Shown here: in pieces, positions 1 to 64,000 of the stretch | Numbering within the stretch: the first letter of the stretch is position 1 | Layout: each line of letters starts with the position of its first letter | IMG/VR virus record: IMGVR_UViG_3300028874_000010 | Coordinates: 32,001 to 96,000 of that record | Direction: 5' to 3' (one strand) | Source of the DNA: a virus | Length of the DNA stretch: 64,000 nucleotides | Program-made: the position numbers and the translations under genes | Notes under the pieces: model-generated | Told to the model about the DNA's origin: nothing | What the model saw: the letters and a program-made list of their open reading frames with translations, nothing else | Databases searched by the model: none

Positions 1-292
1 TGTGATCATTCCCAAGGGACGTTTCTATAGTGTGCGCAGTACCAAGAGCGGTATCAATAGTGATAATATTAAGTGTTGTTTCTTTGTCAAAATATAAATC
101 GAAATATGCTCTAACTAATTCTTCATATTTTGGATGGATGATGATAGTGAAATCATCAGAGTAAGTTTTCCAGTATCGGATCAATTCAACAAACCCAGTT
201 TGTTTTCCAATATTGATTAAGAATTTTGGGATGTAATTAGTGAGAGGTTGTAGCCGAGTAGCCAACCCAGCTGCAACAATGCAGATTTTCAT
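1..292 (-). CDS. Sugar-phosphate nucleotidyltransferase (NTP_transferase family), 3' end runs off the window
   Basis: Manual translation from ATG at 292: MKICIVAAGLATRLQPLTNYIPKFLINIG..., the (L/V)AAG-x-(G/A)TRL-x-PLT-x3-PK signature. Not in the ORF track because it is truncated. Confidence 0.85.
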   Translation of the reverse strand, partial: MKICIVAAGLATRLQPLTNYIPKFLINIGKQTGFVELIRYWKTYSDDFTIIIHPKYEELVRAYFDLYFDKETTLNIITIDTALGTAHTIETSLGNDH

Positions 293-331
293 GTATTGCC
301 TTTCTTATTATTTTTATTTTATATGAAGCAG

Positions 332-383
332 AAACGAACATTCTCCACTTGGATATTTTAACACAAGTGGAGAATGTTCGTTT
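332..383. repeat. Perfect 20-bp inverted repeat with 12-nt spacer (terminator and/or operator)
   Basis: aaacgaacattctccacttg (332-351) and caagtggagaatgttcgttt (364-383), intergenic. Confidence 0.85.
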
Positions 384-396
384 GAGTTATTTATTA

Positions 397-804
397 TTAC
401 GAAAGACCCATGAGATCTTTTAATTTATCAATAACTTGTGTAGTCATATTGCATCGTAGTGTGACCAATGTGACTTCAGTTTCGATAATTCTACGAACCA
501 AGCTGCGTGGTTCGAATTCGGCATGATCAACTATAACAGCCGCAGCTGTGTTCAGTATATCAATACCTTGAATAACTTCATATGTTGTGTCTTGATGTTC
601 CAACAGATAAATTGCTGGCATTGGCAATTCAAGCAACAGCATTTTCAAAATCTTTTCATTGATTTTGGGAACCAAACCACTAATCTCTCCCGAAACCATA
701 TTATGATTTCGTATGATTGAGGCAAGTGTAGCAGGCCTTGACCTTACATCAATAAAGTCATTTTGTATAGTGTCCTGTAGTATTTCTCGAAGATTGGTTG
801 TCAT
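397..804 (-). CDS. Degenerate DUF262/ParB-like domain protein
   Basis: LLLELPMPAIYLLE..YEVIQG resembles DUF262 (S-I-L-x-G-x-P-I-P-x-I-Y...Y-E-V-I-D-G-x-Q-R) but lacks DGxQR; GGAGG RBS before ATG 804. Confidence 0.45.
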   Translation of the reverse strand: MTTNLREILQDTIQNDFIDVRSRPATLASIIRNHNMVSGEISGLVPKINEKILKMLLLELPMPAIYLLEHQDTTYEVIQGIDILNTAAAVIVDHAEFEPRSLVRRIIETEVTLVTLRCNMTTQVIDKLKDLMGLS

Positions 805-846
805 ATATCCTCCAGTGATCATGAAATCCATTCTATCACAGAACTT

Positions 847-1356
847 TTAACTATGTAAACTTGTTTTTAGTCTGGCACAAAAACTTGTCAGCCAGATTGT
901 AGGATTTTCTTGAGGCTCAACATAATGAGGCAGTTTTACATTAAGTAAAATGTTATTATGTCCTGTTAAATCAAATGATACATTATCTACTACCACACCG
1001 TTGATAGTGTTACCTGGAGACAACCCAATTACCGGCTGATAATGGTTCTCTAGATTATTATCAGACTTATGGACATGTCGCAGAACCGGGACTCCAGGCT
1101 CTACACAAAACACGATCATAAATTTAATGTAATCTATATTCATTGCTTCTACTGCACGAGCAACTAAATCATTTTTTAGTTCGCTGATATGATAAACATC
1201 CCGAGCCCTAACACCTGCATCTCGGTCTTCATCATCAAAATTTACGATCGTGATGTATGATTGATTAGAAGGACTTCTAGTATTCCTCAAACCCTTGAAA
1301 TATTCATAATCTCCATAATCAAATTCTAATGGTGCATTATTTCTTATCAAAAGCAT
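847..1356 (-). CDS. Cupin / Asp-Asn beta-hydroxylase-like protein
   Basis: VEPG..V..HVH and distal PHYV His pattern of a double-stranded beta-helix fold. Confidence 0.45.
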   Translation of the reverse strand: MLLIRNNAPLEFDYGDYEYFKGLRNTRSPSNQSYITIVNFDDEDRDAGVRARDVYHISELKNDLVARAVEAMNIDYIKFMIVFCVEPGVPVLRHVHKSDNNLENHYQPVIGLSPGNTINGVVVDNVSFDLTGHNNILLNVKLPHYVEPQENPTIWLTSFCARLKTSLHS

Positions 1357-1621
1357 TTTCTATGTTCCATGTCGCTGTAATATTTCTTTTTGCTAATGTT
1401 TCACGTTTCATCAAATCTTCCCAAGCTTGTTCCAATCCATCCAAATCTTCATCTTTACAGATTTCGACGATATACATAACTTTTCCGTCATCATGAAATG
1501 ATACCGACCTATTTACATGATGTTGTTCTAAGAACTCATTGTACGTGTGCCACTGATACGACCTAAAATACATGAAGCCAGTTGTTTGTGGGTTGGTTAA
1601 TGTTCTAGTAATTAATTTCAT
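1337..1621 (-). CDS. Hypothetical protein
   Basis: ORF overlapping both neighbours in operon fashion. Confidence 0.6.
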   Translation of the reverse strand: MKLITRTLTNPQTTGFMYFRSYQWHTYNEFLEQHHVNRSVSFHDDGKVMYIVEICKDEDLDGLEQAWEDLMKRETLAKRNITATWNIENAFDKK

Positions 1622-2616
1622 TTCATTGTAATATTGTAAAAACCATTTGTTCCAGATGTCGGAAAATCTTCTATCTGGATTCTCAATCCGCTACTTTCAG
1701 ATTGTTCTGGCTCCATGACGAATTCATCACATTGCCAGTTATATCTTTGTTCTGATTTATTTAATAGCCTATCAAAATACGCATCAAAGAAATTTGGACA
1801 GATATATTCATGGAGAATATTCCAATACGCACTAGACCTCACATTGAAATCAAAAATTAGAGGATTTGCTTTAGTTGGAAATGCCTGAAAGCTTCCGAGT
1901 GTTCCGAATGTTAGATTGTGCGCAAAATCATAATTATCAACATCAGTGATTTTGAAATATGTTTTTGATGTTGCGCGCGGAATCATACATTTTGTTTCCA
2001 TCCAATGTCTAGAAGTTCCATCATTTAAATAATGGTGATAGATCGAATGATCTGATTCTATGTATTGTTGGAATATATAAGTCCCAAGTGTCCCTGGATT
2101 TTTCTGCGCATAATAAAATCTAGCTAGACCTTCATCGACATCCCGCATCAGATAATTTGTAAAATCATCAATCGAATTATATGTTTCATACGCCCATGGG
2201 TCGCCGCCTTTACTACCAGATCCATAGACAGATTTGACGATAATTGGCATGTTTTTTGGAACATCTTCAATAGTTCGCCAAGACGGAATTCCATCTAATT
2301 TAGGACTGAGAGAACCTAAATATGATTTGTGTACCGCATTAAGAGGAATTGTTTCATAATCTAACAAAGAGTTTAGAATCGAAATAGCATTACCGAGATT
2401 ATCATTACAGCCAATAAAGAAATCGCAGTTTGATTGGGATCCGAGTTCTACAAGTCTTTCAATATTATTTGAATATAACGCTGTTGAATCTGGGAAATAT
2501 AAAGGACCTCGAGAAAAGATTTGTGGTGTATGGCCCACTCGTTCTATTGCATTAGAAAACAATGATGCTTTTCTCTGAGCGCTTCTTGCTGTCCCACATA
2601 AGATACCTATTTTCAT
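1618..2616 (-). CDS. ATP-grasp fold protein (divergent)
   Basis: PIIVKS.YGSGSKG, YIFQQYIE and IFDFNVR motifs. Confidence 0.6.
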   Translation of the reverse strand: MKIGILCGTARSAQRKASLFSNAIERVGHTPQIFSRGPLYFPDSTALYSNNIERLVELGSQSNCDFFIGCNDNLGNAISILNSLLDYETIPLNAVHKSYLGSLSPKLDGIPSWRTIEDVPKNMPIIVKSVYGSGSKGGDPWAYETYNSIDDFTNYLMRDVDEGLARFYYAQKNPGTLGTYIFQQYIESDHSIYHHYLNDGTSRHWMETKCMIPRATSKTYFKITDVDNYDFAHNLTFGTLGSFQAFPTKANPLIFDFNVRSSAYWNILHEYICPNFFDAYFDRLLNKSEQRYNWQCDEFVMEPEQSESSGLRIQIEDFPTSGTNGFYNITMK

Positions 2617-2622
2617 ATTGAT

Positions 2623-2901
2623 CTATATAAATTGAGCGACAACATTAATCGCATCTTGTTGTTTTCTATCTTCAATCAACTGTAGAAGAGTTTTGATTTT
2701 TGATTGGTATGGCGCAACATGGTATTCTAACTCACTGAACGGGATTTTTCCTTTACTATTTAATCTGATCAAATTATCTATATCATATTGACATGACGCG
2801 ATCAAAAAATTTAGTTCTGGTATAGTACGAAATTCACACTTGTTATATGACTTATTTCCAGTACAAATAACTATTCCAGAATCAGCGAGTTCTTTATCCA
2901 T
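2623..2901 (-). CDS. Hypothetical protein
   Basis: ORF with AAGG RBS. Confidence 0.55.
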   Translation of the reverse strand: MDKELADSGIVICTGNKSYNKCEFRTIPELNFLIASCQYDIDNLIRLNSKGKIPFSELEYHVAPYQSKIKTLLQLIEDRKQQDAINVVAQFI

Positions 2902-3054
2902 TACCTTTCCTTTTCCATGTGTTCAGCACGTCCGATTTGTGTAAATATTGTATCATCGATTGATTCTAAAAGATGCCATTCTTCAGTACCGAGTTCATAT
3001 TTTGATTGGATCATCGCATTAAATTCTTCAATCAATTTTAGATCATTTAGAATA

Positions 3055-3675
3055 TTATCCATTTGCTTTCTCTGCTGCAAGCATTGACCCGAGTGCCCCA
3101 GCCGGATGATACTTAAGGAAGTCCATTCTCGTAAATCCTTTTAGATCACTCAAAGTTACTGAAATACAATCAAGAATACAAAGTAATGCAGTAGTACTCG
3201 ATGTTGGTGCTAGACCTTCTTTATCACCTTCGATTACTGTCCCTATAAACAACTCATAATCCGCATTGCTTTTTGGTTTATCTTTTTTACAATGAATCAG
3301 AATTTGTTTCACATTAGGGCGAATAATTTTAACATAATTAATAACATCAAGCATTTCTTGTGTTTGCCCACTACGAGAAATGTGAATGATACAATCATCT
3401 GGGGAAATATATCCAAAATCCCCATGGCCACAATGGGTAATATTCAAAGGCATAGTTGATAAGCCTAATGATGCCATTGTTTCTGAGATCTTAGTAGCTA
3501 TGTTTGCATTCTTGCCAACACCAGCAATAATGATTCTTCTTGAATAATCGGTGAAGGTAGAAAGAAAATCAATAATCTGTTTATATTCTTCTGTATGAAT
3601 TACACTATACAAATTCTCTAATGCGCTAATTTGTTTATCAATACAATGTTCTGCTAAAGTTCTTGGTTGATCCAT
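3055..3675 (-). CDS. SIS-domain sugar-phosphate isomerase, arabinose-5-phosphate isomerase (KdsD/KpsF/GutQ-like, no CBS domains)
   Basis: GVGKNA.IA.K, HGDFG, ISRSG.T.E, APTSSTT and F.K.HPAG.LG motifs. Confidence 0.9.
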   Translation of the reverse strand: MDQPRTLAEHCIDKQISALENLYSVIHTEEYKQIIDFLSTFTDYSRRIIIAGVGKNANIATKISETMASLGLSTMPLNITHCGHGDFGYISPDDCIIHISRSGQTQEMLDVINYVKIIRPNVKQILIHCKKDKPKSNADYELFIGTVIEGDKEGLAPTSSTTALLCILDCISVTLSDLKGFTRMDFLKYHPAGALGSMLAAEKANG

Positions 3676-3704
3676 ATTAATTGTCTCACTATATTTTTAT
3701 TATT

Positions 3705-4256
3705 TTATGTTTCTATTTTAAACTGAATTAATCCTGCTTGGTACGCCGAACTTTTATAAGTATTTACCTGATGTTCTGGCATATCGGGTCCAACACCTTG
3801 AGCGATAACAGTATGCCAATAATCATGATGCAATCCTACATATCCTAATGCTTCTATTAGATATGTCAGATTAGGGTTTTTAGTTTGACCCATAGTGATA
3901 ATCAAACTGATTGGTAGATTTAAAATAGGAGTTTTAGTTACTCCATCGTGCGTATAGGCAAAACCATTTACTAAGATTTTTTGCATGAATGCCACTAATG
4001 GATATGGCGGCATTTCACACCATAATGGAAATGAAAAACAGATTGCATCACACTCAAGAATGTGCTCTTTGTATGCCTCAATCAGCATTTCATTTCTATC
4101 ATTGCTTTGAGTATAACCGGTATGAAAATGATTCTCAAATAAATCTAACTTACCAATATCATGCCCTGCATCTTTAACACCTTGGATAAATTGATTGGTA
4201 AGTTCCGCGCCGAATCCGCTCTTATTGGGATTTGCAGTAATAACAAGGCTCTTCAT
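3705..4256 (-). CDS. Flavodoxin-fold NAD(P)H-dependent oxidoreductase (Flavodoxin_2 family)
   Basis: ANPNKSGF, DLF, FPLW..P..L..F, GFAY and TMG motifs. Confidence 0.75.
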   Translation of the reverse strand: MKSLVITANPNKSGFGAELTNQFIQGVKDAGHDIGKLDLFENHFHTGYTQSNDRNEMLIEAYKEHILECDAICFSFPLWCEMPPYPLVAFMQKILVNGFAYTHDGVTKTPILNLPISLIITMGQTKNPNLTYLIEALGYVGLHHDYWHTVIAQGVGPDMPEHQVNTYKSSAYQAGLIQFKIET

Positions 4257-4257
4257 A

Positions 4258-4986
4258 TTATTTTAATAGTTTTAGTAATGGATATTCTTCAGCACTGCGA
4301 AACCGCAACCAATATTGTGGATGTCTACATGATTGGACATTATATCTGTTTGCTAAACACTTTGTCCACTTTGCAGCTTCATTGCCGAGTGTTATAATTT
4401 TTTTGGGTTTTAGGTTATCTAGAAATGTTTGTTCTGTTTCAACACCAAATCCATCTTTAGCATTGATCCAATAATATTTATCTTCCGGGATATTAGCATC
4501 TTCTAATTTTTTTAGGAGCCAACGCCCGGACCCAGATCCAACAAATGGAGTATTGTACCCTAATGCTTTAGCCCCAGGGCAATCGCCAACTAAAAGAATA
4601 TTTCCAACACGAAAGTTTCCAATTCCACTGCCTTTTTCATCTCTGTTTAATGATTGGATCGTCGTGGCAATAGATGTAAGACGAAGACTATTAGCTTCTA
4701 TTGAAACTAAAAATCTAGTTTGTTGACGCTCGATATAAAATTCAATTGCGTTATTGCCTAGAGCAATTCTTTCCAGGCCTCTACGCTCGTACGGTTGTAA
4801 ATATCGGCACCCATTAGAGAAAAAATTCCAGAGGAAATGAATCTGGTCTGGGTATTTTGCGCGCTCGGCTAAAGTGATAATAGCTTGATTAAATGAAAGT
4901 GGTTCATCGAATCCGACTATAGATGTATACACCCCATCCAAATTAATAGTCGGCAATTCTTTAAGTCCTTCATAGAAGACAAACAT
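4258..4986 (-). CDS. Uracil-DNA glycosylase superfamily protein (C-terminal UDG-like domain)
   Basis: ILLVGDCPG...PFVG.GSG.WL, YWINA, P.KIITLG.EA and HPQY motifs. Confidence 0.7.
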   Translation of the reverse strand: MFVFYEGLKELPTINLDGVYTSIVGFDEPLSFNQAIITLAERAKYPDQIHFLWNFFSNGCRYLQPYERRGLERIALGNNAIEFYIERQQTRFLVSIEANSLRLTSIATTIQSLNRDEKGSGIGNFRVGNILLVGDCPGAKALGYNTPFVGSGSGRWLLKKLEDANIPEDKYYWINAKDGFGVETEQTFLDNLKPKKIITLGNEAAKWTKCLANRYNVQSCRHPQYWLRFRSAEEYPLLKLLK

Positions 4987-4990
4987 GATT

Positions 4991-5635
4991 TTACCATCCT
5001 TCTGTCGGGTGTTCTAGATAGACTTGAACTTGTCTACGAATCTCATTCGTGATTTTATTTTGGCGACCGGTATTTCTTGATAACCTAATAAACCACCGCC
5101 ATCCATTGTCTATTGCTTTGACTCCAGAATGAAATGATTCACCATTGAACTGGATGTATTCACCAGATTTAACTTGATATTTTTCCAAGTGTGACATGGT
5201 TTCTATCTCATCATGCCACCTATTGTATATCCTTGTATTGATATCAGGTTCGGAAACTTCTACTGGCCCAATAATAAATGTGGTAGGACAAATCTCAGCA
5301 TTAACAAGACCTGATAAATGTTCAGCTCTATATTCTGGCGTCAAGTAATTTGGTTGTCCTGTTGATGTAGACCGAGGGATATCATCATGATGCCAACCTG
5401 GAATACACGGATACCAATTCTTCATGAGCATATGAACTCTCGAATCCAAAACCAGATTACTGCTGGTCCACCAATCATGCGGAAGCTTTAGAATAAATTC
5501 CTTAGTGATTGGTCCGCCATGCTGATATGCATAATCAAGATTACAATTAAAAAACATTGGTTCATTTTTAATATCTTCAATGTTCCAATCTGCCTTGAAT
5601 GATCCACGATTTTGGATTTGAGAATTGAATTTCAT
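4991..5635 (-). CDS. 2OG-Fe(II) oxygenase-like phage protein
   Basis: PGWHHD (HxD), distal FH and WRWFIR; start refined to MKFNSQ. Confidence 0.55.
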   Translation of the reverse strand: MKFNSQIQNRGSFKADWNIEDIKNEPMFFNCNLDYAYQHGGPITKEFILKLPHDWWTSSNLVLDSRVHMLMKNWYPCIPGWHHDDIPRSTSTGQPNYLTPEYRAEHLSGLVNAEICPTTFIIGPVEVSEPDINTRIYNRWHDEIETMSHLEKYQVKSGEYIQFNGESFHSGVKAIDNGWRWFIRLSRNTGRQNKITNEIRRQVQVYLEHPTEGW

Positions 5636-5645
5636 TTGATACCCT

Positions 5646-5870
5646 TTACATATTATCGAAACATATAAATTTTTCACTGATAGGATCCAGAAATCCTACA
5701 GAGTCATGCCCAAACTTTGCACTTTCTATAACCATAATATTTCCGATACTATTTGAACCTATCAAATAGTCATCAGGAAAATTAAATGTTTCTAACATTT
5801 CTTTAATACACTTGATGGTGACACATCTAAATGCAGGCATTCCATTTGAATCATTGAGTATCATATTCAT
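5646..5870 (-). CDS. Hypothetical protein
   Basis: ORF in operon. Confidence 0.5.
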   Translation of the reverse strand: MNMILNDSNGMPAFRCVTIKCIKEMLETFNFPDDYLIGSNSIGNIMVIESAKFGHDSVGFLDPISEKFICFDNM

Positions 5871-6801
5871 CTACCAGTTTAGGAATTCCGTTGATTAAAC
5901 GGAATAGATTTGTTTTATCAAACTTTGGTAAAGCTTCAGCAAAAGCTTTCCAAATATCCTGGTTCTCATTAGTTCGACCCCAGTTTTTAGTAATATCTAA
6001 ATTCTGAGATTTTGCCATCACCTCTAGTTCTTCACAAATCAATTCCCAATGCTCAATGAACTTTGGTGTATTAGAAGTAGCACAATGAGCCAAGAAAAAA
6101 GCTGTCGCGAATAAAACCACTGAAGCCATTTCATTTATAGGCAGCTCTAGGGTCCGGAGTTCGATTCCTATGACCTTACCAAGTTGAAGAGGTATAACAT
6201 CATCAGACCATCGTTCGCGCAATCCGGCGCGCCCCTTACGTCCCCAGGACATAACTTTTTTAGAGTTTAATACTTCACTAATTCGTCTAGGAGAAGTAAA
6301 TCCAATGACTTCTAGAGCCATGAGAATCATCCCGGCTTTTTTGCCAAGCCCAAGACCGCCAAGTGTGATATGAAGCGAATGCTTATGATTCGTTGGAATA
6401 GCACCAATTCGGCGAAGTAGTTCGACTTCATACGCGAGGACCGCGGGGTTGTAGCATGGTTCAAACGCAAACTCGTAGTACTTGTCCTTGCCTTTTGGGA
6501 TTCCGCATTGCTCAGTAAGCTTCAAACGTGGAGTTAAATGCTCCTCTTCCCTAGAACAATGGTTCGTCAAAAGCTGTTTTGATCTATCCGATAGTTCAGA
6601 GTAAGGAGTATTCTTCAAATAGACTTCATACAAATGTGGAAAATAATGACGCCACCGAACTTCAACCTCTGCACCAATAGTGACACAATCACTTTCAGTA
6701 TAGAGGTCTTCGATGTATTGCATTTGGGTAATATTCTGTTCTGGAATTTCACCAAGCTCTGGAAAGGCATTGAACAGGTTGCGAATCGCGTCAGTTCTCA
6801 T
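5851..6801 (-). CDS. Putative amidoligase (glutamate-cysteine ligase-like COOH-NH2 ligase)
   Basis: TIGAEVEV, YEF..EP, SLHITLGG and IELR motifs; start refined to MRTDAI. Confidence 0.55.
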   Translation of the reverse strand: MRTDAIRNLFNAFPELGEIPEQNITQMQYIEDLYTESDCVTIGAEVEVRWRHYFPHLYEVYLKNTPYSELSDRSKQLLTNHCSREEEHLTPRLKLTEQCGIPKGKDKYYEFAFEPCYNPAVLAYEVELLRRIGAIPTNHKHSLHITLGGLGLGKKAGMILMALEVIGFTSPRRISEVLNSKKVMSWGRKGRAGLRERWSDDVIPLQLGKVIGIELRTLELPINEMASVVLFATAFFLAHCATSNTPKFIEHWELICEELEVMAKSQNLDITKNWGRTNENQDIWKAFAEALPKFDKTNLFRLINGIPKLVDEYDTQ

Positions 6802-6811
6802 TATATATGTT

Positions 6812-8692
6812 CTAGTCGAAGATGAAATCTTCCCATTGTTTAAGGAATGGATATGATTGTTTTGAAGTGCCAAGCTTGATATACTCAACAGACAGTTCAA
6901 TGAATTCCTTCTGCGTTGCAGAATTTGTTTTGATAAGCATGTTTACAACATGACCAAAATATGTAGAATTATCACTGAGCAGTTTTTTAGCTCTTGCTAA
7001 TTCACGAGTTATGATATTGGTGATAGCAATATCCGATTCTTGGATTGATGTCACCCAATTAATAGGGAGTCCAGCCGATCCGTCAATTAAAACCGGAACA
7101 TTATTTTCAAATCCAAATCGTCTAACATAATTGCTGGATAGATTTGTTGCTTGGACAATATCCGATTGTGCCCCACTTGTTATATTTTCTTTGCCATAGA
7201 TTAATTCTTCCGCAGCTCGACCAGCTAACATAATACAAATAGAATCAAGGCATTGTAATTTAGTTTCTGCTTCATCTGAAGGCGCATCAAGAATATACCC
7301 ACCTTTAAATTGAGATGTATTAACCTTTACTTCGAAAGGTGCCGATTTAGTCAATAGAGAATATATCACAGCATGTCCACTTTCATGAACAGCAACTAGA
7401 GCTTTGAAATCAGCTGAAGTTTTTTTCTTGTTCTCATTCATTTCCAATTCGACTGGAAATGATGCCGAAGAATTAAAACCATTAACTACTATATGTTTTT
7501 CATCATCATGCATGAAAAGAGATAAACTCTTTTCATCATTCTCTATAGCCCAAAATGTTGCGTTAACCAGCAGATTACTGAAAATTTTGTGGATAGATGA
7601 AAATACTGGCCGAGTTCCTTGTGTCGGGAAGACCGCATTGTTATAAATCTCATCTAATATTTTTTGATCTAATGTAAAGGATATATCCGACACTTTAGAC
7701 ATTTCATCAGTGTACTTAAGACATGTTGCTTTGATCAGCTTTTGATACGACGATTTACTCATAGACGGGTAGATAATATGATTATTGCCCATGCGAGAAA
7801 TCTGTTCTGGACGAAACCGTTCTTCTAGATTTGCCTTGATTTCATTGGATGTAATATTTTTGGTAACTTCATGATAATAATCAGCATCAGTATCAGAATC
7901 ATCTGTACTTGTCGCCCCAATAAAAGCAGTATCCAGATTACCAGAAATAAAGATAACTAATTTAGAATAATCAATTTCCCAAGTAGTTCGTGAGTCACAA
8001 AATTCATGGAACACTTTTGCTATTTTTGAGGTAGACCAAGACAGAATTTCACTAATTGGTTCCTGTAGGCGCAGAAGTTTCTTTAGATTTTTTGCTTCAT
8101 ACGGATATAGCGATGTTTTTTTCTTTGGTTTGCTATCCTCATCTTCATCAGACTCATTAAGAAATTTGCCATCATCATAATCTTGCTGTGCAATCAGCAT
8201 TTCAATTTCATCAAAAACTGATGAATCAGATGAAAACTTACCATCACTTAAAAGAGTCCAGACATCTTGGTATCGTTCAACCGCAACATCTGCATCATTA
8301 TCATCAACAGTCCGGTAACGTTGGATTTCATCTAACAACAAAATACCTGGTGTGCCTTCATCAATAGATGATTGCAAAAGAACAGATGAAATCGTAGTAG
8401 GTCCATATGCTTTAATAGACCCACCATCCATTTGTATTTCTACAAACTTGGTATTAAAATCCAGTAGTGATACGATACGCCGGACTAATTGGGTTTTGCC
8501 AACACCAGTCATACCCCAAAGATTAATGATCACTGGGCGAGTAATAATTTCTGGGAAAATATACCAAGCTGAAAGAGAGTCAACAATCTTTTCAATGATT
8601 TCATCCAAACCAAAAAATTCTGTTTTCAGCTGAATTTTAACTCGGTCTAAAACTTCACGCTTTGCGGTGATTAAACTTTTATCTAACGGCAT
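6812..8692 (-). CDS. Soluble AAA+ ATPase fused to FtsH-type M41 metallopeptidase
   Basis: Walker A GMTGVGKT, Walker B LLLDE, FRPEQISR; HESGH, LAGRAAEE and SGAQSD M41 motifs; no TM segments seen. Confidence 0.8.
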   Translation of the reverse strand: MPLDKSLITAKREVLDRVKIQLKTEFFGLDEIIEKIVDSLSAWYIFPEIITRPVIINLWGMTGVGKTQLVRRIVSLLDFNTKFVEIQMDGGSIKAYGPTTISSVLLQSSIDEGTPGILLLDEIQRYRTVDDNDADVAVERYQDVWTLLSDGKFSSDSSVFDEIEMLIAQQDYDDGKFLNESDEDEDSKPKKKTSLYPYEAKNLKKLLRLQEPISEILSWSTSKIAKVFHEFCDSRTTWEIDYSKLVIFISGNLDTAFIGATSTDDSDTDADYYHEVTKNITSNEIKANLEERFRPEQISRMGNNHIIYPSMSKSSYQKLIKATCLKYTDEMSKVSDISFTLDQKILDEIYNNAVFPTQGTRPVFSSIHKIFSNLLVNATFWAIENDEKSLSLFMHDDEKHIVVNGFNSSASFPVELEMNENKKKTSADFKALVAVHESGHAVIYSLLTKSAPFEVKVNTSQFKGGYILDAPSDEAETKLQCLDSICIMLAGRAAEELIYGKENITSGAQSDIVQATNLSSNYVRRFGFENNVPVLIDGSAGLPINWVTSIQESDIAITNIITRELARAKKLLSDNSTYFGHVVNMLIKTNSATQKEFIELSVEYIKLGTSKQSYPFLKQWEDFIFD

Positions 8693-8939
8693 CAAATATC
8701 TCGGTTGAGGCGTTTCATTAGTCCAGCCATTTTAGTTTTCCTTCTATTTGAAGATAAGTGTATCGTTATACGTATTGCTCATATGACTTCCAAATTCTTG
8801 ATTATATGATTCATAGCCCATGAGATTTTGCAAATCGCATCGTAATAAATGCCTTGACGGATCAAAGCATTTACGAAATCCTTTTTCTTTTCTTCGATGA
8901 ACTTCAATTGATCTTTCGTTACAATATTCTTAGGCGTAG

Positions 8940-9812
8940 TCATTTATTCCACCCTAACTTCAGAGAAAGTTTCTCGAAGTAATTCCAATCAGCATAGTGG
9001 AGTAAAGTAACTTTCTTTTCATGTCTGGTAATAGTGATTCGTGTATCATCACCTCTCAACCTAGCAATCTCTTGTCCATCTGCTTTACATGAGACCTCAC
9101 GTCCTTTCTTGTTATGGACATCAATTGTAATTGCACTTTTACCAGATACGATAATCGGACGTGATGCCATAGTCAATGGAGCAACTGGAACAATTTCCAT
9201 GACATCTAGATCTGGCTCAATAATACTACCTCCAACCATCAGGGCGTAGGCAGTGGACCCGGTAGGTGTCGCCACTATGACACTATTAGCCTTATGTTTA
9301 CCGGCTGCTGAGGCCCCTATTTGCAAGTCATAATTTATAATTGAGTCGGAATATAAATCAGAAATAACGAAATCATTTAGTGCAAGATATTCATTACCGT
9401 TGAACTCAACGCTGAGCAATGTCCTATAATCTTTTTTAAATATTTCTTCTTGTTGAACACTGCTGGTGTAGATGAACAGTGAGTCAAACAAAATATCTAA
9501 TGTTTCTTCGGTTGCTGTCAAGTCAGTTAAAAATCCAACCTGGCCTAAGTTAACACCCAAAATAGGTAGGTTTAATTCTAGAGCTGATTTTGCCGCATAG
9601 AGAACAGTCCCATCTCCACCAACAGGAACAACAAGAGTTCTATCATCGGCTTCTTCATATGATTCAATGATTTTAATTTCTAACCATTCTGATCCAAACT
9701 GCGGATTATTTTGACGTAAAGCTAAATGCTTTTTAGCAAATGCTATAAGGCAATTTGCTAAACCGACGTTCGCTCCACCGATCTTCGGAATAAACAGAAT
9801 CTTGTTGTACAT
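8940..9812 (-). CDS. nadK: NAD kinase
   Basis: GGDGT, GVNLG.VGFLT, ALND and ATPTGSTAYAL..GG motifs. Confidence 0.95.
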   Translation of the reverse strand: MYNKILFIPKIGGANVGLANCLIAFAKKHLALRQNNPQFGSEWLEIKIIESYEEADDRTLVVPVGGDGTVLYAAKSALELNLPILGVNLGQVGFLTDLTATEETLDILFDSLFIYTSSVQQEEIFKKDYRTLLSVEFNGNEYLALNDFVISDLYSDSIINYDLQIGASAAGKHKANSVIVATPTGSTAYALMVGGSIIEPDLDVMEIVPVAPLTMASRPIIVSGKSAITIDVHNKKGREVSCKADGQEIARLRGDDTRITITRHEKKVTLLHYADWNYFEKLSLKLGWNK

Positions 9813-9815
9813 TAC

Positions 9816-10139
9816 TTAACCTTTGTATTCTGTGATCAACTTAATAAGCTGGCCTTTGGATTGACCGCCAATTGCTCTATTGACAACTTGTCCAGCCCGG
9901 AAAAAAAGTAGAGTTGGGACAGCACGAACCTGATACTCACTAGCTAATTCAAAATCCTCATCAATATCAAGCTTGACTACGAGCATAGTACTGATATTTT
10001 CTGTTGCAACCTGTTCAAGTGTTGGGGCCATTGACTTACATGGCCCACACCAAGGAGCAGAAAAGTTAACCAATACGAACTCATTCATTTTGAGAATTTC
10101 TGCTAATTCACTACCTTTGATTTGTGTAACAGCTGACAT
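9816..10139 (-). CDS. trxA: Thioredoxin
   Basis: WCGPC active site and cis-Pro VPT. Confidence 0.95.
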   Translation of the reverse strand: MSAVTQIKGSELAEILKMNEFVLVNFSAPWCGPCKSMAPTLEQVATENISTMLVVKLDIDEDFELASEYQVRAVPTLLFFRAGQVVNRAIGGQSKGQLIKLITEYKG

Positions 10140-10251
10140 TTAAAAGTTTCCTTATTATTTTTTATTGTGGCTTATAAAACATTATCAAAAATGCCACTCA
10201 CCGGACGCCAGCCGACAAGTGGTAAATGTGTTGGCTGGCGCGCTTATAAGC

Positions 10252-11778
10252 TTACTGATTTGCCCGAATTCGAATGTCAGCAAGATTATAATCAACCAAG
10301 TTCTGTCCATTGACCCATACAGTTTCCAAAGCCTCAGTATGGTTTTCGTCAAGGTCTTCGATTCGGATGGTTTGATATTCACCTAAAAGATTCTTAGCAA
10401 CGGTCAAACGTCCTTTCTTACTTCTTTTCCCTTGATCAGTGATTGGATCCTTAAACACATCGACATACACACCGTTGATCTTTGCTGCACATGTCTTCAT
10501 TGCGAATTTCAAATCATCGCGGTTGACCATCTGAAGCAATCCACCACCTTGACCGAAGACAAGATTTTCAACGCTGTATCCAGCTTCCATCACTGCAATC
10601 AGGATACGTTCGAAGTCTTCAGAAGTAGCAAGTCCATCACCTTGAAGAATACGAACCACGTTAAGAACCTTGAAGCCCTTGTTATTGATCACAACGCCAT
10701 AATGTTCTGCGAACATATCAAGCAACGTCAGGATCACCGAAACTGGATCACCAGAATCAGGACGAACAACAAGATTGATTCCTGAATCAAGGATTTCCTG
10801 CTTCAACGTCGTGCAATAATGCATTGCAAGTTCGAAGATGTTATACCCGTCTGACACGATCGAGACGATGGTGCCTGGCGCTTTATTGTACGTACGAATC
10901 AAGTCACGTACGGTTTGCAATTCACCAGATTTGCCGCGCATCGTCATGATGCTGTGTTCTGTCGCAAAGACACTGAAAGCGGCCATCGCTTCGTTGTAAT
11001 ACACATTAGCATACAACACGCCGGTGATCGTATCCGATCCCATTGCACCAGTAGCCAAGTGAGCAAAGTCACCGATCCCAGCACTTTCTCGGCTTGACAC
11101 ACCGCGAGCACCGAAATCGTGATACATGAAAGCGATTGCTGATTCGATATCAAGATCGCTAGTCAAAGCCAAATACTTCTTGATGATGTTCCGGTTCTTC
11201 ATGCTACGAGTCGCGACAGTTACTGGATACCAAATCGCACGAAGCAAAGTGGTTTCGAAGTACGCTGCCATCCACGCAAGTTCTGGGTCCGTGCATTCGA
11301 TGGTGACTAGTGCGTTTTGAGAAGGAATCACTGTGCCCTCTGGGAGCGCCCTGATGATCAGAGGAGGATATCCTCCATAGACATTGACAACCTTTTCCCA
11401 ATCAGCACGCGGAAACATTTCACGACCACCAACGATATGAGCAGCGAAGAATTCTTCGGCTTGATCAATCATTGCATGAGTGATAGGCTTGAAACGCTTG
11501 CGCCAAAGTTGAAGACCGACGAAGAGAATCTTTTCGCCTTCAATGCGTGGTTCGATATAGGAAAATGCTGAAGTCACACCGAGAACTTTGTACATCGCTT
11601 GGTGACAAAGCTTATACGAATCTGTATCAAGGATTTCGTTATCTTCTGGGCGAGCAATGGTCCGAGGATCACCAAGTAGTTCCAGTTCTGCCCAAAGAGC
11701 AGCACGACGAAGAGCGATTGATTCGAAAGTCAGAGTGGTAGCATCAGCCACTTGATTAGTGTTAGGATACATATCCAT
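10252..11778 (-). CDS. nadV: Nicotinamide phosphoribosyltransferase
   Basis: TDSYK..H, HDFGARGVSS.ES, A.EHS, VRPDSGDP, QGDG, FG.GG.LLQ and KDPITD.GK.SKKG motifs. Confidence 0.95.
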   Translation of the reverse strand: MDMYPNTNQVADATTLTFESIALRRAALWAELELLGDPRTIARPEDNEILDTDSYKLCHQAMYKVLGVTSAFSYIEPRIEGEKILFVGLQLWRKRFKPITHAMIDQAEEFFAAHIVGGREMFPRADWEKVVNVYGGYPPLIIRALPEGTVIPSQNALVTIECTDPELAWMAAYFETTLLRAIWYPVTVATRSMKNRNIIKKYLALTSDLDIESAIAFMYHDFGARGVSSRESAGIGDFAHLATGAMGSDTITGVLYANVYYNEAMAAFSVFATEHSIMTMRGKSGELQTVRDLIRTYNKAPGTIVSIVSDGYNIFELAMHYCTTLKQEILDSGINLVVRPDSGDPVSVILTLLDMFAEHYGVVINNKGFKVLNVVRILQGDGLATSEDFERILIAVMEAGYSVENLVFGQGGGLLQMVNRDDLKFAMKTCAAKINGVYVDVFKDPITDQGKRSKKGRLTVAKNLLGEYQTIRIEDLDENHTEALETVWVNGQNLVDYNLADIRIRANQ

Positions 11779-11846
11779 TTTAAATCACCTTTAATATTAG
11801 ATTATTTTAGTTGAAGCATGGTCAACCCATGCCGATTTGCTACTAT

Positions 11847-12914
11847 TTAGAAATTGCCACGATCAATAAAATATGTCGCGATATGGAAATGATCGGCAAA
11901 CATGATCATTTCCATCTTACGAAATTCTGCAAAAGTGAACCATCGTGCTTGTCTAGCGTCATCCATTCCTTTGACCTTTGGCAATCCTTTGCCATGTTGC
12001 TCGAGAGGGATATAGGCTGCTTCTGTAATATATCGACCACGAAGATCTCGATCTGGATGCATAAAGATTTTCTGCTCTTTAACTCGAGCACGAAGAACTG
12101 ATTCCATTATATCAAGTTGCGTTTCTTCTACCAATTCACGAATCCCGCAATCCAGAAATGTCATATCAATCTTGATATTTTTTGCAGGGTTTGCTTTAAG
12201 ATTCATATGACCACCCGGTAAAGCCCATAGATCCATCCCTGGCGCTTTATCACGTTGAATCAAAAGAATATGTCCAGACTGGGTGACAACAGTGTCGCCT
12301 GCGACGAATGGGACATCATAGGGAGCAAATGCCCAATCTCGTGCATGGCTGTCAAGATATTTTTGTTCATTGAGTACATAGGCATATCCTTCACTGGACT
12401 CGAACTCTTTTAGATATTGGAAAACATTTTGCGGGACATATAAAGGTGCACCGGCCATGAAGTGCCGCTTGAAATAAGCTTCACGTAGATCAGTTGCATT
12501 GATTGTTTCTTTTGCCGGAGATTCAATGTGGCCAAATTGAGGAAACTTATTCAGATAGTACGAAGTATGATCTTTCGTATACCCAATTAACGAAACTCGT
12601 TTGGCACCATTCCGGTTCTTGTTGATAGCACGTTGAACACCTTCGATCCAACCATCTTCATTGTAAGGCCTATCACGAAGAGGTTCGAACGAAACACGAT
12701 CTAATTCTTCTCGTGTGAGCGAGCCCTGAATCATCTGGATCCGTTCTTGATAAGACCATGGATTTTTAGGTGTACGTGGTTGATTGGCACTACCGATGAG
12801 AATGACAAGCCGTTCTGCTAGTTTAAGTGCTTCTTTGATAGTCAGTTCATGGCCAAGATGATATGGCTGAAACCGCCCGATATATGATAATAAATCGTAT
12901 TGCATATAGGACAT
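11847..12914 (-). CDS. nadM: Bifunctional NMN adenylyltransferase / Nudix ADP-ribose hydrolase (NadM-Nudix, NatV-like)
   Basis: GRFQP.H.GH, GSA...R..KNP, KD.TSYYL..FP; Nudix box LPGG..RELVEET and DDA motifs. Confidence 0.93.
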   Translation of the reverse strand: MSYMQYDLLSYIGRFQPYHLGHELTIKEALKLAERLVILIGSANQPRTPKNPWSYQERIQMIQGSLTREELDRVSFEPLRDRPYNEDGWIEGVQRAINKNRNGAKRVSLIGYTKDHTSYYLNKFPQFGHIESPAKETINATDLREAYFKRHFMAGAPLYVPQNVFQYLKEFESSEGYAYVLNEQKYLDSHARDWAFAPYDVPFVAGDTVVTQSGHILLIQRDKAPGMDLWALPGGHMNLKANPAKNIKIDMTFLDCGIRELVEETQLDIMESVLRARVKEQKIFMHPDRDLRGRYITEAAYIPLEQHGKGLPKVKGMDDARQARWFTFAEFRKMEMIMFADHFHIATYFIDRGNF

Positions 12915-12970
12915 CCCTATTATTTTTATGTTGATGAAAGTTGTTGAGACGAAATCCACTTTCGTCTTTT

Positions 12971-12989
12971 TGCTACAAAAGTATTTATA
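12971..12989 (-). promoter_or_regulatory. T4-type late promoter with extended element TATAAATACTTTTGTAGCA, upstream of the NAD operon
   Basis: TATAAATA at 12982-12989; the same 19-mer occurs at 51578-51596. Confidence 0.7.
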
Positions 12990-13045
12990 TGAGAATTATA
13001 TCGGATTGTTTACTACGCGTACCTAGAATTATTATATTTGCACGC

Positions 13046-13077
13046 AAAAAAAGATCCCATATAGGGATCTTTTTTAT
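13046..13077. terminator. Bidirectional intrinsic terminator
   Basis: aaaaaaagatccc-atata-gggatctttttt. Confidence 0.8.
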
Positions 13078-13121
13078 TTGGAGTAGGACTTTGTCCTACT
13101 CCATTGCCGCCGGTGTTGAAA

Positions 13122-13757
13122 TTATGCAGTGACCATGCGGTTCTTGAACTCGTCGGCTGGAACATTGCGAATTTCTTCGGTGCCGACATTTTGCAAGACC
13201 ACATCATGAGCACGTCCTTTCAGGCCGAGAACTTTGAATGAACCGGTTTCGCCGGCCAATTGGACTTCCTTGTTCAACAGACTTTGCTTGATCCCGACGA
13301 GCTTATGGAACTGAGCAAACCGCGCTGCTTCACGAGTTGCACCAGCAGCGCCACGGATCGCCTTAGCAACACCAGCTACGGTCCCGGAAATATGGAAACT
13401 CAGGCCGGAACCTTGGCGGGTGACTCGCGGCGTAACCGCGTCGAAGTTCAGGTCATTCTTGGCGCCGAGTTCTTTCATGAACGCAGTGATTTCACGTTGG
13501 ACACGCTTCGTCACGGATTCCTTTATCGTCGGCAACGGGACCTTCGGAGTCCGAATGTTTGTATTCGACTCGATCTGTTCTTGACGGGCCTTGGCAAGAG
13601 CGATCTTTTCGGATGCCGTCTTGAGTTGAGCTTCAAGGCGTTCCTTACGGAGCTGAGCCTTGGCGGCCAATTTTTGTTGGCGTTCAAGACGAGTGGCCTT
13701 CACTTCTTCAGACGTACGACGGACCGTGGTACCTTCGTTGACATTGACATTCGACAT
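13122..13757 (-). CDS. Basic coiled-coil hypothetical protein, probably early and highly expressed
   Basis: K/R/A-rich, higher GC than flanks, AAGGAG RBS, TTTACA-type promoter upstream, terminator downstream. Confidence 0.7.
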   Translation of the reverse strand: MSNVNVNEGTTVRRTSEEVKATRLERQQKLAAKAQLRKERLEAQLKTASEKIALAKARQEQIESNTNIRTPKVPLPTIKESVTKRVQREITAFMKELGAKNDLNFDAVTPRVTRQGSGLSFHISGTVAGVAKAIRGAAGATREAARFAQFHKLVGIKQSLLNKEVQLAGETGSFKVLGLKGRAHDVVLQNVGTEEIRNVPADEFKNRMVTA

Positions 13758-14010
13758 GATAAATCTCCTTGTAATTAACAATAAAGACTTTTAAAGGTCT
13801 TCCTTAACAAGCCGTGGAATCTCCAGACATACTGTCCTCGGTTTCAGATTCGTTCCAGCATGATAAGAATAGTAAAACAAAAAAACGCCCTTGTAAATAA
13901 ATATTTGCGATATTTCAAAACAAATATCCACAAAAATTCATCTAGAAGAGCTAAGCTATTGATTTTAAACGACTTTTTTAATAATCTTTAATTGTTATAT
14001 TAAAGCGGAG

Positions 14011-14439
14011 TTAGTCTAAATCTTCTTCTTTCCTAATGACTTGGTCTGCTAACTGGACGATTTCTGCATGAAGTTCGCGGCCAAACTTGATGAATTCATC
14101 GCAAGTGAACCATGTTACTTCTGATGTTTCAAAGTGTGGTTCATCAAACGAAACACGGTCTTTGACTTTTGCTACATAGACTGTTGTTCGTCCTAGGAAG
14201 TTTCCTAGTTCTGTTAAGGACAGCATATTACTTTGACGGAGACCAAGCTCTTCTGCACTCTCTCTTAATACAGCTGTCCGGTGGTCTTCACCTTCTTCAA
14301 TGACACCTTTACATAATTGAAATTTATCGCCGCCATACATTGTATCAGATGGTTTCATAAACATCATGTATACTTCACCATTTTCTACAATGTACGGAAT
14401 CATTCCGGCCCGGTATTGAATATTTCTACCTTTGTACAT
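14011..14439 (-). CDS. Nudix hydrolase
   Basis: KG.IEEGED....LRES.EELG Nudix box. Confidence 0.85.
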   Translation of the reverse strand: MYKGRNIQYRAGMIPYIVENGEVYMMFMKPSDTMYGGDKFQLCKGVIEEGEDHRTAVLRESAEELGLRQSNMLSLTELGNFLGRTTVYVAKVKDRVSFDEPHFETSEVTWFTCDEFIKFGRELHAEIVQLADQVIRKEEDLD

Positions 14440-14696
14440 TATTTAAGTCCTTGTTTATTACGTATTATCCATAGAGTCTATTGTCATTATGACTGTAGCT
14501 TTCTTTAATCGTGTTGCCTCATCTGTGCCACCAGCTCCAAAATGTAATTCAAAGCTGATATCTTGTAACGGGATGCTAGTATTGGCTAATCCCGTCGTCT
14601 TGAATTTCTGCTGAACATAATGGGATATTATTTCTTTAACTTGTAAATCCTAATATTGATTTGACCATCATATTTTTCTATTACTTTAATTGTTGG

Positions 14697-14730
14697 AAAC
14701 CTTCTAAGCCAATTAGACTTAGAAGGTTTT
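14697..14730 (-). terminator. Inverted repeat, probable terminator
   Basis: aaaccttctaag ... cttagaaggttt. Confidence 0.6.
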
Positions 14731-14745
14731 ATTACTTCACTGAGA

Positions 14746-15555
14746 TCAGATACCTGCAAACATGCTATCTGACATACGTTGGAACAAGTTCTTGATTCGT
14801 GAGAAGATATAATTCACGATTTTGCGAACTGGATCATTGATCATAGTCCAGACAAACGAGATTGGCCAGAATGCAATCCATTCAGTAATACTCGTCTTAT
14901 GTTTCGAAGCCATTGGCTTGATCGATTGACCAATCAACGAAGGATCAGCTAATGTATCATTTAAATTTAACTTATTATAACAACGAAGACCACTATTGCT
15001 TACGGCATAAATAAAATCAGTAAGCTTTCTAGCTACCTGTTCAAACTTAGCTAGTTCTTCATCATACAAAGCTTTAGCCTTATGATATTCGGAAGTTAGA
15101 GCACTATAATTTGGATCATCACGATCTGGCCGTACCGGCGGAACTGGAGCAATCATAGGCGCAGAAATATCGCTCAGCGATAATTTATTTTTATTCAAAT
15201 GGTTGGCTTTAAACTCTGTGAAGATTGTCCGAACATTGTTCAAATGAAAATACCACTTTGCAAATGACCATACAACACCAACAACAAAATATCCGCCAAT
15301 CGAAATGGCAGTTAGAACAAGATTTGCCTTCAGCGAAGAGAACTCAATCCCAAAGTGGATGATCCCAAGCGAGACAAGAATCACCGAACCAAGCGTAGCG
15401 AAGAACCAATTGCCACTATCATGAGCATTATTCAGATCAGTATCAATACTGAAAACAACAATGATAAGTGCAATGATCAGTGCTGCATAAAACACAAACG
15501 GAATGGCTAGAATTACATCTAGCCATAGAGCAAACGGAGTCAATAAAGAGAACAT
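14746..15555 (-). CDS. Membrane protein
   Basis: Three N-terminal hydrophobic segments and a C-terminal W.AFWPIS..W segment. Confidence 0.7.
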   Translation of the reverse strand: MFSLLTPFALWLDVILAIPFVFYAALIIALIIVVFSIDTDLNNAHDSGNWFFATLGSVILVSLGIIHFGIEFSSLKANLVLTAISIGGYFVVGVVWSFAKWYFHLNNVRTIFTEFKANHLNKNKLSLSDISAPMIAPVPPVRPDRDDPNYSALTSEYHKAKALYDEELAKFEQVARKLTDFIYAVSNSGLRCYNKLNLNDTLADPSLIGQSIKPMASKHKTSITEWIAFWPISFVWTMINDPVRKIVNYIFSRIKNLFQRMSDSMFAGI

Positions 15556-15577
15556 ATGTTTTCCTACTGGAGTGGAA

Positions 15578-15877
15578 TTAAAAACGGATATCTAAATCCG
15601 GCCTAACAGTTCTAAGAATTTGAAGTGCATATACTTCAGCATTTCTAATATCAATACCATCAGACAACATAAAAATAAAAGTCCCAACAGATTCTCTCAT
15701 TTTAGCCAAATGAACTACATTATCAAAAAATGACCCAATCAATATCTCAATATCGGATATTTCTTCAGCCATCTTAATAATATTCATATGACACTTAGAA
15801 TGAACCAAGACATGTTTTTTACCATCAGACCATGATCGTAAAATCTGACTTAACTCATGCGGATTTTGTAGGGACAT
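15578..15877 (-). CDS. Hypothetical protein
   Basis: ORF. Confidence 0.55.
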   Translation of the reverse strand: MSLQNPHELSQILRSWSDGKKHVLVHSKCHMNIIKMAEEISDIEILIGSFFDNVVHLAKMRESVGTFIFMLSDGIDIRNAEVYALQILRTVRPDLDIRF

Positions 15878-15950
15878 ATTATATTTAATATCGTGTGTGT
15901 TTGATAATTATATGATGTCTCATACAACAAGTGTATTTTTTCTTCTGGAT

Positions 15951-16892
15951 TTATACTTCCTTAGCTAACTCCGGAGGAACAGGATACCCCTTACGAACAA
16001 TTCCTTTTTTCACTATCTCTAAAATATCTTTAAGTTTATCTTTAAGAATGAAATCATTGGAATGAATAACTTTCCAAACTTGTTCCCATGTTAGTACTTC
16101 ATTTGGTTTAAATTTAGGTCCGAAAAATTTATCGACTATTTTTTGCGGGTCTGTAGTAATAACTTTCTTATCGGTTGTTTTTGCACCTTTGATTAATTTC
16201 TTTTTACCTTTAATGGTTTGAGTCCCAGACATTAATCCTCTGCCTAAATCAAAGAATAAACGATCCCATGTTGCTGGGACTTCCTCACCGGCATCATTAG
16301 TTCCTGTTTCTTTAACTTTGGTGTCTGCATAGCGTGCACAAGCATAATAGACTTCTTTTGGATACAATGCTTTATACTTACTCTCATCATACGATGGACT
16401 ATAAAATGACCATGCTGCATATTTAAGATCATCAACTGGCATTAAATCAAGTTGAACAATTTTGTCTTCTTGTTTGCCATCAGAGTTTGAAATAGGATAG
16501 GCTACACTGACGACATCAAGGCCAGGAAATGCTTTGACATCAGAGTAATCTTTTCCTATCTTGGTTAAGAATTCAAAGACCTCGGCTTTGTCCTTGAGAT
16601 TATTAGCTTTCATTAAAGCCTTCATTGATATCCCGAAATCAATATCCCCAGAGGATCCTTGTTCTGTTCCATTTTTTTCTGGGTTTCTTTTACCAGTGGA
16701 CCCGAGTAAAACAGTATCAGATTTCTTGAGGCCAAGTTTTGGAAGAAGTTCTGAATAGATAGAGGCTAATGTATCTTTAACATTAAGCTGATTAATCCTA
16801 GAAGAAGTCTTTATTGCGGCACCGCCCTCTAAAAGTTGGCGTCTGGTTGGAGTCTTTACTGACTCTTCTAGGTATTGTTTAAATGTCTTCAT
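15951..16892 (-). CDS. Pol-beta-superfamily nucleotidyltransferase with T4 capsid-targeting-like N-terminus
   Basis: LLGSTGK...SSGDID and VQLDLM catalytic pattern; N-terminus MKTFKQYLEE. Confidence 0.65.
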   Translation of the reverse strand: MKTFKQYLEESVKTPTRRQLLEGGAAIKTSSRINQLNVKDTLASIYSELLPKLGLKKSDTVLLGSTGKRNPEKNGTEQGSSGDIDFGISMKALMKANNLKDKAEVFEFLTKIGKDYSDVKAFPGLDVVSVAYPISNSDGKQEDKIVQLDLMPVDDLKYAAWSFYSPSYDESKYKALYPKEVYYACARYADTKVKETGTNDAGEEVPATWDRLFFDLGRGLMSGTQTIKGKKKLIKGAKTTDKKVITTDPQKIVDKFFGPKFKPNEVLTWEQVWKVIHSNDFILKDKLKDILEIVKKGIVRKGYPVPPELAKEV

Positions 16893-17329
16893 TAGTCAAG
16901 CGTTTTTGATAGGGTTATTTTTGGTTCGAAATCTTTATACGCATTTTGATACGATTTGAACTTAGGCCCATGACCAACTTTAAGCATCTCTTCATACCCA
17001 GATCGTTCAGCAATGGCTTCATGAACCATCTCATGACCAACGGTTTGCCAGAGATCAAATTTAGAATTAATGTGCTTAGAGAAGCGCAGAACTATTTTGC
17101 CACCTTCATAATCACAGAACCCGAGGATCTGTGCAGCTGGATTCTTTTCAAGATACTCGGTGTCGCTAGGAAAAGCCTTGTGATTTAAGCTATCTTCGAT
17201 GACAAACGTTGGCTCTTCAAGTTCGCCATCATACACGCCTTTGTTGATCGCATGCCAGATGGCTTCGATATCATGTACAGATGGTGTGTACATCTGTTGT
17301 TCTTTCATAAATCCTTTAAAGCTGAGCAT
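16892..17329 (-). CDS. SprT-like zinc metalloprotease
   Basis: HEMVH...GHG..F; N-terminus MLSFKGFMKE; GATAAATA box at 17376-17383. Confidence 0.75.
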   Translation of the reverse strand: MLSFKGFMKEQQMYTPSVHDIEAIWHAINKGVYDGELEEPTFVIEDSLNHKAFPSDTEYLEKNPAAQILGFCDYEGGKIVLRFSKHINSKFDLWQTVGHEMVHEAIAERSGYEEMLKVGHGPKFKSYQNAYKDFEPKITLSKTLD

Positions 17330-17392
17330 AATTTGTCCGGATGCGATGATGGACGACCATTGCGTCGTCCATCTGTATTTATCATCGAGTAC

Positions 17393-17755
17393 CTAATGCT
17401 TATGTTTTGTCAGTAATATGGAAGCTTGTCCTGCTTTGAATGCTTTTTTGATCGAACTGATCGGATACGTAGCATGTTCACATGAAGCGATCGATCCGAG
17501 ATGTTTAGCTCGATATTGAGCGAACGTCATGGCCGGTTCGCCTGCGATCATGACACACGGGAGTGCTGCATCAACCAGATCAAGGTCTTCTTGACGGATA
17601 GTGACTTGGAACTCGGTATCACCAGCCATCTTTCCTGCACGCCGATGGATTTCTTCCATGATAGGGTTCCAAGCGATTGGAACAAGCATATAACCTTCAG
17701 GGATTTTTATAGTTATGTTCATTGGGTTACTTTGTGTTAGATGTATACTTTGCAA
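17393..17755 (-). CDS. Hypothetical protein
   Basis: ORF; likely start at MNITIK. Confidence 0.55.
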   Translation of the reverse strand: MQSIHLTQSNPMNITIKIPEGYMLVPIAWNPIMEEIHRRAGKMAGDTEFQVTIRQEDLDLVDAALPCVMIAGEPAMTFAQYRAKHLGSIASCEHATYPISSIKKAFKAGQASILLTKHKH

Positions 17756-18143
17756 GACTTATGATTGCATCGACTGTGAACCGATATGTCTTGCCATCAT
17801 TAGCAGACTTAGCCAAGACTGGTGTTTTCCACGCTTTTGCATTCCAGCCAACGATCATGATATCACCAAGAGTCCGATGCTTAAGAGGCTTCTTGATATC
17901 AATATCTTTGAGATAGATTGCTGCATAATCTTCAAGAGCATCAGTGGTTCGTTGTTGACGAACCGTACCTGTTCCGGCGATGGTAACTTCCAGCTTCAAA
18001 GTGCAGGCGGTATCCGTTGCCAATTTACCGCCGTTTATGCGGAGAGCAATTCCGTATTTCTCTCCAATAGCTTTCAGATCTTCATTAAGCAAACTGGTCA
18101 AATTCATCGTCGAAGTACGATCGAGAGAAGTAATCTTGGTCAT
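17727..18143 (-). CDS. Hypothetical early protein
   Basis: AGGA RBS; upstream TCTAACGTCAAC element shared with 56778-56789. Confidence 0.65.
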   Translation of the reverse strand: MTKITSLDRTSTMNLTSLLNEDLKAIGEKYGIALRINGGKLATDTACTLKLEVTIAGTGTVRQQRTTDALEDYAAIYLKDIDIKKPLKHRTLGDIMIVGWNAKAWKTPVLAKSANDGKTYRFTVDAIISLAKYTSNTK

Positions 18144-18192
18144 GATTTTGTTTCCTAGCTGGTTGACGTTAGAATCATTTTAACCCAATCTT

Positions 18193-18954
18193 TTAAGTTT
18201 GTACACTATTTTCTTTAAGATTGGCATTATTTATTCTTTCGACCATTTCTTGGATTCGGTCTATTGCTTCAGAGGCTGGTTTAAACATACACACATCAAA
18301 TAATCTAGTATCAATATGACCGCCTCGGTCATATTCTTTATTATTTAAGATAGTGTATGATTTGTTTGGTGAATATCTATTTCCGGCAATATACTTCAAT
18401 GGAACAACTTCACCTGATGTTCCAATTACTATAATGATATCATTTCTGGATTTGCCGAAAGTTGAAAACATTTCTGCATACTTAGGCGCGGGTTCACCGA
18501 AGAATACTACACCCGGTTTCACATCTTCTAGAGAACCGCACCTCAGGCAGGGCATATTTAGTTCATATGGCGAATACCCTACATCCCAAGTATGCTCGCA
18601 GTTTAGACAAGTCATATCTGTAAATTTACCATGGACATGAACTACGTCTTCGCATCCAGCCCGTTCTAGAAAATCGTCAATGTTCTGGGTATAAATCTTG
18701 ACATTGTCTTTACCATATTTCTTTTGGATCTCAGCTATCCCTAAGTGGGCCTTATTAGGACTTAAACTAGGTAACCCTATCCGACGTTCATTATAGAAAT
18801 CAAATACCAAATTCCTATTTTTCTTGAATACATGGATATTACAAACTATGTCTGGATTATATTTCGTCCAAAGCCCATCTTCATTATCACGAAATGTAGA
18901 AATACCAGATTCAGCTGAAAGTCCAGCACCAGTAAAAATAAGAATTTTATTCAT
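18193..18954 (-). CDS. cobB: Sirtuin (CobB-like NAD-dependent deacylase)
   Basis: GAGLSAESGI.TFR, TQNID, HG, CxxC..CxxC, KP.VV.FGE and GTSG motifs. Confidence 0.9.
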   Translation of the reverse strand: MNKILIFTGAGLSAESGISTFRDNEDGLWTKYNPDIVCNIHVFKKNRNLVFDFYNERRIGLPSLSPNKAHLGIAEIQKKYGKDNVKIYTQNIDDFLERAGCEDVVHVHGKFTDMTCLNCEHTWDVGYSPYELNMPCLRCGSLEDVKPGVVFFGEPAPKYAEMFSTFGKSRNDIIIVIGTSGEVVPLKYIAGNRYSPNKSYTILNNKEYDRGGHIDTRLFDVCMFKPASEAIDRIQEMVERINNANLKENSVQT

Positions 18955-18965
18955 TATGTTTTAAG

Positions 18966-19157
18966 TTATCCAAACAGAACCTGGGCGCCGCCTGGCGTCT
19001 TAGGGATGATTAGTGGAGGTGTATCACCCTCACTGAGTGGCATGGTCGCTGCGGAGATCCTAGCTTGTTCTGCCGACCCATATGGGCCAATTTCTTGGCC
19101 GCTTGATAACCTAACGAAGAATTGAACTGCTGCTTGATCTGAATTTGTGAGTAACAT
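18966..19157 (-). CDS. Small late protein
   Basis: CATAAATA at 19183-19190 and AGGA RBS. Confidence 0.55.
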   Translation of the reverse strand: MLLTNSDQAAVQFFVRLSSGQEIGPYGSAEQARISAATMPLSEGDTPPLIIPKTPGGAQVLFG

Positions 19158-19194
19158 AAATATATTCCTGTTGATTTAAATATATTTATGTTAC

Positions 19195-19228
19195 AAAAAA
19201 GGCCTCTTTAGATTAGAGGCCTTTTTTT
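19195..19228. terminator. Bidirectional intrinsic terminator
   Basis: aaaaaaggcctct...agaggccttttttt. Confidence 0.85.
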
Positions 19229-19230
19229 GT

Positions 19231-19887
19231 TTATTGCGGGTTTTGGATTTCGGTTGGGGTGTAGACGAAAGTTCCAGTATCTTTATCCTTTGTGATCGGC
19301 ATAACAAATCGATCTTTTGGATTTCGGAGTATCGACAAGTAAACATGAACGATACGTTCAGATAGCTCCGAATTTTCTTTACTGCAGGTTTCCATGAGTT
19401 CCTTGACGGTCCACGGTTTGTAGTTCCCATTGGCATCTTTAACACGGAAAGCTGCCGCCATCCGTTGGAGCTTCGAGTCGCGAACTTTCCGGACTTTGGG
19501 GCCTGCGACTACTGGAGGAACTTGGTCAACCGCAGGTTGGATTTCGGCAGATGCAGCAATTTCTTGCTTATCGATCTCCAGAGCGGCTTCTTCGATTTTG
19601 GCTTCTTCAATCTTGTCCAATTGAACAAGAGCTGAAAGATCGAGTGCTTCGAGAGCCGACCAAACTTTCTGCATTGATTCTGTTTTGGAGGTCTTGAACA
19701 AATTCCGGGTTTCGCCGGTGATGGCGTTATATATTGATGTCAATTCGGCGCTCGAAAAATCATAGGCGGCCAAAGTATCAAGCGAAGAAACACAAAAATC
19801 TTTTGGATATTTCTCAGCGGCGATTGTCTGATCTTGGACATACCCGATGACCTTAGTCATATCTGCATCAATAATAAACAATGACAT
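19231..19887 (-). CDS. Hypothetical early protein, possible C-terminal winged-helix DNA-binding domain
   Basis: AGGAG RBS; WTVKELM..SERIVHVYLS.LR helix-turn-helix-like pattern. Confidence 0.5.
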   Translation of the reverse strand: MSLFIIDADMTKVIGYVQDQTIAAEKYPKDFCVSSLDTLAAYDFSSAELTSIYNAITGETRNLFKTSKTESMQKVWSALEALDLSALVQLDKIEEAKIEEAALEIDKQEIAASAEIQPAVDQVPPVVAGPKVRKVRDSKLQRMAAAFRVKDANGNYKPWTVKELMETCSKENSELSERIVHVYLSILRNPKDRFVMPITKDKDTGTFVYTPTEIQNPQ

Positions 19888-20036
19888 TGCAACATCTCCT
19901 GAATAGGTAATCATATTGAACTTAACTCTCACCAAAACTTGGCAGCGACTAAATCCATCCAGTATTTTGAATCATGCCAGTTTATTTAAGTAGGCATGAT
20001 TCTATATTGTTCTTGACTTCACAAGACCATGAGAAC

Positions 20037-20065
20037 ATTATACCAAGATCCTGATAATAGTAAAC
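20037..20065 (-). promoter_or_regulatory. T4-like early promoter (GTTTACT-16-TATAAT, extended TG)
   Basis: gtttactattatcaggatcttggtataat on the minus strand. Confidence 0.65.
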
Positions 20066-20088
20066 AGTTTTAACCAAATAGACCAAAT

Positions 20089-21612
20089 TTAGTTATTTTT
20101 GGTCCCGTTGGCAATGTATTCAGTATCCATTTCACCAATGATTGTACTGGGTGACTCGATGACTACATCAAATTCCCAGAGATTAGCAAGATGACCGATA
20201 GTCTCTTTAACCGAGTCATCATCAAGTGGCCTATTCAAATACGGAGTATGAACGATGGTTAGAGTTCGGTCACCAAGAATATCTACATTATCAACTTGAA
20301 GATCCGGAACCCAGTTTGCTCGGTTATAACTTTCAGAAAGTGAATTCCGGACTTTGATATAACCATCATCATTATGGATTGCAGAAATCTCGACAAAATT
20401 CTCTTCTTGAATATCCGTAATAGAAAAGAATTTAAAATCACGAATTACTTTTGGAGACAAAAACTGTGCTATGAATGAATCATCTTTATAATTCTCCATT
20501 GCATCTTTAACAACAGGAAGCCATGGTGTCCCAGCAAACTTTGGAAACCAATGACGGTCTTCTTCTGTAGGGTTTTCACAGATTCGTTTGATATCCATGA
20601 AGATAGCAAACCCGAGTGCATACGGATTAATTCCGCTGAACCAGCGCTTATCAAATTCTGGTTGATACACCACATTGGTATGTGATGCTAAAAATTCTAT
20701 ATATGACCCAGATGAAACAAGACCTTTTTCATATAGCCGTGTCATAATGAAGTAATGCGTGAATGTTGCAAATCCTTCATTTAAGACTTTGGTTGATCCT
20801 TGTGGATAAAAGTACTGAGAGACTTTACGAACAATGCGGATGATTTCACGTTTCCAAGATGGTAAATCTGGTGCATATTTTTCAATGAAGTACAAGATAT
20901 TATCTTCCCGATCTGCTGGGAATTTTTCATCTTTGGCGTTTTCTAACGTGTTATTTTTCGGGACTGTTTTATCCCAGATAGGATTGAAATCAATACGGGC
21001 TTGTTCAAGCCGTTCCATCGCCCGCTTTTCTTCATCACTTGCACTGATAGATGGAGGGCGCTTATATCGATCAATCCCATAATTCATTAATGCATGGCAA
21101 CTATCTAAAAAGGCTTCAACTTCAGCAACCCCATATTTTTCTTCACACTTTGCAATATAGTTCTTGGCAAACAACAAATAATCAATAATTGCTGAAGCAT
21201 CAGTAAATTGTTTGAACATGAAATTGTTCTTGAACACTGCTGAATGTCCAGCCGATGCGTGAGCCATGACCAAACATTGCATAGTCATGTTGTTTTCTTC
21301 CATGAGATATGCGATACATGGATCTGAATTAATCACGATTTCATACGCTAGACCCATTTGGCCATGTTGGTATGATTTATAATTCTTCAGGAATTCTTTT
21401 CCAAACGACCAATGCTTATACATGATTGGAAGACCAGTTGATGCATAGGCATCAATCATTTGCTCGGCTGAAATGACTTCCATTTGAGGCCGATAATAAT
21501 CAAGCTGAAGTTCTTCCTTAGCGATCTTTTCGATTTCAATCCAAGTCTTTTCAAGAAGATCAAAAGACCAATCTTGACCTGGCCCAAACAGCGGTTTATT
21601 TTTCTTAGCCAT
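20089..21612 (-). CDS. spoVR: SpoVR family protein (YcgB)
   Basis: Y.HWSFGK, GLAYEIVINS.PCIAYL, TKVLNEG.ATF.H and INPYALG motifs. Confidence 0.95.
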   Translation of the reverse strand: MAKKNKPLFGPGQDWSFDLLEKTWIEIEKIAKEELQLDYYRPQMEVISAEQMIDAYASTGLPIMYKHWSFGKEFLKNYKSYQHGQMGLAYEIVINSDPCIAYLMEENNMTMQCLVMAHASAGHSAVFKNNFMFKQFTDASAIIDYLLFAKNYIAKCEEKYGVAEVEAFLDSCHALMNYGIDRYKRPPSISASDEEKRAMERLEQARIDFNPIWDKTVPKNNTLENAKDEKFPADREDNILYFIEKYAPDLPSWKREIIRIVRKVSQYFYPQGSTKVLNEGFATFTHYFIMTRLYEKGLVSSGSYIEFLASHTNVVYQPEFDKRWFSGINPYALGFAIFMDIKRICENPTEEDRHWFPKFAGTPWLPVVKDAMENYKDDSFIAQFLSPKVIRDFKFFSITDIQEENFVEISAIHNDDGYIKVRNSLSESYNRANWVPDLQVDNVDILGDRTLTIVHTPYLNRPLDDDSVKETIGHLANLWEFDVVIESPSTIIGEMDTEYIANGTKNN

Positions 21613-21811
21613 TATTCTTTCCAATTAACGTGCAAATTTTATTGCACTATCTACTTCATCACCAAAGGCCACTTTATCACAATCCGGATAAAACCACGCG
21701 ATACACCCAGTAGGTAGTTCGATTTTGAATTCATCTATTTTATCAGCTATGAATTCATAACGAGCTAGAATTATTTCTAACTCTTCCTGAGTATATTTTG
21801 TGCTAAGCCTG

Positions 21812-23119
21812 TCATTTAGTTTTCTTTTCAAACAATTTTTTGAACACTGGATAGATCTCAGCATCTTCATAGACATTAGCCATTTGAAAATTCTCAAAAT
21901 CTTTCTTTACATTTTCATAGGTCGTCCAAATATCACTTTGATATCCTGGTGTTGTTCCAACTTGGATGTACCCAAAATATTGGACATAAGGCATAATATC
22001 ATCGCAGAGCAATTCATAGCACGTGCCATTGTCGGTGTCCCAATTATCACCGTCCGAACATTGGCAAATATACACGTTTGTTGAATTATCAGAATAATCA
22101 TCCTTGATAATCTTAGATGCCAAATCCAATGCAGACGAAACCATTGTCCCGCCACTATCTCGAGTATTAAAGAATGTATCTTCATCAACTTCAAAAGCTT
22201 CAGTGGTATGGTAAATAAACCTAAGTGAAACCTTTTCATACTTACGAACTAAAAACATATACAACAAAGCAAAGAATTTTCTAGACAATGTCTTTTCATG
22301 AGGGCCCATAGATCCAGAATTGTCCATAATGCAGATCATCACAGCATTTATTGCTGGGTGTTCAACTGCAACAGTTGAATGATACCTAAGATCCAATGGA
22401 TCAAGAAATGGAACATTTTCCATCTTCACTTTATACCCAGTAATCTTCTTCTGAAGTTCTACTTTACGATTCTGTAATTCTTGATCTTCTTCGGCAGATC
22501 TAACAACAGCTTGAATCAATATAGCTTCAATTTGATTCAATTCATCTTGCGCGGCCTTCAATCGTTTCTTATAAGGGGCACGCTGTGAGATCCTACGTGA
22601 ATGTGAATTTCGGAGTGATTTACTCCGATCCAATTTTGCTGGCGTCCCATTTGTAGTGTGTCCAGCATTATGATGTTTAATTTCAATAACTTCTTTTAGA
22701 CCTTCCTTAACAAGATCTGGAAGCTCCAAATCTTCAAAGAAATATTCCAGAAATTCATCACGTGTAATTTCTACTACAAAGTCATCTTCACCAGACCCAT
22801 CAGGCGAACCCTTCTTGCCAAAGCCACCTCCAGTCTTTGGCGGCTTTCTGAATTTATCACCGGCATTAAAATCTTGGTTACCAGGTCTAACGGCTTCATA
22901 TGTCCCGCCTTCACCATGCCTAAAATTTGGTTCGCTGATACTTTTTTGTGGGATATGGATTACTCCACCATCAGAATCAATATCTTCAATTTTACGAGAA
23001 TTGATAATATCCGGCAAAGATTTTTTAACAGATTCACGAATTCGTTTTAGAAACTTTTGACGGTTATCTAATGACTTTCCCTTACCGTTTGGGCGCCGAT
23101 CTACAATAGAGAAGCTCAT
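21812..23119 (-). CDS. yeaH: YeaH/YhbH (DUF444) vWA-like protein
   Basis: DRR.NGK.KS..NRQ.F, DLELP, DLRY, MD.SGSM, SGGT.VSS and SDGDNW motifs. Confidence 0.95.
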   Translation of the reverse strand: MSFSIVDRRPNGKGKSLDNRQKFLKRIRESVKKSLPDIINSRKIEDIDSDGGVIHIPQKSISEPNFRHGEGGTYEAVRPGNQDFNAGDKFRKPPKTGGGFGKKGSPDGSGEDDFVVEITRDEFLEYFFEDLELPDLVKEGLKEVIEIKHHNAGHTTNGTPAKLDRSKSLRNSHSRRISQRAPYKKRLKAAQDELNQIEAILIQAVVRSAEEDQELQNRKVELQKKITGYKVKMENVPFLDPLDLRYHSTVAVEHPAINAVMICIMDNSGSMGPHEKTLSRKFFALLYMFLVRKYEKVSLRFIYHTTEAFEVDEDTFFNTRDSGGTMVSSALDLASKIIKDDYSDNSTNVYICQCSDGDNWDTDNGTCYELLCDDIMPYVQYFGYIQVGTTPGYQSDIWTTYENVKKDFENFQMANVYEDAEIYPVFKKLFEKKTK

Positions 23120-23120
23120 A

Positions 23121-23345
23121 TTATTCTTTTCCTGAAGTAGGAGTTATTTTAATTCTACAAGCAAATAACTGATTGGTGACGTTAGCTGATGGCCCATTAT
23201 TTTCCAAGAGCACAGCTTGTTCACATGTCTGAGCATGAGCTATTGCATCATTTGCTTTGACATTGTAACTCCAAATGAAGAAACCAAGCCCAAGAATAAC
23301 ACTTGCAACCGCTATCCAAAATGCGCACCAAACATTATCTCTCAT
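23121..23345 (-). CDS. Small membrane protein inserted in the prkA-yeaH-spoVR operon
   Basis: N-terminal transmembrane segment. Confidence 0.55.
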   Translation of the reverse strand: MRDNVWCAFWIAVASVILGLGFFIWSYNVKANDAIAHAQTCEQAVLLENNGPSANVTNQLFACRIKITPTSGKE

Positions 23346-23452
23346 AATACTTTCTCATTATCAAATTATATGCGATCTCTAGAAATTAATCTAGAGGCCT
23401 CTTCTCTCTACTTATATTAAATTTTAGGAAAATCTTTATAACATATATCTAA

Positions 23453-23483
23453 GAAGGTTACTCCGTAATATGGAGTAACCTTC
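23453..23483. terminator. Hairpin downstream of prkA
   Basis: gaaggttactcc ... ggagtaaccttc. Confidence 0.6.
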
Positions 23484-23503
23484 CTCAAATTCTATTGCGA
23501 GAA

Positions 23504-25444
23504 TTACTGATTTTTACGGATACGTAGCCACCATTCAACAAGTAGACGGGTTTGGCGTTGCGTATAACCCTTATCGGCCATCCGCTTGACAAATGATTCA
23601 TGAGCTTCTTGATCCTTCTTTGATCCTTTAGAAGTGAAGCTGATCACTGGTAGAATTTCTTCTGTCCCAGCGAACATTTTCTTTTCAATAACTTGGCGCA
23701 TCTTTTCAAAGTCGTTCCAGGCAGGCATATTGCCTTTATGGCCGGCTTTATGGCGAAGCACAAAGTTAACAACTTCATTCCGGAAATCTTTCGGGTTCAC
23801 AATACCTGCAGGCTTTTCAACTTTTTCTAGCTCAGCATTCAATGTCGAGCGATCAAATTGTTCGCCAGTATCAGCATCACGGAAATCTTCATCGCGGATC
23901 CAGAAATCTGCATATTGGACATATCGATCAAAAATGGTTTGGCCATAATCGCTGTATGAATCCATAAAGGCAATCCGGATTTCCTTTTCAACGAACTCAG
24001 CATACTTGTCGCCAAGTTGGTGCTTAATCAAATTGATCAGGTGTTCTTCACGATCTGATGGAAATTGTTCCTTGACGATTTCATTTTCCAAGACATACAT
24101 CAAGTGAACCGGGTTAGCACCGATTTCTTCAGTATCAAAGTTAAATACCTTTGATAGGATCTTGAATGCAAATCGGGTCGAGATTCCGTCCATGCCTTCA
24201 TTGACACCAGCAACATCCTTATATTCTTGGAGCGGCTTAGCACGTGGATCAACATCTTTGATATTTTCGCCATCATAGACGCGCATCTTGGAATATAGAT
24301 TCGAATTGGCTGGTTCAACCAACCGGGACATGACTGCAAACTTGGCAAGCATTTCAAGAGTTTCTGGTGCAAATGGAGACTTGGCCAATTTACTTTTCGC
24401 CAACATCTTTTTATAGATGCCGACTTCTTCACTAGCACGTAGGCAATATGGAATCTTGACAATGTTAACACGATCCAAGAACGCTTCATTGTTCTTGTTG
24501 TTACGGAAGGTCTTCCATTCACTTTCATTGGAGTGAGCAAGAACAATGCCATCGAAAGGAATACTGGAAATAGAATCTGTTCCGTTGTAATTCTTTTCTT
24601 GAGTTGCTGTCAAGAGTGGATGAAGCATCTTGATTGGGGCTTTGAACATTTCGACAAAGTCCAAGATCCCTTGATTAGCATTACATAGACCACCGGAGAA
24701 GCTATATGAATACGGGTTATCTGCAGCGTATTCTTCTAACATCCGGATATCAGTTTTACCAACCAGTGTCGTAATGTCTTGGTTGTTTTCATCACCAGGT
24801 TCTACTTTAGCAATCGCAATATTATTCAGAATGGAAGGATATTGCTTGATTACAGTCAATGACGAATGATCACCTTTCAGGTCTTCAAGCTTTTGCGCCA
24901 GCCAAGGAGACATTTTGACTCGAAATGCACTTGCCGGAATATCATATTCTTCTTCAAGGGCAGCACTGTGAAGATCGACATCAAAGATGGAAAGAGGATT
25001 ATCATGAATTGGAGAACCTTTGATGAAATAGATTGGTTCCTTTTCCATCAGTTCTTTCAACTTTTCGGCGATCGACGATTTACCACCACCGACGGGTCCG
25101 AGTAGATAAAGAATTTGTTTACTTTCTTCAAGGCCTTGAGCACTATGCCGGAAGTAAGAAACAATTGATTCGATTGCATCTTCCATGCCAAAGAAATCTT
25201 TGAAGGCTGGATAGATTTTGATGATGCGATTTGAAAAAATGCGGCTGAGGCGAGCATCAGTTTTTGTATCAACGAATTCCGGTTCGCCGATTGCCTTGAG
25301 CATACGCTCGGCTGGCGAAGCATAAACCGAAGGATCACTTTTGCAAAGATTCAAATATTCTTGAATCGACATTTCTTCCTGGGTGTTACGCTTAGCGTAA
25401 TCATTGGAAAATCTCGCCAGTACGCCCGAGTGTGCTTTGGACAT
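23504..25444 (-). CDS. prkA: PrkA/YeaG AAA+ serine protein kinase
   Basis: GPVGGGKS, EPGDENNQD, FVEMFKAPIK.LHPLLTATQE and KVEKPAGI.NPKDFRNE motifs. Confidence 0.97.
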   Translation of the reverse strand: MSKAHSGVLARFSNDYAKRNTQEEMSIQEYLNLCKSDPSVYASPAERMLKAIGEPEFVDTKTDARLSRIFSNRIIKIYPAFKDFFGMEDAIESIVSYFRHSAQGLEESKQILYLLGPVGGGKSSIAEKLKELMEKEPIYFIKGSPIHDNPLSIFDVDLHSAALEEEYDIPASAFRVKMSPWLAQKLEDLKGDHSSLTVIKQYPSILNNIAIAKVEPGDENNQDITTLVGKTDIRMLEEYAADNPYSYSFSGGLCNANQGILDFVEMFKAPIKMLHPLLTATQEKNYNGTDSISSIPFDGIVLAHSNESEWKTFRNNKNNEAFLDRVNIVKIPYCLRASEEVGIYKKMLAKSKLAKSPFAPETLEMLAKFAVMSRLVEPANSNLYSKMRVYDGENIKDVDPRAKPLQEYKDVAGVNEGMDGISTRFAFKILSKVFNFDTEEIGANPVHLMYVLENEIVKEQFPSDREEHLINLIKHQLGDKYAEFVEKEIRIAFMDSYSDYGQTIFDRYVQYADFWIRDEDFRDADTGEQFDRSTLNAELEKVEKPAGIVNPKDFRNEVVNFVLRHKAGHKGNMPAWNDFEKMRQVIEKKMFAGTEEILPVISFTSKGSKKDQEAHESFVKRMADKGYTQRQTRLLVEWWLRIRKNQ

Positions 25445-25591
25445 TAACAACTCCTATTATTTTCAAAGTTTTGATTGAGAGAAACTACTGGTGAATCTAC
25501 TACTATTATTTTGTGGTTCAGCATAAATACGATTTTTACACACAAGTTTTTTATTGTAAATCAAATTAGACTTGTTATTATGCTTTGCAGC

Positions 25592-26239
25592 TTATTGCAT
25601 ATAATCAAACTTCGATTTTTCTGTATTAAACATTTCCAAAAATCTTTCATACACTATCGAAGAATTCAATGGCATCTCAAATTCTTGTAATTTCAATATT
25701 GAAACTTCTGGCGAATTAGACCAATTTTGTCCTCGCGAGACCATAAAATTATAAGCCTCTATTCTCTGTGCTAATACATCCGCAGCCTTAACAATTTGTT
25801 CTTCTATGTCATTAAGAGGAAGAAGTCCCAATGCTTCTAATATTGCATCTTGAATTTTCTTTTCTATTGTCTTAATGATAGGCCTGAACTCAGGAATCTT
25901 CTTTAGAGGCCCTGAAACATCCCCAGTGTACGCCTCACTGGCATCGTGAGTTAACCCTATTAGTTTCCATCTCGCGACTTCAGGCGGCGTTAGAACGTAT
26001 CCTTGAAACTGGTCTTGGTAATATTTGGCGGCTAGGTTAGCCGATTCATTGGCAACAACAATTGAATGTTGTGCTACGCTATATGGGATGGTGTTGATTG
26101 TATGGCCATTGAATCTAGCTAGGCGGGATAATGACCAAGCGATATCAATAAGGCAAATGTCGCTTGGGTTTGGATCAACCAGGTTGATAAACCGACCTGT
26201 GATGGTTTCTAGTGTTGTTTGGTTATTTGGGCTTGCCAT
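25592..26239 (-). CDS. HD-domain phosphohydrolase (YfdR/YfbR-like deoxynucleotidase)
   Basis: DIA.SLS...RFNGH, YSVAQHS and HDASEAY.GD motifs. Confidence 0.85.
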   Translation of the reverse strand: MASPNNQTTLETITGRFINLVDPNPSDICLIDIAWSLSRLARFNGHTINTIPYSVAQHSIVVANESANLAAKYYQDQFQGYVLTPPEVARWKLIGLTHDASEAYTGDVSGPLKKIPEFRPIIKTIEKKIQDAILEALGLLPLNDIEEQIVKAADVLAQRIEAYNFMVSRGQNWSNSPEVSILKLQEFEMPLNSSIVYERFLEMFNTEKSKFDYMQ

Positions 26240-26648
26240 TTTCTAGAGGAATTGGTGTTGTTGTGGTTTTACGTTTAACTAGGTGGCCATGAACTGTTGC
26301 ACCTGGTTCGATCTTGAGAATATCATATGTGATAGTACAGCCTTCACTGAGTTCAGCATTACCAGAAATACAAACCGATTTAGCTGAAATGTTTCCATTC
26401 ACTGTCCCACTGATTATCACGTTATCAGCTTCGATGTTGCCGGTCACACCACCCGGAAATTCAATGTCGACTGTAGTCGGTGAATTTTTATCGATATCTT
26501 TACCGGTAATATCACCAATAACGGATCCAGAAATTTTCAATGAACCAGAAAAATCGATTGGGCCAAATACACTGGTCTTAGTTGCAATCAACGAATCGAA
26601 ATGGTTGATTGTAGAAACCAATTTAACTTTCTTGTCAAAAATGCCCAT
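26223..26648 (-). CDS. Bactofilin (polymer-forming cytoskeletal protein)
   Basis: Beta-helix repeats G.I.FSGSL.I.G.V.G.I ... V.GNI.A..V.I.G.V.GNI.A ... IEPGA.V.G. Confidence 0.85.
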   Translation of the reverse strand: MGIFDKKVKLVSTINHFDSLIATKTSVFGPIDFSGSLKISGSVIGDITGKDIDKNSPTTVDIEFPGGVTGNIEADNVIISGTVNGNISAKSVCISGNAELSEGCTITYDILKIEPGATVHGHLVKRKTTTTPIPLENGKPK

Positions 26649-26807
26649 GATGAAATCCTGAATGATTTGAGTGGATAAATAAACAGATTGAATCATACCA
26701 AACAAACCGATTTTTGTAAACAAACATTGTGGTATAATTTACTCCATGCGTGAAGTAGCAGAATCGCACTCACTCAAAAATAAAAATAATAAAGAAGAGG
26801 AAATAAA

Positions 26808-27392
26808 ATGGAACGCCCATTTTCAAAAGTATTAGCACTAGATCCGGGCGGAACTCCAAAAGACTGGATCTCATACAGACAAGCAATTCTTTATGCTGTC
26901 ACTGATTCAATTTCTTGGGTACCCCCAACAGCACAAAAAGTCACGGTTTATGGTGGAACAAATTCCAAAACCGGAGAACTCTCATCAGTTGAAATCGCCT
27001 CAATGGTTGCGATCCATGGTCCTATGGCGGCCAAAATTGCTAATGGAGGGTATCGAACACCACGAGTCTCCAATAAAGCATTGTTTGCTAGAGACTTTCA
27101 TAGATGTGCATATTGTGGAGAATATTTTGATATCGAATATTTAACCAAAGATCATATTCTTCCTAAGAAATTGAAAGGTAAAAACACTTGGCTAAATTTA
27201 ATCACCTCGTGTAAACCATGTAACGGAAGGAAAGCTGATAGAACACCAGAAAAAGCAGGGATGAAACTAAAGTATCAACCCTATGTTCCATCAAGGATCG
27301 AATATCTTTGTTTTGCTAATAGAAAAATTTCAGATGACCAACTAGATTATATAGAAGCATTCACTACAAAAAGTGCTAAACGGAAAGCTTAA
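26808..27392 (+). CDS. HNH endonuclease; the only convincing plus-strand gene
   Basis: RD.HRCAYCG, TKDHILP and W.NL.TSCKPCN.RK.DRTP motifs; TGTGGTATAAT at 26728-26738 and GAGG RBS. Confidence 0.9.
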   Translation: MERPFSKVLALDPGGTPKDWISYRQAILYAVTDSISWVPPTAQKVTVYGGTNSKTGELSSVEIASMVAIHGPMAAKIANGGYRTPRVSNKALFARDFHRCAYCGEYFDIEYLTKDHILPKKLKGKNTWLNLITSCKPCNGRKADRTPEKAGMKLKYQPYVPSRIEYLCFANRKISDDQLDYIEAFTTKSAKRKA

Positions 27393-27393
27393 T

Positions 27394-27428
27394 AAAAAAA
27401 AGGAGACTCATTGCGAGTCTCCTTTTTT
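27394..27428. terminator. Bidirectional terminator between convergent HNH and cca
   Basis: aaaaaaaggagactc-attgc-gagtctcctttttt. Confidence 0.85.
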
Positions 27429-28527
27429 ATAGTGCATTAATTCTGGCATTAAAGATTAAATCTTTAATTTTTGTTTTATCTTCTGTTGATAACGCAATCT
27501 CGGCAACATCGACATTCAAAATCTTATCAATATCACTATAAATTAATTCATGCGGCATCAGCCCAACTCCTTTAACATGTTCGCCGATATATCGACAAGC
27601 AGTTAGAACAACTTTGAATCTTTCAGGTCTCCTGAATAAATCAACTCTATTAAACAATTGGACCCGTTCTCTCTTACTTAATATTTGATATTTAGCAAGA
27701 GCCCCGCATTCGTTATTTACCAATGTAGAGACTTGTTCACAATCAACTGAGATAGTCCAACGTTTGTAATCTTCTTTATTTTTAAATCCATTTGCTATGA
27801 TAGCAAATCGAACTTCAAGCGGAGCATTATTCTGAGCTGCTTCATTTAATGAGTGTAGCCCACTGTCACGAAGCCACTGACCTGTTGTACGAGTTCCGCC
27901 CCCAAACCATTCATTTAAATGATGATTAGCGCCAACATACGACAGTATTACAAACATCGCTGAAGGTCTTGCTTCCATCAGACCTTTCTTAAATTCCATC
28001 CAAACTCGTTCCGGGGTTAATGACTTGAATTCGCCAGAATCTACTATTTGACGCATAAGTTCTATAGTATCTTCGTGGATAGTGAACTCGGTATATCTTG
28101 CAGCAAATCTGGCGATTCTGAGAACCCGAACCGGATCTTCAGCAAAGGCTTCTGATGTGTGTCGAAGAATTTTATTCTTTAAATCTTCTTGGCCACCATA
28201 CGGGTCAATGACGTTATTGTTTTCATCCATCGCCATCGAGTTGATTGTTAAGTCGCGCCGAAAAAGATCTTGCGCTAATGTAACAGTCGGATCAAAGTCA
28301 ACTTTAAACCCGTTGTACCCAGGAGAAACCTTACGTTCATTTCTGGCTAATGCATATTCTTCACCAGTGATTGGATGGAGGAAGACCGGAAAGTCTGCAC
28401 CAACTTGCTGGAAATTAAGTTCCAACATGGCTTCAGTTGTGGCGCCAGTTACCACATAATCTCGATCTCTGGATTCTATTCCGAGCAGCCGATCCCTAAC
28501 TGCGCCACCAACTAAATATGTTTTCAT
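27427..28527 (-). CDS. cca: tRNA nucleotidyltransferase (CCA-adding enzyme, short form without HD domain)
   Basis: [45 protein letters not shown] and ERVW.E motifs. Confidence 0.95.
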
Positions 28528-28537
28528 TATATCCCCT

Positions 28538-28720
28538 TTAATTTATTAATTCTTTAAATCCTGTAATTGGACCCCAAATACCGACCATTCGGTGATTAAA
28601 GCTAATGGCAGTTTCAAACCCTTTATCTTTTGAATATTGGATGGCTAGATCAATGGTATCGAATTCTTGATCGGCCCAATACCGCATGTTAGTATAATAC
28701 ACTCGGTATTTGTTAGACAT
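28538..28720 (-). CDS. Small hypothetical early protein
   Basis: AGGA RBS with TATAAT upstream. Confidence 0.55.
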
Positions 28721-28790
28721 GATTTTATCCTAGTTCGTTGCCATTGACCCTATTATACTATAACTTTTTAGAAATATGAAATACTATATT

Positions 28791-29282
28791 TCAAGAATAA
28801 TAAAGAACTTGGCCACGCACCATCTCAATTTGATCGCCATCTGGCAAGATCAAAAGCAAAGAATTTTTTCGGATGATTGGTTTGATCTGTGTTGGAATAA
28901 ACTTTGATGTACAAACATGGCTATTCCATTCAACACATGGATAGAATAAAGTTTGGATTCCGCGAGGGAGAGTATGACTGTCGATGATAGTATCGATAGA
29001 AATTTCTTTAACTTGACTGGCTAAAAGCTGGAAAGCTTTTTCTGATTCTGGATCAACCAAGTTAAAGAATTTACCTTTGTCTCGGATGAAACAAAAAGCT
29101 TGATACGCAGCAAGAATGCTGGTCTTAGTAATGCGGAAGGTGTGGGTCATGATATTAGTCAATGCTAATTCAATTGGGCCTTCATAGAGTGTAAACCCTT
29201 GGCCAGGTTCTCCGATCTCCATATTCTTTACTTCGCAATGGAGATGTCCACCGATTTCCTTTACGCATGACAATTCTAGCAT
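28791..29282 (-). CDS. Hypothetical protein
   Basis: AAGGTG RBS. Confidence 0.6.
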   Translation of the reverse strand: MLELSCVKEIGGHLHCEVKNMEIGEPGQGFTLYEGPIELALTNIMTHTFRITKTSILAAYQAFCFIRDKGKFFNLVDPESEKAFQLLASQVKEISIDTIIDSHTLPRGIQTLFYPCVEWNSHVCTSKFIPTQIKPIIRKNSLLLILPDGDQIEMVRGQVLYYS

Positions 29283-29361
29283 ATGGCACCTTTCAAGTTG
29301 TTACAACGTTGAAAATCCCATCTGCACTTATCCTATCTCAAAAATGGCAATAAAGAAACAA

Positions 29362-30219
29362 TTATTTTGTGGTCTTTATTAATGAAACCAATTCAGCCAT
29401 TACTTGTTTAAATTCTGGACCAACAAACTGTGGTGCTGCATTAATCTCCATAACATACCACTTACCAGTTTTGCTGTGCTGGATCAAATCAACACCAGTA
29501 ATCCCAAACCCCATAGCCTTACAAGCTTTGTTAGCTAATGATTCAGCCTCTTTAGATAGGTCAATAAATTCTTGAGATCCACCGAGCGAAACATTATTTC
29601 TAAATTCGCTCTTACTTGCAGTAATACGTTTAATTGAATAGATCAATTTATCTTTTAAGTAAAAAGTTCTGAAGTCACCATCATTAGGAATAAATTCCTG
29701 AAAGATAAAAGATTCATCTTTATTCTTGTTTAAGAAAGCAGATAAACTATCTTTGGTATCATGTTTGACGATCCCTTTACCTTGAGACCCATTTACAATC
29801 TTTGAAACAATCGGAAGATTCAAAGCTTTAATAAGTTCGGAACAAGAAACTTTTCCTGCATGACCAATGATTGTTTTTATTTGTGAGACCCCTTCCATTT
29901 TCATGATAACACTCTGAACTAATTTATTTTCTAGTTCATGAGGAGTTCCATATGAAAGAAATCCAATCTTGTATTTGTTAATGTATTTTATGACGCATGA
30001 ATACATATCAGTATTATCATGAATTGCACCTGCCATGATAAATTTGAATTTGGATATAGGAATATTTTTAGCAAAGACTTCACCATCTTCAATAACTAAC
30101 TCATTCCATGAAACAAAATATGGCCTATCAAGTTCTTTTTCTAGGAAAGCTTGTTTGCCTTCAGCTGCAAATCCTATGAATAGATATTTGAGACTGATTT
30201 CTTCTAAGAACATTGACAT
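29362..30219 (-). CDS. RimK-family ATP-grasp ligase
   Basis: PIVSK...GSQGKG, FQEFIP..GDFR, FRNNVSLGG, GVDLI and EINAAP motifs; start moved downstream of the tRNA. Confidence 0.85.
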   Translation of the reverse strand: MSMFLEEISLKYLFIGFAAEGKQAFLEKELDRPYFVSWNELVIEDGEVFAKNIPISKFKFIMAGAIHDNTDMYSCVIKYINKYKIGFLSYGTPHELENKLVQSVIMKMEGVSQIKTIIGHAGKVSCSELIKALNLPIVSKIVNGSQGKGIVKHDTKDSLSAFLNKNKDESFIFQEFIPNDGDFRTFYLKDKLIYSIKRITASKSEFRNNVSLGGSQEFIDLSKEAESLANKACKAMGFGITGVDLIQHSKTGKWYVMEINAAPQFVGPEFKQVMAELVSLIKTTK

Positions 30220-30237
30220 TGTATTTTCTTTTAGATT

Positions 30238-30332
30238 TGGAGGAAGAAACGGGATTCGAACCCGTGGACCTAGGGTTTGCCTAGATCTATAGCTTTCCAA
30301 GCTATCGCAATCGGCCGCTCTGCCACTCTTCC
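30238..30332 (-). tRNA. tRNA-Ser(GGA)
   Basis: Cloverleaf, loop TTGGAAA, long variable arm, GTTCGAATC, encoded CCA. Confidence 0.92.
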
Positions 30333-30511
30333 ATTTGTTATTTATTAATCTAAAAACCTTTTATAAAATGATTCGAATAATTTATCAAGGTCGAGTTCAA
30401 CTCTTTGATATTCATCAGGTTTACCTTTCAAGGATTTCCGTCTAACCCGAATTGCTTCATATTCAACTAGCATCTTTTTATAGAATGTTTCATCGAAGAA
30501 ATCTCTATTCT

Positions 30512-30907
30512 TCATTCCATTCTTCCAATAGTAATATGAAAATTTTTATTAGTAGGCAAACCTAGTTCCTGCCTAATTTCTTTTAATCTTTTACTTTCTA
30601 CTGGCAATACCCAAAACTTCCAATGCTGTTCAATCTCATTGTTATATTCAAAATGTATTCTTTCGTGTTGATGCTTATTCCATAAAGCCATTTGTTCTTT
30701 AGATAATGGCGTTTTACCATCGAACACCGTTATATGCGGAAGCCATGCAGTATTTTGTAGCTTTAAATGAAGTTGTTTATCGACCCACCAACGATAATAT
30801 TTCGCAATATTGGGATCAACATCTGCAACGATCAATGAACCAGGACGAATCTTGCGGAGACCAGGACGATATGGATCGTACAGCACCTTAGCTGTAGATT
30901 TAAACAT
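30512..30907 (-). CDS. 2H phosphoesterase-like protein
   Basis: Two HxT motifs, PHITV and FHITIG. Confidence 0.7.
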   Translation of the reverse strand: MFKSTAKVLYDPYRPGLRKIRPGSLIVADVDPNIAKYYRWWVDKQLHLKLQNTAWLPHITVFDGKTPLSKEQMALWNKHQHERIHFEYNNEIEQHWKFWVLPVESKRLKEIRQELGLPTNKNFHITIGRME

Positions 30908-30981
30908 AATATTTTTATTTTTTGTATACTTTACAAATATGGATACAGAGAATTCTCTATATCCATATTATACTTTAGATA

Positions 30982-31272
30982 TTACGCGAGTTGCGTATAA
31001 GTGTTAGTAATTCCAGCAGCATTCCGACGTGCTGTTTCGTTAGCTAAAGCTGTTGCATATGTAATACCGAGTGCATCAATTGTAGGCTGAACTGAATCAT
31101 CATAAGTCAATGTTCGTGTACGAGTCAATCCATCAGCTGAAACTGTTGTCACTGCCGACATGCCTGGGATATTAGTAAATGCTGTTCCGTATGCACCCAG
31201 ACCAACACCATCAACGAAATTAAGACCAACTGAAGGCAAAACTGTAACCATTTGGTATGAAACTGTAGTCAT
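30982..31272 (-). CDS. Thr-rich late protein, possibly virion-associated
   Basis: TATAAATA at 31298-31305 and AAGGA RBS. Confidence 0.6.
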   Translation of the reverse strand: MTTVSYQMVTVLPSVGLNFVDGVGLGAYGTAFTNIPGMSAVTTVSADGLTRTRTLTYDDSVQPTIDALGITYATALANETARRNAAGITNTYTQLA

Positions 31273-31300
31273 GATAAAAATCCTTTATTGTTTTGTTTAT

Positions 31301-31924
31301 TTATAATTCTGTAAATGCTTCATGTGTTTCATATTCTACACAATCTTGTAAACCTAATTTATTGAACGCCCACCATCTTTCTCTACATGCGAAACATAGA
31401 CCACAGTGACTATCTATTTTTTCTGTGCATGTATGAGTTAGTTTAAGCAAATCAAATAATTGTTCTTGGTAATATAGATCAACTATATTTGTCTTTAAAG
31501 AAGTACCAAATGGCATATGCATATTTTTCCATTCAGTCTTGATATATCGATAAGGCTTTTGACCTTCCGGGATTTTATCGGCCCATTCTGGATTCATTGT
31601 TGTTCCAGTATAGAAGTAATCGACTTCATCCAAAGCTTTGGTAAATATTGGAGACAATACACCATTTGGATTCTTTGGATTATTAATTAATCTAACTTCA
31701 CATATAACATTCAATTCATCCAAGATCCTATTGACATATTCATAACTGTTTCCTAAATCAACCGTATACACTACAACTTTTTTATGATCGATTTCTTTAA
31801 GTAGATAATATGCAAGTAATGTACTATCCATTCCTCCGCTCATTGCAATTCCGATCTTGTTATATTTGATCGGAATATGGATATGAAGAATTTTGTCTAA
31901 CAGATGTAAATCAAGAGTTGTCAT
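31301..31924 (-). CDS. QueC/ExsB-like PP-loop ATPase
   Basis: SGGMDS PP-loop and THTC..HCGLCFACRER Zn motif. Confidence 0.75.
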   Translation of the reverse strand: MTTLDLHLLDKILHIHIPIKYNKIGIAMSGGMDSTLLAYYLLKEIDHKKVVVYTVDLGNSYEYVNRILDELNVICEVRLINNPKNPNGVLSPIFTKALDEVDYFYTGTTMNPEWADKIPEGQKPYRYIKTEWKNMHMPFGTSLKTNIVDLYYQEQLFDLLKLTHTCTEKIDSHCGLCFACRERWWAFNKLGLQDCVEYETHEAFTEL

Positions 31925-32745
31925 TTGAATAGTAATCCTCTTTTCAATAAATCAAATGGTTGAATTCCAAAGAATTCATTTTTACTAAATTCTTCTCCAA
32001 CTACATTGATCCATGGCATAACACCAAGCACTATATGAATTCTAGGTAATTGCGAAGTAGGTTTTTCTTTAGCATAAACACGATGCGGAATTCTGGTGTT
32101 CCAAACATAGCACTTACCAACTTCTAAATGCTGTTCGTGGACTAATGCATTCCCGTTTTCATCTGATCCATTAATTTCTAAGACGTACGAAGGATCGCTT
32201 TGCAGTGGAATATTAATTCGTAAATTCTGAAACGTAAATTCATCTCGATGAAAATTGAATCCATGAATCCCATCGTTAATTGGAAATATATAAGACACCC
32301 TAGAACGAGTTAATTGGCAATTCAATTTAGATAACAGAGATGAATAATGTTCTAGTACTAATGGATGAACTTTAGAAAATCGATATGTGTCATGATACGA
32401 ATTTTTAAGAACACTAATATTGCCAAGACCTTCGGCTCTTGAGAAATTTTGAGTTAGTTTTGGGTCGCCTAGAGTAGCATATGGATCAATGCCAAGATTA
32501 GGATTATATGTAAGACTAAATCCTTTATAGATTTCACTAGCTTTATTATTTGATCTCCAGCCTTGAAGATGTCCTAATTCTTTTTCAATTTCTAATGTAC
32601 TAACCAATAATTCTTCGGCTGTCGGAAGACCAAAATCAGAAAGATTAAATTCAAAAAATTGTTTTTCTATTTTAGTATTGTAATACTTAGAAATCTGAAA
32701 AGCATTCTCGACTTCTTCAAGCATTGTTAGATCAGGCAATGACAT
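31921..32745 (-). CDS. Asp/Asn beta-hydroxylase-like 2OG-Fe(II) oxygenase
   Basis: RSR, FHRD, RINIPL, WNT..PH and RIH motifs. Confidence 0.7.
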   Translation of the reverse strand: MSLPDLTMLEEVENAFQISKYYNTKIEKQFFEFNLSDFGLPTAEELLVSTLEIEKELGHLQGWRSNNKASEIYKGFSLTYNPNLGIDPYATLGDPKLTQNFSRAEGLGNISVLKNSYHDTYRFSKVHPLVLEHYSSLLSKLNCQLTRSRVSYIFPINDGIHGFNFHRDEFTFQNLRINIPLQSDPSYVLEINGSDENGNALVHEQHLEVGKCYVWNTRIPHRVYAKEKPTSQLPRIHIVLGVMPWINVVGEEFSKNEFFGIQPFDLLKRGLLFK

Positions 32746-33214
32746 AATAATTAGTTTTGTTTTCGATTAGATCAAATATTGGTGATGATAATTCTATAAA
32801 CCCAGCTCGTTTGTAAGTACTCAACGCTTCTTGTTTTGGATAACTCCAAATAACTTTACCCGGATACAAATCTCGAGTCATCTGTAATGTTAACTTTAAT
32901 AAGCATTCACCAAGCTTGTGTCCTCTTTTTTCAGGGATAACATAAAGGCCTCGTGATCTAACTGTATTTTCTACCAAATGAAAACTATTAACAGCCACCA
33001 TTTTCTTGGTACTATAATCATAAGTCCCAAGAAAAACAGGATCGGAATATTTGTCAGTAAAAGACATTGTCCAAGGTGGTTCTGGTAAGACCATCGCAGA
33101 CATTGGCTCTATAGGAGAAACCCTATCCTTCCATAATTCTTTCCAATATGGTAAAATTTCTTCGTAAGTCAGAGCGAATGTATAAATCATTGTGCAGGCC
33201 CTATCATATGACAT
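32732..33214 (-). CDS. GNAT acetyltransferase
   Basis: RGLYV.PEKRGHKLG and A...YKRAGF motifs. Confidence 0.8.
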   Translation of the reverse strand: MSYDRACTMIYTFALTYEEILPYWKELWKDRVSPIEPMSAMVLPEPPWTMSFTDKYSDPVFLGTYDYSTKKMVAVNSFHLVENTVRSRGLYVIPEKRGHKLGECLLKLTLQMTRDLYPGKVIWSYPKQEALSTYKRAGFIELSSPIFDLIENKTNYYVIA

Positions 33215-34086
33215 TCATCATACATGATTTTCAAATATTTATCAGATGAATAAGTGAACTCTCCGGCCTTCATATTTTCCAACATTTCATTTGCTGGAAT
33301 ATACATATGAACTTCACTGTGTTTATATTTGTCCCAAATCTTTTGTCGCATCCCATTATCTAAATCTTCACTACCTTCAAAACCATGATACTTAGGACGA
33401 GGTTTAACTTCAATATCAAAATATTCTTTGTATTGTTGAGGTTTTCTAGATCTACCATCAACTAAGCCATATGTGTGAAAGTTTTTAAATTCATTAGAAT
33501 TTAAAATTGATGCGATAATACCAGGTGATGATTTTAACGGCGAGACCAAAACATTACTTTTGCCAAAGGCTTGAGCTATGGCATAATCTTTTTCCCGTTC
33601 TTGAACAAATGTGGTATCACGAAAATGTTTTGGCTCTGGGTGAATAGATGGAAGAATAACTAATTTTTTAGATGTGGCTGCCCACCATCTAGCAATATAT
33701 AAATGAATCGGGAGTTGAGGACTTGTACATTTGAAATTTTTAACAATCATATCAAATTCTTTACCTTCCCAGAACTCCTTTAAATTAAAATACTTATATT
33801 TTAGTTCACAGTGTCCACTAAGTTCTTCAACCCAAGCAATATCATGTTCATTGACTGTTTTATTTTCATACCTCAAATTGTATGCTACTGCTGTTACATT
33901 CTTTCCAGCTTCAATAAGTAAACGAGCCATGACCTCACTATCTATGCCACCACTAGCCATAACAATCAAATCTTGCGGAAGTTTATCAAAAATCTTCTGA
34001 AGTTCTTCTTTGGGCGTTCCAAATGAATCAACCTTAGGATAGGAGACTGAAAAATCATGAGGGCCAAGGCTTGAATATTTAATCAT
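33187..34086 (-). CDS. PP-loop (asparagine synthase/ExsB-like) protein
   Basis: SGGIDSE and C-terminal RPKYHGFE motifs. Confidence 0.6.
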   Translation of the reverse strand: MIKYSSLGPHDFSVSYPKVDSFGTPKEELQKIFDKLPQDLIVMASGGIDSEVMARLLIEAGKNVTAVAYNLRYENKTVNEHDIAWVEELSGHCELKYKYFNLKEFWEGKEFDMIVKNFKCTSPQLPIHLYIARWWAATSKKLVILPSIHPEPKHFRDTTFVQEREKDYAIAQAFGKSNVLVSPLKSSPGIIASILNSNEFKNFHTYGLVDGRSRKPQQYKEYFDIEVKPRPKYHGFEGSEDLDNGMRQKIWDKYKHSEVHMYIPANEMLENMKAGEFTYSSDKYLKIMYDECHMIGPAQ

Positions 34087-34355
34087 TACTGTTTAATTGG
34101 CTTTTGTAAAGCATCTTTAATAATAACAGAGCCGTCAGACATGATTTGACATGATTGTGATTGCGGTGTAAATGGATCGGATTGGTGAGAAACCCGGCCA
34201 TCTGAATACATTAAAATTATAGACATATGTCCGGTCTGATCACACCCAATGCCATATCCGTAATCAGTCCCAGTCACCCCATGTTGAGCGGTGCATCCTA
34301 CTATAGATAAAATTACACTACATAGTAGTCCTATAAACAATGTAGACTTAATCAT
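34086..34355 (-). CDS. Putative lipoprotein
   Basis: Signal peptide with IVGC lipobox. Confidence 0.55.
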   Translation of the reverse strand: MIKSTLFIGLLCSVILSIVGCTAQHGVTGTDYGYGIGCDQTGHMSIILMYSDGRVSHQSDPFTPQSQSCQIMSDGSVIIKDALQKPIKQ

Positions 34356-34705
34356 GCTTCCCTCACAAATTTGATAAAATATTTATTATTGGCCCTCTTA
34401 AATGTAAATCGTCCAGTGATCACACCAAACCTAAAGTATTGCATCATAGCTGGAAAATCTCTCATTGTGACATGATATGTTTTTCCAGTATCTTGATCTT
34501 TTAGTACCATCTTATCCGAATAAGGACCACGGTCAATACCAATATACACCATACTTGAATAAAATTCATAGTTGGTCTTCCATTCGATCCCATGAGTACT
34601 ATCGTAATCTTGTATCAATTGCGCCCAGTAAGGGCGCCTATATTGTTTGAGAAGATTGCCATCTTTATCAAATGGGATCTGGATATTCTTTTGATTCTTT
34701 GACAT
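34352..34705 (-). CDS. Hypothetical protein
   Basis: ORF in operon. Confidence 0.6.
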   Translation of the reverse strand: MSKNQKNIQIPFDKDGNLLKQYRRPYWAQLIQDYDSTHGIEWKTNYEFYSSMVYIGIDRGPYSDKMVLKDQDTGKTYHVTMRDFPAMMQYFRFGVITGRFTFKRANNKYFIKFVREA

Positions 34706-35194
34706 TTATTTTTCCGTTAAAGTGTTAATCCATTTAACTAATTTTTTAGCTACGATTTCTTGTATTTGATCTTCAGTGATTGAGTTGTCCATACCGTAAA
34801 TCATATCTACCATACAAACTATGACATCAACTGCTTCACCAATCACACCATCTTTACCTTTAGGTTTGTAGTGATCACCTTCGTCAATCATCACCTCTTG
34901 GGCGAGCTCGCCCATTTCTTCCATGGCTTTAGATAATACTGCATATTTAGAACGGGGCCCACTGACCGCCCTAGATGTCGCCAGGATTTGCTTTACGACA
35001 GAACCCGGAGATGGTTCTTGGAATATTGCCCATTCATCACCAGGCATCATTCTAAACGGTTGGCTTCCGGCTGTTAAAAAATATTTACCGTCAAATGTTA
35101 GGAGTCCAATATACCCAGATGAAAATTTATATTGATAAATCCCTGGTTCAATCGGTGACTGATATTCTGGATCTCTCCATACAATTTCGGTCAT
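34706..35194 (-). CDS. MazG-like NTP pyrophosphohydrolase domain protein
   Basis: EEMGELA...EAVD all-alpha NTP-PPase motif; ATGA overlap with the radical SAM stop. Confidence 0.7.
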   Translation of the reverse strand: MTEIVWRDPEYQSPIEPGIYQYKFSSGYIGLLTFDGKYFLTAGSQPFRMMPGDEWAIFQEPSPGSVVKQILATSRAVSGPRSKYAVLSKAMEEMGELAQEVMIDEGDHYKPKGKDGVIGEAVDVIVCMVDMIYGMDNSITEDQIQEIVAKKLVKWINTLTEK

Positions 35195-36270
35195 CTCCCG
35201 CAACCACCGCCACCAAAGGCTCCAGATCCACCGCAACCACCGCCGCCATAAGACACGTCTGGTTTCTTTTTAACAGTCTCTTTATAAGATGGGTCTTTGA
35301 TGACTATACTTTCAGTAGGTAATAACTTGCTATTATTACTAACTGCTTCAGCCAATCCGGTTTGTTTTAACGGCGTCGTTTTTGGAACTATCTTCGGGAT
35401 AGTAACCGGCATAGCTTTTGCAACATGCTGTTTAAGCGGCTGGTTTTTATATTCTTCTAAATACGTATCATGTAAAACTTCATTAAATTCTATATTGCCT
35501 TCCCAATCAGTTGAAAGTTTGCCAGTGATATGATAGATTAATTCATACACATCAGAAATTGCCACTGATGGTTCAGCATAACTAGCCTTAAATACAACAG
35601 GCATTCCATCAATCAAGATTGTATGATTTCGGCATACTGCGCAAGCTCCAGCTGAGATGATTGTATAATCGGCATATAACTTTTCAAGATATGTATTACC
35701 CATCTGATTATTATTTTGATCATACCTAAAGCTCACACTTGATGCGCCAACAATTTTCGCATATTCGATAAACTGAGAAACATAATCTTTGTTCAGAAGA
35801 TCTTTATCGGTATAGACATGATTCAAATTCATATCTATACCGTTCCGATTTAATTCAGCCGCACAAACTTTTAAAGCTTCATCTTTGATAATTTCTTTAG
35901 TCTGGAATACTGCCGTATTAGCTTCATACCCTATCGCGTGCCGACTGACATTCAGGTGATTAATCCCTCTACTAATCAAACCAAGTTTTTCTTCTAACTT
36001 GGTACCATTTGTAGTTAGAACAATCTTATCAAATCGGTTTGATAGTTTAAGCAATCCAAGAATAGCAGAAAGATCTGGTGATAATGTTGGTTCTCCACCG
36101 CTAATACTGACTTGTCTGAAATGCGATGGAAGACGATTGAATAAAACGTCTTCCAGATTTTTTAGATAATTTGAACTAGCTTTCCGCTTGAACGGATCTG
36201 TGCAGAATGAACAAAAAGAATTACAGCCGCCCGATGTTATAATCGTGAAATTAGGATCTAAATATGTCAT
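35191..36270 (-). CDS. Radical SAM enzyme with Gly/Cys-rich C-terminal tail
   Basis: CNSFCSFC, SGGEPT, TTNG and NVSRH motifs; ends SYGGGGCGGSGAFGGGGCGR. Confidence 0.9.
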   Translation of the reverse strand: MTYLDPNFTIITSGGCNSFCSFCTDPFKRKASSNYLKNLEDVLFNRLPSHFRQVSISGGEPTLSPDLSAILGLLKLSNRFDKIVLTTNGTKLEEKLGLISRGINHLNVSRHAIGYEANTAVFQTKEIIKDEALKVCAAELNRNGIDMNLNHVYTDKDLLNKDYVSQFIEYAKIVGASSVSFRYDQNNNQMGNTYLEKLYADYTIISAGACAVCRNHTILIDGMPVVFKASYAEPSVAISDVYELIYHITGKLSTDWEGNIEFNEVLHDTYLEEYKNQPLKQHVAKAMPVTIPKIVPKTTPLKQTGLAEAVSNNSKLLPTESIVIKDPSYKETVKKKPDVSYGGGGCGGSGAFGGGGCGR

Positions 36271-36278
36271 GTTTAACT

Positions 36279-36545
36279 TTATGGCCAGTTTGATGATGCA
36301 TTATGTTGCATATTATGCATACAGTTTACAATATTTTGCATATTAGTAATATGTTTCTCGAGTGTAGCAAATTCGTCCCTGAGCAATTCATCTTCGGTAA
36401 ACAAAGGGCCATTGATACCATGATGTCTAATTCGAGTCTTGTAAATACCTGATTGAATCCTAGATTGAAACAACAAAATATATGATTGGGAAATAGTCAT
36501 TTGGCCCTGAAGAATGGCCAACTCAATAGACAGTTTTTCACTCAT
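36279..36545 (-). CDS. Hypothetical protein
   Basis: ORF. Confidence 0.55.
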   Translation of the reverse strand: MSEKLSIELAILQGQMTISQSYILLFQSRIQSGIYKTRIRHHGINGPLFTEDELLRDEFATLEKHITNMQNIVNCMHNMQHNASSNWP

Positions 36546-36628
36546 GATGGATCACTCAAAGTTGGAAGATTTGACGGTTACGTTAATCCGTCGTCACGAG
36601 GACCGTACATCGCGGCTAGACGATTTAT

Positions 36629-37102
36629 TCAAAATGGCATGATTAAATGTTCAACAATAGATTCGCCAGTCTCTTTATAATCAAGCTTTAAAACCAAATC
36701 AAATGTTTCGGAATTCCATGGCTTTGGATACTCACTAGACTTTGCGCCAAGTTCATGCATGAGATGTGGAATTCTTCCATGATGCCAACACACTACAACA
36801 ATTTTGTTTTCATACACCGGGCTATGGCAAATAAGAGTAGCAAGTTTATCATACTCTGCATTTTCATATCTCATATCGATTAGCTTATCAAATGCACTAG
36901 CTAGAGGCATCACTGTTTGGTACGGCCTCTGACTATTTTTATTTGGTTGAGCCGCAAAAATATAATCGGGAACACCTATATTAGTTCTAAACCAATCTAC
37001 CAAAGCCTCAGCACGAGAAAAACCAGCAATAGATAAAAATGAATCTCTTTGATCTATTGGCTTTTCAGCATGCCTAAGAATGTAAATTGTTGGTGTATTC
37101 AT
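36629..37102 (-). CDS. Histidine phosphatase superfamily protein
   Basis: RHAEK, R..QT..P and CWHH motifs. Confidence 0.8.
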   Translation of the reverse strand: MNTPTIYILRHAEKPIDQRDSFLSIAGFSRAEALVDWFRTNIGVPDYIFAAQPNKNSQRPYQTVMPLASAFDKLIDMRYENAEYDKLATLICHSPVYENKIVVVCWHHGRIPHLMHELGAKSSEYPKPWNSETFDLVLKLDYKETGESIVEHLIMPF

Positions 37103-37126
37103 ATTATTCTATTTTTAAATATCGGG

Positions 37127-37211
37127 CGGAAACAGTAGGATTCGAACCCACGGAGCTGTTACACTCTCCAGATTTCAAGTCTGGCGCATTAGACCACTCT
37201 GCCATGCTTCC
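37127..37211 (-). tRNA. tRNA-Ser(TGA), CCA not encoded
   Basis: Loop CTTGAAA, long variable arm, 3' end G-CCC; GATAAATA 8 nt upstream. Confidence 0.92.
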
Positions 37212-37221
37212 ATATTTCTAT

Positions 37222-37545
37222 TTATCCTATATACTTGCCATCAACAAAAATTCCATTTCCTCTATTGTAGAGTCGACTATTTCTTGCCAAGTTTCTTTTA
37301 AATTCGCCATCGAGATATAATGCTTTACTTTTGATTTCAATATCAGGAATTCGTTTACTTCCATACACCAATCCAGATAATGAATAGTTTTCATTACCAA
37401 TAAGTATAATAGAAGGACTCGCATTATCATTGATAGACTGTAGCTTAATTTTTTTAGCTACATTCCTACGATTCATGATATACCAGACAACAATAAAAAC
37501 ACAAAGAAATCGTGAAAAACTTGGTGTTAAAAGCCAGTGTAACAT
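37222..37545 (-). CDS. Hypothetical membrane-anchored protein
   Basis: N-terminal hydrophobic segment. Confidence 0.55.
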   Translation of the reverse strand: MLHWLLTPSFSRFLCVFIVVWYIMNRRNVAKKIKLQSINDNASPSIILIGNENYSLSGLVYGSKRIPDIEIKSKALYLDGEFKRNLARNSRLYNRGNGIFVDGKYIG

Positions 37546-37554
37546 TTTTATTCC

Positions 37555-37893
37555 TTATACTATGATCATGCCTTTACTTTCAATCCATCTTGCAAGTTTA
37601 ATACAATCTTGCATTACGAAGTCTTCTGGTGTAACTAAAGCAAATCCCAAATACAGATTACCTTTACATACATGTGCAAGATTCTGGGGCAATATTGAAT
37701 CAACAATAATTTTATATGGAATCATGCACCAGTTCATCATCGAAATACAGGCATTATATCCATCATGCTCTGATAGATCTTCTTCTGTTTTAAATACCCG
37801 AATCAAAAATGGATTGTTTGGATAATCCGGATCTGCAAATCCGGTTGCAGCAACAAGTTCAATAGTCTTATTTTGTTCTTTTTGTAATACCAT
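37555..37893 (-). CDS. Hypothetical protein
   Basis: ORF. Confidence 0.55.
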   Translation of the reverse strand: MVLQKEQNKTIELVAATGFADPDYPNNPFLIRVFKTEEDLSEHDGYNACISMMNWCMIPYKIIVDSILPQNLAHVCKGNLYLGFALVTPEDFVMQDCIKLARWIESKGMIIV

Positions 37894-37949
37894 ATCATTC
37901 TCTATTCGAGTTTCAATTATACAATAGTTTTATTATTTTTGCTCTTGAA

Positions 37950-38198
37950 TTAAATCAATGGAGTTATTTCATAAAATGGATATTCACTCCAATTATTTTT
38001 AATAACCTCACTATCAGACCCAAACCAAATTACAGCTTTAAGACCACGTTCAAAATCAATCTGACTTGAATCATATTCTGACTTTAACTCTACGACTTTA
38101 CCAATTCCACCGGGAGTTCTAACGTCCATAAACATCTTAATCCATGTTGCTACATATCGGTTGTGATGAATCTGTTTATCAAAAAGTAAAGGGATCAT
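37950..38198 (-). CDS. Hypothetical protein
   Basis: ORF. Confidence 0.5.
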   Translation of the reverse strand: MIPLLFDKQIHHNRYVATWIKMFMDVRTPGGIGKVVELKSEYDSSQIDFERGLKAVIWFGSDSEVIKNNWSEYPFYEITPLI

Positions 38199-38246
38199 TA
38201 GAACACCGTATTAAAGAATTTTTCCTATAGTACCCGGAACATAATT

Positions 38247-38594
38247 TTATTGTCGTGTATTAATTTTAACAGCAAACTCGAATCGGGCAACCCGGCCTGG
38301 ATAACCTTCAGCTGGTAGATATTCGACGAGCCACCCGGCTTTACGATAGAAATGTTCGATATCAAGATAGCAGCCATCAATAATATCTTGGCTTGTGATA
38401 CGCGTTGGTGAACGTTGTTGTATTTCTAAAATTATTTCTTCTTGTGTAAAAACAGAAGAAGCACCAGTCCGATCTTCAAACTTAATCAAATTATCCGAAA
38501 TCAGTTTATTGAATGCTTGAATCACAAAGCCCGGCAAATGTAAACCATTTTCTTTTGATGCTAATGCTTCCTGAGGTGTTATTGCTTTTTCCAT
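38247..38594 (-). CDS. Hypothetical phage protein, paralog of 38604-38918
   Basis: Shared ITP.EA, P.FV..AFN and LDIE..Y..AGW.V motifs. Confidence 0.7.
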   Translation of the reverse strand: MEKAITPQEALASKENGLHLPGFVIQAFNKLISDNLIKFEDRTGASSVFTQEEIILEIQQRSPTRITSQDIIDGCYLDIEHFYRKAGWLVEYLPAEGYPGRVARFEFAVKINTRQ

Positions 38595-38603
38595 ATATTC
38601 CTA

Positions 38604-38918
38604 TTATTGTGTTTTAAACATGAAGTAATGCGGCTGACGCTCCGGATGAGGTTGCTTGATGAACTTTACATCCCATCCAGCTTGTTGATAGTGTGGTTCG
38701 ATATCAAGCATATTCTCGTTGAAGATTTTATTGCGATCTACTAAATCCCCGCCATGCTTAAGAATCACTGGAACGATTTCATCAAACGTAATCATAAATG
38801 AACAATGCTGGCTACCTTTCTTACCAATGACTTCATTAAAAGCTTCAAAAACGAAATCTGGAATATTGGCGCCATAAAGAGATTTTGCTTCTGCTGGAGT
38901 AATGGGCTTAACTGTCAT
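38604..38918 (-). CDS. Hypothetical phage protein, tandem paralog of 38247-38594
   Basis: Same shared motifs. Confidence 0.7.
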   Translation of the reverse strand: MTVKPITPAEAKSLYGANIPDFVFEAFNEVIGKKGSQHCSFMITFDEIVPVILKHGGDLVDRNKIFNENMLDIEPHYQQAGWDVKFIKQPHPERQPHYFMFKTQ

Positions 38919-38919
38919 A

Positions 38920-39243
38920 TTATCCTTTATTTTCAGAATTCTTTCCTATATGAAAGCCATCGCAATGAACACATTTATAATTGCTAAAATATAAATCACG
39001 TTTCTTCATCATTGCTTTTGCGGCTTTCTCTGCGGACACCTTAGTATTATACTTCACTTTAGGTTTGCCGTTTGCATTATAATGCGACCGTTTACTAAAC
39101 AATCCAACAAAATGGCCTTTGAAAAGATTGCGAATAAACCGAGTAAATGGGCCTTGATCAAGTAATACAAACCATAAATTTCTCAGTTTTATATTATTCC
39201 ATTTCATATTTTGGTGTTGCATATTTCGGCGGCGCATTTTCAA
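38920..39243 (-). CDS. Basic protein with C-terminal Y.C..C..(F/W)H zinc-finger-like motif
   Basis: K.KY.T...A..AA...YKCVHCDGFHIG; true start probably MKWNNI. Confidence 0.6.
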   Translation of the reverse strand: MKMRRRNMQHQNMKWNNIKLRNLWFVLLDQGPFTRFIRNLFKGHFVGLFSKRSHYNANGKPKVKYNTKVSAEKAAKAMMKKRDLYFSNYKCVHCDGFHIGKNSENKG

Positions 39244-39393
39244 GCTGATTCAAGAGTCGAAGGAGTTGGCTCTTTGGGGTATTTACCGCATGAACAATCT
39301 CACTTCGTTTTTCTTGACTTTTGGTCATGATCATTCTCTAGAACATATTGAACATGAAAACCATTATATACCAAACTTAAAGTAAGTGAACAA

Positions 39394-39729
39394 TTATTGA
39401 CGACGTTTCTTCCAATCATAATCAGGACCGGTTTCATCAACACCCGGATGTCCTACCGAATTTGGATTTTCTGAACATATAGTGACAAATGAAATATTAC
39501 ACCCTATTTGTTTTAGTTTACGAAGCTCTTCACTATATGTCAAAGCAAACTTCATTTCATCTGATCCGAATTTCTTTGATTTGGGACCTTGTTCATCAGT
39601 CCAATAAACTACATACAAAGTGAATTTTCCTTTTCTTCGAATGATTTTGGACGTATTGGCATAGGCTGCCAATGAGTTACGTTTCGATATGTTCCCGCTG
39701 GTCCTCCACCAACATAACAAAGATACCAA
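39394..39729 (-). CDS. Hypothetical phage protein; true start likely near 39617
   Basis: C-terminal SENPNSVG.PGVD...YDWKKRR. Confidence 0.55.
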   Translation of the reverse strand: MVSLLCWWRTSGNISKRNSLAAYANTSKIIRRKGKFTLYVVYWTDEQGPKSKKFGSDEMKFALTYSEELRKLKQIGCNISFVTICSENPNSVGHPGVDETGPDYDWKKRRQ

Positions 39730-39920
39730 TCAGGATATCCCTCGCTATCTATGGATCGCATCTTAGCTGGTTTGACCCGATAATTATCACATGGCGGATT
39801 AACCATACTGTTGATGAATTTGGTTTGCAGACTCTCTGTATCATCTTCAAACACTATGACCCATTGATTAATTTCCGGCAATCGATCATCAACGGAAATC
39901 CATTCAGGTGAATTTGACAT
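39609..39920 (-). CDS. DUF551 domain protein
   Basis: WISV.DRLP ... VTHWQP.P. Confidence 0.8.
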   Translation of the reverse strand: MSNSPEWISVDDRLPEINQWVIVFEDDTESLQTKFINSMVNPPCDNYRVKPAKMRSIDSEGYPDWYLCYVGGGPAGTYRNVTHWQPMPIRPKSFEEKENSLCM

Positions 39921-39941
39921 ATTTTATCGGTGAATTTGGGA

Positions 39942-40017
39942 TGGAGTCTCGAGACGGAATCGAACCGCCATAGATGGGTTTGCAAGCCATTGCCTAATGC
40001 CATTCGGCCATCGAGAC
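39942..40017 (-). tRNA. tRNA-Cys(GCA)
   Basis: Loop TTGCAAA, U73 discriminator, encoded CCA; one anticodon-stem mismatch. Confidence 0.85.
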
Positions 40018-40073
40018 ATTTTCTAAGGTAGATGATAACCCACCTTAGAATTTATTTATCTTATATTCCCGTA

Positions 40074-40604
40074 TTACCGAGAAATTTTATTAGCGGTCAT
40101 GCGTTGAATTGGGCCACCTGGTGGTTTGCCACTTGCTGCTTTAATTGGTGGCGTGATGGTCTTTGCAATACCATCATTGACTTTCTTGACTCGTTGAATA
40201 GGCAATTGCGAAACCAGTGCATTTGTTGTTTCTGGTTTCTTTGGATCGACCTTACCTATCACAAAAAAAGCAACACATCCGTTCATATATGTGATCTTTT
40301 CGATTGCGGTGCCAATCATGCCGGTCACGATATCTTCAACAGTATTACCGATAATCACATCAGTCGTTGCAGTCACTTCAGTAACACGGTCCGATTGACC
40401 TTTTCCAACAACATCTAAAACATGTTGATCGATTGCTATACAGTCTGGATAACGACCAGATTCATCAGGCACACAAGCGGGTTGAACTCCATATTGCGTA
40501 TTGCCATTAAGCTGTTCGACTTTTGATGTTGCAATGCCTCGGAACCCGGTTGTCACATCAATGACTTCCATGCCAAGCCCAAGTTCCAATTTTTTACTAG
40601 CCAT
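40074..40604 (-). CDS. Protein with two tandem copies of a small beta-barrel-like domain
   Basis: LG.EV.DV.TGF.GIA....LNG and IG..V.D.VTG..G.A....MNG. Confidence 0.65.
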   Translation of the reverse strand: MASKKLELGLGMEVIDVTTGFRGIATSKVEQLNGNTQYGVQPACVPDESGRYPDCIAIDQHVLDVVGKGQSDRVTEVTATTDVIIGNTVEDIVTGMIGTAIEKITYMNGCVAFFVIGKVDPKKPETTNALVSQLPIQRVKKVNDGIAKTITPPIKAASGKPPGGPIQRMTANKISR

Positions 40605-40652
40605 GATGATATCCTTTTATATTGCGTTAACTACGGTTGAAATCTAATAAAA

Positions 40653-40874
40653 TTATTTAACATGCCAAGGCCCATCACAACCAGTTTGTTCTTGTATACT
40701 ATCAGAATGTCGCATACAAAAACTATAGATTGGATAAAGCCAATATGCAATAAAATCAAACCTACAGAAAAATTTCGAAACAAAATCGCCTATCCAGTAT
40801 AAGGACCAAGATAAAACATAACCCGCCATTTTCGACATATTATCCTTTTTTCTTTGTATAAACAAGTAAAACAA
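40653..40874 (-). CDS. Small hypothetical protein; likely start MSKMAG
   Basis: AAGGA RBS. Confidence 0.5.
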   Translation of the reverse strand: MFYLFIQRKKDNMSKMAGYVLSWSLYWIGDFVSKFFCRFDFIAYWLYPIYSFCMRHSDSIQEQTGCDGPWHVK

Positions 40875-41475
40875 ATTTCTTTAGGTCTGAATTATCGCTC
40901 CAGATTTCTTCTTCTGGAACATTCTCACCGTCATACAAAACCGGTTTGCCATCTTTATCTAGTATCAGATGACCATGATCAAGAATATAGACTGCTTCGT
41001 TTGCCAAATGAGAACGAGCAATTTTCTTCCAAAGCTTGTATCCACCTTCATATTGCAAAGTATCCGAGATGATTGTATAACCATCCTGAACCAAAGATGA
41101 ATACAGAAAGGTTCCAAGGCCTTCGAATTTATTTTGTCTTGCTACTTCAACGAGATCAACTTGTAAAATCTTATCCATCAATGGCTTAACATCAGCCCCA
41201 ATCTTCAAGGTCAACTTAAATAATAGTTGACCGAAAATCATGATTCCATCAGTCCCATCATGGCGCTTTTGTCTTGTCCCAATAATTGCTGTTTCCAGAT
41301 CGTTGGTCAACTGAACTTCAACATCGCCTCGCTTAGCAACAAGTTTATATCCTCGTTCTTTCAAGGCATCATTGGAAGAAAAGAAAGGTTCCATTGGACC
41401 TTCTTCCTCAGTATCAGCAAGTTCAGCACGACTTCGGTGTGGCATTTCATTAAGATATAATTCTTCTAGTTTCAT
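40840..41475 (-). CDS. GNAT-like phage protein, paralog family with 45846, 46784 and 48677
   Basis: GLGTFLY...ISDTLQYEGGYKLW; MKLEELYLNE N-terminus; GATAAATA at 41505-41512. Confidence 0.65.
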   Translation of the reverse strand: MKLEELYLNEMPHRSRAELADTEEEGPMEPFFSSNDALKERGYKLVAKRGDVEVQLTNDLETAIIGTRQKRHDGTDGIMIFGQLLFKLTLKIGADVKPLMDKILQVDLVEVARQNKFEGLGTFLYSSLVQDGYTIISDTLQYEGGYKLWKKIARSHLANEAVYILDHGHLILDKDGKPVLYDGENVPEEEIWSDNSDLKKFVLLVYTKKKG

Positions 41476-41555
41476 GGCAAATTCTCCTAAGATTCTTCTG
41501 AGGCTATTTATCTCTCTCTCATAGTACTCCAGGAGTGAAGGCTAGTACATTATTA

Positions 41556-42041
41556 TTACTTTATACTTCTATGATATGCAGCCGATAAAAAATCTGGATC
41601 TTTTGCAGTCTTTGTACATAGGAATTGCGGGTCTGGGATAATTCCAACTCGCCCAAGATCTAATCTATCAGCATCCCAACATGTTCTAATTGTTAGGCTT
41701 GATTGTGTTAACCCATCACTATGATAAGACATTGCGTAACATAGTTCATCAAACCCAGCATCATCAATTCTAAAATATCCACCATGGCGTCTAAGCCATA
41801 TTGCATTTTCTTTAGCTAATAAGCCATGTTCAAAATCTTCACCTTCATGAGTTCGTTTATGATCATGAAGAAAAGAAAATAGCCAAACTACATCTTCGCG
41901 GGCACCTTCAGATCTAGCAATTAAGAGGCCATTCTTTAACACTCTTGACCAATGCCCCGCACCATGAATACCTTTCCAATCGAGTTCAAAATTATCTCTA
42001 AGGTAATTGAATATTGCTCGTTTGTTGATTTGTGTTTCCAT
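41556..42041 (-). CDS. HD-domain protein
   Basis: HG.GHW.RV, LHD and CWDADRLDLGRVG motifs. Confidence 0.85.
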   Translation of the reverse strand: METQINKRAIFNYLRDNFELDWKGIHGAGHWSRVLKNGLLIARSEGAREDVVWLFSFLHDHKRTHEGEDFEHGLLAKENAIWLRRHGGYFRIDDAGFDELCYAMSYHSDGLTQSSLTIRTCWDADRLDLGRVGIIPDPQFLCTKTAKDPDFLSAAYHRSIK

Positions 42042-42045
42042 TGAC

Positions 42046-42561
42046 CTATTTTACTTCCTTTGCGTCAGAACCAGCCTGGAATTTGTACAACAAAGTCGTG
42101 GTGCGATGGCCATAAAACCCGTTATCGATAATTTCAGTGATTGCATCGTCGAACAATACTTCAAACGCATCAAATGCATCAACGTAAAATTCTGGGATTT
42201 GTGCCAATACTTCAGCAATCGTAGGCTTGAAAAATCCATGATACGCACACGTATGAAATGTCGGGATGCACCCAATCAATTTCAAACTGTTCATATCTAC
42301 TTTTTCAGTGAATTTAGGACCCCAGTGAAATGAATCAGTGAACAGATTCGGAAGCTCAATCTTCCACAAAAGTCCATCCGTACCCCGAACTAACGGAGTG
42401 TATTTCCGGATCCTCTCATTAGCAGCTTCTTCAGATATTTCAAGAAGCTCATTTATTTCTTCTTTAGATTTAAGACGGAACCAGGTCATTATCTTTCCTT
42501 TTACGTTCATCCGCAAGTTTATCAAAAAACCCTTTATTCGTAGCGTCAGACCAGGTATCAA
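42046..42561 (-). CDS. Hypothetical phage protein; likely start MTWF
   Basis: H.C.Y.GFFKPTIAEVLAQIP motif. Confidence 0.6.
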   Translation of the reverse strand: MIPGLTLRIKGFLINLRMNVKGKIMTWFRLKSKEEINELLEISEEAANERIRKYTPLVRGTDGLLWKIELPNLFTDSFHWGPKFTEKVDMNSLKLIGCIPTFHTCAYHGFFKPTIAEVLAQIPEFYVDAFDAFEVLFDDAITEIIDNGFYGHRTTTLLYKFQAGSDAKEVK

Positions 42562-42705
42562 GACGTTGCTCTACAGTCAGAGAACCTCCAGTATTAATCC
42601 GCCAGCCTCATAATCAATTAGGTAATTAAAGAATATTATATTCCAATTACCTAATCATGTACAATCAATTATGCAGCTTTTTTGATGGTGTGACCTTTAG
42701 AATCA

Positions 42706-44001
42706 TCAAACCATGTAGATTAATGTAGCTTTCTTACCACGCTTTGCCTTTTCGATTTCTTGGATAGCTTCAGAAATAGAATCAACTTCTTTTACAAATA
42801 CGCCATCTTTCTTTCGAAGCAAACGAATTTTACCAGGAATAGTAATAGGACTGAGTACTTGTGCAATTGCTGGGCTATGTGCTTGAACAACTGGGGCTAC
42901 TGCAGCCGCTTGAGCAGCAACTACAGCTTTTGGTTGATATGAAGGACCTTCAGTAAAGGCCTTACCAACATGTGGCCAATACATCACACAGGAACCCGTC
43001 ACGAGCTTCCGATTGACCGAGGTTGATTGGATATAAATCTCCCAATTGCCATGGGCGCCTGGAACGACTCGCGCATTCCCAACAGTAGGAAGACCAATCA
43101 TCTGGCGAGCAGCAGGGCCATAATAAACGGTTCCATCTTTTGAATCACGAATGATAATCAGTTTGTTTTCTTGGACCTTACTTTCCGTTTTATTCAACAG
43201 ATAGAAAGCCGAACCTTTAAGCATAGGCTTGTTCAAACGCTTTTCAACGAATGGACGAATTTCTGCGCCATTTTCATTGTGAAGAACCGGCCACATTGTG
43301 ATTTCAGCCGAAATATCTTTTAGCTGAGCTTTTGCTTCGGCCACAGTAACATTAGCCGCGCTTGCATAGAAGGTCGAAGTGCTTTTTACGCCGCGCGACC
43401 GTTCTGTGTAATAATCATTGAACGCTGCTGTTGTGGCTTGTGTAGAGACTGTTACACCATGAGCGGTTTGGTCCCATTCTTGAATATTACCAGACGGGAT
43501 TCCGAAACGTGTTAGGTTTCGTGTTTCGCCACGAGGAACTCGAAATACGAAAGTCCAACGATCGGTATTTTGAAGTTCACGAATTTTGTTGCTGAGAGAA
43601 ACACCAGTCCATTTCTTAGACGAATTTTCGCCGCCATCTGTTGTTACAATGATTAAGAAAGAAACATCTGGATCATTCGCATCCGGAACCGATTGAAGCA
43701 AATCGATTAGTTCACCAACAGAGTCGAATAGAGGAGTTGAACCGCCAGTTGTTGCATATTCATTTACAGCAATTGGCTTGATGATATGGATATTCGAATT
43801 AACGATTTGGCGCTTGACACCAGTCGATCCACTAGGAAGACGAAGACCGCATTGAATAACACTGACGATAGTGTCGAGATTATTCATTCTTGCTGCTTGT
43901 TGAATTGCTGAGATATTTGTGTTGAAGTCTTTAGCCGCGTAACGACCGATACCACTCATTGAACCAGAATGGTCATTGGAAAAGCCGATATAATTTTTCA
44001 T
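42706..44001 (-). CDS. von Willebrand factor A domain protein
   Basis: MIDAS DHSGSM, GSTPLFD and TTDGGEN.S motifs; TATAAATA at 44084-44091. Confidence 0.8.
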   Translation of the reverse strand: MKNYIGFSNDHSGSMSGIGRYAAKDFNTNISAIQQAARMNNLDTIVSVIQCGLRLPSGSTGVKRQIVNSNIHIIKPIAVNEYATTGGSTPLFDSVGELIDLLQSVPDANDPDVSFLIIVTTDGGENSSKKWTGVSLSNKIRELQNTDRWTFVFRVPRGETRNLTRFGIPSGNIQEWDQTAHGVTVSTQATTAAFNDYYTERSRGVKSTSTFYASAANVTVAEAKAQLKDISAEITMWPVLHNENGAEIRPFVEKRLNKPMLKGSAFYLLNKTESKVQENKLIIIRDSKDGTVYYGPAARQMIGLPTVGNARVVPGAHGNWEIYIQSTSVNRKLVTGSCVMYWPHVGKAFTEGPSYQPKAVVAAQAAAVAPVVQAHSPAIAQVLSPITIPGKIRLLRKKDGVFVKEVDSISEAIQEIEKAKRGKKATLIYMV

Positions 44002-44155
44002 AAAATTGATGCTCCAAAATATTATTTTTTTAAAGGTACTACAAATTATTTTCAAAGTCGTCGCTTCGTAATCGCGACATACTTATTTATAGTACAAAAA
44101 AGTCACCGCGATTGCAGTGCCTATCATAATGCAAATGACAAATTTTTAAACTGGA

Positions 44156-44523
44156 TTATTTCCGACCTAACGCTTGATTAATCATTTGTTGGCTACGTGA
44201 TATTTCTGGCTGCCGAAAATAATCCAACATTGCGGTCATGATTTCCTGAGGACGAACCATATAATGGAACGCACGAATCTCATCGCCTTTCTCGTCGACC
44301 AATGAAAGGAATTCTTTATTCCGTCCATTGTGATGCACATAGACCTTGAGCATCTAGCCGCCTGTGACATCACTGACATCGCGTGAAATACCTGTGAATC
44401 TGTATCTACATCAGTGTCCCACTCGCCGAATGGCGTGACTTCATTGTTGGGGATCTTGATAGGGCTAGTGCCTAGAAATAACTGTGCTTGATCGAACTTG
44501 AGCTTTGGCATATTGAGTCTCAA
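44156..44523 (-). pseudogene. Frameshifted paralog of 48034-48354
   Basis: 3' frame KVYVHHNGRNKEFLSLVDEKGDE..FHY matches KFYVHHQGRSKQFMTILDDKGDE..FHY; the 5' part is in another frame, break near 44354. Confidence 0.55.
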
Positions 44524-44586
44524 AAATTACGATGGATGCGTTTGACCGCAATATCAATCTATCACGCCCATCCATCATGGTACACC

Positions 44587-45792
44587 TTAATAAGCTAAAA
44601 GTTTGAAAGCATTATCCCGATTCATTTTAAGAACCTTGCCATAGGTTAATCCAAGTGCACTGCACGATTGAACATAGTTATTAGGACTTTGGCCATCCAT
44701 TCCTAAAAGATCAAACGTATTAATGATTGTGTTTAATGCTGCCAAACCAGTCGGCGATTCGTAAAATACTTTACTGGCATAATACATCCGAGCACGATTA
44801 GGCATAATGCCTGTTTCGTTAAGTTGCTTAATCAGGAAATCTAGATCCTGATCACCAGTATCGCTAATTTTTACTTTATCCCAGGTAACCTTGCCATCAG
44901 GATTTCTGTGAGCCATCATGTTATCGAATGCAGAACTATGCATTAAAGCTTTAGCCCATTTGACAGGTTCATCCTCGAGAGTGAGGCCAGTCCGACGAGC
45001 ACGGATGATTGATATCTCCCGGAATGCTTGCTGGCGTAGTATAGCGGCGAGAGGGCTTCCCGAGTTGCTGCCATCATCAGAACCATCACCGAACGATGTC
45101 TCGATATCGTAGAACGTATTACACGGATCTAGGACGCCGTTATGCAACGCAGTGGACATACGAGTTTGACCATCGTGCCGATCTCTGGTAAGATGGTAAT
45201 CATAGATCTTGCTTTTCATGTAATGATTGACGAGGCCAGTATCCACGAGACTCGGAACATTAACCAATGGATAAAGATCGCCGCCCATATAGGCATGCAT
45301 TTTGAAAGGCTTGATGGTTTTAGAAAAGCGATTAAAGATGACATTGCGATTGTCGAGGTGCGCGGTGTACCTGGACTTTGCTGTCATTTTAGTATTGGCT
45401 GGATCAATAAGATCCGAATCAACGAATTCGACGCGTGTTTGAATGTCGTTAACATTGATGCCATGCCACATAGAAAATAGTGGTTGGTCAATAACAACTT
45501 TATCGAATTTGAATTGGCGAATCAGCATGTTGATATGCTCAATGACTTTAAAGCCACGATAGATGTAAAGCTTTACGCCGAGTTTGTTTTTGAGCATGGC
45601 ATCGAATGAGTTGATGCTGCTATAGAAGGCGTTGAGGTTGTCTTGAGAACAAGCGCGATAGATTTCGAGTTCGCGTTGTCCAGCAAAATAGAATGGAGAG
45701 TAATAGACGAATGCACATTCGTCATTGAGGCTGGAGGTTAATCTTGAATCTTCACGGAACGAATGCGTCATCCATACAAGAGTGCGCGACAT
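44587..45792 (-). CDS. Photolyase/cryptochrome-family flavoprotein (divergent, short C-terminus)
   Basis: LVW...FR.D, T.MS..L..G, A.LRQ..FRE and QL.ETG.M.NRARM..AS motifs; GGAGG RBS. Confidence 0.75.
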   Translation of the reverse strand: MSRTLVWMTHSFREDSRLTSSLNDECAFVYYSPFYFAGQRELEIYRACSQDNLNAFYSSINSFDAMLKNKLGVKLYIYRGFKVIEHINMLIRQFKFDKVVIDQPLFSMWHGINVNDIQTRVEFVDSDLIDPANTKMTAKSRYTAHLDNRNVIFNRFSKTIKPFKMHAYMGGDLYPLVNVPSLVDTGLVNHYMKSKIYDYHLTRDRHDGQTRMSTALHNGVLDPCNTFYDIETSFGDGSDDGSNSGSPLAAILRQQAFREISIIRARRTGLTLEDEPVKWAKALMHSSAFDNMMAHRNPDGKVTWDKVKISDTGDQDLDFLIKQLNETGIMPNRARMYYASKVFYESPTGLAALNTIINTFDLLGMDGQSPNNYVQSCSALGLTYGKVLKMNRDNAFKLLAY

Positions 45793-45845
45793 GATATGCC
45801 TCCAAGAATTGGTGTAATTGATTATACACCAATTCTATAAAGACA

Positions 45846-46436
45846 TTACTTAAAGATTACAACGATCATACGTTGGAACCAATTTGCGTTGCCCCAAGTA
45901 GATGGAATTTGTTTCTTAAACTCGGCATTTGATTTAACATCAATAAATGTTTTGTCATTGGTATTAATGACGCGAACAGTTAATTTTTTGTCAAGTGCTT
46001 CTTTCACGACAAATGACCAAAAATTCTTACCTTTTTCAGTTTGTTGACTGTCGCTAGCCAAACATTTATATTTTGGCCAAAGAATATCCCAAAATACTTT
46101 GTTAGCTACTTTTGTTGAAGCATGGTTATCTTTATTACGCCATACTAAAACCTGTCTAATAGCTTTCGACGGGGATAGTGATTGGTCAAACTCGACTACA
46201 TGGTACTTCACAAAATATACAACCCGAGATTTAACTGGTTCTGAAATATCATATACAAAATAATATCCAGTCCCGCCATCCTCTAATTGGTACAAACTTG
46301 CATCATCATCTAGTTTTTCTATTTCTTTTGCAGAGTTAATGTTCTGCAAACAATAATTAGATGCTTTTTGTACCTCATTTCTATCCAGTGAAGGAATGCT
46401 TTGAGGTTCTTCTTCAAGTACTTCAGCAAGTTTCAT
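45846..46436 (-). CDS. GNAT-like phage protein, distant member of the paralog family
   Basis: LASDSQQTEKGKNFW; MKLAEVLEEE N-terminus. Confidence 0.55.
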   Translation of the reverse strand: MKLAEVLEEEPQSIPSLDRNEVQKASNYCLQNINSAKEIEKLDDDASLYQLEDGGTGYYFVYDISEPVKSRVVYFVKYHVVEFDQSLSPSKAIRQVLVWRNKDNHASTKVANKVFWDILWPKYKCLASDSQQTEKGKNFWSFVVKEALDKKLTVRVINTNDKTFIDVKSNAEFKKQIPSTWGNANWFQRMIVVIFK

Positions 46437-46480
46437 GATATGCTCCTTTTTACTATAGTATCACAGGATGTGATAGAGCA

Positions 46481-46744
46481 TTAATTCTTTGGCTTCTGTC
46501 CCTTGACAACGATACAGCAATCAAGTTCCTTTGGATCCCATTCCTTGACCTTACCGTTTTGACCAATCAATCCAATGAGTGAGCCATCATCAGAGACCTT
46601 GATAAACTCTCCGGCAAAATTGCCGTCTTCATCAGTCAAAACGACACCACGTTCGATTGGTTCTTTTTCCCAACCATTACCGTATGGGTCTTGAGCGTAC
46701 ACGTCGTAGCTTTGCTTGTTTGGTGCGAATTCTTGAAGTTTCAT
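46481..46744 (-). CDS. Small late protein
   Basis: CATAAATA at 46768-46775; MKLQEF N-terminus. Confidence 0.6.
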   Translation of the reverse strand: MKLQEFAPNKQSYDVYAQDPYGNGWEKEPIERGVVLTDEDGNFAGEFIKVSDDGSLIGLIGQNGKVKEWDPKELDCCIVVKGQKPKN

Positions 46745-46783
46745 GTTAAATCCTTAGATTGTTTCTCTATTTATGCCGAACAC

Positions 46784-47059
46784 TTATTTCTTTTTCAACA
46801 TTAACAAAACATACCGAGTTGCTTCTTTTGCATTTTTCGCTGGCGCCTTCCAAATCTTTTCATCGGCTAGATTTTTGCCATTGTATTTCAATGGCTTATC
46901 TCCATCCATCACTACATTGCCGTTATCGATCACATACACATCAAAGTGAGATGCTTCAGATAATTTAGCAAGCTTTTCCCACAATTTCTTTCCGCCAATG
47001 TATTGCGTGTGATAGGAAATTAAAACATATCCAAATTCAATCAAACTCAAATATAGATT
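46784..47059 (-). pseudogene. 5'-truncated duplicate of the 48677-49318 gene
   Basis: NLYLSLIEFGYVLISYHTQYIGGKKLWEKLA...TRYVLL.LKKK aligns with the C-terminal ~90 aa of 48677-49318. Confidence 0.75.
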
Positions 47060-47094
47060 ACTCCTTTAATTCTTATTTTTATTATACCACAATT

Positions 47095-47856
47095 TTAGCA
47101 CCAAATTCCTTGGCCCAAGAATAACTTTTCAAGTATGCTAGGATTCTTTTCGTATTTAGACCAGGCATTTTCTAGTTGAGCCAATCTATCAGTAACTATT
47201 TTTAATGCTGAAATATTCAAGACCATGCCCAAATGACTTGAAAAAATTTCAATGTTTTCAGATTGACTTGATTCTTTTTCTTGACTCGATACCCAAGGAA
47301 CAACACCATCAGTTTTGCTATACACCGAAGTCGTAGGAACCGGAGGAGTATTGTGTGGATAATATTGTTCGTGACGCCCAGATTCTTTTGACACTAAATT
47401 AAATAAAGCGGTTGCTTTAGTACATTCGGTAATGTCAGAGAAAGGAGTTCCTAAAGTAATAACTAAACGAGTTTCGTCTGGACATAACTTAGATAATTCC
47501 CTAGCAAATACTCCGCCAAGAGAATGACCAACCAATGAAACTTTGCGACCGGTTTGTTGATATGTTGTGTTGATTAGTTGGATGCATTTTTCTACGACAC
47601 CTGGCTCTGGTCCTTTATTAATACCAAGACCCCAAGGAATAACCTGATACCCGAGACTCTTTAAAAGAGAACGAAGATAGATAGTAGAAAAATCGCCGTA
47701 TCCATATCCAGGAAATACTATAACTGGATGACCATCGCCTATTTGATAATCTGTATAAGGACGTAGAATTAAAGATGTGATGAATTCAAACATCAATCTT
47801 GATTCTAGTAGAATAGGAATAATCCCTGGTGTGGAAACTTCTTTTGTATCATTCAT
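47095..47856 (-). CDS. Alpha/beta hydrolase (esterase/lipase-like)
   Basis: GDGHPV.V.PG, GHSLGG, DGVV and HLG catalytic triad. Confidence 0.9.
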   Translation of the reverse strand: MNDTKEVSTPGIIPILLESRLMFEFITSLILRPYTDYQIGDGHPVIVFPGYGYGDFSTIYLRSLLKSLGYQVIPWGLGINKGPEPGVVEKCIQLINTTYQQTGRKVSLVGHSLGGVFARELSKLCPDETRLVITLGTPFSDITECTKATALFNLVSKESGRHEQYYPHNTPPVPTTSVYSKTDGVVPWVSSQEKESSQSENIEIFSSHLGMVLNISALKIVTDRLAQLENAWSKYEKNPSILEKLFLGQGIWC

Positions 47857-47972
47857 ATAATCCCGAAGGTAATAAACCGTGTTAGATATTTATTACTTTA
47901 ACCCCGTTCATACTTGATCAAATAATCAATCCGATTTTAGCTTCATTCAATGCAGAAACTATAGCTGAAAAT

Positions 47973-48011
47973 GTTATTATTCTCTAATATGGTGTTAGAG
48001 AATAATAACAT
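47973..48011. repeat. 16-bp inverted repeat
   Basis: tgttattattctctaa ... ttagagaataataaca. Confidence 0.75.
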
Positions 48012-48033
48012 AGGGTGTTTATATAGAGTAAGA

Positions 48034-48354
48034 TTAGCTTCGGAAGTAATCGAGAATTTTTTGTTTGATTTCTTGAGTTGTTGCAGTGTAATGAAATGTA
48101 GCGAGTTCATCACCCTTGTCATCGAGAATCGTCATGAATTGCTTTGAACGGCCTTGATGATGGACGTAAAACTTAATTCGCTTACCCATACATCGCATAT
48201 ACACCACAGATCGACCAACCTCGATAGTGGACATTCGTTTCAAATCTTGATCTTCAAACAAAGCTTTTGCATGTTCAAAGAATAAAGAAGAAGACCAACC
48301 ACCAGCTTGAAGATACTCATCGATTGATTTTGTGAGTTGCATGAGAATTTTCAC
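48034..48354 (-). CDS. Hypothetical early protein
   Basis: Preceded by TTTACA-17-TGTGGTACAAT promoter (48378-48406). Confidence 0.65.
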   Translation of the reverse strand: MKILMQLTKSIDEYLQAGGWSSSLFFEHAKALFEDQDLKRMSTIEVGRSVVYMRCMGKRIKFYVHHQGRSKQFMTILDDKGDELATFHYTATTQEIKQKILDYFRS

Positions 48355-48414
48355 CTCTAGTACAATAAGTTAAGTTAATTGTACCACATTCTGTGAAAAG
48401 TGTAAAACTATAAT

Positions 48415-48492
48415 TGGTACCCAATCTCGGATTCGAACCGAGAACATTAAGCTTTTGAAGCTTACGCGTCTACCAGATTGCGCCAATTGGGC
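48415..48492 (-). tRNA. tRNA-Leu(CAA), short variable loop
   Basis: Loop TTCAAAA, A73-CCA. Confidence 0.9.
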
Positions 48493-48583
48493 AGTGTAAT
48501 ACGAAAAATTATTTCAATTCTTTAGAAGTCCCAACCAATAGAATTGGCTTATGTAATTATTCATGAAATTAATTTGGCAGCGG

Positions 48584-48672
48584 AGGAAGATATGGGATTC
48601 GAACCCATGGGCCACCATAAGGCGACCTCCTGTTTAGCAAACAGGTATAATTAACCGCTCTACCAATCTTCC
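48584..48672 (-). tRNA. tRNA-Ser(GCT), CCA not encoded (CCG)
   Basis: Loop TTGCTAA, long variable arm. Confidence 0.9.
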
Positions 48673-48676
48673 TTTG

Positions 48677-49318
48677 TTACTTCTTTTTCATAGCTAGTAA
48701 TACATATCTGGTTGAATCTTTAGCTGACTTTGCTGGAGTCTTCCAAATCTTTTCATCTGTAATATTCTTGCCATCATATTTCAATGGACTTCCGGAATCA
48801 TCAAGGATTACATTTCCGTTGTCAATCACGTATACATCAAATTTATCACCAGAGAACCTCGCTAACTTTTCCCACAACTTCCTACCACCAATATATTGAG
48901 TGTGATCAGAAATCAAAACAAAACCATATTCGACTAAACTTAAATACAAATTGTAGCCGAAGCCATTGGCTTTTTCTTTACTGTATACTTCAACTACATC
49001 TACTTGAAGTACATTCTTAGAAGTTAAAATTTCTTCATCATAAGACAAATCCAGCTTACTTTTAAATTCTAATTTTCCAATTAGGTTAAGGCCGATTTTT
49101 TTATCTTCCTTACGAACAGATAATATGCCAATTACAGCAAAGCTTTTATCTTTTTTCAGGATAGACCATACTTCTTCATCATTGACTTTGACCTTCCCGA
49201 TACTATCAAAATCTCGTTTGATAGTATCTTCAGAATAAAATCGCATAGTACCAGACATTACAACAGGCATTTCTTTGTCGATAAATTCTGGCATTTCAAA
49301 TAGCTCTTCTATTTTCAT
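48677..49318 (-). CDS. GNAT-like phage protein (paralog family)
   Basis: GFGYNLY...ISDHTQYIGGRKLW; MKIEELFEMP N-terminus. Confidence 0.65.
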   Translation of the reverse strand: MKIEELFEMPEFIDKEMPVVMSGTMRFYSEDTIKRDFDSIGKVKVNDEEVWSILKKDKSFAVIGILSVRKEDKKIGLNLIGKLEFKSKLDLSYDEEILTSKNVLQVDVVEVYSKEKANGFGYNLYLSLVEYGFVLISDHTQYIGGRKLWEKLARFSGDKFDVYVIDNGNVILDDSGSPLKYDGKNITDEKIWKTPAKSAKDSTRYVLLAMKKK

Positions 49319-49322
49319 AATC

Positions 49323-49763
49323 TTATAGTTTCTTGGTTTCAGACAATAGAAGTTTATCAATATAAATCACAACTTCTTGTTCATCACCATAACCTTCTTC
49401 TAATTCTTGATCGGCTAATTTATGTAATTCTTCAGGAGTGAATTCATTTACACCTTTAACAAATTCCAACCAATCTTCTTTATCCATCCCAGTCACATGG
49501 ACTAATAATGAATTTTTTTCAAGCCAATCAAGATTGTATTCGACCTTCACAATCTTAGCGTGTCGTTTCAATAATTTTTTGACATTAAGCTCTAATAAAA
49601 TATTGCCGAAATCTTCTGTCTGATTTGCTTCTTTATCTGGAGTCGCACACAATGTACCGCGTTTAAAAGTCAATTCTCCTGTACTAGTTAATGTATGATA
49701 TTGAGCATCACCCATGCGATGGTACAATTTAGTATACGGCGAAGCAAGTTCATATAATTTCAT
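49323..49763 (-). CDS. Possible ADP-ribosyltransferase-fold protein
   Basis: LYHR ... CATPD ... FG.ILLEL ... EQEVV pattern; MKLYEL N-terminus. Confidence 0.4.
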   Translation of the reverse strand: MKLYELASPYTKLYHRMGDAQYHTLTSTGELTFKRGTLCATPDKEANQTEDFGNILLELNVKKLLKRHAKIVKVEYNLDWLEKNSLLVHVTGMDKEDWLEFVKGVNEFTPEELHKLADQELEEGYGDEQEVVIYIDKLLLSETKKL

Positions 49764-49797
49764 TTTATACATCTGATTTCATTTTATTGATATGAAC

Positions 49798-49892
49798 TGG
49801 CGGAGGACCGGGGTCTCGAACCCCGACGTCTTATTAGGGACACACTACGTTCGAAGTAGTTTCCGCTAGGCCAAAACTCGGATAAGTCCTCC
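49798..49892 (-). tRNA. tRNA-Ser(CGA)
   Basis: Loop TTCGAAC, long variable arm, G73-CCA. Confidence 0.85.
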
Positions 49893-49897
49893 AATCT

Positions 49898-50155
49898 TTA
49901 ATCTTCAATGAAAATCGTAAGGTCATCACTGCTCCAATCGAAATTCAAAAGCTCGACTTTATACTTCTTAGCCAATGTCCTTGCATCGGCTTCAAATGCA
50001 TCCATATCATGTTCAGCAGCTTGGTTAGTGAGATATAGCTTAATTTCATCGTCACTGGTTTCAGCTGTATCGGCTGGGATATGATGCTTCTTTGCTAACT
50101 CTTCAAGAGCCACAACAAAACTCTTTTTACCTTCAAAAATCTCTGCTATTTTCAT
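49898..50155 (-). CDS. Small acidic late protein
   Basis: GATAAATA at 50183-50190; MKIAEIFE N-terminus. Confidence 0.6.
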   Translation of the reverse strand: MKIAEIFEGKKSFVVALEELAKKHHIPADTAETSDDEIKLYLTNQAAEHDMDAFEADARTLAKKYKVELLNFDWSSDDLTIFIED

Positions 50156-50215
50156 TACTATCCTTGAAATAAATGGTTACTTTATTTATCTCCATTCTAT
50201 CATAAAAACAAGGTA

Positions 50216-50292
50216 TGGTCCCCATCCTCAGCTTCGAACTGAGAACATTATCCTTTTAAGGGATACGCGTCTTCCAATTGCGCCAGATGGGG
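50216..50292 (-). tRNA. tRNA-Leu(TAA), short variable loop
   Basis: Loop CTTAAAA, A73-CCA. Confidence 0.9.
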
Positions 50293-50293
50293 A

Positions 50294-50385
50294 TGGAGGA
50301 AAAGATGGGATTCGAACCCATGGACCCACTTTCGCGAGCCGTTAGTTTTCAAGACTAATGCAATAACCCGCTCTGCCACTCTTCC
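50294..50385 (-). tRNA. tRNA-Ser(TGA)
   Basis: Loop CTTGAAA, long variable arm, CCA. Confidence 0.92.
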
Positions 50386-50510
50386 ATTTGTTATAATAAA
50401 TACCGTCTATGACGGCACCTCACTTCTATTCACTGCAGCTATCACTTATGAAGGCCTTGGTGAAATGTATAAAGAGTTTTTGAAGTAATATCAATACTTC
50501 ATAAAACATT

Positions 50511-50596
50511 TGGTGCACGTTATAGGATTCGAACCTATTCAGGCACAAGGCCCACGCGTTTACAGCGCGCTTATCTCTCCAGAGGATTGAACGTAC
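50511..50596 (-). tRNA. tRNA-Tyr(GTA)
   Basis: Loop CTGTAAA, long variable arm, A73-CCA; atypical D arm. Confidence 0.8.
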
Positions 50597-50606
50597 ATTA
50601 TAAAAC

Positions 50607-50632
50607 TGGTGGACCACCTAGGTAACGATCCT
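50607..50632 (-). pseudogene. 3' remnant of a tRNA (T loop, acceptor 3' strand, CCA)
   Basis: ggatcgttacct-aggtggtccacca with no matching 5' half. Confidence 0.55.
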
Positions 50633-50644
50633 TCCATTTATTAC

Positions 50645-50734
50645 TGGTGAATGTCGATAGGAATTGAACCTTCTTTGGCCTATTAAGGCATCAGCTTATC
50701 GGCTGACCGCGCTACCATTACGCACTACACATTC
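50645..50734 (-). tRNA. Aberrant tRNA-like gene: 6-nt anticodon loop CGATAA (Ile GAT-like), long variable arm
   Basis: Acceptor gaatgt/acattc plus ACCA, D arm gcg/cgc, tcagc/gctga stem, GTTCAATT. Confidence 0.55.
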
Positions 50735-50763
50735 ATTACTTCTTATCTACAACTTAGCAATTT

Positions 50764-50838
50764 TGGAGACGCTACGGAGAATTGAACTCGCGATTTATTC
50801 CTTGAAAGGGAATTTTCCTACCTTTAGAAGATAGCGTC
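50764..50838 (-). tRNA. tRNA-Glu(TTC)
   Basis: Loop CTTTCAA, CCA. Confidence 0.85.
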
Positions 50839-50850
50839 ATAATAAAACTT

Positions 50851-50924
50851 TGGCAGGCTTGCGGGGAATCAAACCCCAGTCAGCGGTTTTGGAGACCGTT
50901 ATGTTATCACTACACTACAAACCT
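50851..50924 (-). tRNA. tRNA-Trp(CCA)
   Basis: Loop CTCCAAA, G73-CCA. Confidence 0.88.
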
Positions 50925-50936
50925 ATTAAAACATTT

Positions 50937-51027
50937 TGGTGGGTTGGAAAGGAATTGAACCTATACAGACTTATTGACATCGCGTCGCGTTTACAGCGCG
51001 GGGAGCTCACCAGTGCTCAGCCAACCC
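50937..51027 (-). tRNA. tRNA-Tyr(GTA), second copy
   Basis: Loop CTGTAAA, long variable arm, A73-CCA. Confidence 0.85.
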
Positions 51028-51090
51028 ATTTACTAAGTGCATTCAGATAAAAACTCTGGCATGTATTCCTATTCCATCACATGTGCATTC

Positions 51091-51288
51091 GTAATTAATT
51101 TAAAGTTGAAGTCTACAAAATTTGTATGAGGATTCGAACCCATGTCTCCGACTTTCAAGATCGGCGCCTTACCACTTGGCCAACAAATTCAGAAATTTCA
51201 AATCTTGGCGCGTCAACACCAAGATCACTTATTCAGGTAGACTCAACTGTCGAAACAGTTGACGCTATTTCAACTTTAAATTAACTAC
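51091..51288 (-). ncRNA. ~200-nt structured RNA with an embedded tRNA-like domain (51118-51190, anticodon TGA, short variable loop, no CCA)
   Basis: 20-bp closing stem, UUCG-capped 8-bp hairpin, gtctac/gtagac stem, 9-bp hairpin and full cloverleaf; G.U pairs favour the minus strand. Confidence 0.75.
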
Positions 51289-51291
51289 TCG

Positions 51292-51368
51292 TGGTGGCCA
51301 TCCTCGGACTCGAACCGAGAACATTTACGCTCTAAACGTAACGCGTCTTCCAATTGCGCCAGACGGCC
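51292..51368 (-). tRNA. tRNA-Leu(TAG), short variable loop
   Basis: Loop TTTAGAG, A73-CCA; first gene after the attenuator. Confidence 0.9.
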
Positions 51369-51394
51369 AAAATATTACATTTACCGGATTCAGA

Positions 51395-51428
51395 AAACAA
51401 AAAAGGCGAATCGTTTAGGATTCGCCTT
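51395..51428 (-). terminator. Intrinsic terminator (attenuator) in front of the tRNA array
   Basis: AAGGCGAATC-ctaaac-GATTCGCCTT followed by TTTTGTTTT. Confidence 0.85.
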
Positions 51429-51454
51429 GATGTTAGGATCTGAAGAGTATGTAT

Positions 51455-51553
51455 TTACATACTGTGTCCAGCTCTTACATTCAAGGCGTGTGCCCACTCA
51501 TACGATAAACTCTCGTATGAATAAGACAACAGGCTGAGTGATGAACTGAACAT
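51455..51553 (-). CDS. Leader peptide MFSSSLSLLSYSYESLSYEWAHALNVRAGHSM of a putative tRNA-sensing attenuator
   Basis: AAGGA RBS; codons 3-20 are only Ser/Leu/Tyr/Glu/Trp; contains antiterminator strand CGCCTTGA (51481-51488). Confidence 0.85.
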   Translation of the reverse strand: MFSSSLSLLSYSYESLSYEWAHALNVRAGHSM

Positions 51554-51577
51554 TTTAAATCCTTAATTAGTGTTTTG

Positions 51578-51625
51578 TGCTACAAAAGTATTTATAGCAG
51601 GTTTTGAATCAATATGAAGATTATA
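51578..51625 (-). promoter_or_regulatory. Promoter region of the leader and tRNA operon: late box TATAAATA (51589-51596) and upstream TATAAT (51620-51625)
   Basis: Consensus matches; extended TATAAATACTTTTGTAGCA shared with the NAD operon. Confidence 0.7.
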
Positions 51626-51678
51626 TGCTGTTTTTTGATATTTTAATACTACCAAATTGTAACAACATATTACGAGGC

Positions 51679-52359
51679 TTATTCTAGGTATAACCAGTTT
51701 GCTACTTCGATGCTGAGTTCCATCTCTTTGACTGCAGCCGGAATATTCTTAGCTACATTGATAAGTTTTTGTAGGCTGTCTTGTTTAGTTCCAACAAATT
51801 CTGACGAAGTGAACCAATATTCTTCGGAAGCAAAGTCATCATTGGCAATCAATGCGATTGCTTCTTCACGATTTTTAGCTTTTGGTTTCTTCATAAAGCC
51901 AAAGAACCCTTTTTGTGGTGTCATATAATAAGCGATAAGCCTATCTTGACACGTTTTTTTAGAAACTTCAATTTGTTCTAGGGCCAAAATAGATTTACTA
52001 ATAACAAGTTCTTTTGGAATTAATACAAAGCCTAGTTTAGTGGAGGACATATATTTTTCTACGTTATTTTTAGGTGGGTAATCATCGAAATGATCTATAT
52101 TTAATGTGAAGATGTCGGGGCACGATGGATCATATGCGGTGACCCAAACACCAAATAACTTAATATCTTCTACAACATATTCTAACAACTTTGGGCTTGG
52201 CAAAGGTAAGAGTGAGCCCATCCATTCTTCAAGGTCCTTAATTCGACTAATGAAAAATTCTCTAGTCGCAAGATCATCTTCGCAATCTATAATGATAGGA
52301 TTATTAATCCCATGAGGCGCCCCTCTTGTTTTGCTAGGCCTAACTACAAATTTTGTCAT
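51679..52359 (-). CDS. Hypothetical protein
   Basis: ORF. Confidence 0.6.
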   Translation of the reverse strand: MTKFVVRPSKTRGAPHGINNPIIIDCEDDLATREFFISRIKDLEEWMGSLLPLPSPKLLEYVVEDIKLFGVWVTAYDPSCPDIFTLNIDHFDDYPPKNNVEKYMSSTKLGFVLIPKELVISKSILALEQIEVSKKTCQDRLIAYYMTPQKGFFGFMKKPKAKNREEAIALIANDDFASEEYWFTSSEFVGTKQDSLQKLINVAKNIPAAVKEMELSIEVANWLYLE

Positions 52360-52491
52360 TGTTTTATATTGTGCTGTACGCCGCCAGGACGTTTAGTGGT
52401 GTTTAGTGGTCTTGGATATATCCAGCTAATATCTTGATCACACTCGCGGCGTCCTGGTTATTATAGCGAGGACTATACGATTCTTTCTATG

Positions 52492-52770
52492 TTATTGCCT
52501 GGTTGCTCTTTTCAGGTACACATAAAATGGAGCTAAGAGATGGGTTGACTTTAATTTTTCAATCCACTCTGGAGTCCAGATAAAATCTGGATTTGTGTTT
52601 ATGCATTTTCGCCACCCAAGCCTAACTAATTCGGCTTCCATTTCATATGACATGTGGGTGCCAAAAATTAGTTTAAGCAAATCGCCTTGATCGAGACGTT
52701 CATATATTTCGACTTGGGCGTCAGATAAATCTGTTGCAATGGACTGAAACTCATGAGCTTGGGTATTCAT
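52492..52770 (-). CDS. Hypothetical protein
   Basis: ORF. Confidence 0.55.
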   Translation of the reverse strand: MNTQAHEFQSIATDLSDAQVEIYERLDQGDLLKLIFGTHMSYEMEAELVRLGWRKCINTNPDFIWTPEWIEKLKSTHLLAPFYVYLKRATRQ

Positions 52771-52773
52771 GGT

Positions 52774-53055
52774 TTATTCTCCCGGTACATTTAAAACAGG
52801 GAGGACTGCATAGGCCTCCCAATTAGCCCACCATTGATATCGACACTGGACTTGATTTCTACCATGGCCTGAAACATAATCACCAAATTTAGTTGAATCA
52901 ATTCGCCAATGATCAACATCAATTTTTGACATAGTCCCAATCATCTCACCATCAAGATAGATTTCAAACATTTCGAGAATTGAGCAATTCCGACTAACTG
53001 GAATAGAAACAAACTTGATGTTAGTTGGAAAATCTATGTCAGGTGTCGCCATCAT
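52774..53055 (-). CDS. Hypothetical protein
   Basis: AGGA RBS. Confidence 0.55.
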   Translation of the reverse strand: MMATPDIDFPTNIKFVSIPVSRNCSILEMFEIYLDGEMIGTMSKIDVDHWRIDSTKFGDYVSGHGRNQVQCRYQWWANWEAYAVLPVLNVPGE

Positions 53056-53119
53056 GGTGTCCTGAATGAAGACGTAGTTAATCTGATTATACTACCAACT
53101 CATTAAACCAATACTTGAA

Positions 53120-53635
53120 TTAGCGTCGTTTACTAAACCCACCGTAACTGGCTGTTGGCCGTGGCGCCGAAAAACTTGTAGGACGTGGTGCTACATAACT
53201 TGGCTTTGGAGGGATATACATCGAGGTCGATGGCCGCACTGGTACTGCAATAATAGGAGCCGGATGATTGTGAACATTGATGATTGTCCGATTATCATGG
53301 TAACTTCCAGAACCACCATAATATCCATTATTCATTGGATGTGCGAGCATTCCAATTGCAACACCGGTTGCAAGAGCTGCGCCAGAATTATCAACCACTA
53401 CTGGTTGTTGAACAATAACTGGAGATGATTGATACACTTGTTGAGGTTGTTGATATTGCGGTTGTTGAACTTGTTGAGCGATTTGGCTTTGCGGGACCAT
53501 AACGCAATTAGCGTTTCCATTTTGGTCTTGGCCACATTGCTGAACCATCGGTTGTTGATACGCTTGTTGCTGATGATTATTACACGCGGCCAAAGCAAAA
53601 GTTGCAACAATAGCTAATGCAAATTTGTAATTCAT
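53120..53635 (-). CDS. Gln/Pro-rich lipoprotein
   Basis: Signal peptide with LAAC lipobox; low-complexity tail ending SKRR. Confidence 0.75.
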   Translation of the reverse strand: MNYKFALAIVATFALAACNNHQQQAYQQPMVQQCGQDQNGNANCVMVPQSQIAQQVQQPQYQQPQQVYQSSPVIVQQPVVVDNSGAALATGVAIGMLAHPMNNGYYGGSGSYHDNRTIINVHNHPAPIIAVPVRPSTSMYIPPKPSYVAPRPTSFSAPRPTASYGGFSKRR

Positions 53636-53709
53636 TATGTTTCCTTTTATTTGTGTAGAAGCATTTTATAATAAATCCTATCGAGATATCCTGGATATTA
53701 CCAAATCGA

Positions 53710-54117
53710 TTATTGGAATAGCTTAGATCCTTCTGGAGTATTATGTTCATCACATAATACACGAATCCAGCCAGTCGGTGCGCTAGATATACCCGGAACT
53801 CCACAAACCTCGCAGGCCACACCAGATTTGATTTCTGCTATACTAACAAATTCACTTATTTGATCTGAACAATTTTGGTCTGATCCTTCATATTGATAAT
53901 ATACACGAAGACACCCAAATTTTTCTTTGATCTGATGCCATGTAAAATTGCTATCATTGGTCTTACTTTTATTTAAAGCCCCTTGGATAGACTCACATAA
54001 TTCTTCAAATAATCCAAGCCAACCAGGCCCAATACCTAAATAGGCTCTAGAAGTAAATTGGTTAGGATATTTTTGTTTTATTTCAAGTTCTTTATTTCTA
54101 AATTCTTCATTAATCAT
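53710..54117 (-). CDS. Conserved-type phage hypothetical protein with Zn-ribbon-like C-terminus
   Basis: GW..L, QIKEKFG.LR.Y and CEVCG.PG...GWIR.LC..H motifs. Confidence 0.7.
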   Translation of the reverse strand: MINEEFRNKELEIKQKYPNQFTSRAYLGIGPGWLGLFEELCESIQGALNKSKTNDSNFTWHQIKEKFGCLRVYYQYEGSDQNCSDQISEFVSIAEIKSGVACEVCGVPGISSAPTGWIRVLCDEHNTPEGSKLFQ

Positions 54118-54118
54118 T

Positions 54119-54487
54119 TTATTTTTTACTTCTAAAATATGATGTCAAGTACCCATTAATATTTAAGGCGCCAGCGGGATTACTTGAATGAACACTCCAA
54201 GTAAAATTATTTGGCAGTTCATGAAGGCCATCCAATTCACCATCAACTAGCCACTTAGCGAAATCATATCCGGATTTCGCTTCTTGACCGAGATCTGTGA
54301 TCAAACCTTCGGGACCCGGTTGAAGCATATCCCACCCCAAATCATGATCGAATGCAACATGCAATGGCGGGCCGTAATTTTTACAGAACATAACGGCTTC
54401 ATCAAAACTTCTAGCGACTAGATATTTCCGGCCATCATTAACATATTCCGGATTTCGTATGTCGTCAATAAATAAATTCCAGTTCAA
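54119..54487 (-). CDS. Cyclic-phosphate-processing receiver-like domain protein
   Basis: LFIDD.R, FDHDLG, SGYD.AKWL and VHS.NP.G motifs; probable TTG start at 54487. Confidence 0.75.
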   Translation of the reverse strand: MNWNLFIDDIRNPEYVNDGRKYLVARSFDEAVMFCKNYGPPLHVAFDHDLGWDMLQPGPEGLITDLGQEAKSGYDFAKWLVDGELDGLHELPNNFTWSVHSSNPAGALNINGYLTSYFRSKK

Positions 54488-54488
54488 A

Positions 54489-54743
54489 TTAGCCGCCCAA
54501 TACCAAAAATGTTTTGTTGTAATGCAGTTGACCTGGCTTAATGAATCTGGAGCCACGAAGATCAGTAAATTCGACATTGCTATCATCGCCATCAAGAATC
54601 AAATCTACAGTAGAAACAGAAGTATGCCAGTCACCGCGGTGTTCTTTGAGAACTTCCAAGATCACATCTTCCGGAAGTGTTTGAAGATATGCGATCAATT
54701 CATCACGAGTTGCTCTTTTATTTTTCATGATTTTCCGACCCAT
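54489..54743 (-). CDS. Hypothetical protein
   Basis: ORF. Confidence 0.55.
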   Translation of the reverse strand: MGRKIMKNKRATRDELIAYLQTLPEDVILEVLKEHRGDWHTSVSTVDLILDGDDSNVEFTDLRGSRFIKPGQLHYNKTFLVLGG

Positions 54744-55012
54744 GTCCCAGGAAGATGTAGATAAGCCATGACGCGCTCAAAAAGAGATTCTTTAAGATCG
54801 CTGCATTCATTTTGTGTATGGAATAAAACTTCATCCATGTCCGTAGTTCTGATTGTGATCGAGAACCACTCTCCAGTCCTATTGTCATAATTTGGATGAA
54901 CATACTTAACGGCTTTAAGCTGGGACCTTGGAAAAACTTTAAGCGGGTTGTGGTACTTCTGGATATGCTCCATTAGCTTGTTAAGCTCTTCCTGTGACAT
55001 TGGTCGACTCAT
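54725..55012 (-). CDS. Hypothetical protein
   Basis: AAGGA RBS. Confidence 0.6.
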   Translation of the reverse strand: MSRPMSQEELNKLMEHIQKYHNPLKVFPRSQLKAVKYVHPNYDNRTGEWFSITIRTTDMDEVLFHTQNECSDLKESLFERVMAYLHLPGTWVGKS

Positions 55013-55024
55013 TTTATTTTCCTT

Positions 55025-55198
55025 TTACCGACGACGAAACCCGCCACTAATAATCACAGATGGGGCTACGTAATACGGCGTTGCATAATATGGAGCTGCA
55101 TAATATGGTGTTGCATAGACATTACCATATGGAACAGGTGCGACAACGCAACCACTCATGGTTGCTAGTAAAGCTAATGTGATTAAAATACGTTTCAA
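55025..55198 (-). CDS. Small Tyr/Pro-repeat lipoprotein (57 aa, below the ORF-track cutoff)
   Basis: TTG start after AAGGA; MKRILITLALLATMSGCVVAPVPYGNVYATPYYAAPYYATPYYVAPSVIISGGFRRR. Confidence 0.75.
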   Translation of the reverse strand: MKRILITLALLATMSGCVVAPVPYGNVYATPYYAAPYYATPYYVAPSVIISGGFRRR

Positions 55199-55220
55199 AA
55201 TTTAATTCCTTTGTAAGTTA

Positions 55221-55250
55221 ATGGATCAGGCTATAATTAGCCTGATCCAT
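55221..55250. terminator. Hairpin between lipoprotein genes
   Basis: atggatcaggcta-taat-tagcctgatccat. Confidence 0.65.
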
Positions 55251-55256
55251 TTGTCA

Positions 55257-55919
55257 TCACCAGACTCCACCTTGGCGAATTATGGTCGGTTGATAATATG
55301 ATACACGGCGAGGTGCATATGTTCTGGTATAATCTTGGGTGTATCCGCGAGGTGCACCATATGATCCCGGTTGAACATAACCTTGCGGCAATGGAGGCTG
55401 AACCGGAGTCGGAACATAAACTGGTGGCGGTGGCGCATATTGTGGTGGCTGCACATACACTTGTGGCTGAACAATATGCGGTTGCACATACACATTTGTA
55501 CTGGGTGGCGGATCATCAGAAGAGTCTTCTGATGAATCCGAATCATGTTTGGCGGCCAATTCAGCATCGATTCTGGCATTCAACTTGTTCATCGCCGCAT
55601 CCATTTTGTCAAACAACTCTTGTGCACTCGGGCCAGGAGGCGGTTCATATCGTTGTGGCTGATATCCACCAATGACATTGTTAATGATCACTGGTGTCGG
55701 TGGCGCAGGCATATTGTTATTGATGACGACTACGGGTTGTTGTGCAGGCTGTTGAACTTGCACATATTGTGGCTGTTGAATCGGTTGAGCCGAAACGTAT
55801 TGCTGTTGTGCCTGTGTGGTCTCTTGATCCGGATGTATTCTGGTGTAAGCTTGTTGTGGTTGAACTGCACACCCTGACAAAATTGCGATGAATCCAAACA
55901 CGGCAAATATCTTTTTCAT
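55257..55919 (-). CDS. Pro/Gln-rich lipoprotein
   Basis: LSGC lipobox and GAGGAG RBS. Confidence 0.75.
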   Translation of the reverse strand: MKKIFAVFGFIAILSGCAVQPQQAYTRIHPDQETTQAQQQYVSAQPIQQPQYVQVQQPAQQPVVVINNNMPAPPTPVIINNVIGGYQPQRYEPPPGPSAQELFDKMDAAMNKLNARIDAELAAKHDSDSSEDSSDDPPPSTNVYVQPHIVQPQVYVQPPQYAPPPPVYVPTPVQPPLPQGYVQPGSYGAPRGYTQDYTRTYAPRRVSYYQPTIIRQGGVW

Positions 55920-56016
55920 GTTTTTCTCCTCGATCGGTATGTGATCACTTTTAGTTATAATGCATAAAAGTGGACAGTTTTACTATAACACAGAAAGCTC
56001 CAACAGTAAATAACTA

Positions 56017-56364
56017 TTATACGGATTTATTGTTAAGGCGGTGCATCAACTCAAAACCGACAAAGGTATGCCGAGTGTCAGCATGAAAATATTGCTGCAA
56101 TTGGTCATCCCACGGAACTCGATAAAAATCAAAATATCCCGGATATGCTTTTTCAATCTCTTCTTCAAATTGAACTTGAAGCTCAGTGCGGTCTTTTAAA
56201 GCTATAACACGACTAATAAATGCATCCTCTTGGCCATGAATGACTTTATTAATCAATGGATCTTTTTCATCTTGGCCCAATTCGGTCCATTGATTATAAC
56301 TATCGGCCTCGGCATTCCAGGCTGCACTTGCAATAACTTCTGCTTCTTCTCTAGAAATAGACAT
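56017..56364 (-). CDS. Hypothetical protein
   Basis: GGAG RBS. Confidence 0.6.
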   Translation of the reverse strand: MSISREEAEVIASAAWNAEADSYNQWTELGQDEKDPLINKVIHGQEDAFISRVIALKDRTELQVQFEEEIEKAYPGYFDFYRVPWDDQLQQYFHADTRHTFVGFELMHRLNNKSV

Positions 56365-56421
56365 GATATCTCTCCACAGTTATAGTACAGTTAAAAGCGC
56401 CATTTCCAGTGTTTCATTTCC

Positions 56422-56763
56422 TCAATCGTTGATGATAAGCACATGAGTACCTTTGCATTCCGGAACCCGGCGGATCGAATCACGAGTCGGGACGAGGCGC
56501 CAACCTAGAATTTCATTTTCGCCATCACGATCTTCATTTTCGCCATCACGATCTTCACTATCGACGACGTAGTACACTGCTTTGCCAGTCGCCTTCGAAA
56601 TCATCTTGAAGCCTTCATCACAAGCATCGTCATACACTTGGGAGAAGACTTGGCGTTTGCCACCTTTATCTAACATCGACATTTCCTGAGAAAACATTTT
56701 GTTTTCAGCCGAGTAATCAAAGTCTTTACTGGAGAAGGTTGTGTTTGCGATATCCATTTTCAT
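56422..56763 (-). CDS. Hypothetical early protein
   Basis: TGTACA-16-TATAAT promoter at 56793-56820. Confidence 0.65.
   Translation of the reverse strand: MKMDIANTTFSSKDFDYSAENKMFSQEMSMLDKGGKRQVFSQVYDDACDEGFKMISKATGKAVYYVVDSEDRDGENEDRDGENEILGWRLVPTRDSIRRVPECKGTHVLIIND
56512..56557. repeat. In-frame 21-bp tandem duplication (EDRDGEN x2)
   Basis: ttcattttcgccatcacgatc repeated exactly. Confidence 0.9.
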
Positions 56764-56836
56764 TACTCTGCATGTTTGTTGACGTTAGAGTAATTATATC
56801 AAGTTCCTAGGAAATGTACATCTTTCTTAAAGAAAT

Positions 56837-57118
56837 TTATCCATTTCGTCTAGCAATATACCCAACTGGTTCATCATCACCGGATTGCAATTTATTCACT
56901 TCAGCTATAGCTAGTTCTTTATCTTGAAAACAAAATCTCTTTTCCCAGCCGTGTCTATTTAAGTCTATGTACACGGCCGTGGTGTACAAGAGCTTTGAAG
57001 TTCCTACGATTGTTCCATCATCAAGCATCCGGAGATTCTCATACCCATCATCACTGAGGACTTCAATCAAACTGCCGGAATGTTCGTCTATTTTATAAGT
57101 CATATCTTTAATATTCAT
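56837..57118 (-). CDS. Hypothetical phage protein
   Basis: ORF. Confidence 0.6.
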   Translation of the reverse strand: MNIKDMTYKIDEHSGSLIEVLSDDGYENLRMLDDGTIVGTSKLLYTTAVYIDLNRHGWEKRFCFQDKELAIAEVNKLQSGDDEPVGYIARRNG

Positions 57119-57148
57119 CGATCTACGGTAGAATGAAAATAAATTATA

Positions 57149-57589
57149 TCACTTTTGGTGAAGTGTATCCCAAAACTTTTCCATGATTTTCATTGAGGCT
57201 TCATCTGGGTGAACCCACTCTGGTACCGCTGGATGATTTACTTCCCACAATCGATATGTGTTTCTAATCGTTCTTCCAACAGTCGAATGCAATTTAATCA
57301 AATCTTCTTTTTTAATACTAGTCCAAGCCTCTATACCTTTATCATCCATATTATTTTTTAAATCGGCCACAATTTCGTCGACCGTCATAAAGGCTTTCTC
57401 TTCAATAACTTCTTCGTATGGTTCTAAATCTTCATCACTAAGCTTCTTATCAGCCACATCATAAATATCACTGACAAATTGTGAAATTTCAATATAGTCA
57501 CCACTCCAGCCATATCTCTTAGCTACTTCAAGAAGTGTTGTTAAGAATTCCGGAGTTGCTAAAGTTTTAATTATTGCTGTATTATTCAT
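57149..57589 (-). CDS. Hypothetical protein
   Basis: LH...GR.IRN.Y.LW ... HPD..S motif; ATGA coupling. Confidence 0.6.
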   Translation of the reverse strand: MNNTAIIKTLATPEFLTTLLEVAKRYGWSGDYIEISQFVSDIYDVADKKLSDEDLEPYEEVIEEKAFMTVDEIVADLKNNMDDKGIEAWTSIKKEDLIKLHSTVGRTIRNTYRLWEVNHPAVPEWVHPDEASMKIMEKFWDTLHQK

Positions 57590-58266
57590 CCTTCCCTCAA
57601 TGTGTTTTTGTCAGTTTTAAAAAACCAATGGCCATCTTCAGTCTTAACATGATTTGCTCTAACACATTTCGCCGCATTCTTTTTCATATCATTGTAATGA
57701 AAAGATTGAGCATTAGAGATAACATACCCTTCATCTTTTTCTGGATCTAATCCAAACCCAAGATGCTTGACTGGAACTATACTCAAAGCAAGATGCATCA
57801 AGTTCAAATCTTTGAATGATCCTCTTTTTAAAACAGGGACCATACTCAAATCAAGACATTCACAAAATTCTTGCATATCATCTAGTGACAATCTAGTATT
57901 TGTTTCATCCCAGATGGCAAACACATAAAAGAAAGACTCTAGATCATGATAAGGAATTGAGTGAAGAGCTAACATATTCTCGCCGCAGATTCTCCAACCA
58001 TCGGGAATATCTCTATAAAGTAATGCAGCTAGTTGTTTGATATGATGGCGTGACCAATGATCTTTTGAATCTAATGATCTTGCGTGGGAATATCCTCTGC
58101 CAATAGTGGTATTCTCACCATCCATTTTTAAGGATGCATAACAGTCTTCCATCGGAATGAAATATTCTATCAATTCTTGATTAGTCAGAATTTTGTCATC
58201 TGATGTAGAAGATTGAGTCCATGGCAAATGGAAAGTCGTTGGGAATTTATATTCTGGTGTATTCAT
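57586..58266 (-). CDS. RNA ligase (Rnl2-like nucleotidyltransferase domain)
   Basis: P.T.HLPW, KMDGEN, HARS, CGEN..A.HSI.Y, EGYV and K.VR..HV motifs. Confidence 0.85.
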   Translation of the reverse strand: MNTPEYKFPTTFHLPWTQSSTSDDKILTNQELIEYFIPMEDCYASLKMDGENTTIGRGYSHARSLDSKDHWSRHHIKQLAALLYRDIPDGWRICGENMLALHSIPYHDLESFFYVFAIWDETNTRLSLDDMQEFCECLDLSMVPVLKRGSFKDLNLMHLALSIVPVKHLGFGLDPEKDEGYVISNAQSFHYNDMKKNAAKCVRANHVKTEDGHWFFKTDKNTLREG

Positions 58267-58751
58267 GCTTGTATGTTGATCATCTCAATAAAATCATTGC
58301 GGTCATATTTTCTAATTTCGCAATTAAGTGCATTACCTTTTTTATAATCTAAATTACCCATAAACATCCCGTGTGTAAAACATACCAAATTAAATGGGTA
58401 CGTGTACAACACTGATCTCATTCGTTCCAGAGCCGATAAAACTGGTTCAATTGGACCTGTCAAATCATGAACAATTTCATTGATCCGTCTATCTTCAATA
58501 ACCTGATGGGCCATTTCAGCCATAACAATCTGAGCTGTTAATTTTGCTCGTTGATATACCGATGAAAGTATTGTTGTATGAGTATTATGAAAATCCTCTG
58601 ACATCATTTCCCTAAGAGGTTCAATGATGTCTATACATTGATCAACGCCTTTTTTAGAAAGAATATTTGCTGCATCCGGCAAACCGTAATACGCTGGATC
58701 TGTATTTCCTAAACTTTCACCGTGTCTAATTAATATAATGCTATTTTTCAT
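58263..58751 (-). CDS. Histidine phosphatase (phosphoglycerate mutase-like)
   Basis: RHGES, S.Y.RA..TA, R.NE and THG motifs. Confidence 0.85.
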   Translation of the reverse strand: MKNSIILIRHGESLGNTDPAYYGLPDAANILSKKGVDQCIDIIEPLREMMSEDFHNTHTTILSSVYQRAKLTAQIVMAEMAHQVIEDRRINEIVHDLTGPIEPVLSALERMRSVLYTYPFNLVCFTHGMFMGNLDYKKGNALNCEIRKYDRNDFIEMINIQA

Positions 58752-58761
58752 TTTTCTTATT

Positions 58762-59166
58762 TTATTTTTGTGTTGATGCTAGCGCAGCTAACCCTTTTTC
58801 TGTGATATTCCACATCCCATCGATTGCTATAATCAATCCGCGTTTTTCCAAGAAAAATTCACATCCAGTGTAAGTCATAACTCCACTAGGCATAGTTCCG
58901 GTCTCGGAGAATATTGCAACTGCTCCCAATGCGGCAATTTCATCTTTCCTGTGGGTACCTTGTTCTTTAACAATACCAAACTCATCTAAAGGCGTTTGGC
59001 GTCTGTATGCAAGGCTCATAAAGAAATGTCCAGATCTGTTACTATTGATCTGGCACATCTCATAACCCTGTTGTTCCATTTCATACTGGAATTCTCTAGC
59101 TGCCAAATCACTATAGAAAGATCCAACTTCATATTCAAATGGAGATAGCAAAATTTCAGTAGTCAT
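58762..59166 (-). CDS. Hypothetical protein
   Basis: ORF. Confidence 0.55.
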   Translation of the reverse strand: MTTEILLSPFEYEVGSFYSDLAAREFQYEMEQQGYEMCQINSNRSGHFFMSLAYRRQTPLDEFGIVKEQGTHRKDEIAALGAVAIFSETGTMPSGVMTYTGCEFFLEKRGLIIAIDGMWNITEKGLAALASTQK

Positions 59167-59897
59167 TTATGTTTACTCTTTGGTTTACGAAATGAGAATT
59201 TGTCGAAGCCATGTTGTGGAATTCTGTACTTATCTTCGATTTCTATAGGCATCTGTGTACTTGTCGGCAAGACACCAGAAATAAACATATCAAGTTCTTG
59301 ATATGCCATTTGATGATCAAACATTTTATAAAACTGAAAATCTTTTAAATTCGAACCATTCAAAATAATCTGGTATTCAAAATATCCTTCATGACTAGAA
59401 GTTGAAACAATCCAACGATTCTCAATACAGAAATCCATCAACTCTGAAGTTCCTTGTTTTTCAAGAAAATCATGAATTTTTAAACTCTTAAGACATTCAA
59501 CAATCTTTAAAGTCTTTGGCTTCCAATATCGATCGCTAAGAACTTCTTCATGCCCATATGACACCAAAAAATCTACAAGCTCATCAAAATTATAGAATGT
59601 TTTAAATTCATGTCTAACGCCATAAAACTGAGAAGAATCCTGGACTGTTATTTTAGCTCTAATCCCATGATACAAATTGCCACAAAAAAGAATATTGACA
59701 CCATCAATTTTGATTTCAATATCATTTTTCTTAAATGTTTTTGTACACTTATTACCTGTTGTAAGTATATTAGCAACGAAACCTGGTAATTGGGCTGCAT
59801 ACAATTGTTCACCAAGGCGCATGAAAGTCACAGACATGTCTTGTCCGTGTTGCATCATGCAATCATAATAATCTCGAACTTTCGCGATGATATGCAC
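59163..59897 (-). CDS. Hypothetical phage protein
   Basis: RDYYD N-terminus and HGFDK.SFRK C-terminus. Confidence 0.65.
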   Translation of the reverse strand: MHIIAKVRDYYDCMMQHGQDMSVTFMRLGEQLYAAQLPGFVANILTTGNKCTKTFKKNDIEIKIDGVNILFCGNLYHGIRAKITVQDSSQFYGVRHEFKTFYNFDELVDFLVSYGHEEVLSDRYWKPKTLKIVECLKSLKIHDFLEKQGTSELMDFCIENRWIVSTSSHEGYFEYQIILNGSNLKDFQFYKMFDHQMAYQELDMFISGVLPTSTQMPIEIEDKYRIPQHGFDKFSFRKPKSKHK

Positions 59898-59900
59898 AAT

Positions 59901-61256
59901 TCACCTCTTAAATTTATACTCATGTCCATTATACCCAACTTTTAGGAATGCAGGCCTGGCAATATTTGATATGCTATATAATGTTCTAACCATCTCGTAA
60001 TCTTGGGCACGACTCCATGAATAGCGTGAAGAATCTGATCCGTATTTTGGATTTTTCTCTAATCTGATCCGCTCACCACACTTGAGTCTAGTAACGGCAG
60101 TTTCATCTTGAATAATCTTTACAATCGAAAGTGGTGGAACAGGACCTTTTCCATCAAGCCATTCTGGATATGGAAAAGAGTCAGGCCAATCTTTAGCATT
60201 ATACCCGTACTTATTAAATTGCGCACGATTTCCATACCAATGATTTGTATTGGTATTAGCATCAGGAAAAGCTTTTAACTTTGATAATGACCCATCAGTG
60301 TGAATCAATACAATCGGCCCAAAGTAATATTCTAAATCACCACCATGACTATAATCAGTATTTTTCTTTTTAGTTAATAGATCATCTCGAAGTTCATCAA
60401 AAGTAAAACTATCAATAATAAATTCCATTTTGACTTCTGTAGGTTCTTTACAAGTGAAGAACAAAAGATCATTAGGATTATCTGAATTGCCAGCCACAGT
60501 AATACTACAATTTTTTCTAGCTTTACTATTTAAGAATTCTTCTGCTTCTTCAGAAGTATAAATCTTTTTGCCATCTGATGCATTGATAATCTTAGGCCCA
60601 GCAACAAAATACAATTGGCCAGAATCGGTGAAAATGATATATGAAGAATCAAACTTGATTTCCGCATATGTTTCAGGTTCTAAACTGGTATATGCATAAT
60701 AAAATTTACCGAAGAAAGTTCCTTTTATACCATTCTTAAGATCAACATGATCACCAAGTTTCAAATCTTTAAGAGATAAAGACTTCGCATAATGCCGTTC
60801 TGTTGTCTTTTGAGATGCTGTATAAATTTCCGAATTGACCGGAAGTAAAACAATTTTAGATCCATTTCCTTTATCCCAACCAAAGACACATTCGCCTTGA
60901 ATTTCGCCTTTTAGAATATCAGTATACTGAAATAATTTTGCTACATTACCAGACGAGATTTCGATTTCAAACCCACGAGGATCAACAACACGCCACCAAG
61001 TCGTTGTATCATTCCACCCACCGCCATGTGTAACGTTCTTAGACATCCGGTATCCAGAACGAGACTCATTGTCAAAAATATCGGACGGCTTCTTGGTCTT
61101 ATGATTTGACCATCCATCTATTGTAGATTGGCGTTTGCGAAAAGCCGCATTGTCTTCCTTGTATGTTGCAAAACCAAGATACTTGGCTTCCGTATTAGGA
61201 AGAATTGAGTAGCCGACATAAAGCTCGGCTGGTACAACAATATTTTCTTTGCCCAT
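59901..61256 (-). CDS. Hypothetical phage protein
   Basis: DPRGFEIEIS..N motif; long ORF. Confidence 0.7.
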   Translation of the reverse strand: MGKENIVVPAELYVGYSILPNTEAKYLGFATYKEDNAAFRKRQSTIDGWSNHKTKKPSDIFDNESRSGYRMSKNVTHGGGWNDTTTWWRVVDPRGFEIEISSGNVAKLFQYTDILKGEIQGECVFGWDKGNGSKIVLLPVNSEIYTASQKTTERHYAKSLSLKDLKLGDHVDLKNGIKGTFFGKFYYAYTSLEPETYAEIKFDSSYIIFTDSGQLYFVAGPKIINASDGKKIYTSEEAEEFLNSKARKNCSITVAGNSDNPNDLLFFTCKEPTEVKMEFIIDSFTFDELRDDLLTKKKNTDYSHGGDLEYYFGPIVLIHTDGSLSKLKAFPDANTNTNHWYGNRAQFNKYGYNAKDWPDSFPYPEWLDGKGPVPPLSIVKIIQDETAVTRLKCGERIRLEKNPKYGSDSSRYSWSRAQDYEMVRTLYSISNIARPAFLKVGYNGHEYKFKR

Positions 61257-61266
61257 TTTATAATGA

Positions 61267-61647
61267 TCAATATGTCTCTAACAATTTTTTAATCCGAATA
61301 GCTTCTTTAGCTTCTTTAATTCGGATGCCTTCGTCTTTTACTTCTAGACGTTTTTTCTCTTCTGCTATTTTTTCTTGGAGTAATACTTCAAAATCGTCAG
61401 CCCATTTACCTAAATGGAGCCAACCGTATTCTTCAGACCACCCTGGTTGACCACTGATAACGCCATATACTTCGATAGCATCAGTGTTCAGCGGAGGATT
61501 GTTTGGGCCATTAAAGATCGCATCCTCACCTTTAGGCAAGATGAAAATCCTGAACGTCTTGCCTCGAGCATGAAACCCGGAAACAATACATAGTCTTCCA
61601 TATTGTCCAGTCTTAAAAAGACCAGCATATTCACATGCACCTTTCAT
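61267..61647 (-). CDS. Hypothetical protein
   Basis: EVYG...GQ.GW.E.YGW.H.G.W motif. Confidence 0.65.
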   Translation of the reverse strand: MKGACEYAGLFKTGQYGRLCIVSGFHARGKTFRIFILPKGEDAIFNGPNNPPLNTDAIEVYGVISGQPGWSEEYGWLHLGKWADDFEVLLQEKIAEEKKRLEVKDEGIRIKEAKEAIRIKKLLETY

Positions 61648-61648
61648 A

Positions 61649-62206
61649 TTATCCTTTTATTAAATTCAAAAGTTGTCGACCACGTTTATCAATATGCTTA
61701 AATTTGATCTTAAAGGATGTCGATTCTATCCCGCCAAACATAGCAGCGTTGGAATGAATCTCACACAATCCAGTGATCATCAACGAGATAGCTTCAGGAC
61801 GTCGCGAGAACTCTTCCAGGGCCTCTGCCTTGAGAAGATGAATATCCATATCCATTCTAATCAGGCGCCCTATAGCGGCGTTCCTGGGGTTCTGGACGGT
61901 ATGTAAAGTCCATTGATCGTATGAGGCTTCTGCATGATTTGGAAAGCGTTGTTTTCCATCAGCATCTATCGTAACACAAATCGGTTTCCCTGAATCGTGA
62001 AAGGTGTGGTAGTCACGCATAATATCCAATTCAAATAAATTAGCTTTGATGAATTCTTTGTTAGCGATTAACCAATCTGGTAATCTCCATTCATACGATA
62101 ATGGTTGATCATCAAAAAGATAGTTATGAAGATCAAGATAATAATTATGAACTGATTGACCATGTTCCAAGATCGATTGACCTTTAGATTGGAAACATGT
62201 CTTCAT
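61649..62206 (-). CDS. HD-domain protein
   Basis: EHG..V, HD.GKP, F..HA..S and MFGG..STSFKIK motifs. Confidence 0.75.
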   Translation of the reverse strand: MKTCFQSKGQSILEHGQSVHNYYLDLHNYLFDDQPLSYEWRLPDWLIANKEFIKANLFELDIMRDYHTFHDSGKPICVTIDADGKQRFPNHAEASYDQWTLHTVQNPRNAAIGRLIRMDMDIHLLKAEALEEFSRRPEAISLMITGLCEIHSNAAMFGGIESTSFKIKFKHIDKRGRQLLNLIKG

Positions 62207-62233
62207 TGGTTCTTCAAGCAGGGCGTAATTAAC

Positions 62234-62632
62234 TCATGACATGATACTCTCCAATTCGATTTTAAGTTTAGCAATAGCCTCTTCTTTATATGTCACGTTC
62301 TTCTTTGCATCTTCAAGTTCAAATTCATACTTCGTAATTTGTTTCTCCACACCCCATATTTTTACAGCTTTGATAGGGTCTTCAGATCTGATAAGCTTCA
62401 TTGGGATTCTGTATGAACTAGAATTAGAACAGCCTCTGGCTGACCAACTAGTTTCAATGTGTAATATGTCATGATCTATTTCTAGAGATTCTATCTGGTC
62501 ATTCATGAGACCACCATAGCCTGCAGCTTCCACAAGTTCAGAAAGTTTGCGTTGGCACTCGTTGATATCGGGGTTTTTGTATTTGCTGATATCAAATGAT
62601 GCTTGTTCTATAAGTTCGATGATGGTAGTCAT
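62234..62632 (-). CDS. Hypothetical protein with C-terminal coiled coil
   Basis: GAGGTG RBS. Confidence 0.6.
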   Translation of the reverse strand: MTTIIELIEQASFDISKYKNPDINECQRKLSELVEAAGYGGLMNDQIESLEIDHDILHIETSWSARGCSNSSSYRIPMKLIRSEDPIKAVKIWGVEKQITKYEFELEDAKKNVTYKEEAIAKLKIELESIMS

Positions 62633-62641
62633 TTATTCACC

Positions 62642-62938
62642 TCAGTAGGATAAAAGTTTATTGGTGTATTTCTTGGTAAGCTTAATTAAAACATCGCCAT
62701 GGCAACGGGATGGTGAGCACCAACACCCAAGAGTTTTGCCTAGCAATTCCGGCAAACTACTTAAAAGTTCTGGCATCATTTCAATATATTCTTCATACAT
62801 CGAAATGACTTCTTCTCTGGTACCATCTATTCCAATAACGAATGGATTAGCCTACTTAGAGGCAGGAAGATTGTGATGGTCATTCTTCCTACCTATGTAG
62901 ACATCATATGGATGTTTAAGGCAATGAACTACTTTCAT
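62642..62938 (-). pseudogene. DUF4326-family gene interrupted by an in-frame TAG
   Basis: MKVVHCLK.PYDVYIGR...SK*ANPF...L.GKTLGCWCSP..CHGDVL; TAG at 62852-62854 replaces the usual Trp of SKW(G/A)NPF. Confidence 0.8.
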
Positions 62939-63260
62939 AGGTTGGTTTATAAAGGTTATACTTAGTCATGATTCTTCGTGTCTTCATATCTTTGATAGGC
63001 ATTGTCGCAATTGCAGAATGTCCCATATCAAAATCCGGTTCTTTGAACATTGTATACTTGATGTCATACCGTTCAAGCCGTTGTGCAATCTCATGGAGTT
63101 CAGCTTTGTTTTTAGCTGGCAACATAATGATGCTAGAGATCGGATCATCAGAACCATGAAGAGTTTTTCCGGCTTCTAGCGCGGCATGAGAAAGCTGAAC
63201 CATTTGCTGAGCGAGAGAAAGATCGGTTCGGATGAACACATAAGTGTATGGGTGATCCAT
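62916..63260 (-). CDS. Peptidyl-tRNA hydrolase type 2 (Pth2)-like protein
   Basis: YVFIRTDLS..Q..VQ.SHAA and F.EPD...G.SAIA..P motifs; GGAGG RBS. Confidence 0.7.
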   Translation of the reverse strand: MDHPYTYVFIRTDLSLAQQMVQLSHAALEAGKTLHGSDDPISSIIMLPAKNKAELHEIAQRLERYDIKYTMFKEPDFDMGHSAIATMPIKDMKTRRIMTKYNLYKPTYESSSLP

Positions 63261-63262
63261 GA

Positions 63263-63613
63263 TTATGCACCTCCAAGCTTGGTCAGATCATGATGGAGAC
63301 TATCAAGGATCAATAGGAATCGGGTCCATTGCTCTGGTGTCAATTCAAGCCCATATGTCCAAGTATTGGATTTCTGTTTAGTCCAATAGATCAGACCTCG
63401 GAGTGCAGCATCATACGCGTTAAACGGAGGAGTTTTGTGCTTGCAAGGAGAGAATGCTTTGGTAGCTTTAGCCTTAATATCAGGCACAGCCGAAGCAAAG
63501 ATTGCGTGAGTGAGATAATCAGCAGAGTCAAATGTATGTTTGTCTGCGTGCGATTTTTTCCAGGCAGCGATGAAAGATTCGTGCTGGGTCTTGCTAAGAA
63601 TAAAGTCGAACAT
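63263..63613 (-). CDS. Hypothetical protein, first gene of the Pth2-like operon
   Basis: AAAGGA RBS before MFDFIL. Confidence 0.65.
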   Translation of the reverse strand: MFDFILSKTQHESFIAAWKKSHADKHTFDSADYLTHAIFASAVPDIKAKATKAFSPCKHKTPPFNAYDAALRGLIYWTKQKSNTWTYGLELTPEQWTRFLLILDSLHHDLTKLGGA

Positions 63614-63619
63614 GATATT

Positions 63620-63770
63620 TCCTTTGAATGTATTTTGTGGGTACTGTGAATAATTGCTATTCTGGATGTAGCCACACATTCAAGGAGATTGGGATTTAAC
63701 TCATAACATGATAGTATTTCCTTTTAAAATAATTACTGGTGAAATGGCACCAGTACCAAAAGTATTTATA
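63620..63770 (-). promoter_or_regulatory. Late promoter plus ATG-TTA-TGA minigene leader with anti-Shine-Dalgarno helix
   Basis: TATAAATA 63763-63770; AAGGAAA RBS; ATG TTA TGA (63701-63709) GTT AAA TCC CAA TCT CCT TGA; TCCTTGAATGT is complementary to ACATTCAAAGGA covering the downstream RBS. Confidence 0.65.
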
Positions 63771-64000
63771 AGCGTTTTAGATCATTAATACAAATCCCAA
63801 ACGCTGTACCTATGAACCAATTGTATAACACTTCATCATCGCCATACAACTTTTTTTTCTTGAAATTTATCACAAGTTCTTCTTTCAAGTTTGGATCCGA
63901 TTTAAGATTCATAACTATTGGTTTATCCCAAGACAACATTTGGATTGTCTTGGACCATAGCGAATCAATCAAATCTTGATAAGTACCAACACACATTATT
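63766..64000 (-). CDS. Hypothetical protein, 5' end probably outside the window
   Basis: Frame open to the window edge. Confidence 0.5.
   Translation of the reverse strand, partial: IMCVGTYQDLIDSLWSKTIQMLSWDKPIVMNLKSDPNLKEELVINFKKKKLYGDDEVLYNWFIGTAFGICINDLKRL

Follow-up and report, generated by a model that had tools for sequence, protein, structure and literature searches.

A probable leader-peptide attenuator in front of phage tRNA genes, with control codons that match the amino acids of the array behind it

Here we describe a short leader element that precedes a block of tRNA genes in the genome of a large uncultured peat phage and that probably is a ribosome-mediated (leader-peptide) transcription attenuator of the trp/ilv type gating the expression of this block, a reading for which we have no expression data. 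The element has the anatomy of such an attenuator, and four homologous copies from three phages fall into two leader classes, each of which matches the array behind it in amino acids. Across these copies the spacing of the switch module is constant, the antiterminator carries compensatory changes, and the region of control codons ends where the modelled ribosome footprint begins to interfere with the antiterminator. An earlier note on this DNA had proposed an attenuator whose codons mirror the downstream tRNAs, and all these observations support the core of that proposal.

The window, that is, the whole stretch of 64,000 nucleotides that was analysed, corresponds to positions 32,001-96,000 of the 112-kb virus record IMGVR_UViG_3300028874_000010. 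It has a GC content of 37%, and nearly all of its genes are located on the minus strand. The same DNA is present in peat metagenomes, in which the contigs with a matching stretch are identical to it, of low depth and without variants; all of them are DNA contigs, and no RNA data set is listed for the stretch. The leader element is also on the minus strand. A promoter-like motif of the T4-late type, TATAAATA (51589-51596), is located 35 nt 5' of the leader ATG, and an AAGGA Shine-Dalgarno sequence (51560-51564) precedes this ATG by 6 nt. The leader ORF (51455-51553) contains 32 sense codons, starting with ATG at 51553-51551 and ending with TAA at 51457-51455; the motif, the AAGGA and the 32-codon ORF had all been claimed before and can be read directly on the minus strand. 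Codons 3-20 (51494-51547) specify solely Ser (8), Leu (4), Tyr (3), Glu (2) and Trp (1) by means of 13 different triplets, in agreement with the 18 codons and 13 triplets counted originally. These control codons are followed by the antiterminator 5' arm (51477-51488), which consists of CGCCTTGA, one bulged A and TGT, spans codons 22-26 and has its partner at 51423-51433. This 3' arm (ACA-TCAAGGCG) ends in six bases that are also the first six of the terminator stem. An inner hairpin, AGTATGT/ACATACT (51446-51463), contains the two final sense codons as well as the stop codon's first base. The intrinsic terminator (51394-51428) begins 26 bases 3' of the leader stop codon and is made up of a G+C-rich 10-bp stem (51428-51419/51412-51403), the 6-nt loop CTAAAC and TTTTGTTTT, with a predicted hairpin energy of -14.1 kcal/mol. 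The earlier note had singled out an 8-nt complementarity overlapping this 10-bp terminator, and CGCCTTGA (51488-51481) is indeed the exact complement of TCAAGGCG (51430-51423), which overlaps the terminator 5' arm; the 8-bp hairpin that it placed within the control codons, TCATACGA/TCGTATGA, is likewise present in the leader and is predicted to fold. No other strong minus-strand terminator was found in the 5 kb scanned (47800-52800), and the AAGGCG...CGCCTT hairpin has one copy in the 112-kb record.

The motif TATAAATA is the T4 late promoter consensus. Its total count in the 112-kb record does not exceed chance, and the information lies solely in its strand and position: 14 copies are on the gene strand versus one on the opposite strand, and its usual position is 20-60 nt 5' of a ribosome-binding site or directly before a tRNA gene. 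An AAGGA-type site is similarly present at other genes located behind this motif in the record. We infer that the phage uses TATAAATA as a late promoter in the manner of T4. The leader does not belong to a described RNA family as far as Rfam can tell: a cmscan of 47500-52500, with E values up to 1, returned tRNA-type matches plus two chance-level matches located outside 51394-51600, and there was no match within 51394-51600 to the His, Trp, Thr or Leu leader families or to the T-box.

The block proposed to be regulated by the leader (48415-51368, minus strand) contains tRNA genes and three small ORFs. Its first tRNA gene, Leu(TAG), starts at 51368, separated by 26 nt from the U-run of the terminator, and is followed by a short Ser(TGA)-like gene, Tyr, Trp, Glu(TTC), a candidate Ser(CGA), Tyr, Ser(TGA) and Leu(TAA), and then by the three small ORFs, Ser(GCT) and Leu(CAA). 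ARAGORN called Leu(TAG), the Ser(TGA)-like gene of 74 nt, both Tyr genes, Trp, Ser(TGA), Leu(TAA), Ser(GCT) and Leu(CAA), and Rfam added Glu(TTC) at 50767-50838 (47.9 bits). Ten canonical tRNAs had been claimed for this block. The five amino acids involved are confirmed by these calls, but Ser(CGA) at 50649-50734 only reaches 22.7 bits, below the threshold, against the tRNA-Sec model, and it remains a mere candidate. Thus, the amino acids of the block, Leu, Ser, Tyr, Trp and Glu, are the same five as those of the control codons. The next minus-strand TATAAATA past the leader promoter is located at 44091. A Cys tRNA gene of the window lies 8.4 kb beyond the block, behind another TATAAATA, and the window leader is without a Cys codon. 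No leader of their own was found for the scattered single tRNA genes (Cys at 39942, Ser at 37124 and Ser at 30238) or for the inner members of the array.

A stretch of codons as restricted as that of the leader is exceptional in this genome. The run of 18 codons is the longest Ser/Leu/Tyr/Cys/Glu/Trp run in the six frames of the 112-kb record, the runners-up reaching 9 codons with Cys in the set and 8 without it; by chance, the six-frame codon frequencies would yield about 8e-5 runs of this length. When relaxed U34 wobble is allowed, the tRNAs of the array can read 18 of the 19 codons that follow the ATG, and every one of the nine distinct anticodons of the array has a cognate codon in the control region.

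Relatives of the element are few. Neither the region nor the upstream 226-aa gene gave a match in nucleotide and protein searches of the phage collection, and this gene has no homologue besides itself. A gene located 2.6 kb upstream (54119-54595, phrog_1479) leads, at 56% identity, to locus L001 of the relative G001, which is a 185-kb IMG/VR contig with 51 tRNA genes. In G001, in the same gene order as in the window, the phrog_1479 gene is followed by a gene for a Gln-rich lipoprotein, one for a small protein, and then by a homologous leader element of 33 codons (L001:9643-9744), with TATAAATA ahead of it and a terminator with the same stem and U-run behind it. Between relatives, the leader peptide is partly conserved, in MF..SL.LLS and EWA.AL, with 61% identity. 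The array behind the G001 leader comprises 14 tRNA genes, Leu(TAG), Leu(GAG), Trp, three Glu, two Tyr, Ser(GGA), Ser(TGA), Cys, Ser(CGA), Ser(GCT) and Leu(CAA). Codons 4-22 of the leader are 19 consecutive Ser/Leu/Tyr/Cys/Glu/Trp codons, exactly the six amino acids of the array; they are all readable by the array tRNAs under strict wobble rules and sample all of the 11 anticodons. Two of them are Cys codons, and the array behind contains a Cys tRNA; judged from the two sequences, this leader has gained Cys codons relative to that of the window. A further TATAAATA is present inside the Ser/Cys half of the array (L288:11415), and part of the array may escape the attenuator by this route.

G001 contains a second, paralogous leader of 50 codons (L286:6098-6250), which precedes an array of 24 tRNA genes (L286:6328-10340) for Gln, Met, Ala, Arg, Phe, His, Asn, Val, Pro, Ile, Lys, Thr and Asp. 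The order is unchanged: TATAAATA, leader ORF, a terminator with the same AAGGCGAATCC...GGTTCGCCTT and a U-run, and the first tRNA gene. The 38 codons from position 2 to 39 of this leader specify exactly the 13 amino acids of the second array and do not include any Ser, Leu, Tyr, Cys, Glu, Trp or Gly codon, the first foreign residue being encoded by codon 40. A third contig contains a leader of 46 codons (L085:2459-2599) that obeys the same 13-amino-acid rule; its array has His, Gln, Met, Thr, Val, Pro, Ile, Arg, Lys and Asp tRNA genes, and the contig ends before any possible Phe, Ala and Asn tRNA genes. The Gly tRNA genes stand alone, directly behind TATAAATA and without a leader. In both G000 and G001, there are single tRNA genes that this motif directly precedes. 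The earlier note had suggested comparing the codon content of leaders with the tRNA content in related phages, and the rule holds for both arrays of G001 and for L085. Altogether, the restricted runs in the four leaders amount to 18, 19, 38 and 34 consecutive codons, which specify only amino acids of the leader's own array, and each leader constitutes the longest run of its own amino-acid set in the six frames of its own sequence.

The four elements share further features. All leader ORFs terminate in TAA, and TATAAATA is located 36-42 nt 5' of the ATG in the three related leaders. In G001 and L085, the Shine-Dalgarno sequence is either weak or far from the ATG (GAGAG or AGGAAG, at a distance of 9-16 nt). 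As far as the sequences of these two contigs were examined, the AAGGCG...CGCCTT hairpin was found only behind leaders, and we therefore consider that the four elements form one homologous family. Exact-pattern scans with tRNA and terminator motifs, which before filtering produced nothing or mostly generic terminators, left only G001 and L085 among the matches listed once a downstream tRNA was required. In three complete jumbo phages that contain a weaker homologue of the neighbouring gene (G002-G004), the tRNA genes are dispersed and no such leader was found at the heads of arrays. Three additional leader peptides obtained by protein search (P0004, P0005 and P0006) differ in their control regions only within the proper amino-acid set, while their tails diverge freely. 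It should be noted that these were compared as peptides only, and that the DNA comparison is based on four copies from three phages.

It might be argued that the attenuator senses general translation capacity, in the form of ribosome availability, a global slowdown or how closely transcription and translation are coupled late in infection, and that the matched composition is a by-product of ancestry or of the tRNA supply of the phage. A general sensor would need no composition rule, however, and the split of the amino acids between the two G001 leaders is exactly that between their arrays (38:0 versus 2:19 in a Fisher test of the two leaders against the two amino-acid sets, p = 1.5e-13). Moreover, the substitutions among homologues remain within the proper set. 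On the other hand, the synonymous choice of the leaders is consistent with such a general sensor. The earlier note had claimed that individual isoacceptors would be sensed through the use of many synonymous codons; when the amino-acid sequence was kept fixed and synonymous codons were resampled from the codon usage of the phage, the mirroring of isoacceptors was not significant (P = 0.18, 0.19 and 0.88). Hence, the leaders cover isoacceptors no better than phage codon usage predicts, and a sensing of individual isoacceptors beyond the level of amino acids is not supported. In addition, the nearest published case answers general translational stress (PMC8421152, PMC10272220): the long tRNA array (trn operon) of Anabaena sp. 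PCC 7120 is silent until translation is stressed (PMC8421152), and its repressor is TrcR, a ribbon-helix-helix protein (PMC10272220). Considering both sides, and in view of the boundary of the control region described below, we regard a sensor of general capacity as unlikely, and we continue with the attenuator that reads the amino acids of its own array.

The second line of evidence concerns the RNA switch. The control region varies from 19 to 38 codons among the copies, yet the geometry of the module downstream of it is constant. In all four copies, the GCC codon that opens a conserved GCCTT is located 9-10 codons before the stop, the gap between GCCTT and the AAGGC of the terminator is 53-55 nt, and the distance between stop codon and terminator is 26-30 nt. 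The GCCTT pairs with the AAGGC that forms the first bases of the terminator stem, and the outward extension of this helix differs in each copy (GA/TC, GGTTG/CAATC, ATCGG/CCGAT and GTC/GAC). In alignment A1 of the antiterminator helix, 85.7% of the cells are paired and 4 of the 11 pairs have changed on both sides; in slid controls, in which the partner was moved by 1-3 columns, at most 44% were paired and there was almost no covariation. As the sample consists of four homologous sequences from three related phages, these counts are small, and the matches in composition cannot be taken as fully independent. The terminator stem is conserved in all copies and nearly invariant, which means that it provides no covariation information either way.

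Folding predictions agree with two exclusive structures. The antiterminator, composed of the outer helix and the inner hairpin, is the predicted fold of all four copies before the 3' arm of the terminator exists, with about -25 kcal/mol versus -13 to -14 kcal/mol predicted for the terminator hairpin. The inner hairpin holds or abuts the stop codon in each of the four copies, although its sequence differs. In equilibrium folds of the complete leader, the terminator is favoured at every ribosome position and the states are not discriminated, so that the switch must be kinetic; a co-transcriptional proxy was used in place of the equilibrium terminator probability. When no ribosomes are present, the whole window leader is predicted to fold with the start of the ORF paired to the antiterminator arm and with the terminator intact, which implies that some passage of ribosomes is needed for any read-through.

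The effect of a ribosome was modelled by keeping single-stranded the bases from -15 to +12 relative to the first base of the A-site codon, which is an assumed footprint, and the readout was whether the five core pairs of the antiterminator can form. According to this model, the antiterminator is formable for stalls up to codon 18-19 in the window, 21 in L001, 37-38 in L286 and 33-34 in L085, and past these codons it remains blocked up to a point 3-4 codons ahead of the stop. The last codons that obey the composition rule are 20, 22, 39 and 35, respectively, and thus the modelled boundary and the end of the rule are 1-2 codons apart at most in all four copies. This coincidence suggests, within the limits of the footprint model, that the restriction in amino acids spans the stretch where a stall would free the antiterminator, and an end of the rule at this very boundary is not what a sensor of general capacity would lead one to expect. 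In the same model, a ribosome that stalls on the final one or two control codons, among them the only Trp codon, would mask the antiterminator. Foreign residues appear immediately after the control region, and only 2 of 12 and 2 of 11 residues in the tails of the Ser/Leu/Tyr-type leaders belong to the set of the array. The only conserved residues of the tails, (A/S)-(H/Q)-A-L, correspond to the codons that form the antiterminator arm, and the conserved A-L dipeptide is encoded by GCC TTR (GCC TTG or GCC TTA), which pairs with the terminator arm.

These observations are compatible with the following scheme, in which translation of the ORF, function of the terminator, direction of the switch and the natural trigger are all inferred, as there are no RNA or ribosome data and the host and the RNA polymerase involved are unknown. 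Transcription would start from the late-type TATAAATA promoter, with a ribosome following the polymerase and translating the 32 codons of the leader. When all of the Ser, Leu, Tyr, Glu and Trp codons are decoded fast, the ribosome would be at codons 20-29 or at the stop codon while the polymerase makes the terminator, and it would either cover the antiterminator 5' arm or occupy the antiterminator loop and melt the inner hairpin that contains the stop codon. The antiterminator would thereby be prevented, the terminator hairpin would form, and only a short leader RNA would be made. If cognate charged tRNA is scarce, the ribosome would stall somewhere in codons 3 to about 18 and leave the 5' arm (51488-51477) free to pair with 51433-51423 once this has been made; six bases of the terminator stem would then be taken, and transcription would read through into the tRNA genes. 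The output of the array would in this way be tied to the decoding efficiency of the array's own codons, and because the block supplies the tRNAs for its control codons, the circuit would amount to a negative feedback on decoding capacity. The earlier note had assumed that full translation masks the antiterminator and causes termination. This is supported by the model for a ribosome in codons 20-29, which covers the arm, but not for a ribosome at the stop codon: there, the arm is located 24-31 nt behind and the terminator 26-30 nt ahead, and neither is covered. We infer that such a ribosome has to open the inner hairpin instead, and that the stop codon is kept inside the hairpin for this reason.

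Alternatively, the leader ORF could be a stand-alone late gene encoding a small peptide rich in Ser, Leu and Tyr, in which case the tRNA genes would be transcribed independently or by leakage. Such a gene might well have its own promoter-like motif, ribosome-binding site and terminator, as is the case here, and the partial conservation of the peptide mentioned above (MF..SL.LLS and EWA.AL, 61% identity) would also be in line with it. However, it would leave unexplained why the composition equals the tRNA set in two classes of leaders, and why the last third of the peptide is unconstrained in amino-acid sequence while its length and RNA pairing are fixed, down to a conserved A-L that is written as GCC TTR and pairs with the terminator arm. 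In addition, the 26 nt between the U-run and the first tRNA gene are too short for another promoter, and Rfam gives no family in the leader DNA. We therefore find a free-standing gene very improbable. Finally, a switch of the opposite sign, in which efficient translation of the leader causes read-through, for example by removing an anti-antiterminator, and hence positive feedback, would fit the predicted sequestration of the antiterminator arm by the ORF start in the absence of ribosomes, but it is hardly credible given that a ribosome at the stop codon would still be 26-30 nt short of the terminator and unable to block it, that a ribosome in codons 20-29 covers the antiterminator arm, that the control codons are upstream of the arm as in the trp, his and ilv leaders, and that the composition rule ends where stalls cease to be productive.

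A ribosome-mediated attenuator in which slow decoding permits read-through has well-known counterparts. Besides trp, his, leu and pheA, there are multivalent leader-peptide attenuators, namely those of ilvGMEDA, with Ile, Leu and Val codons, of thr, with Thr and Ile codons, and of ilvBN. Like the phage element, the leaders of amino-acid operons have a promoter, a short ORF with cognate codons, mutually exclusive antiterminator and terminator hairpins and a U-run, their control codons are located just upstream of the antiterminator arm, and the multivalent ones read more than one amino acid; in terms of layout, the ilvGMEDA and thr leaders come closest. Whereas the enterobacterial leaders control biosynthetic enzymes in response to 1-3 amino acids, the phage element precedes tRNA genes and involves 5-6 or 13 amino acids. 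It also differs from them by its 18-38 consecutive control codons, its late-type promoter and the position of its stop codon inside the inner hairpin of the antiterminator. The attenuator of pheST, with its pheM leader, and the T-box riboswitches control aminoacyl-tRNA synthetase genes, and as in the phage element, genes of the translation apparatus are switched by premature termination according to tRNA charging. However, pheM responds to Phe only and its target is a synthetase, and the T-box binds uncharged tRNA directly, without translation. The leader peptide of tet(M) of Tn916 (orf12) has been proposed to sense the pool of charged tRNAs through rare codons. It resembles the phage element in being a leader-peptide attenuator on a mobile element that depends on aminoacyl-tRNA and is not dedicated to a single pathway, but its target is a resistance protein, its proposed logic is reversed, with faster leader translation leading to read-through, and its composition is not matched to tRNAs. 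The Anabaena trn array is similar to the phage block in that spare tRNA genes are turned on once translation is impaired; it is bacterial, though, and controlled by a protein repressor, and no attenuator, leader or terminator is mentioned in PMC8421152.

The nature of the natural trigger has to be treated with more caution, and our confidence in any particular trigger is much lower than in the attenuator itself. The circuit could serve as a feedback on tRNA supply or as an alarm for host tRNAs that are cut, uncharged or decaying late in infection; the two fit equally well, and the evidence does not separate them. Phage tRNAs are known to counter defences that target tRNAs, such as AriB of PARIS (PMC12409363) and Schlafen-type nucleases (PMC13462974). 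These papers provide a reason to carry spare tRNAs and to sense their depletion, and they do not describe a cis-acting sensor of phage tRNA transcription; they are context for the trigger and not proof of it. As a tentative idea, about which we remain rather doubtful, large phages may have split their tRNA genes into separately sensed regulons with codon-matched leaders, in the present case a Ser/Leu/Tyr/(Cys)/Glu/Trp block and one of 13 amino acids, leaving Gly constitutive, and each leader may function as a counter-defence alarm, the spare tRNAs of a block being made only if host tRNAs of the corresponding class are cut or uncharged. The Ser/Leu/Tyr block might then answer nucleases that prefer tRNAs with a long variable arm (class II).

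Full-text literature searches did not produce any paper with a leader-peptide attenuator in front of tRNA genes. The principle of attenuation is known; what would be new, going by the sequences described here, is its application to tRNA genes and the reading of up to 13 amino acids by one leader. To our knowledge, how phages regulate large sets of tRNA genes is largely unknown, and these sets are usually viewed as constitutive fixes for codon usage or as counter-defence cargo. If the attenuator reading is true, the supply of phage tRNAs would be controlled by demand, via the speed of decoding at the codons that the array serves, and classical attenuation would be broadened to include tRNA genes besides amino-acid synthesis, and 13 amino acids instead of 1-3. 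The sorting of arrays by amino acid would be explained as well. The rule that the composition of the leader equals the content of the array would provide a simple route to further switches of this kind, and it could be of use in predicting the host tRNAs whose loss a phage anticipates.

Protein genes of the phage at window 20089-25450, 10252-11778 and 6812-8695 comprise a PrkA / DUF444 (YeaH) / SpoVR triad, one for a NAMPT-type nicotinamide phosphoribosyltransferase and one for an FtsH-like AAA protease. Its PrkA is 58-60% identical to the products of genes of uncultured phages of 630-640 kb and of Ralstonia phage RsoM2USA. Another protein gene lies inside the tRNA block itself (48677-49360), and 1.6 kb further downstream is a shorter paralogue of it (46784-47050), the two having the C-terminal part in common; the PHROG matches of the longer protein are weak and of unknown function.

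Several tRNA genes of the block are short. The second one, a Ser(TGA)-like gene (window 51117-51190, inside 51091-51288), measures 74 nt, which is unusually short for a tRNA-Ser. A long variable arm is the norm in bacterial tRNA-Leu; the three Leu tRNAs of the window (51292-51368, 50216-50292 and 48415-48492) are inferred to lack it because each is only 77-78 nt long. Direct reading of the genes showed that the D-arm region is near-identical between Leu(TAG) and Leu(TAA).

Both the window phage (genome G000) and the related phage with a 185-kb contig (G001) have tRNAs with the anticodon TCA, which are of the opal-suppressor type and are labelled SeC by ARAGORN. In G000, the gene is located at 101639-101716, 5.6 kb past the window end, and in G001 there are two, on the minus strand of locus L286 (12535-12610 and 13815-13891). 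The leader ORFs end in TAA in all four copies, and never in TGA.

The tRNA genes of G001 are divided into two blocks sorted by amino acid (L286:6328-10340 and, at another locus of this contig, L288:10078-12697), the smaller of which contains Cys, Trp and Glu together with the complete class II (long-arm) group of Leu, Ser and Tyr. It was also observed that this set approximates the amino acids with U-initial codons, Glu and Phe excepted, and the partition remains unexplained.

The T4-late-type promoter-like motif TATAAATA, present before each leader, also occurs without one. It is found immediately upstream of Gly and Met tRNA genes, with neither leader nor terminator in between, at G000 ~100278 (tRNA-Gly), at L286:14849, and at positions 7096 and 6507 of a further locus, L287; Gly is the sole amino acid outside both leader classes in G001. 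On the minus strand, downstream of window 63770, another TATAAATA and a ribosome-binding site precede a minigene, ATG TTA TGA. An extra copy is located within the Ser/Leu/Tyr-type array of G001 (L288:11415, which corresponds to G001 ~137415), followed by a 118-aa ORF and then by the Ser/Cys/Leu half of the array. This half-array may thus have a second promoter, at the L288:11415 motif, from which its transcription would be unattenuated.

What the first reader, a model, noticed from the sequence alone, without database searches (positions are those of the whole stretch)
63611..63770. Stop-codon minigene leader controlling a Pth2-like operon: a possible termination or peptidyl-tRNA stress sensor
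Seen: after TATAAATA and a strong AAGGAAA RBS comes ATG TTA TGA, continuing in frame GTT AAA TCC CAA TCT CCT TGA. The end of this extension (TCCTTGAATGT, then GTGG) can pair with CCAC..ACATTCAAAGGA, hiding the RBS of the gene at 63613. A ribosome terminating at the first UGA would barely reach the helix; one reading through to CCT-TGA would melt it. Established: two-codon minigenes (lambda bar) cause peptidyl-tRNA drop-off needing Pth, UGA is RF2-specific, and Pro-stop terminates slowly. Inference: translational attenuation that induces the Pth2-like gene when release or recycling fails. It would be a second translation-monitoring switch, sharing its promoter type with the tRNA attenuator.
Basis: partly seen in the sequence, partly recalled or inferred. 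Interest (0 to 1): 0.75.

Follow-up and report, generated by a model that had tools for sequence, protein, structure and literature searches.

The report
Suppressor-tRNA-gated leader of phage Pth2 operon
A giant phage puts a two-codon mini-gene ending in UGA in front of a tRNA-hydrolase operon, and because related phages swap that stop codon together with the anticodon of their own stop-reading tRNA, it looks like a switch that turns the operon on only when that tRNA overrides the stop.

Summary
On the minus strand lie TATAAATA, a hairpin, a strong SD, ATG-TTA-TGA, six in-frame codons, a second TGA inside an anti-SD arm, and a helix that sequesters the SD of the 116-aa gene at 63613. Two other runs carry the same leader, so the TGA is not a base-calling error.

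The same architecture recurs in four related IMG/VR loci upstream of the same PTH2-like operon. The first stop is TGA in two phages and TAG in three, so an RF2-specific sensor is unlikely. The stop matches a tRNA in each genome: UCA with TGA, CUA with TAG. In 12 GenBank jumbo or huge phages the PTH2-like (or HD–PTH2) ORF itself starts ATG + 1–2 codons + in-frame TAG. Six of the 12 have a CUA tRNA on record; the other six were not checked. RaK2 has neither.

Best reading: a translational attenuator opened by read-through from the phage's own opal-reading tRNA. All of this is computational.

I found no paper describing it. This scan has reported the suppressor-gated Pth2 design before on other DNA (45 notes, at least 40 genomes). 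This window adds the opal form and the uORF-plus-hairpin form.

The parts
63763..63770 (-). TATAAATA, a T4-late-type promoter motif; it contains the TAA stop of the 76-aa upstream gene (63766-63996)
   Evidence: 14 copies on the coding (-) strand against 1 on the + strand of the 112-kb record, several followed by SD-ATG. The 14-mer TATAAATACTTTTG is shared with two other leaders. The same motif stands before the homologous leaders in L005 and L009 (CATAAATA in L008) and before the gated ORF of LR756501.
63726..63755 (-). Hairpin TACTGGTG-CCATTT-CACCAGTA followed by ATTATTTT. It looks like an intrinsic terminator for upstream transcripts and would sit at the 5' end of the late transcript.
   Evidence: L005 has a hairpin of different sequence (CTGTTG..CAACAG + AATTATTG) at the same place. 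L008 and L009 have none.
63717..63723 (-). Shine-Dalgarno AAGGAAA of the mini-ORF; the AAGGA core ends 9 nt before the ATG
   Evidence: A strong SD precedes the mini-ORF in all five leaders: AGGAG, GGAG, GGAG, AAGGAGGAGG in the relatives.
63701..63709 (-). Gate mini-ORF ATG TTA TGA (Met-Leu-opal)
   Evidence: Homologous positions read ATG TTG TGA (L005), ATG ATG TAG (L008, L009) and ATG AAG TAG (L010).
63680..63700 (-). In-frame read-through extension (VKSQSP) ending at the second stop TGA 63682-63680, which lies inside the anti-SD arm and abuts ATG 63679
   Evidence: The second in-frame stop comes 6-7 codons after the first in all five leaders. It is TAA in the other four.
63672..63686 (-). 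Anti-SD (5') arm of the sequestering helix, TCCTTGAATGTGTGG. It begins 14 nt after the end of the first stop.
63620..63640 (-). 3' arm of the helix (CCAC ... ACATTCAAAGGA), including the SD AAGGA (63624-63620) of the main gene
   Evidence: mean P(unpaired) of the SD is 0.28, against 0.48 with a shuffled spacer.
63263..63613 (-). First operon gene, 116 aa (P0002 family). It is a confident five-helix fold of unknown function. ATG 63679 would give a 138-aa form, and ATG 63709 a 148-aa form if both TGAs were read through.
62916..63260 (-). PTH2-like peptidyl-tRNA hydrolase gene, 114 aa
   Evidence: Pfam PF01981 scores 22.9 bits against a cut-off of 23. The AF2 model has pLDDT 74. The top Foldseek matches are archaeal Pth2 (2zv3, 3erj, 1xty) and human Bit1 (1q7s), at probability 1.0.
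62234..62242 (-). Second copy of the gate motif: ..TATC ATG TCA TGA at the end of the 132-aa gene. It is in frame with ATG 62206 of the HD-domain gene (61649-62206), nine codons downstream.
   Evidence: L005 has ATG TTG TGA at the same place, and the 9-codon spacer is conserved as protein (VNYALLEEP against VNYEKLTGP). In XacN1 and Xoo-sp13 the HD-PTH2 fusion ORF is preceded in frame by ATG AAG (AAG) TAG.

Best explanation
The stretch is the 5' leader of a late-transcribed operon in a jumbo phage distantly related to the RaK2/GAP32 group. The operon holds a P0002-family gene, a PTH2-like hydrolase, a decayed DUF4326 remnant, a 132-aa gene and an HD-domain gene. The leader works as a translational attenuator whose input is stop-codon read-through. 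A strong SD loads ribosomes on a two-codon ORF, Met-Leu-UGA. If release occurs at that UGA, the ribosome's leading edge stops a few nucleotides short of a helix in which an anti-SD arm hides the SD of the first gene, and the operon stays poorly translated. If the UGA is decoded, most likely by the phage's own tRNA with anticodon UCA, the ribosome runs six more codons. It ends at a second stop that lies inside the anti-SD arm. This melts the helix and frees the SD and ATG 63613. It may also allow restart at the abutting ATG 63679 or, in this phage only, read-through of the second UGA into the same frame. Operon expression is thereby tied to the activity of the suppressor-type tRNA. What the data show: the sequence elements, their conservation, the co-variation of stop type with tRNA anticodon, and the PTH2 fold. 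What is inferred: that the tRNA is made, charged and suppresses; the ribosome-footprint geometry, taken from E. coli values; and the direction of regulation.
For: (1) The architecture is conserved in five loci with diverged sequence: SD, ATG-X-stop, an anti-SD arm beginning 13-18 nt later, a second in-frame stop 6-7 codons on within or next to that arm, and the main SD-ATG 86-96 nt from the mini-ATG. The helix is kept by different sequences: TCCTTGAATGT/ACATTCAAAGGA, CCTTAATGTT/AACATTAAGG, TCTTCCT/AGGAAGA. (2) Synteny is conserved. L005 carries the same five genes. In L008 and L009 the leader precedes a distant P0002-family gene upstream of the PTH2-like gene (a 123-aa gene intervenes in L009). 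In L010 it directly precedes the PTH2-like gene. (3) Stop type matches tRNA anticodon. Window phage: TGA with tRNA(UCA) at 68.4 bits. G001: TGA with two tRNA(UCA). G002: TAG with tRNA(CUA) 36 nt after the PTH2-like gene. G003: TAG with a tRNA after the PTH2-like gene that Infernal aligns with anticodon CUA in a 9-nt loop. G004: TAG with a canonical tRNA(CUA). (4) In 12 GenBank phages the PTH2-like or HD-PTH2 ORF starts ATG + 1-2 codons + in-frame TAG: ME3, GAP32, CBB, Kaldavass, BF, fHe-Yen9-04, RsoM2USA, Arash, LR756511, LR756501, XacN1 and Xoo-sp13. tRNA(CUA) is present in ME3 (annotated), in GAP32, CBB, BF and RsoM2USA and in XacN1 (PMC5852040). RaK2 has an ordinary start and no suppressor tRNA among its 8 tRNAs. 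(5) The base after the gate stop is a purine in all 17 cases seen. By established knowledge that context favours suppression over release. (6) The XacN1 authors could not find a target for their CUA tRNAs. The unannotated mini-ORF supplies one. (7) Both TGAs are confirmed in independent contigs.
Against: Nothing is experimental. Expression, charging and amino-acid identity of the tRNA(UCA) are unknown. TGA ends 46 of 183 ORFs in this record, so a strong opal suppressor should be costly. That argues for weak or timed suppression. The TGA-UCA pairing rests on two related phages, effectively one lineage, and I found no independent opal example. The five leaders represent about three lineages. Per-locus SD-sequestration statistics are modest (15, 24, 66, 16 and 2 of 200 shuffles). 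The window's translation-initiation region as a whole is not unusually structured among the phage's genes (rank 59 of 182). Here the second stop is also UGA and would be partly suppressed too. The hairpin plus U-run just after the promoter motif could terminate the late transcript itself. An earlier follow-up in this scan priced the bold self-contained-switch reading at only 20/100.
Confidence: 0.55

Rival explanations
1. One reading: a sensor of failing termination or recycling. Read-through or stalling at the mini-gene stop rises when the host release factor (RF2) or peptidyl-tRNA hydrolysis is limiting, and this induces the phage Pth2-like enzyme. The two-codon ORF acts like a lambda bar minigene.
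For: The same conserved geometry fits this model. The downstream gene has a Pth2 fold. Extension peptides end in Pro or Pro-Pro before the second stop in three of five leaders, which by established knowledge slows release. Any cause of read-through would open the helix.
Against: The stop is TAG (RF1-read) in three of five leaders and in 12 GenBank phages, so there is no RF2 specificity. The stop changes together with the phage tRNA anticodon. In the direct-gate relatives the enzyme cannot be made at all without decoding the stop, which suits a dedicated tRNA better than rare failure. The second codon varies (Leu, Met, Lys, Thr, Ser), unlike a specific tRNA-starvation minigene.
Confidence: 0.12
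2. The mini-ORF is a constitutive element. It could be a ribosome-loading or standby site, or a 5' mRNA stabiliser, that sets a fixed low translation level of a structured initiation region. The match with the tRNA anticodon would then reflect shared ancestry, not function.
For: The mini-ORF lies near the predicted 5' end of the late transcript. 5' hairpins follow several other late-promoter motifs in this phage. Only about three lineages support the co-variation. Start-stop elements and SD-dependent stabilisers are known in bacteria (own knowledge).
Against: This does not explain why the second in-frame stop sits on the anti-SD arm 6-7 codons on in all five leaders. It does not explain why relatives place the stop inside the PTH2-like ORF itself with no alternative start. 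It does not explain why the suppressor tRNA gene is so often next to the operon.
Confidence: 0.15
3. Direct gating in this phage. The true product is a 148-aa protein started at ATG 63709 and read through both in-frame UGAs, or a 138-aa protein restarted at ATG 63679. This would parallel the in-frame gates of RsoM2USA and XacN1, and the hairpin would be secondary.
For: The three ATGs are in one frame. JGI and Logan gene calls for the window record, P0003 and P0004 start at the MC.. ATG, with a 22-aa extension of equal length. L005 keeps that ATG in frame with a 21-codon extension and a TAATG overlap. The only SNP seen in the leader is synonymous in this frame.
Against: L009 has four stops in that frame. 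L005 and L010 mini-ORFs are out of frame with the main gene. More distant family members start at the MFDFIL-equivalent Met. ATG 63613 has its own strong, conserved SD. The conserved residues of the extension are exactly the helix arms, so RNA constraint explains them as well.
Confidence: 0.1
4. Chance or a relic: a leftover start of a deleted gene, without function.
For: An 18-nt near-repeat of the mini-ORF region occurs at the end of the 132-aa gene (E = 0.067). I first read it as a duplication relic.
Against: The element is conserved across five diverged loci and in 12 GenBank phages. The second copy is itself conserved in L005 and is in frame with the HD gene.
Confidence: 0.03

Closest known systems
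Leader-ORF translational attenuation (ermC, cat, cmlA type)
   Same: A short leader ORF has its own SD. The SD of the downstream gene is locked in a hairpin whose 5' arm lies at the end of the leader ORF. The position the ribosome reaches decides whether the helix is open.
   Different: The input here is decoding of a stop codon, not drug-induced stalling. The leader has only two sense codons before the decision point. The likely effector is a tRNA encoded by the same genome.
prfB (RF2) autoregulation through an early in-frame UGA
   Same: An early in-frame stop codon makes synthesis depend on the balance between release and an alternative decoding event. It concerns a translation-termination function.
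   Different: No +1 frameshift site is involved, and reading continues in the zero frame. The stop is TAG in most relatives. The regulated product is a Pth2-like hydrolase, not a release factor.
Stop-codon-recoded phages with suppressor tRNAs (code 4 or 15; crAss-like, Lak, Jade, Agate; Borges et al., 10.1101/2021.08.26.457843)
   Same: A phage-encoded suppressor tRNA is proposed to switch on genes that carry in-frame stops. Standard-code relatives that have acquired a suppressor tRNA are described there.
   Different: Here the genome otherwise uses the standard code: TGA ends 25% of ORFs and there is no gain from alternative codes. The stops sit at codon 3-4 of one operon's starts or in a uORF. 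In this window the stop acts through an RNA hairpin, not inside the regulated ORF.
Lambda bar minigenes (two-codon ORFs causing peptidyl-tRNA drop-off; own knowledge)
   Same: An SD followed by a two-codon ORF in a phage, with a conceptual link to peptidyl-tRNA hydrolase.
   Different: bar has AUA-UAA, and its effect is host toxicity when Pth is limiting. Here the sense codon and the stop vary, and the element is a cis-regulatory leader of the phage's own Pth2-like operon. Drop-off was not tested.
Orphan suppressor tRNAs of cultured jumbo phages (XacN1, PMC5852040; Atu_ph07, PMC6102473)
   Same: The same phage group, with the same pairing of a suppressor tRNA and peptidyl-tRNA hydrolase genes in one genome.
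   Different: Those papers found no target. The unannotated ATG-AAG-TAG in front of XacN1 ORF364 and the window's leader supply a candidate.

Membership tests
Leader-ORF translational attenuator | Short upstream ORF with its own ribosome-binding site | tested here: met
   AAGGAAA then ATG TTA TGA. Conserved in five loci.
Leader-ORF translational attenuator | SD of the regulated gene paired with a segment at or just beyond the leader ORF's end | tested here: met
   Predicted in the MFE and centroid folds. SD pairing is predicted in all five leaders, with the anti-SD arm starting 13-18 nt after stop 1. This is prediction only.
Leader-ORF translational attenuator | Signal-dependent change of ribosome position that opens the helix | not testable with these tools
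   Needs reporters or toeprinting.
Suppressor-tRNA-gated Pth2 cassette (seen earlier in this scan; no paper found) | PTH2-fold gene in the gated unit | tested here: met
Suppressor-tRNA-gated Pth2 cassette (seen earlier in this scan; no paper found) | ATG + 1-3 codons + stop at the head of the unit | tested here: met
   Here it is a uORF, not inside the PTH2-like ORF. Direct in-frame forms occur in 12 GenBank phages.
Suppressor-tRNA-gated Pth2 cassette (seen earlier in this scan; no paper found) | tRNA cognate to that stop encoded in the same genome | tested here: met
   tRNA(UCA) at record 101639-101716, Rfam tRNA 68.4 bits.
Stop-codon-recoded phage (code 4) | Many genes with in-frame TGA, and better coding under TGA = sense | tested here: not met
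   TGA ends 46 of 183 ORFs. No split genes are rescued by reading TGA as sense. Only 32% of the genome is in the record.
prfB-type frameshift autoregulation | +1 frameshift at the in-frame stop | tested here: not met
   Downstream coding continues in the zero frame.
Lambda bar-type minigene | Two-codon ORF with SD | tested here: met
Lambda bar-type minigene | Peptidyl-tRNA drop-off and toxicity in a Pth-limited host | not testable with these tools
   Needs an experiment.
PTH2 (PF01981) | Sequence profile at or above the curated cut-off | tested here: inconclusive
   22.9 bits against a cut-off of 23.0. In the profile search against the PDB the best hit is a peptidyl-tRNA hydrolase, E = 0.0075.
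PTH2 (PF01981) | Pth2 fold | tested here: met
   The Foldseek matches with E <= 0.001 are archaeal Pth2-family chains; human Bit1 follows at E 1.8e-03. TM is 0.58-0.67 and probability 1.0.
PTH2 (PF01981) | Catalytic residues | not tested
   Not examined.
T4-type late promoter | TATAAATA about 6 nt before the transcript start, on the coding strand | tested here: met
   14 on the minus strand against 1 on the plus strand. The sigma factor and the transcript start were not tested.

The most novel reading that the evidence does not exclude
The suppressor-type tRNA and the Pth2-like enzyme form a self-limiting circuit. The enzyme, and the HD hydrolase fused to it in XacN1-type phages, can be made only when the tRNA reads the gate stop. 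The enzyme in turn acts on that tRNA's peptidyl or aminoacyl form, or on the drop-off products that read-through creates. The phage thereby holds genome-wide read-through at a set level or times it to late infection. The window would then show a natural tRNA-operated RNA switch in its opal form.
Probability: 0.15. Interest if true: 0.9.

Novelty: new variant of a known kind. Interest (0 to 1): 0.78.

Why it matters
Cultured jumbo phages such as XacN1, GAP32, CBB, BF, ME3 and RsoM2USA carry suppressor tRNAs while using the standard code. The XacN1 authors looked for targets of these tRNAs and found none (PMC5852040). The mini-ORF and in-frame gates give a concrete, conserved target. They also explain why the PTH2-like gene is missing or truncated in many GenBank annotations. 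This window adds a version in which the stop acts through an SD-sequestering hairpin. That would be a natural translational switch read by a tRNA, built from very few parts and easy to test with reporters. It also links stop-codon suppression to peptidyl-tRNA hydrolysis, and it may be a step on the road to full stop-codon recoding in phages.

Tried and rejected
- Genome-wide TGA or TAG recoding in the 112-kb record: no sign of it.
- The 18-nt repeat as a duplication relic: replaced by the second-gate reading once L005 showed the same arrangement.
- An N-terminal extension as the general explanation: rejected because L009, L005 and L010 do not allow it. It is kept as a lineage-specific rival.
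- Homologues of the 116-aa gene: none in GenBank phages. Single-sequence scans of viral and metagenome contigs found nothing. Profile-based scans then found L005 and L008-L010.
- Relatives of a virus record cannot be drawn.
- No RNA holder was listed among sequencing runs, so expression remains unknown.
- No Rfam family matches the leader.
- The P0002-family model (pLDDT 86) has no significant Foldseek match in the PDB, and Pfam finds nothing.
- Atu_ph07, a published UCA suppressor phage, gave no tblastn hit with two PTH2-like queries, so there is no independent opal test.
- The GAP32 gene next to the PTH2-like gene is not a P0002 homologue.
- The whole initiation region of 63613 is not unusually structured among the phage's genes.

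Full report
**What is there.** The window is bases 32001-96000 of a 112,368-bp IMG/VR virus record. CheckV estimates 32% completeness, so the phage is of the order of 350 kb. GC content is 37%, and nearly all genes lie on the minus strand. The record comes from peat metagenomes. Its PTH2-like protein is 33-40% identical to proteins of GAP32, CBB, RaK2, BF, XacN1 and RsoM2USA, which places the phage near that jumbo-phage group.

On the minus strand, the 76-aa gene 63766-63996 ends with a TAA that lies inside TATAAATA (63770-63763). After that come:
- a hairpin TACTGGTG-CCATTT-CACCAGTA with ATTATTTT (63755-63726);
- AAGGAAA (63723-63717);
- ATG TTA TGA (63709-63701);
- GTT AAA TCC CAA TCT CCT (63700-63683);
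- TGA (63682-63680);
- ATG 63679;
- after 22 codons, AAGGA (63624-63620) and ATG 63613 of a 116-aa gene.

The segment TCCTTGAATGTGTGG (63686-63672) pairs with CCAC...ACATTCAAAGGA (63640-63620) in both the MFE and the centroid fold. Contigs from two other runs carry the same leader with a single difference, at 63647. The stops are therefore not base-calling errors. TATAAATA occurs 14 times on the coding strand and once on the other. It is often followed by SD-ATG, as T4-type late promoters are.

**Relatives.** The 116-aa protein has few homologues. Profile-driven scans of IMG/VR found four related phage contigs.

- L005 keeps the whole operon: P0002-family gene, PTH2-like, DUF4326, a 132-aa gene and an HD-domain gene. 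Its leader reads TATAAATA, a hairpin of different sequence, AGGAG, ATG TTG TGA, seven in-frame codons ending CCA CCT TAA, and an ATG overlapping that stop (TAATG). CCTTAATGTT then pairs with AACATTAAGG, which holds the SD of the main gene.
- L008 and L009 have (C/T)ATAAATA, GGAG, ATG ATG TAG, six codons, TAA, and an anti-SD that pairs with AAGGAAG of a distant P0002-family gene. The PTH2-like gene follows.
- L010 lacks the P0002 gene. It has AAGGAGGAGG, ATG AAG TAG, seven codons ending CCG CCG TAA, and a helix over the SD and start of the PTH2-like gene itself.

In all five leaders the helix arm starts 13-18 nt after the first stop, and the second in-frame stop lies in or next to it. The distance from the mini-ATG to the main ATG is 86-96 nt. 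Predicted SD accessibility is below that of shuffled-spacer controls in every case, though only modestly per locus.

**The trigger.** The first stop is TGA in two phages and TAG in three, so an RF2-specific sensor does not fit. ARAGORN and Rfam find a matching tRNA in each genome:
- Window phage: a tRNA with anticodon UCA at record position 101639-101716, scoring 68.4 bits.
- L005 phage: two UCA tRNAs.
- L008 phage: a CUA tRNA 36 nt after the PTH2-like gene.
- L010 phage: a canonical CUA tRNA about 0.9 kb upstream.
- L009 phage: a tRNA directly after the PTH2-like gene that ARAGORN calls UCU. Infernal aligns it with U33-CUA-A37 in a 9-nt loop.

I then looked at GenBank phages with a PTH2-like match. 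In ME3, GAP32, CBB, Kaldavass, BF, fHe-Yen9-04, RsoM2USA, Arash and two huge uncultured phages (LR756511, LR756501), the PTH2-like frame begins ATG, one or two sense codons, then an in-frame TAG. There is no alternative start nearby. In XacN1 and Xoo-sp13 the same motif stands in frame four codons before the annotated ATG of an HD-PTH2 fusion ORF. Many of these genes are unannotated or truncated in the records.

CUA tRNAs are present in ME3 (annotated, about 450 nt away), in GAP32, CBB, BF and RsoM2USA and in XacN1. RaK2 has a normal start and no suppressor tRNA. The tRNA sets of the other six gated phages were not checked. The base after the gate stop is a purine in all 17 cases.

The XacN1 paper states that no target of its suppressor tRNAs could be found. 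The Atu_ph07 paper reports a UCA suppressor together with Pth genes. Three literature searches found no description of the gate. Borges et al. describe suppressor tRNAs in recoded phages and in some standard-code relatives, but not this arrangement.

**Mechanism proposed.** Release at UGA-1 leaves the ribosome short of the helix. By E. coli footprint values the leading edge reaches about 9-10 nt past the stop, and the helix starts at 14 nt. Decoding of UGA-1 by the tRNA(UCA) carries the ribosome onto the anti-SD arm, where it ends at the second stop. This frees the SD of the first gene, and the operon is translated.

In this phage the second stop is also UGA, and all three ATGs share a frame. 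Restart at 63679 or double read-through may therefore add longer isoforms. Gene calls for relatives (P0003, P0004, P0012) start at that ATG with 22-aa extensions. This cannot be general, because L009 has several stops in that frame and L005 and L010 are out of frame.

The record otherwise uses the standard code. TGA ends 46 of 183 ORFs, and no split genes are rescued by reading TGA or TAG as sense. Suppression is therefore presumably weak or timed. The tRNA gene follows an extended -10-like TGTGTATAAT, while the leader follows a late-type motif.

**The operon.** The 114-aa product has the Pth2 fold. The AF2 model has pLDDT 74, and the top Foldseek matches are archaeal Pth2 and human Bit1 at probability 1.0. 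Its Pfam score is 22.9 bits against a cut-off of 23. The P0002 family gives a confident five-helix model with no match in the PDB.

A second copy of the gate motif sits at the end of the 132-aa gene: TATC ATG TCA TGA at 62242-62234. It is in frame with the HD gene nine codons on. L005 has ATG TTG TGA at the same place, and the spacer is conserved as protein. This parallels the gated HD-PTH2 fusions of XacN1 and Xoo-sp13.

**Verdict.**
- Its trigger (host RF2 or Pth stress, bar-like drop-off) is not supported.
- The phage's own suppressor-type tRNA is the better candidate, at about 55% for the full model.

The limits are these. There is no experimental evidence. There are only about three lineages of leaders and one lineage for the opal form. 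Per-locus fold statistics are modest. A UGA suppressor should also be costly in a genome with many UGA stops.

After I had reached this reading, the scan's notebook showed that the suppressor-gated Pth2 design had been reported before on other DNA, in 45 notes from at least 40 genomes. One later check priced the bold switch reading at 20/100. This window contributes the opal/UCA form and the uORF-plus-hairpin form.

Noticed in passing
window 62234-62242 (-), with 61649-62206: The 132-aa gene ends ..TATC ATG TCA TGA, an 18-nt near-copy of the leader mini-ORF. It is in frame with the HD-domain gene nine codons downstream. L005 has ATG TTG TGA there, and the spacer is conserved as protein. This may be a second read-through gate or a read-through fusion.
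   Followed up: partly
window 62642-62915 (-): The DUF4326 homologue looks decayed. It has no start codon, because its N-terminal part overlaps the extended 3' end of the PTH2-like gene. It also carries an in-frame TAG exactly where L005 has the Trp of the SKWGNPF motif (ASK*ANPF). It is either a pseudogene or another suppressed stop. No CUA tRNA was seen in this partial record.
   Followed up: partly
G000 record 101639-101716 (-), 5.6 kb beyond the window end: A tRNA with anticodon UCA (ARAGORN labels it 'SeC'). It is of ordinary size with an encoded CCA and scores 68.4 bits against Rfam tRNA. TGTGTATAAT precedes it, and another TATAAATACT motif follows it.
   Followed up: yes
window 63770, 51596, 12989 (-): The 14-mer TATAAATACTTTTG occurs three times. 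Overall, TATAAATA occurs 14 times on the minus strand and once on the plus strand.
   Followed up: partly
L009 3452-3528: The tRNA directly after the PTH2-like gene has a 9-nt anticodon loop, C-ac-U-CUA-AA. ARAGORN calls it Arg(UCU), while Infernal aligns CUA as the anticodon.
   Followed up: partly
GenBank loci L002, L003, L049-L052, L068, L069, L072, L073: The PTH2-like genes of GAP32, CBB, Kaldavass, ME3 and Arash are annotated from a downstream start. Those of RsoM2USA, BF and fHe-Yen9-04 are not annotated at all, because of the in-frame TAG at codon 3-4. LR756511 and LR756501 carry the same in-frame TAG but have no annotation at all.
   Followed up: yes
L048 (XacN1 ORF364), L071 (Xoo-sp13_327), L070 (CM1): The window's 185-aa HD-domain protein and the PTH2-like protein are fused into one ORF in these phages, which suggests the two act together.
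   Followed up: partly
window 63726-63755 (-): A terminator-like hairpin lies directly after the late-promoter motif, so it would also sit at +1 to +30 of the late transcript. Whether it stabilises that RNA, attenuates it, or only stops upstream transcripts is unexplained.
   Followed up: no
G000 record 3808-4242 (-), outside the window: ARAGORN calls a permuted tmRNA with tag ANDAYFGETRLAA. A phage tmRNA would fit a genome that also carries a suppressor tRNA and a Pth2-like enzyme.
   Followed up: no
L010 2086-2784: A GIY-YIG-like homing endonuclease gene sits between the tRNA(CUA) and the gated PTH2-like gene. A 55-aa ORF with a hydrophobic stretch (2744-2911) ends in the ATG AAG TAG mini-ORF.
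   Followed up: no
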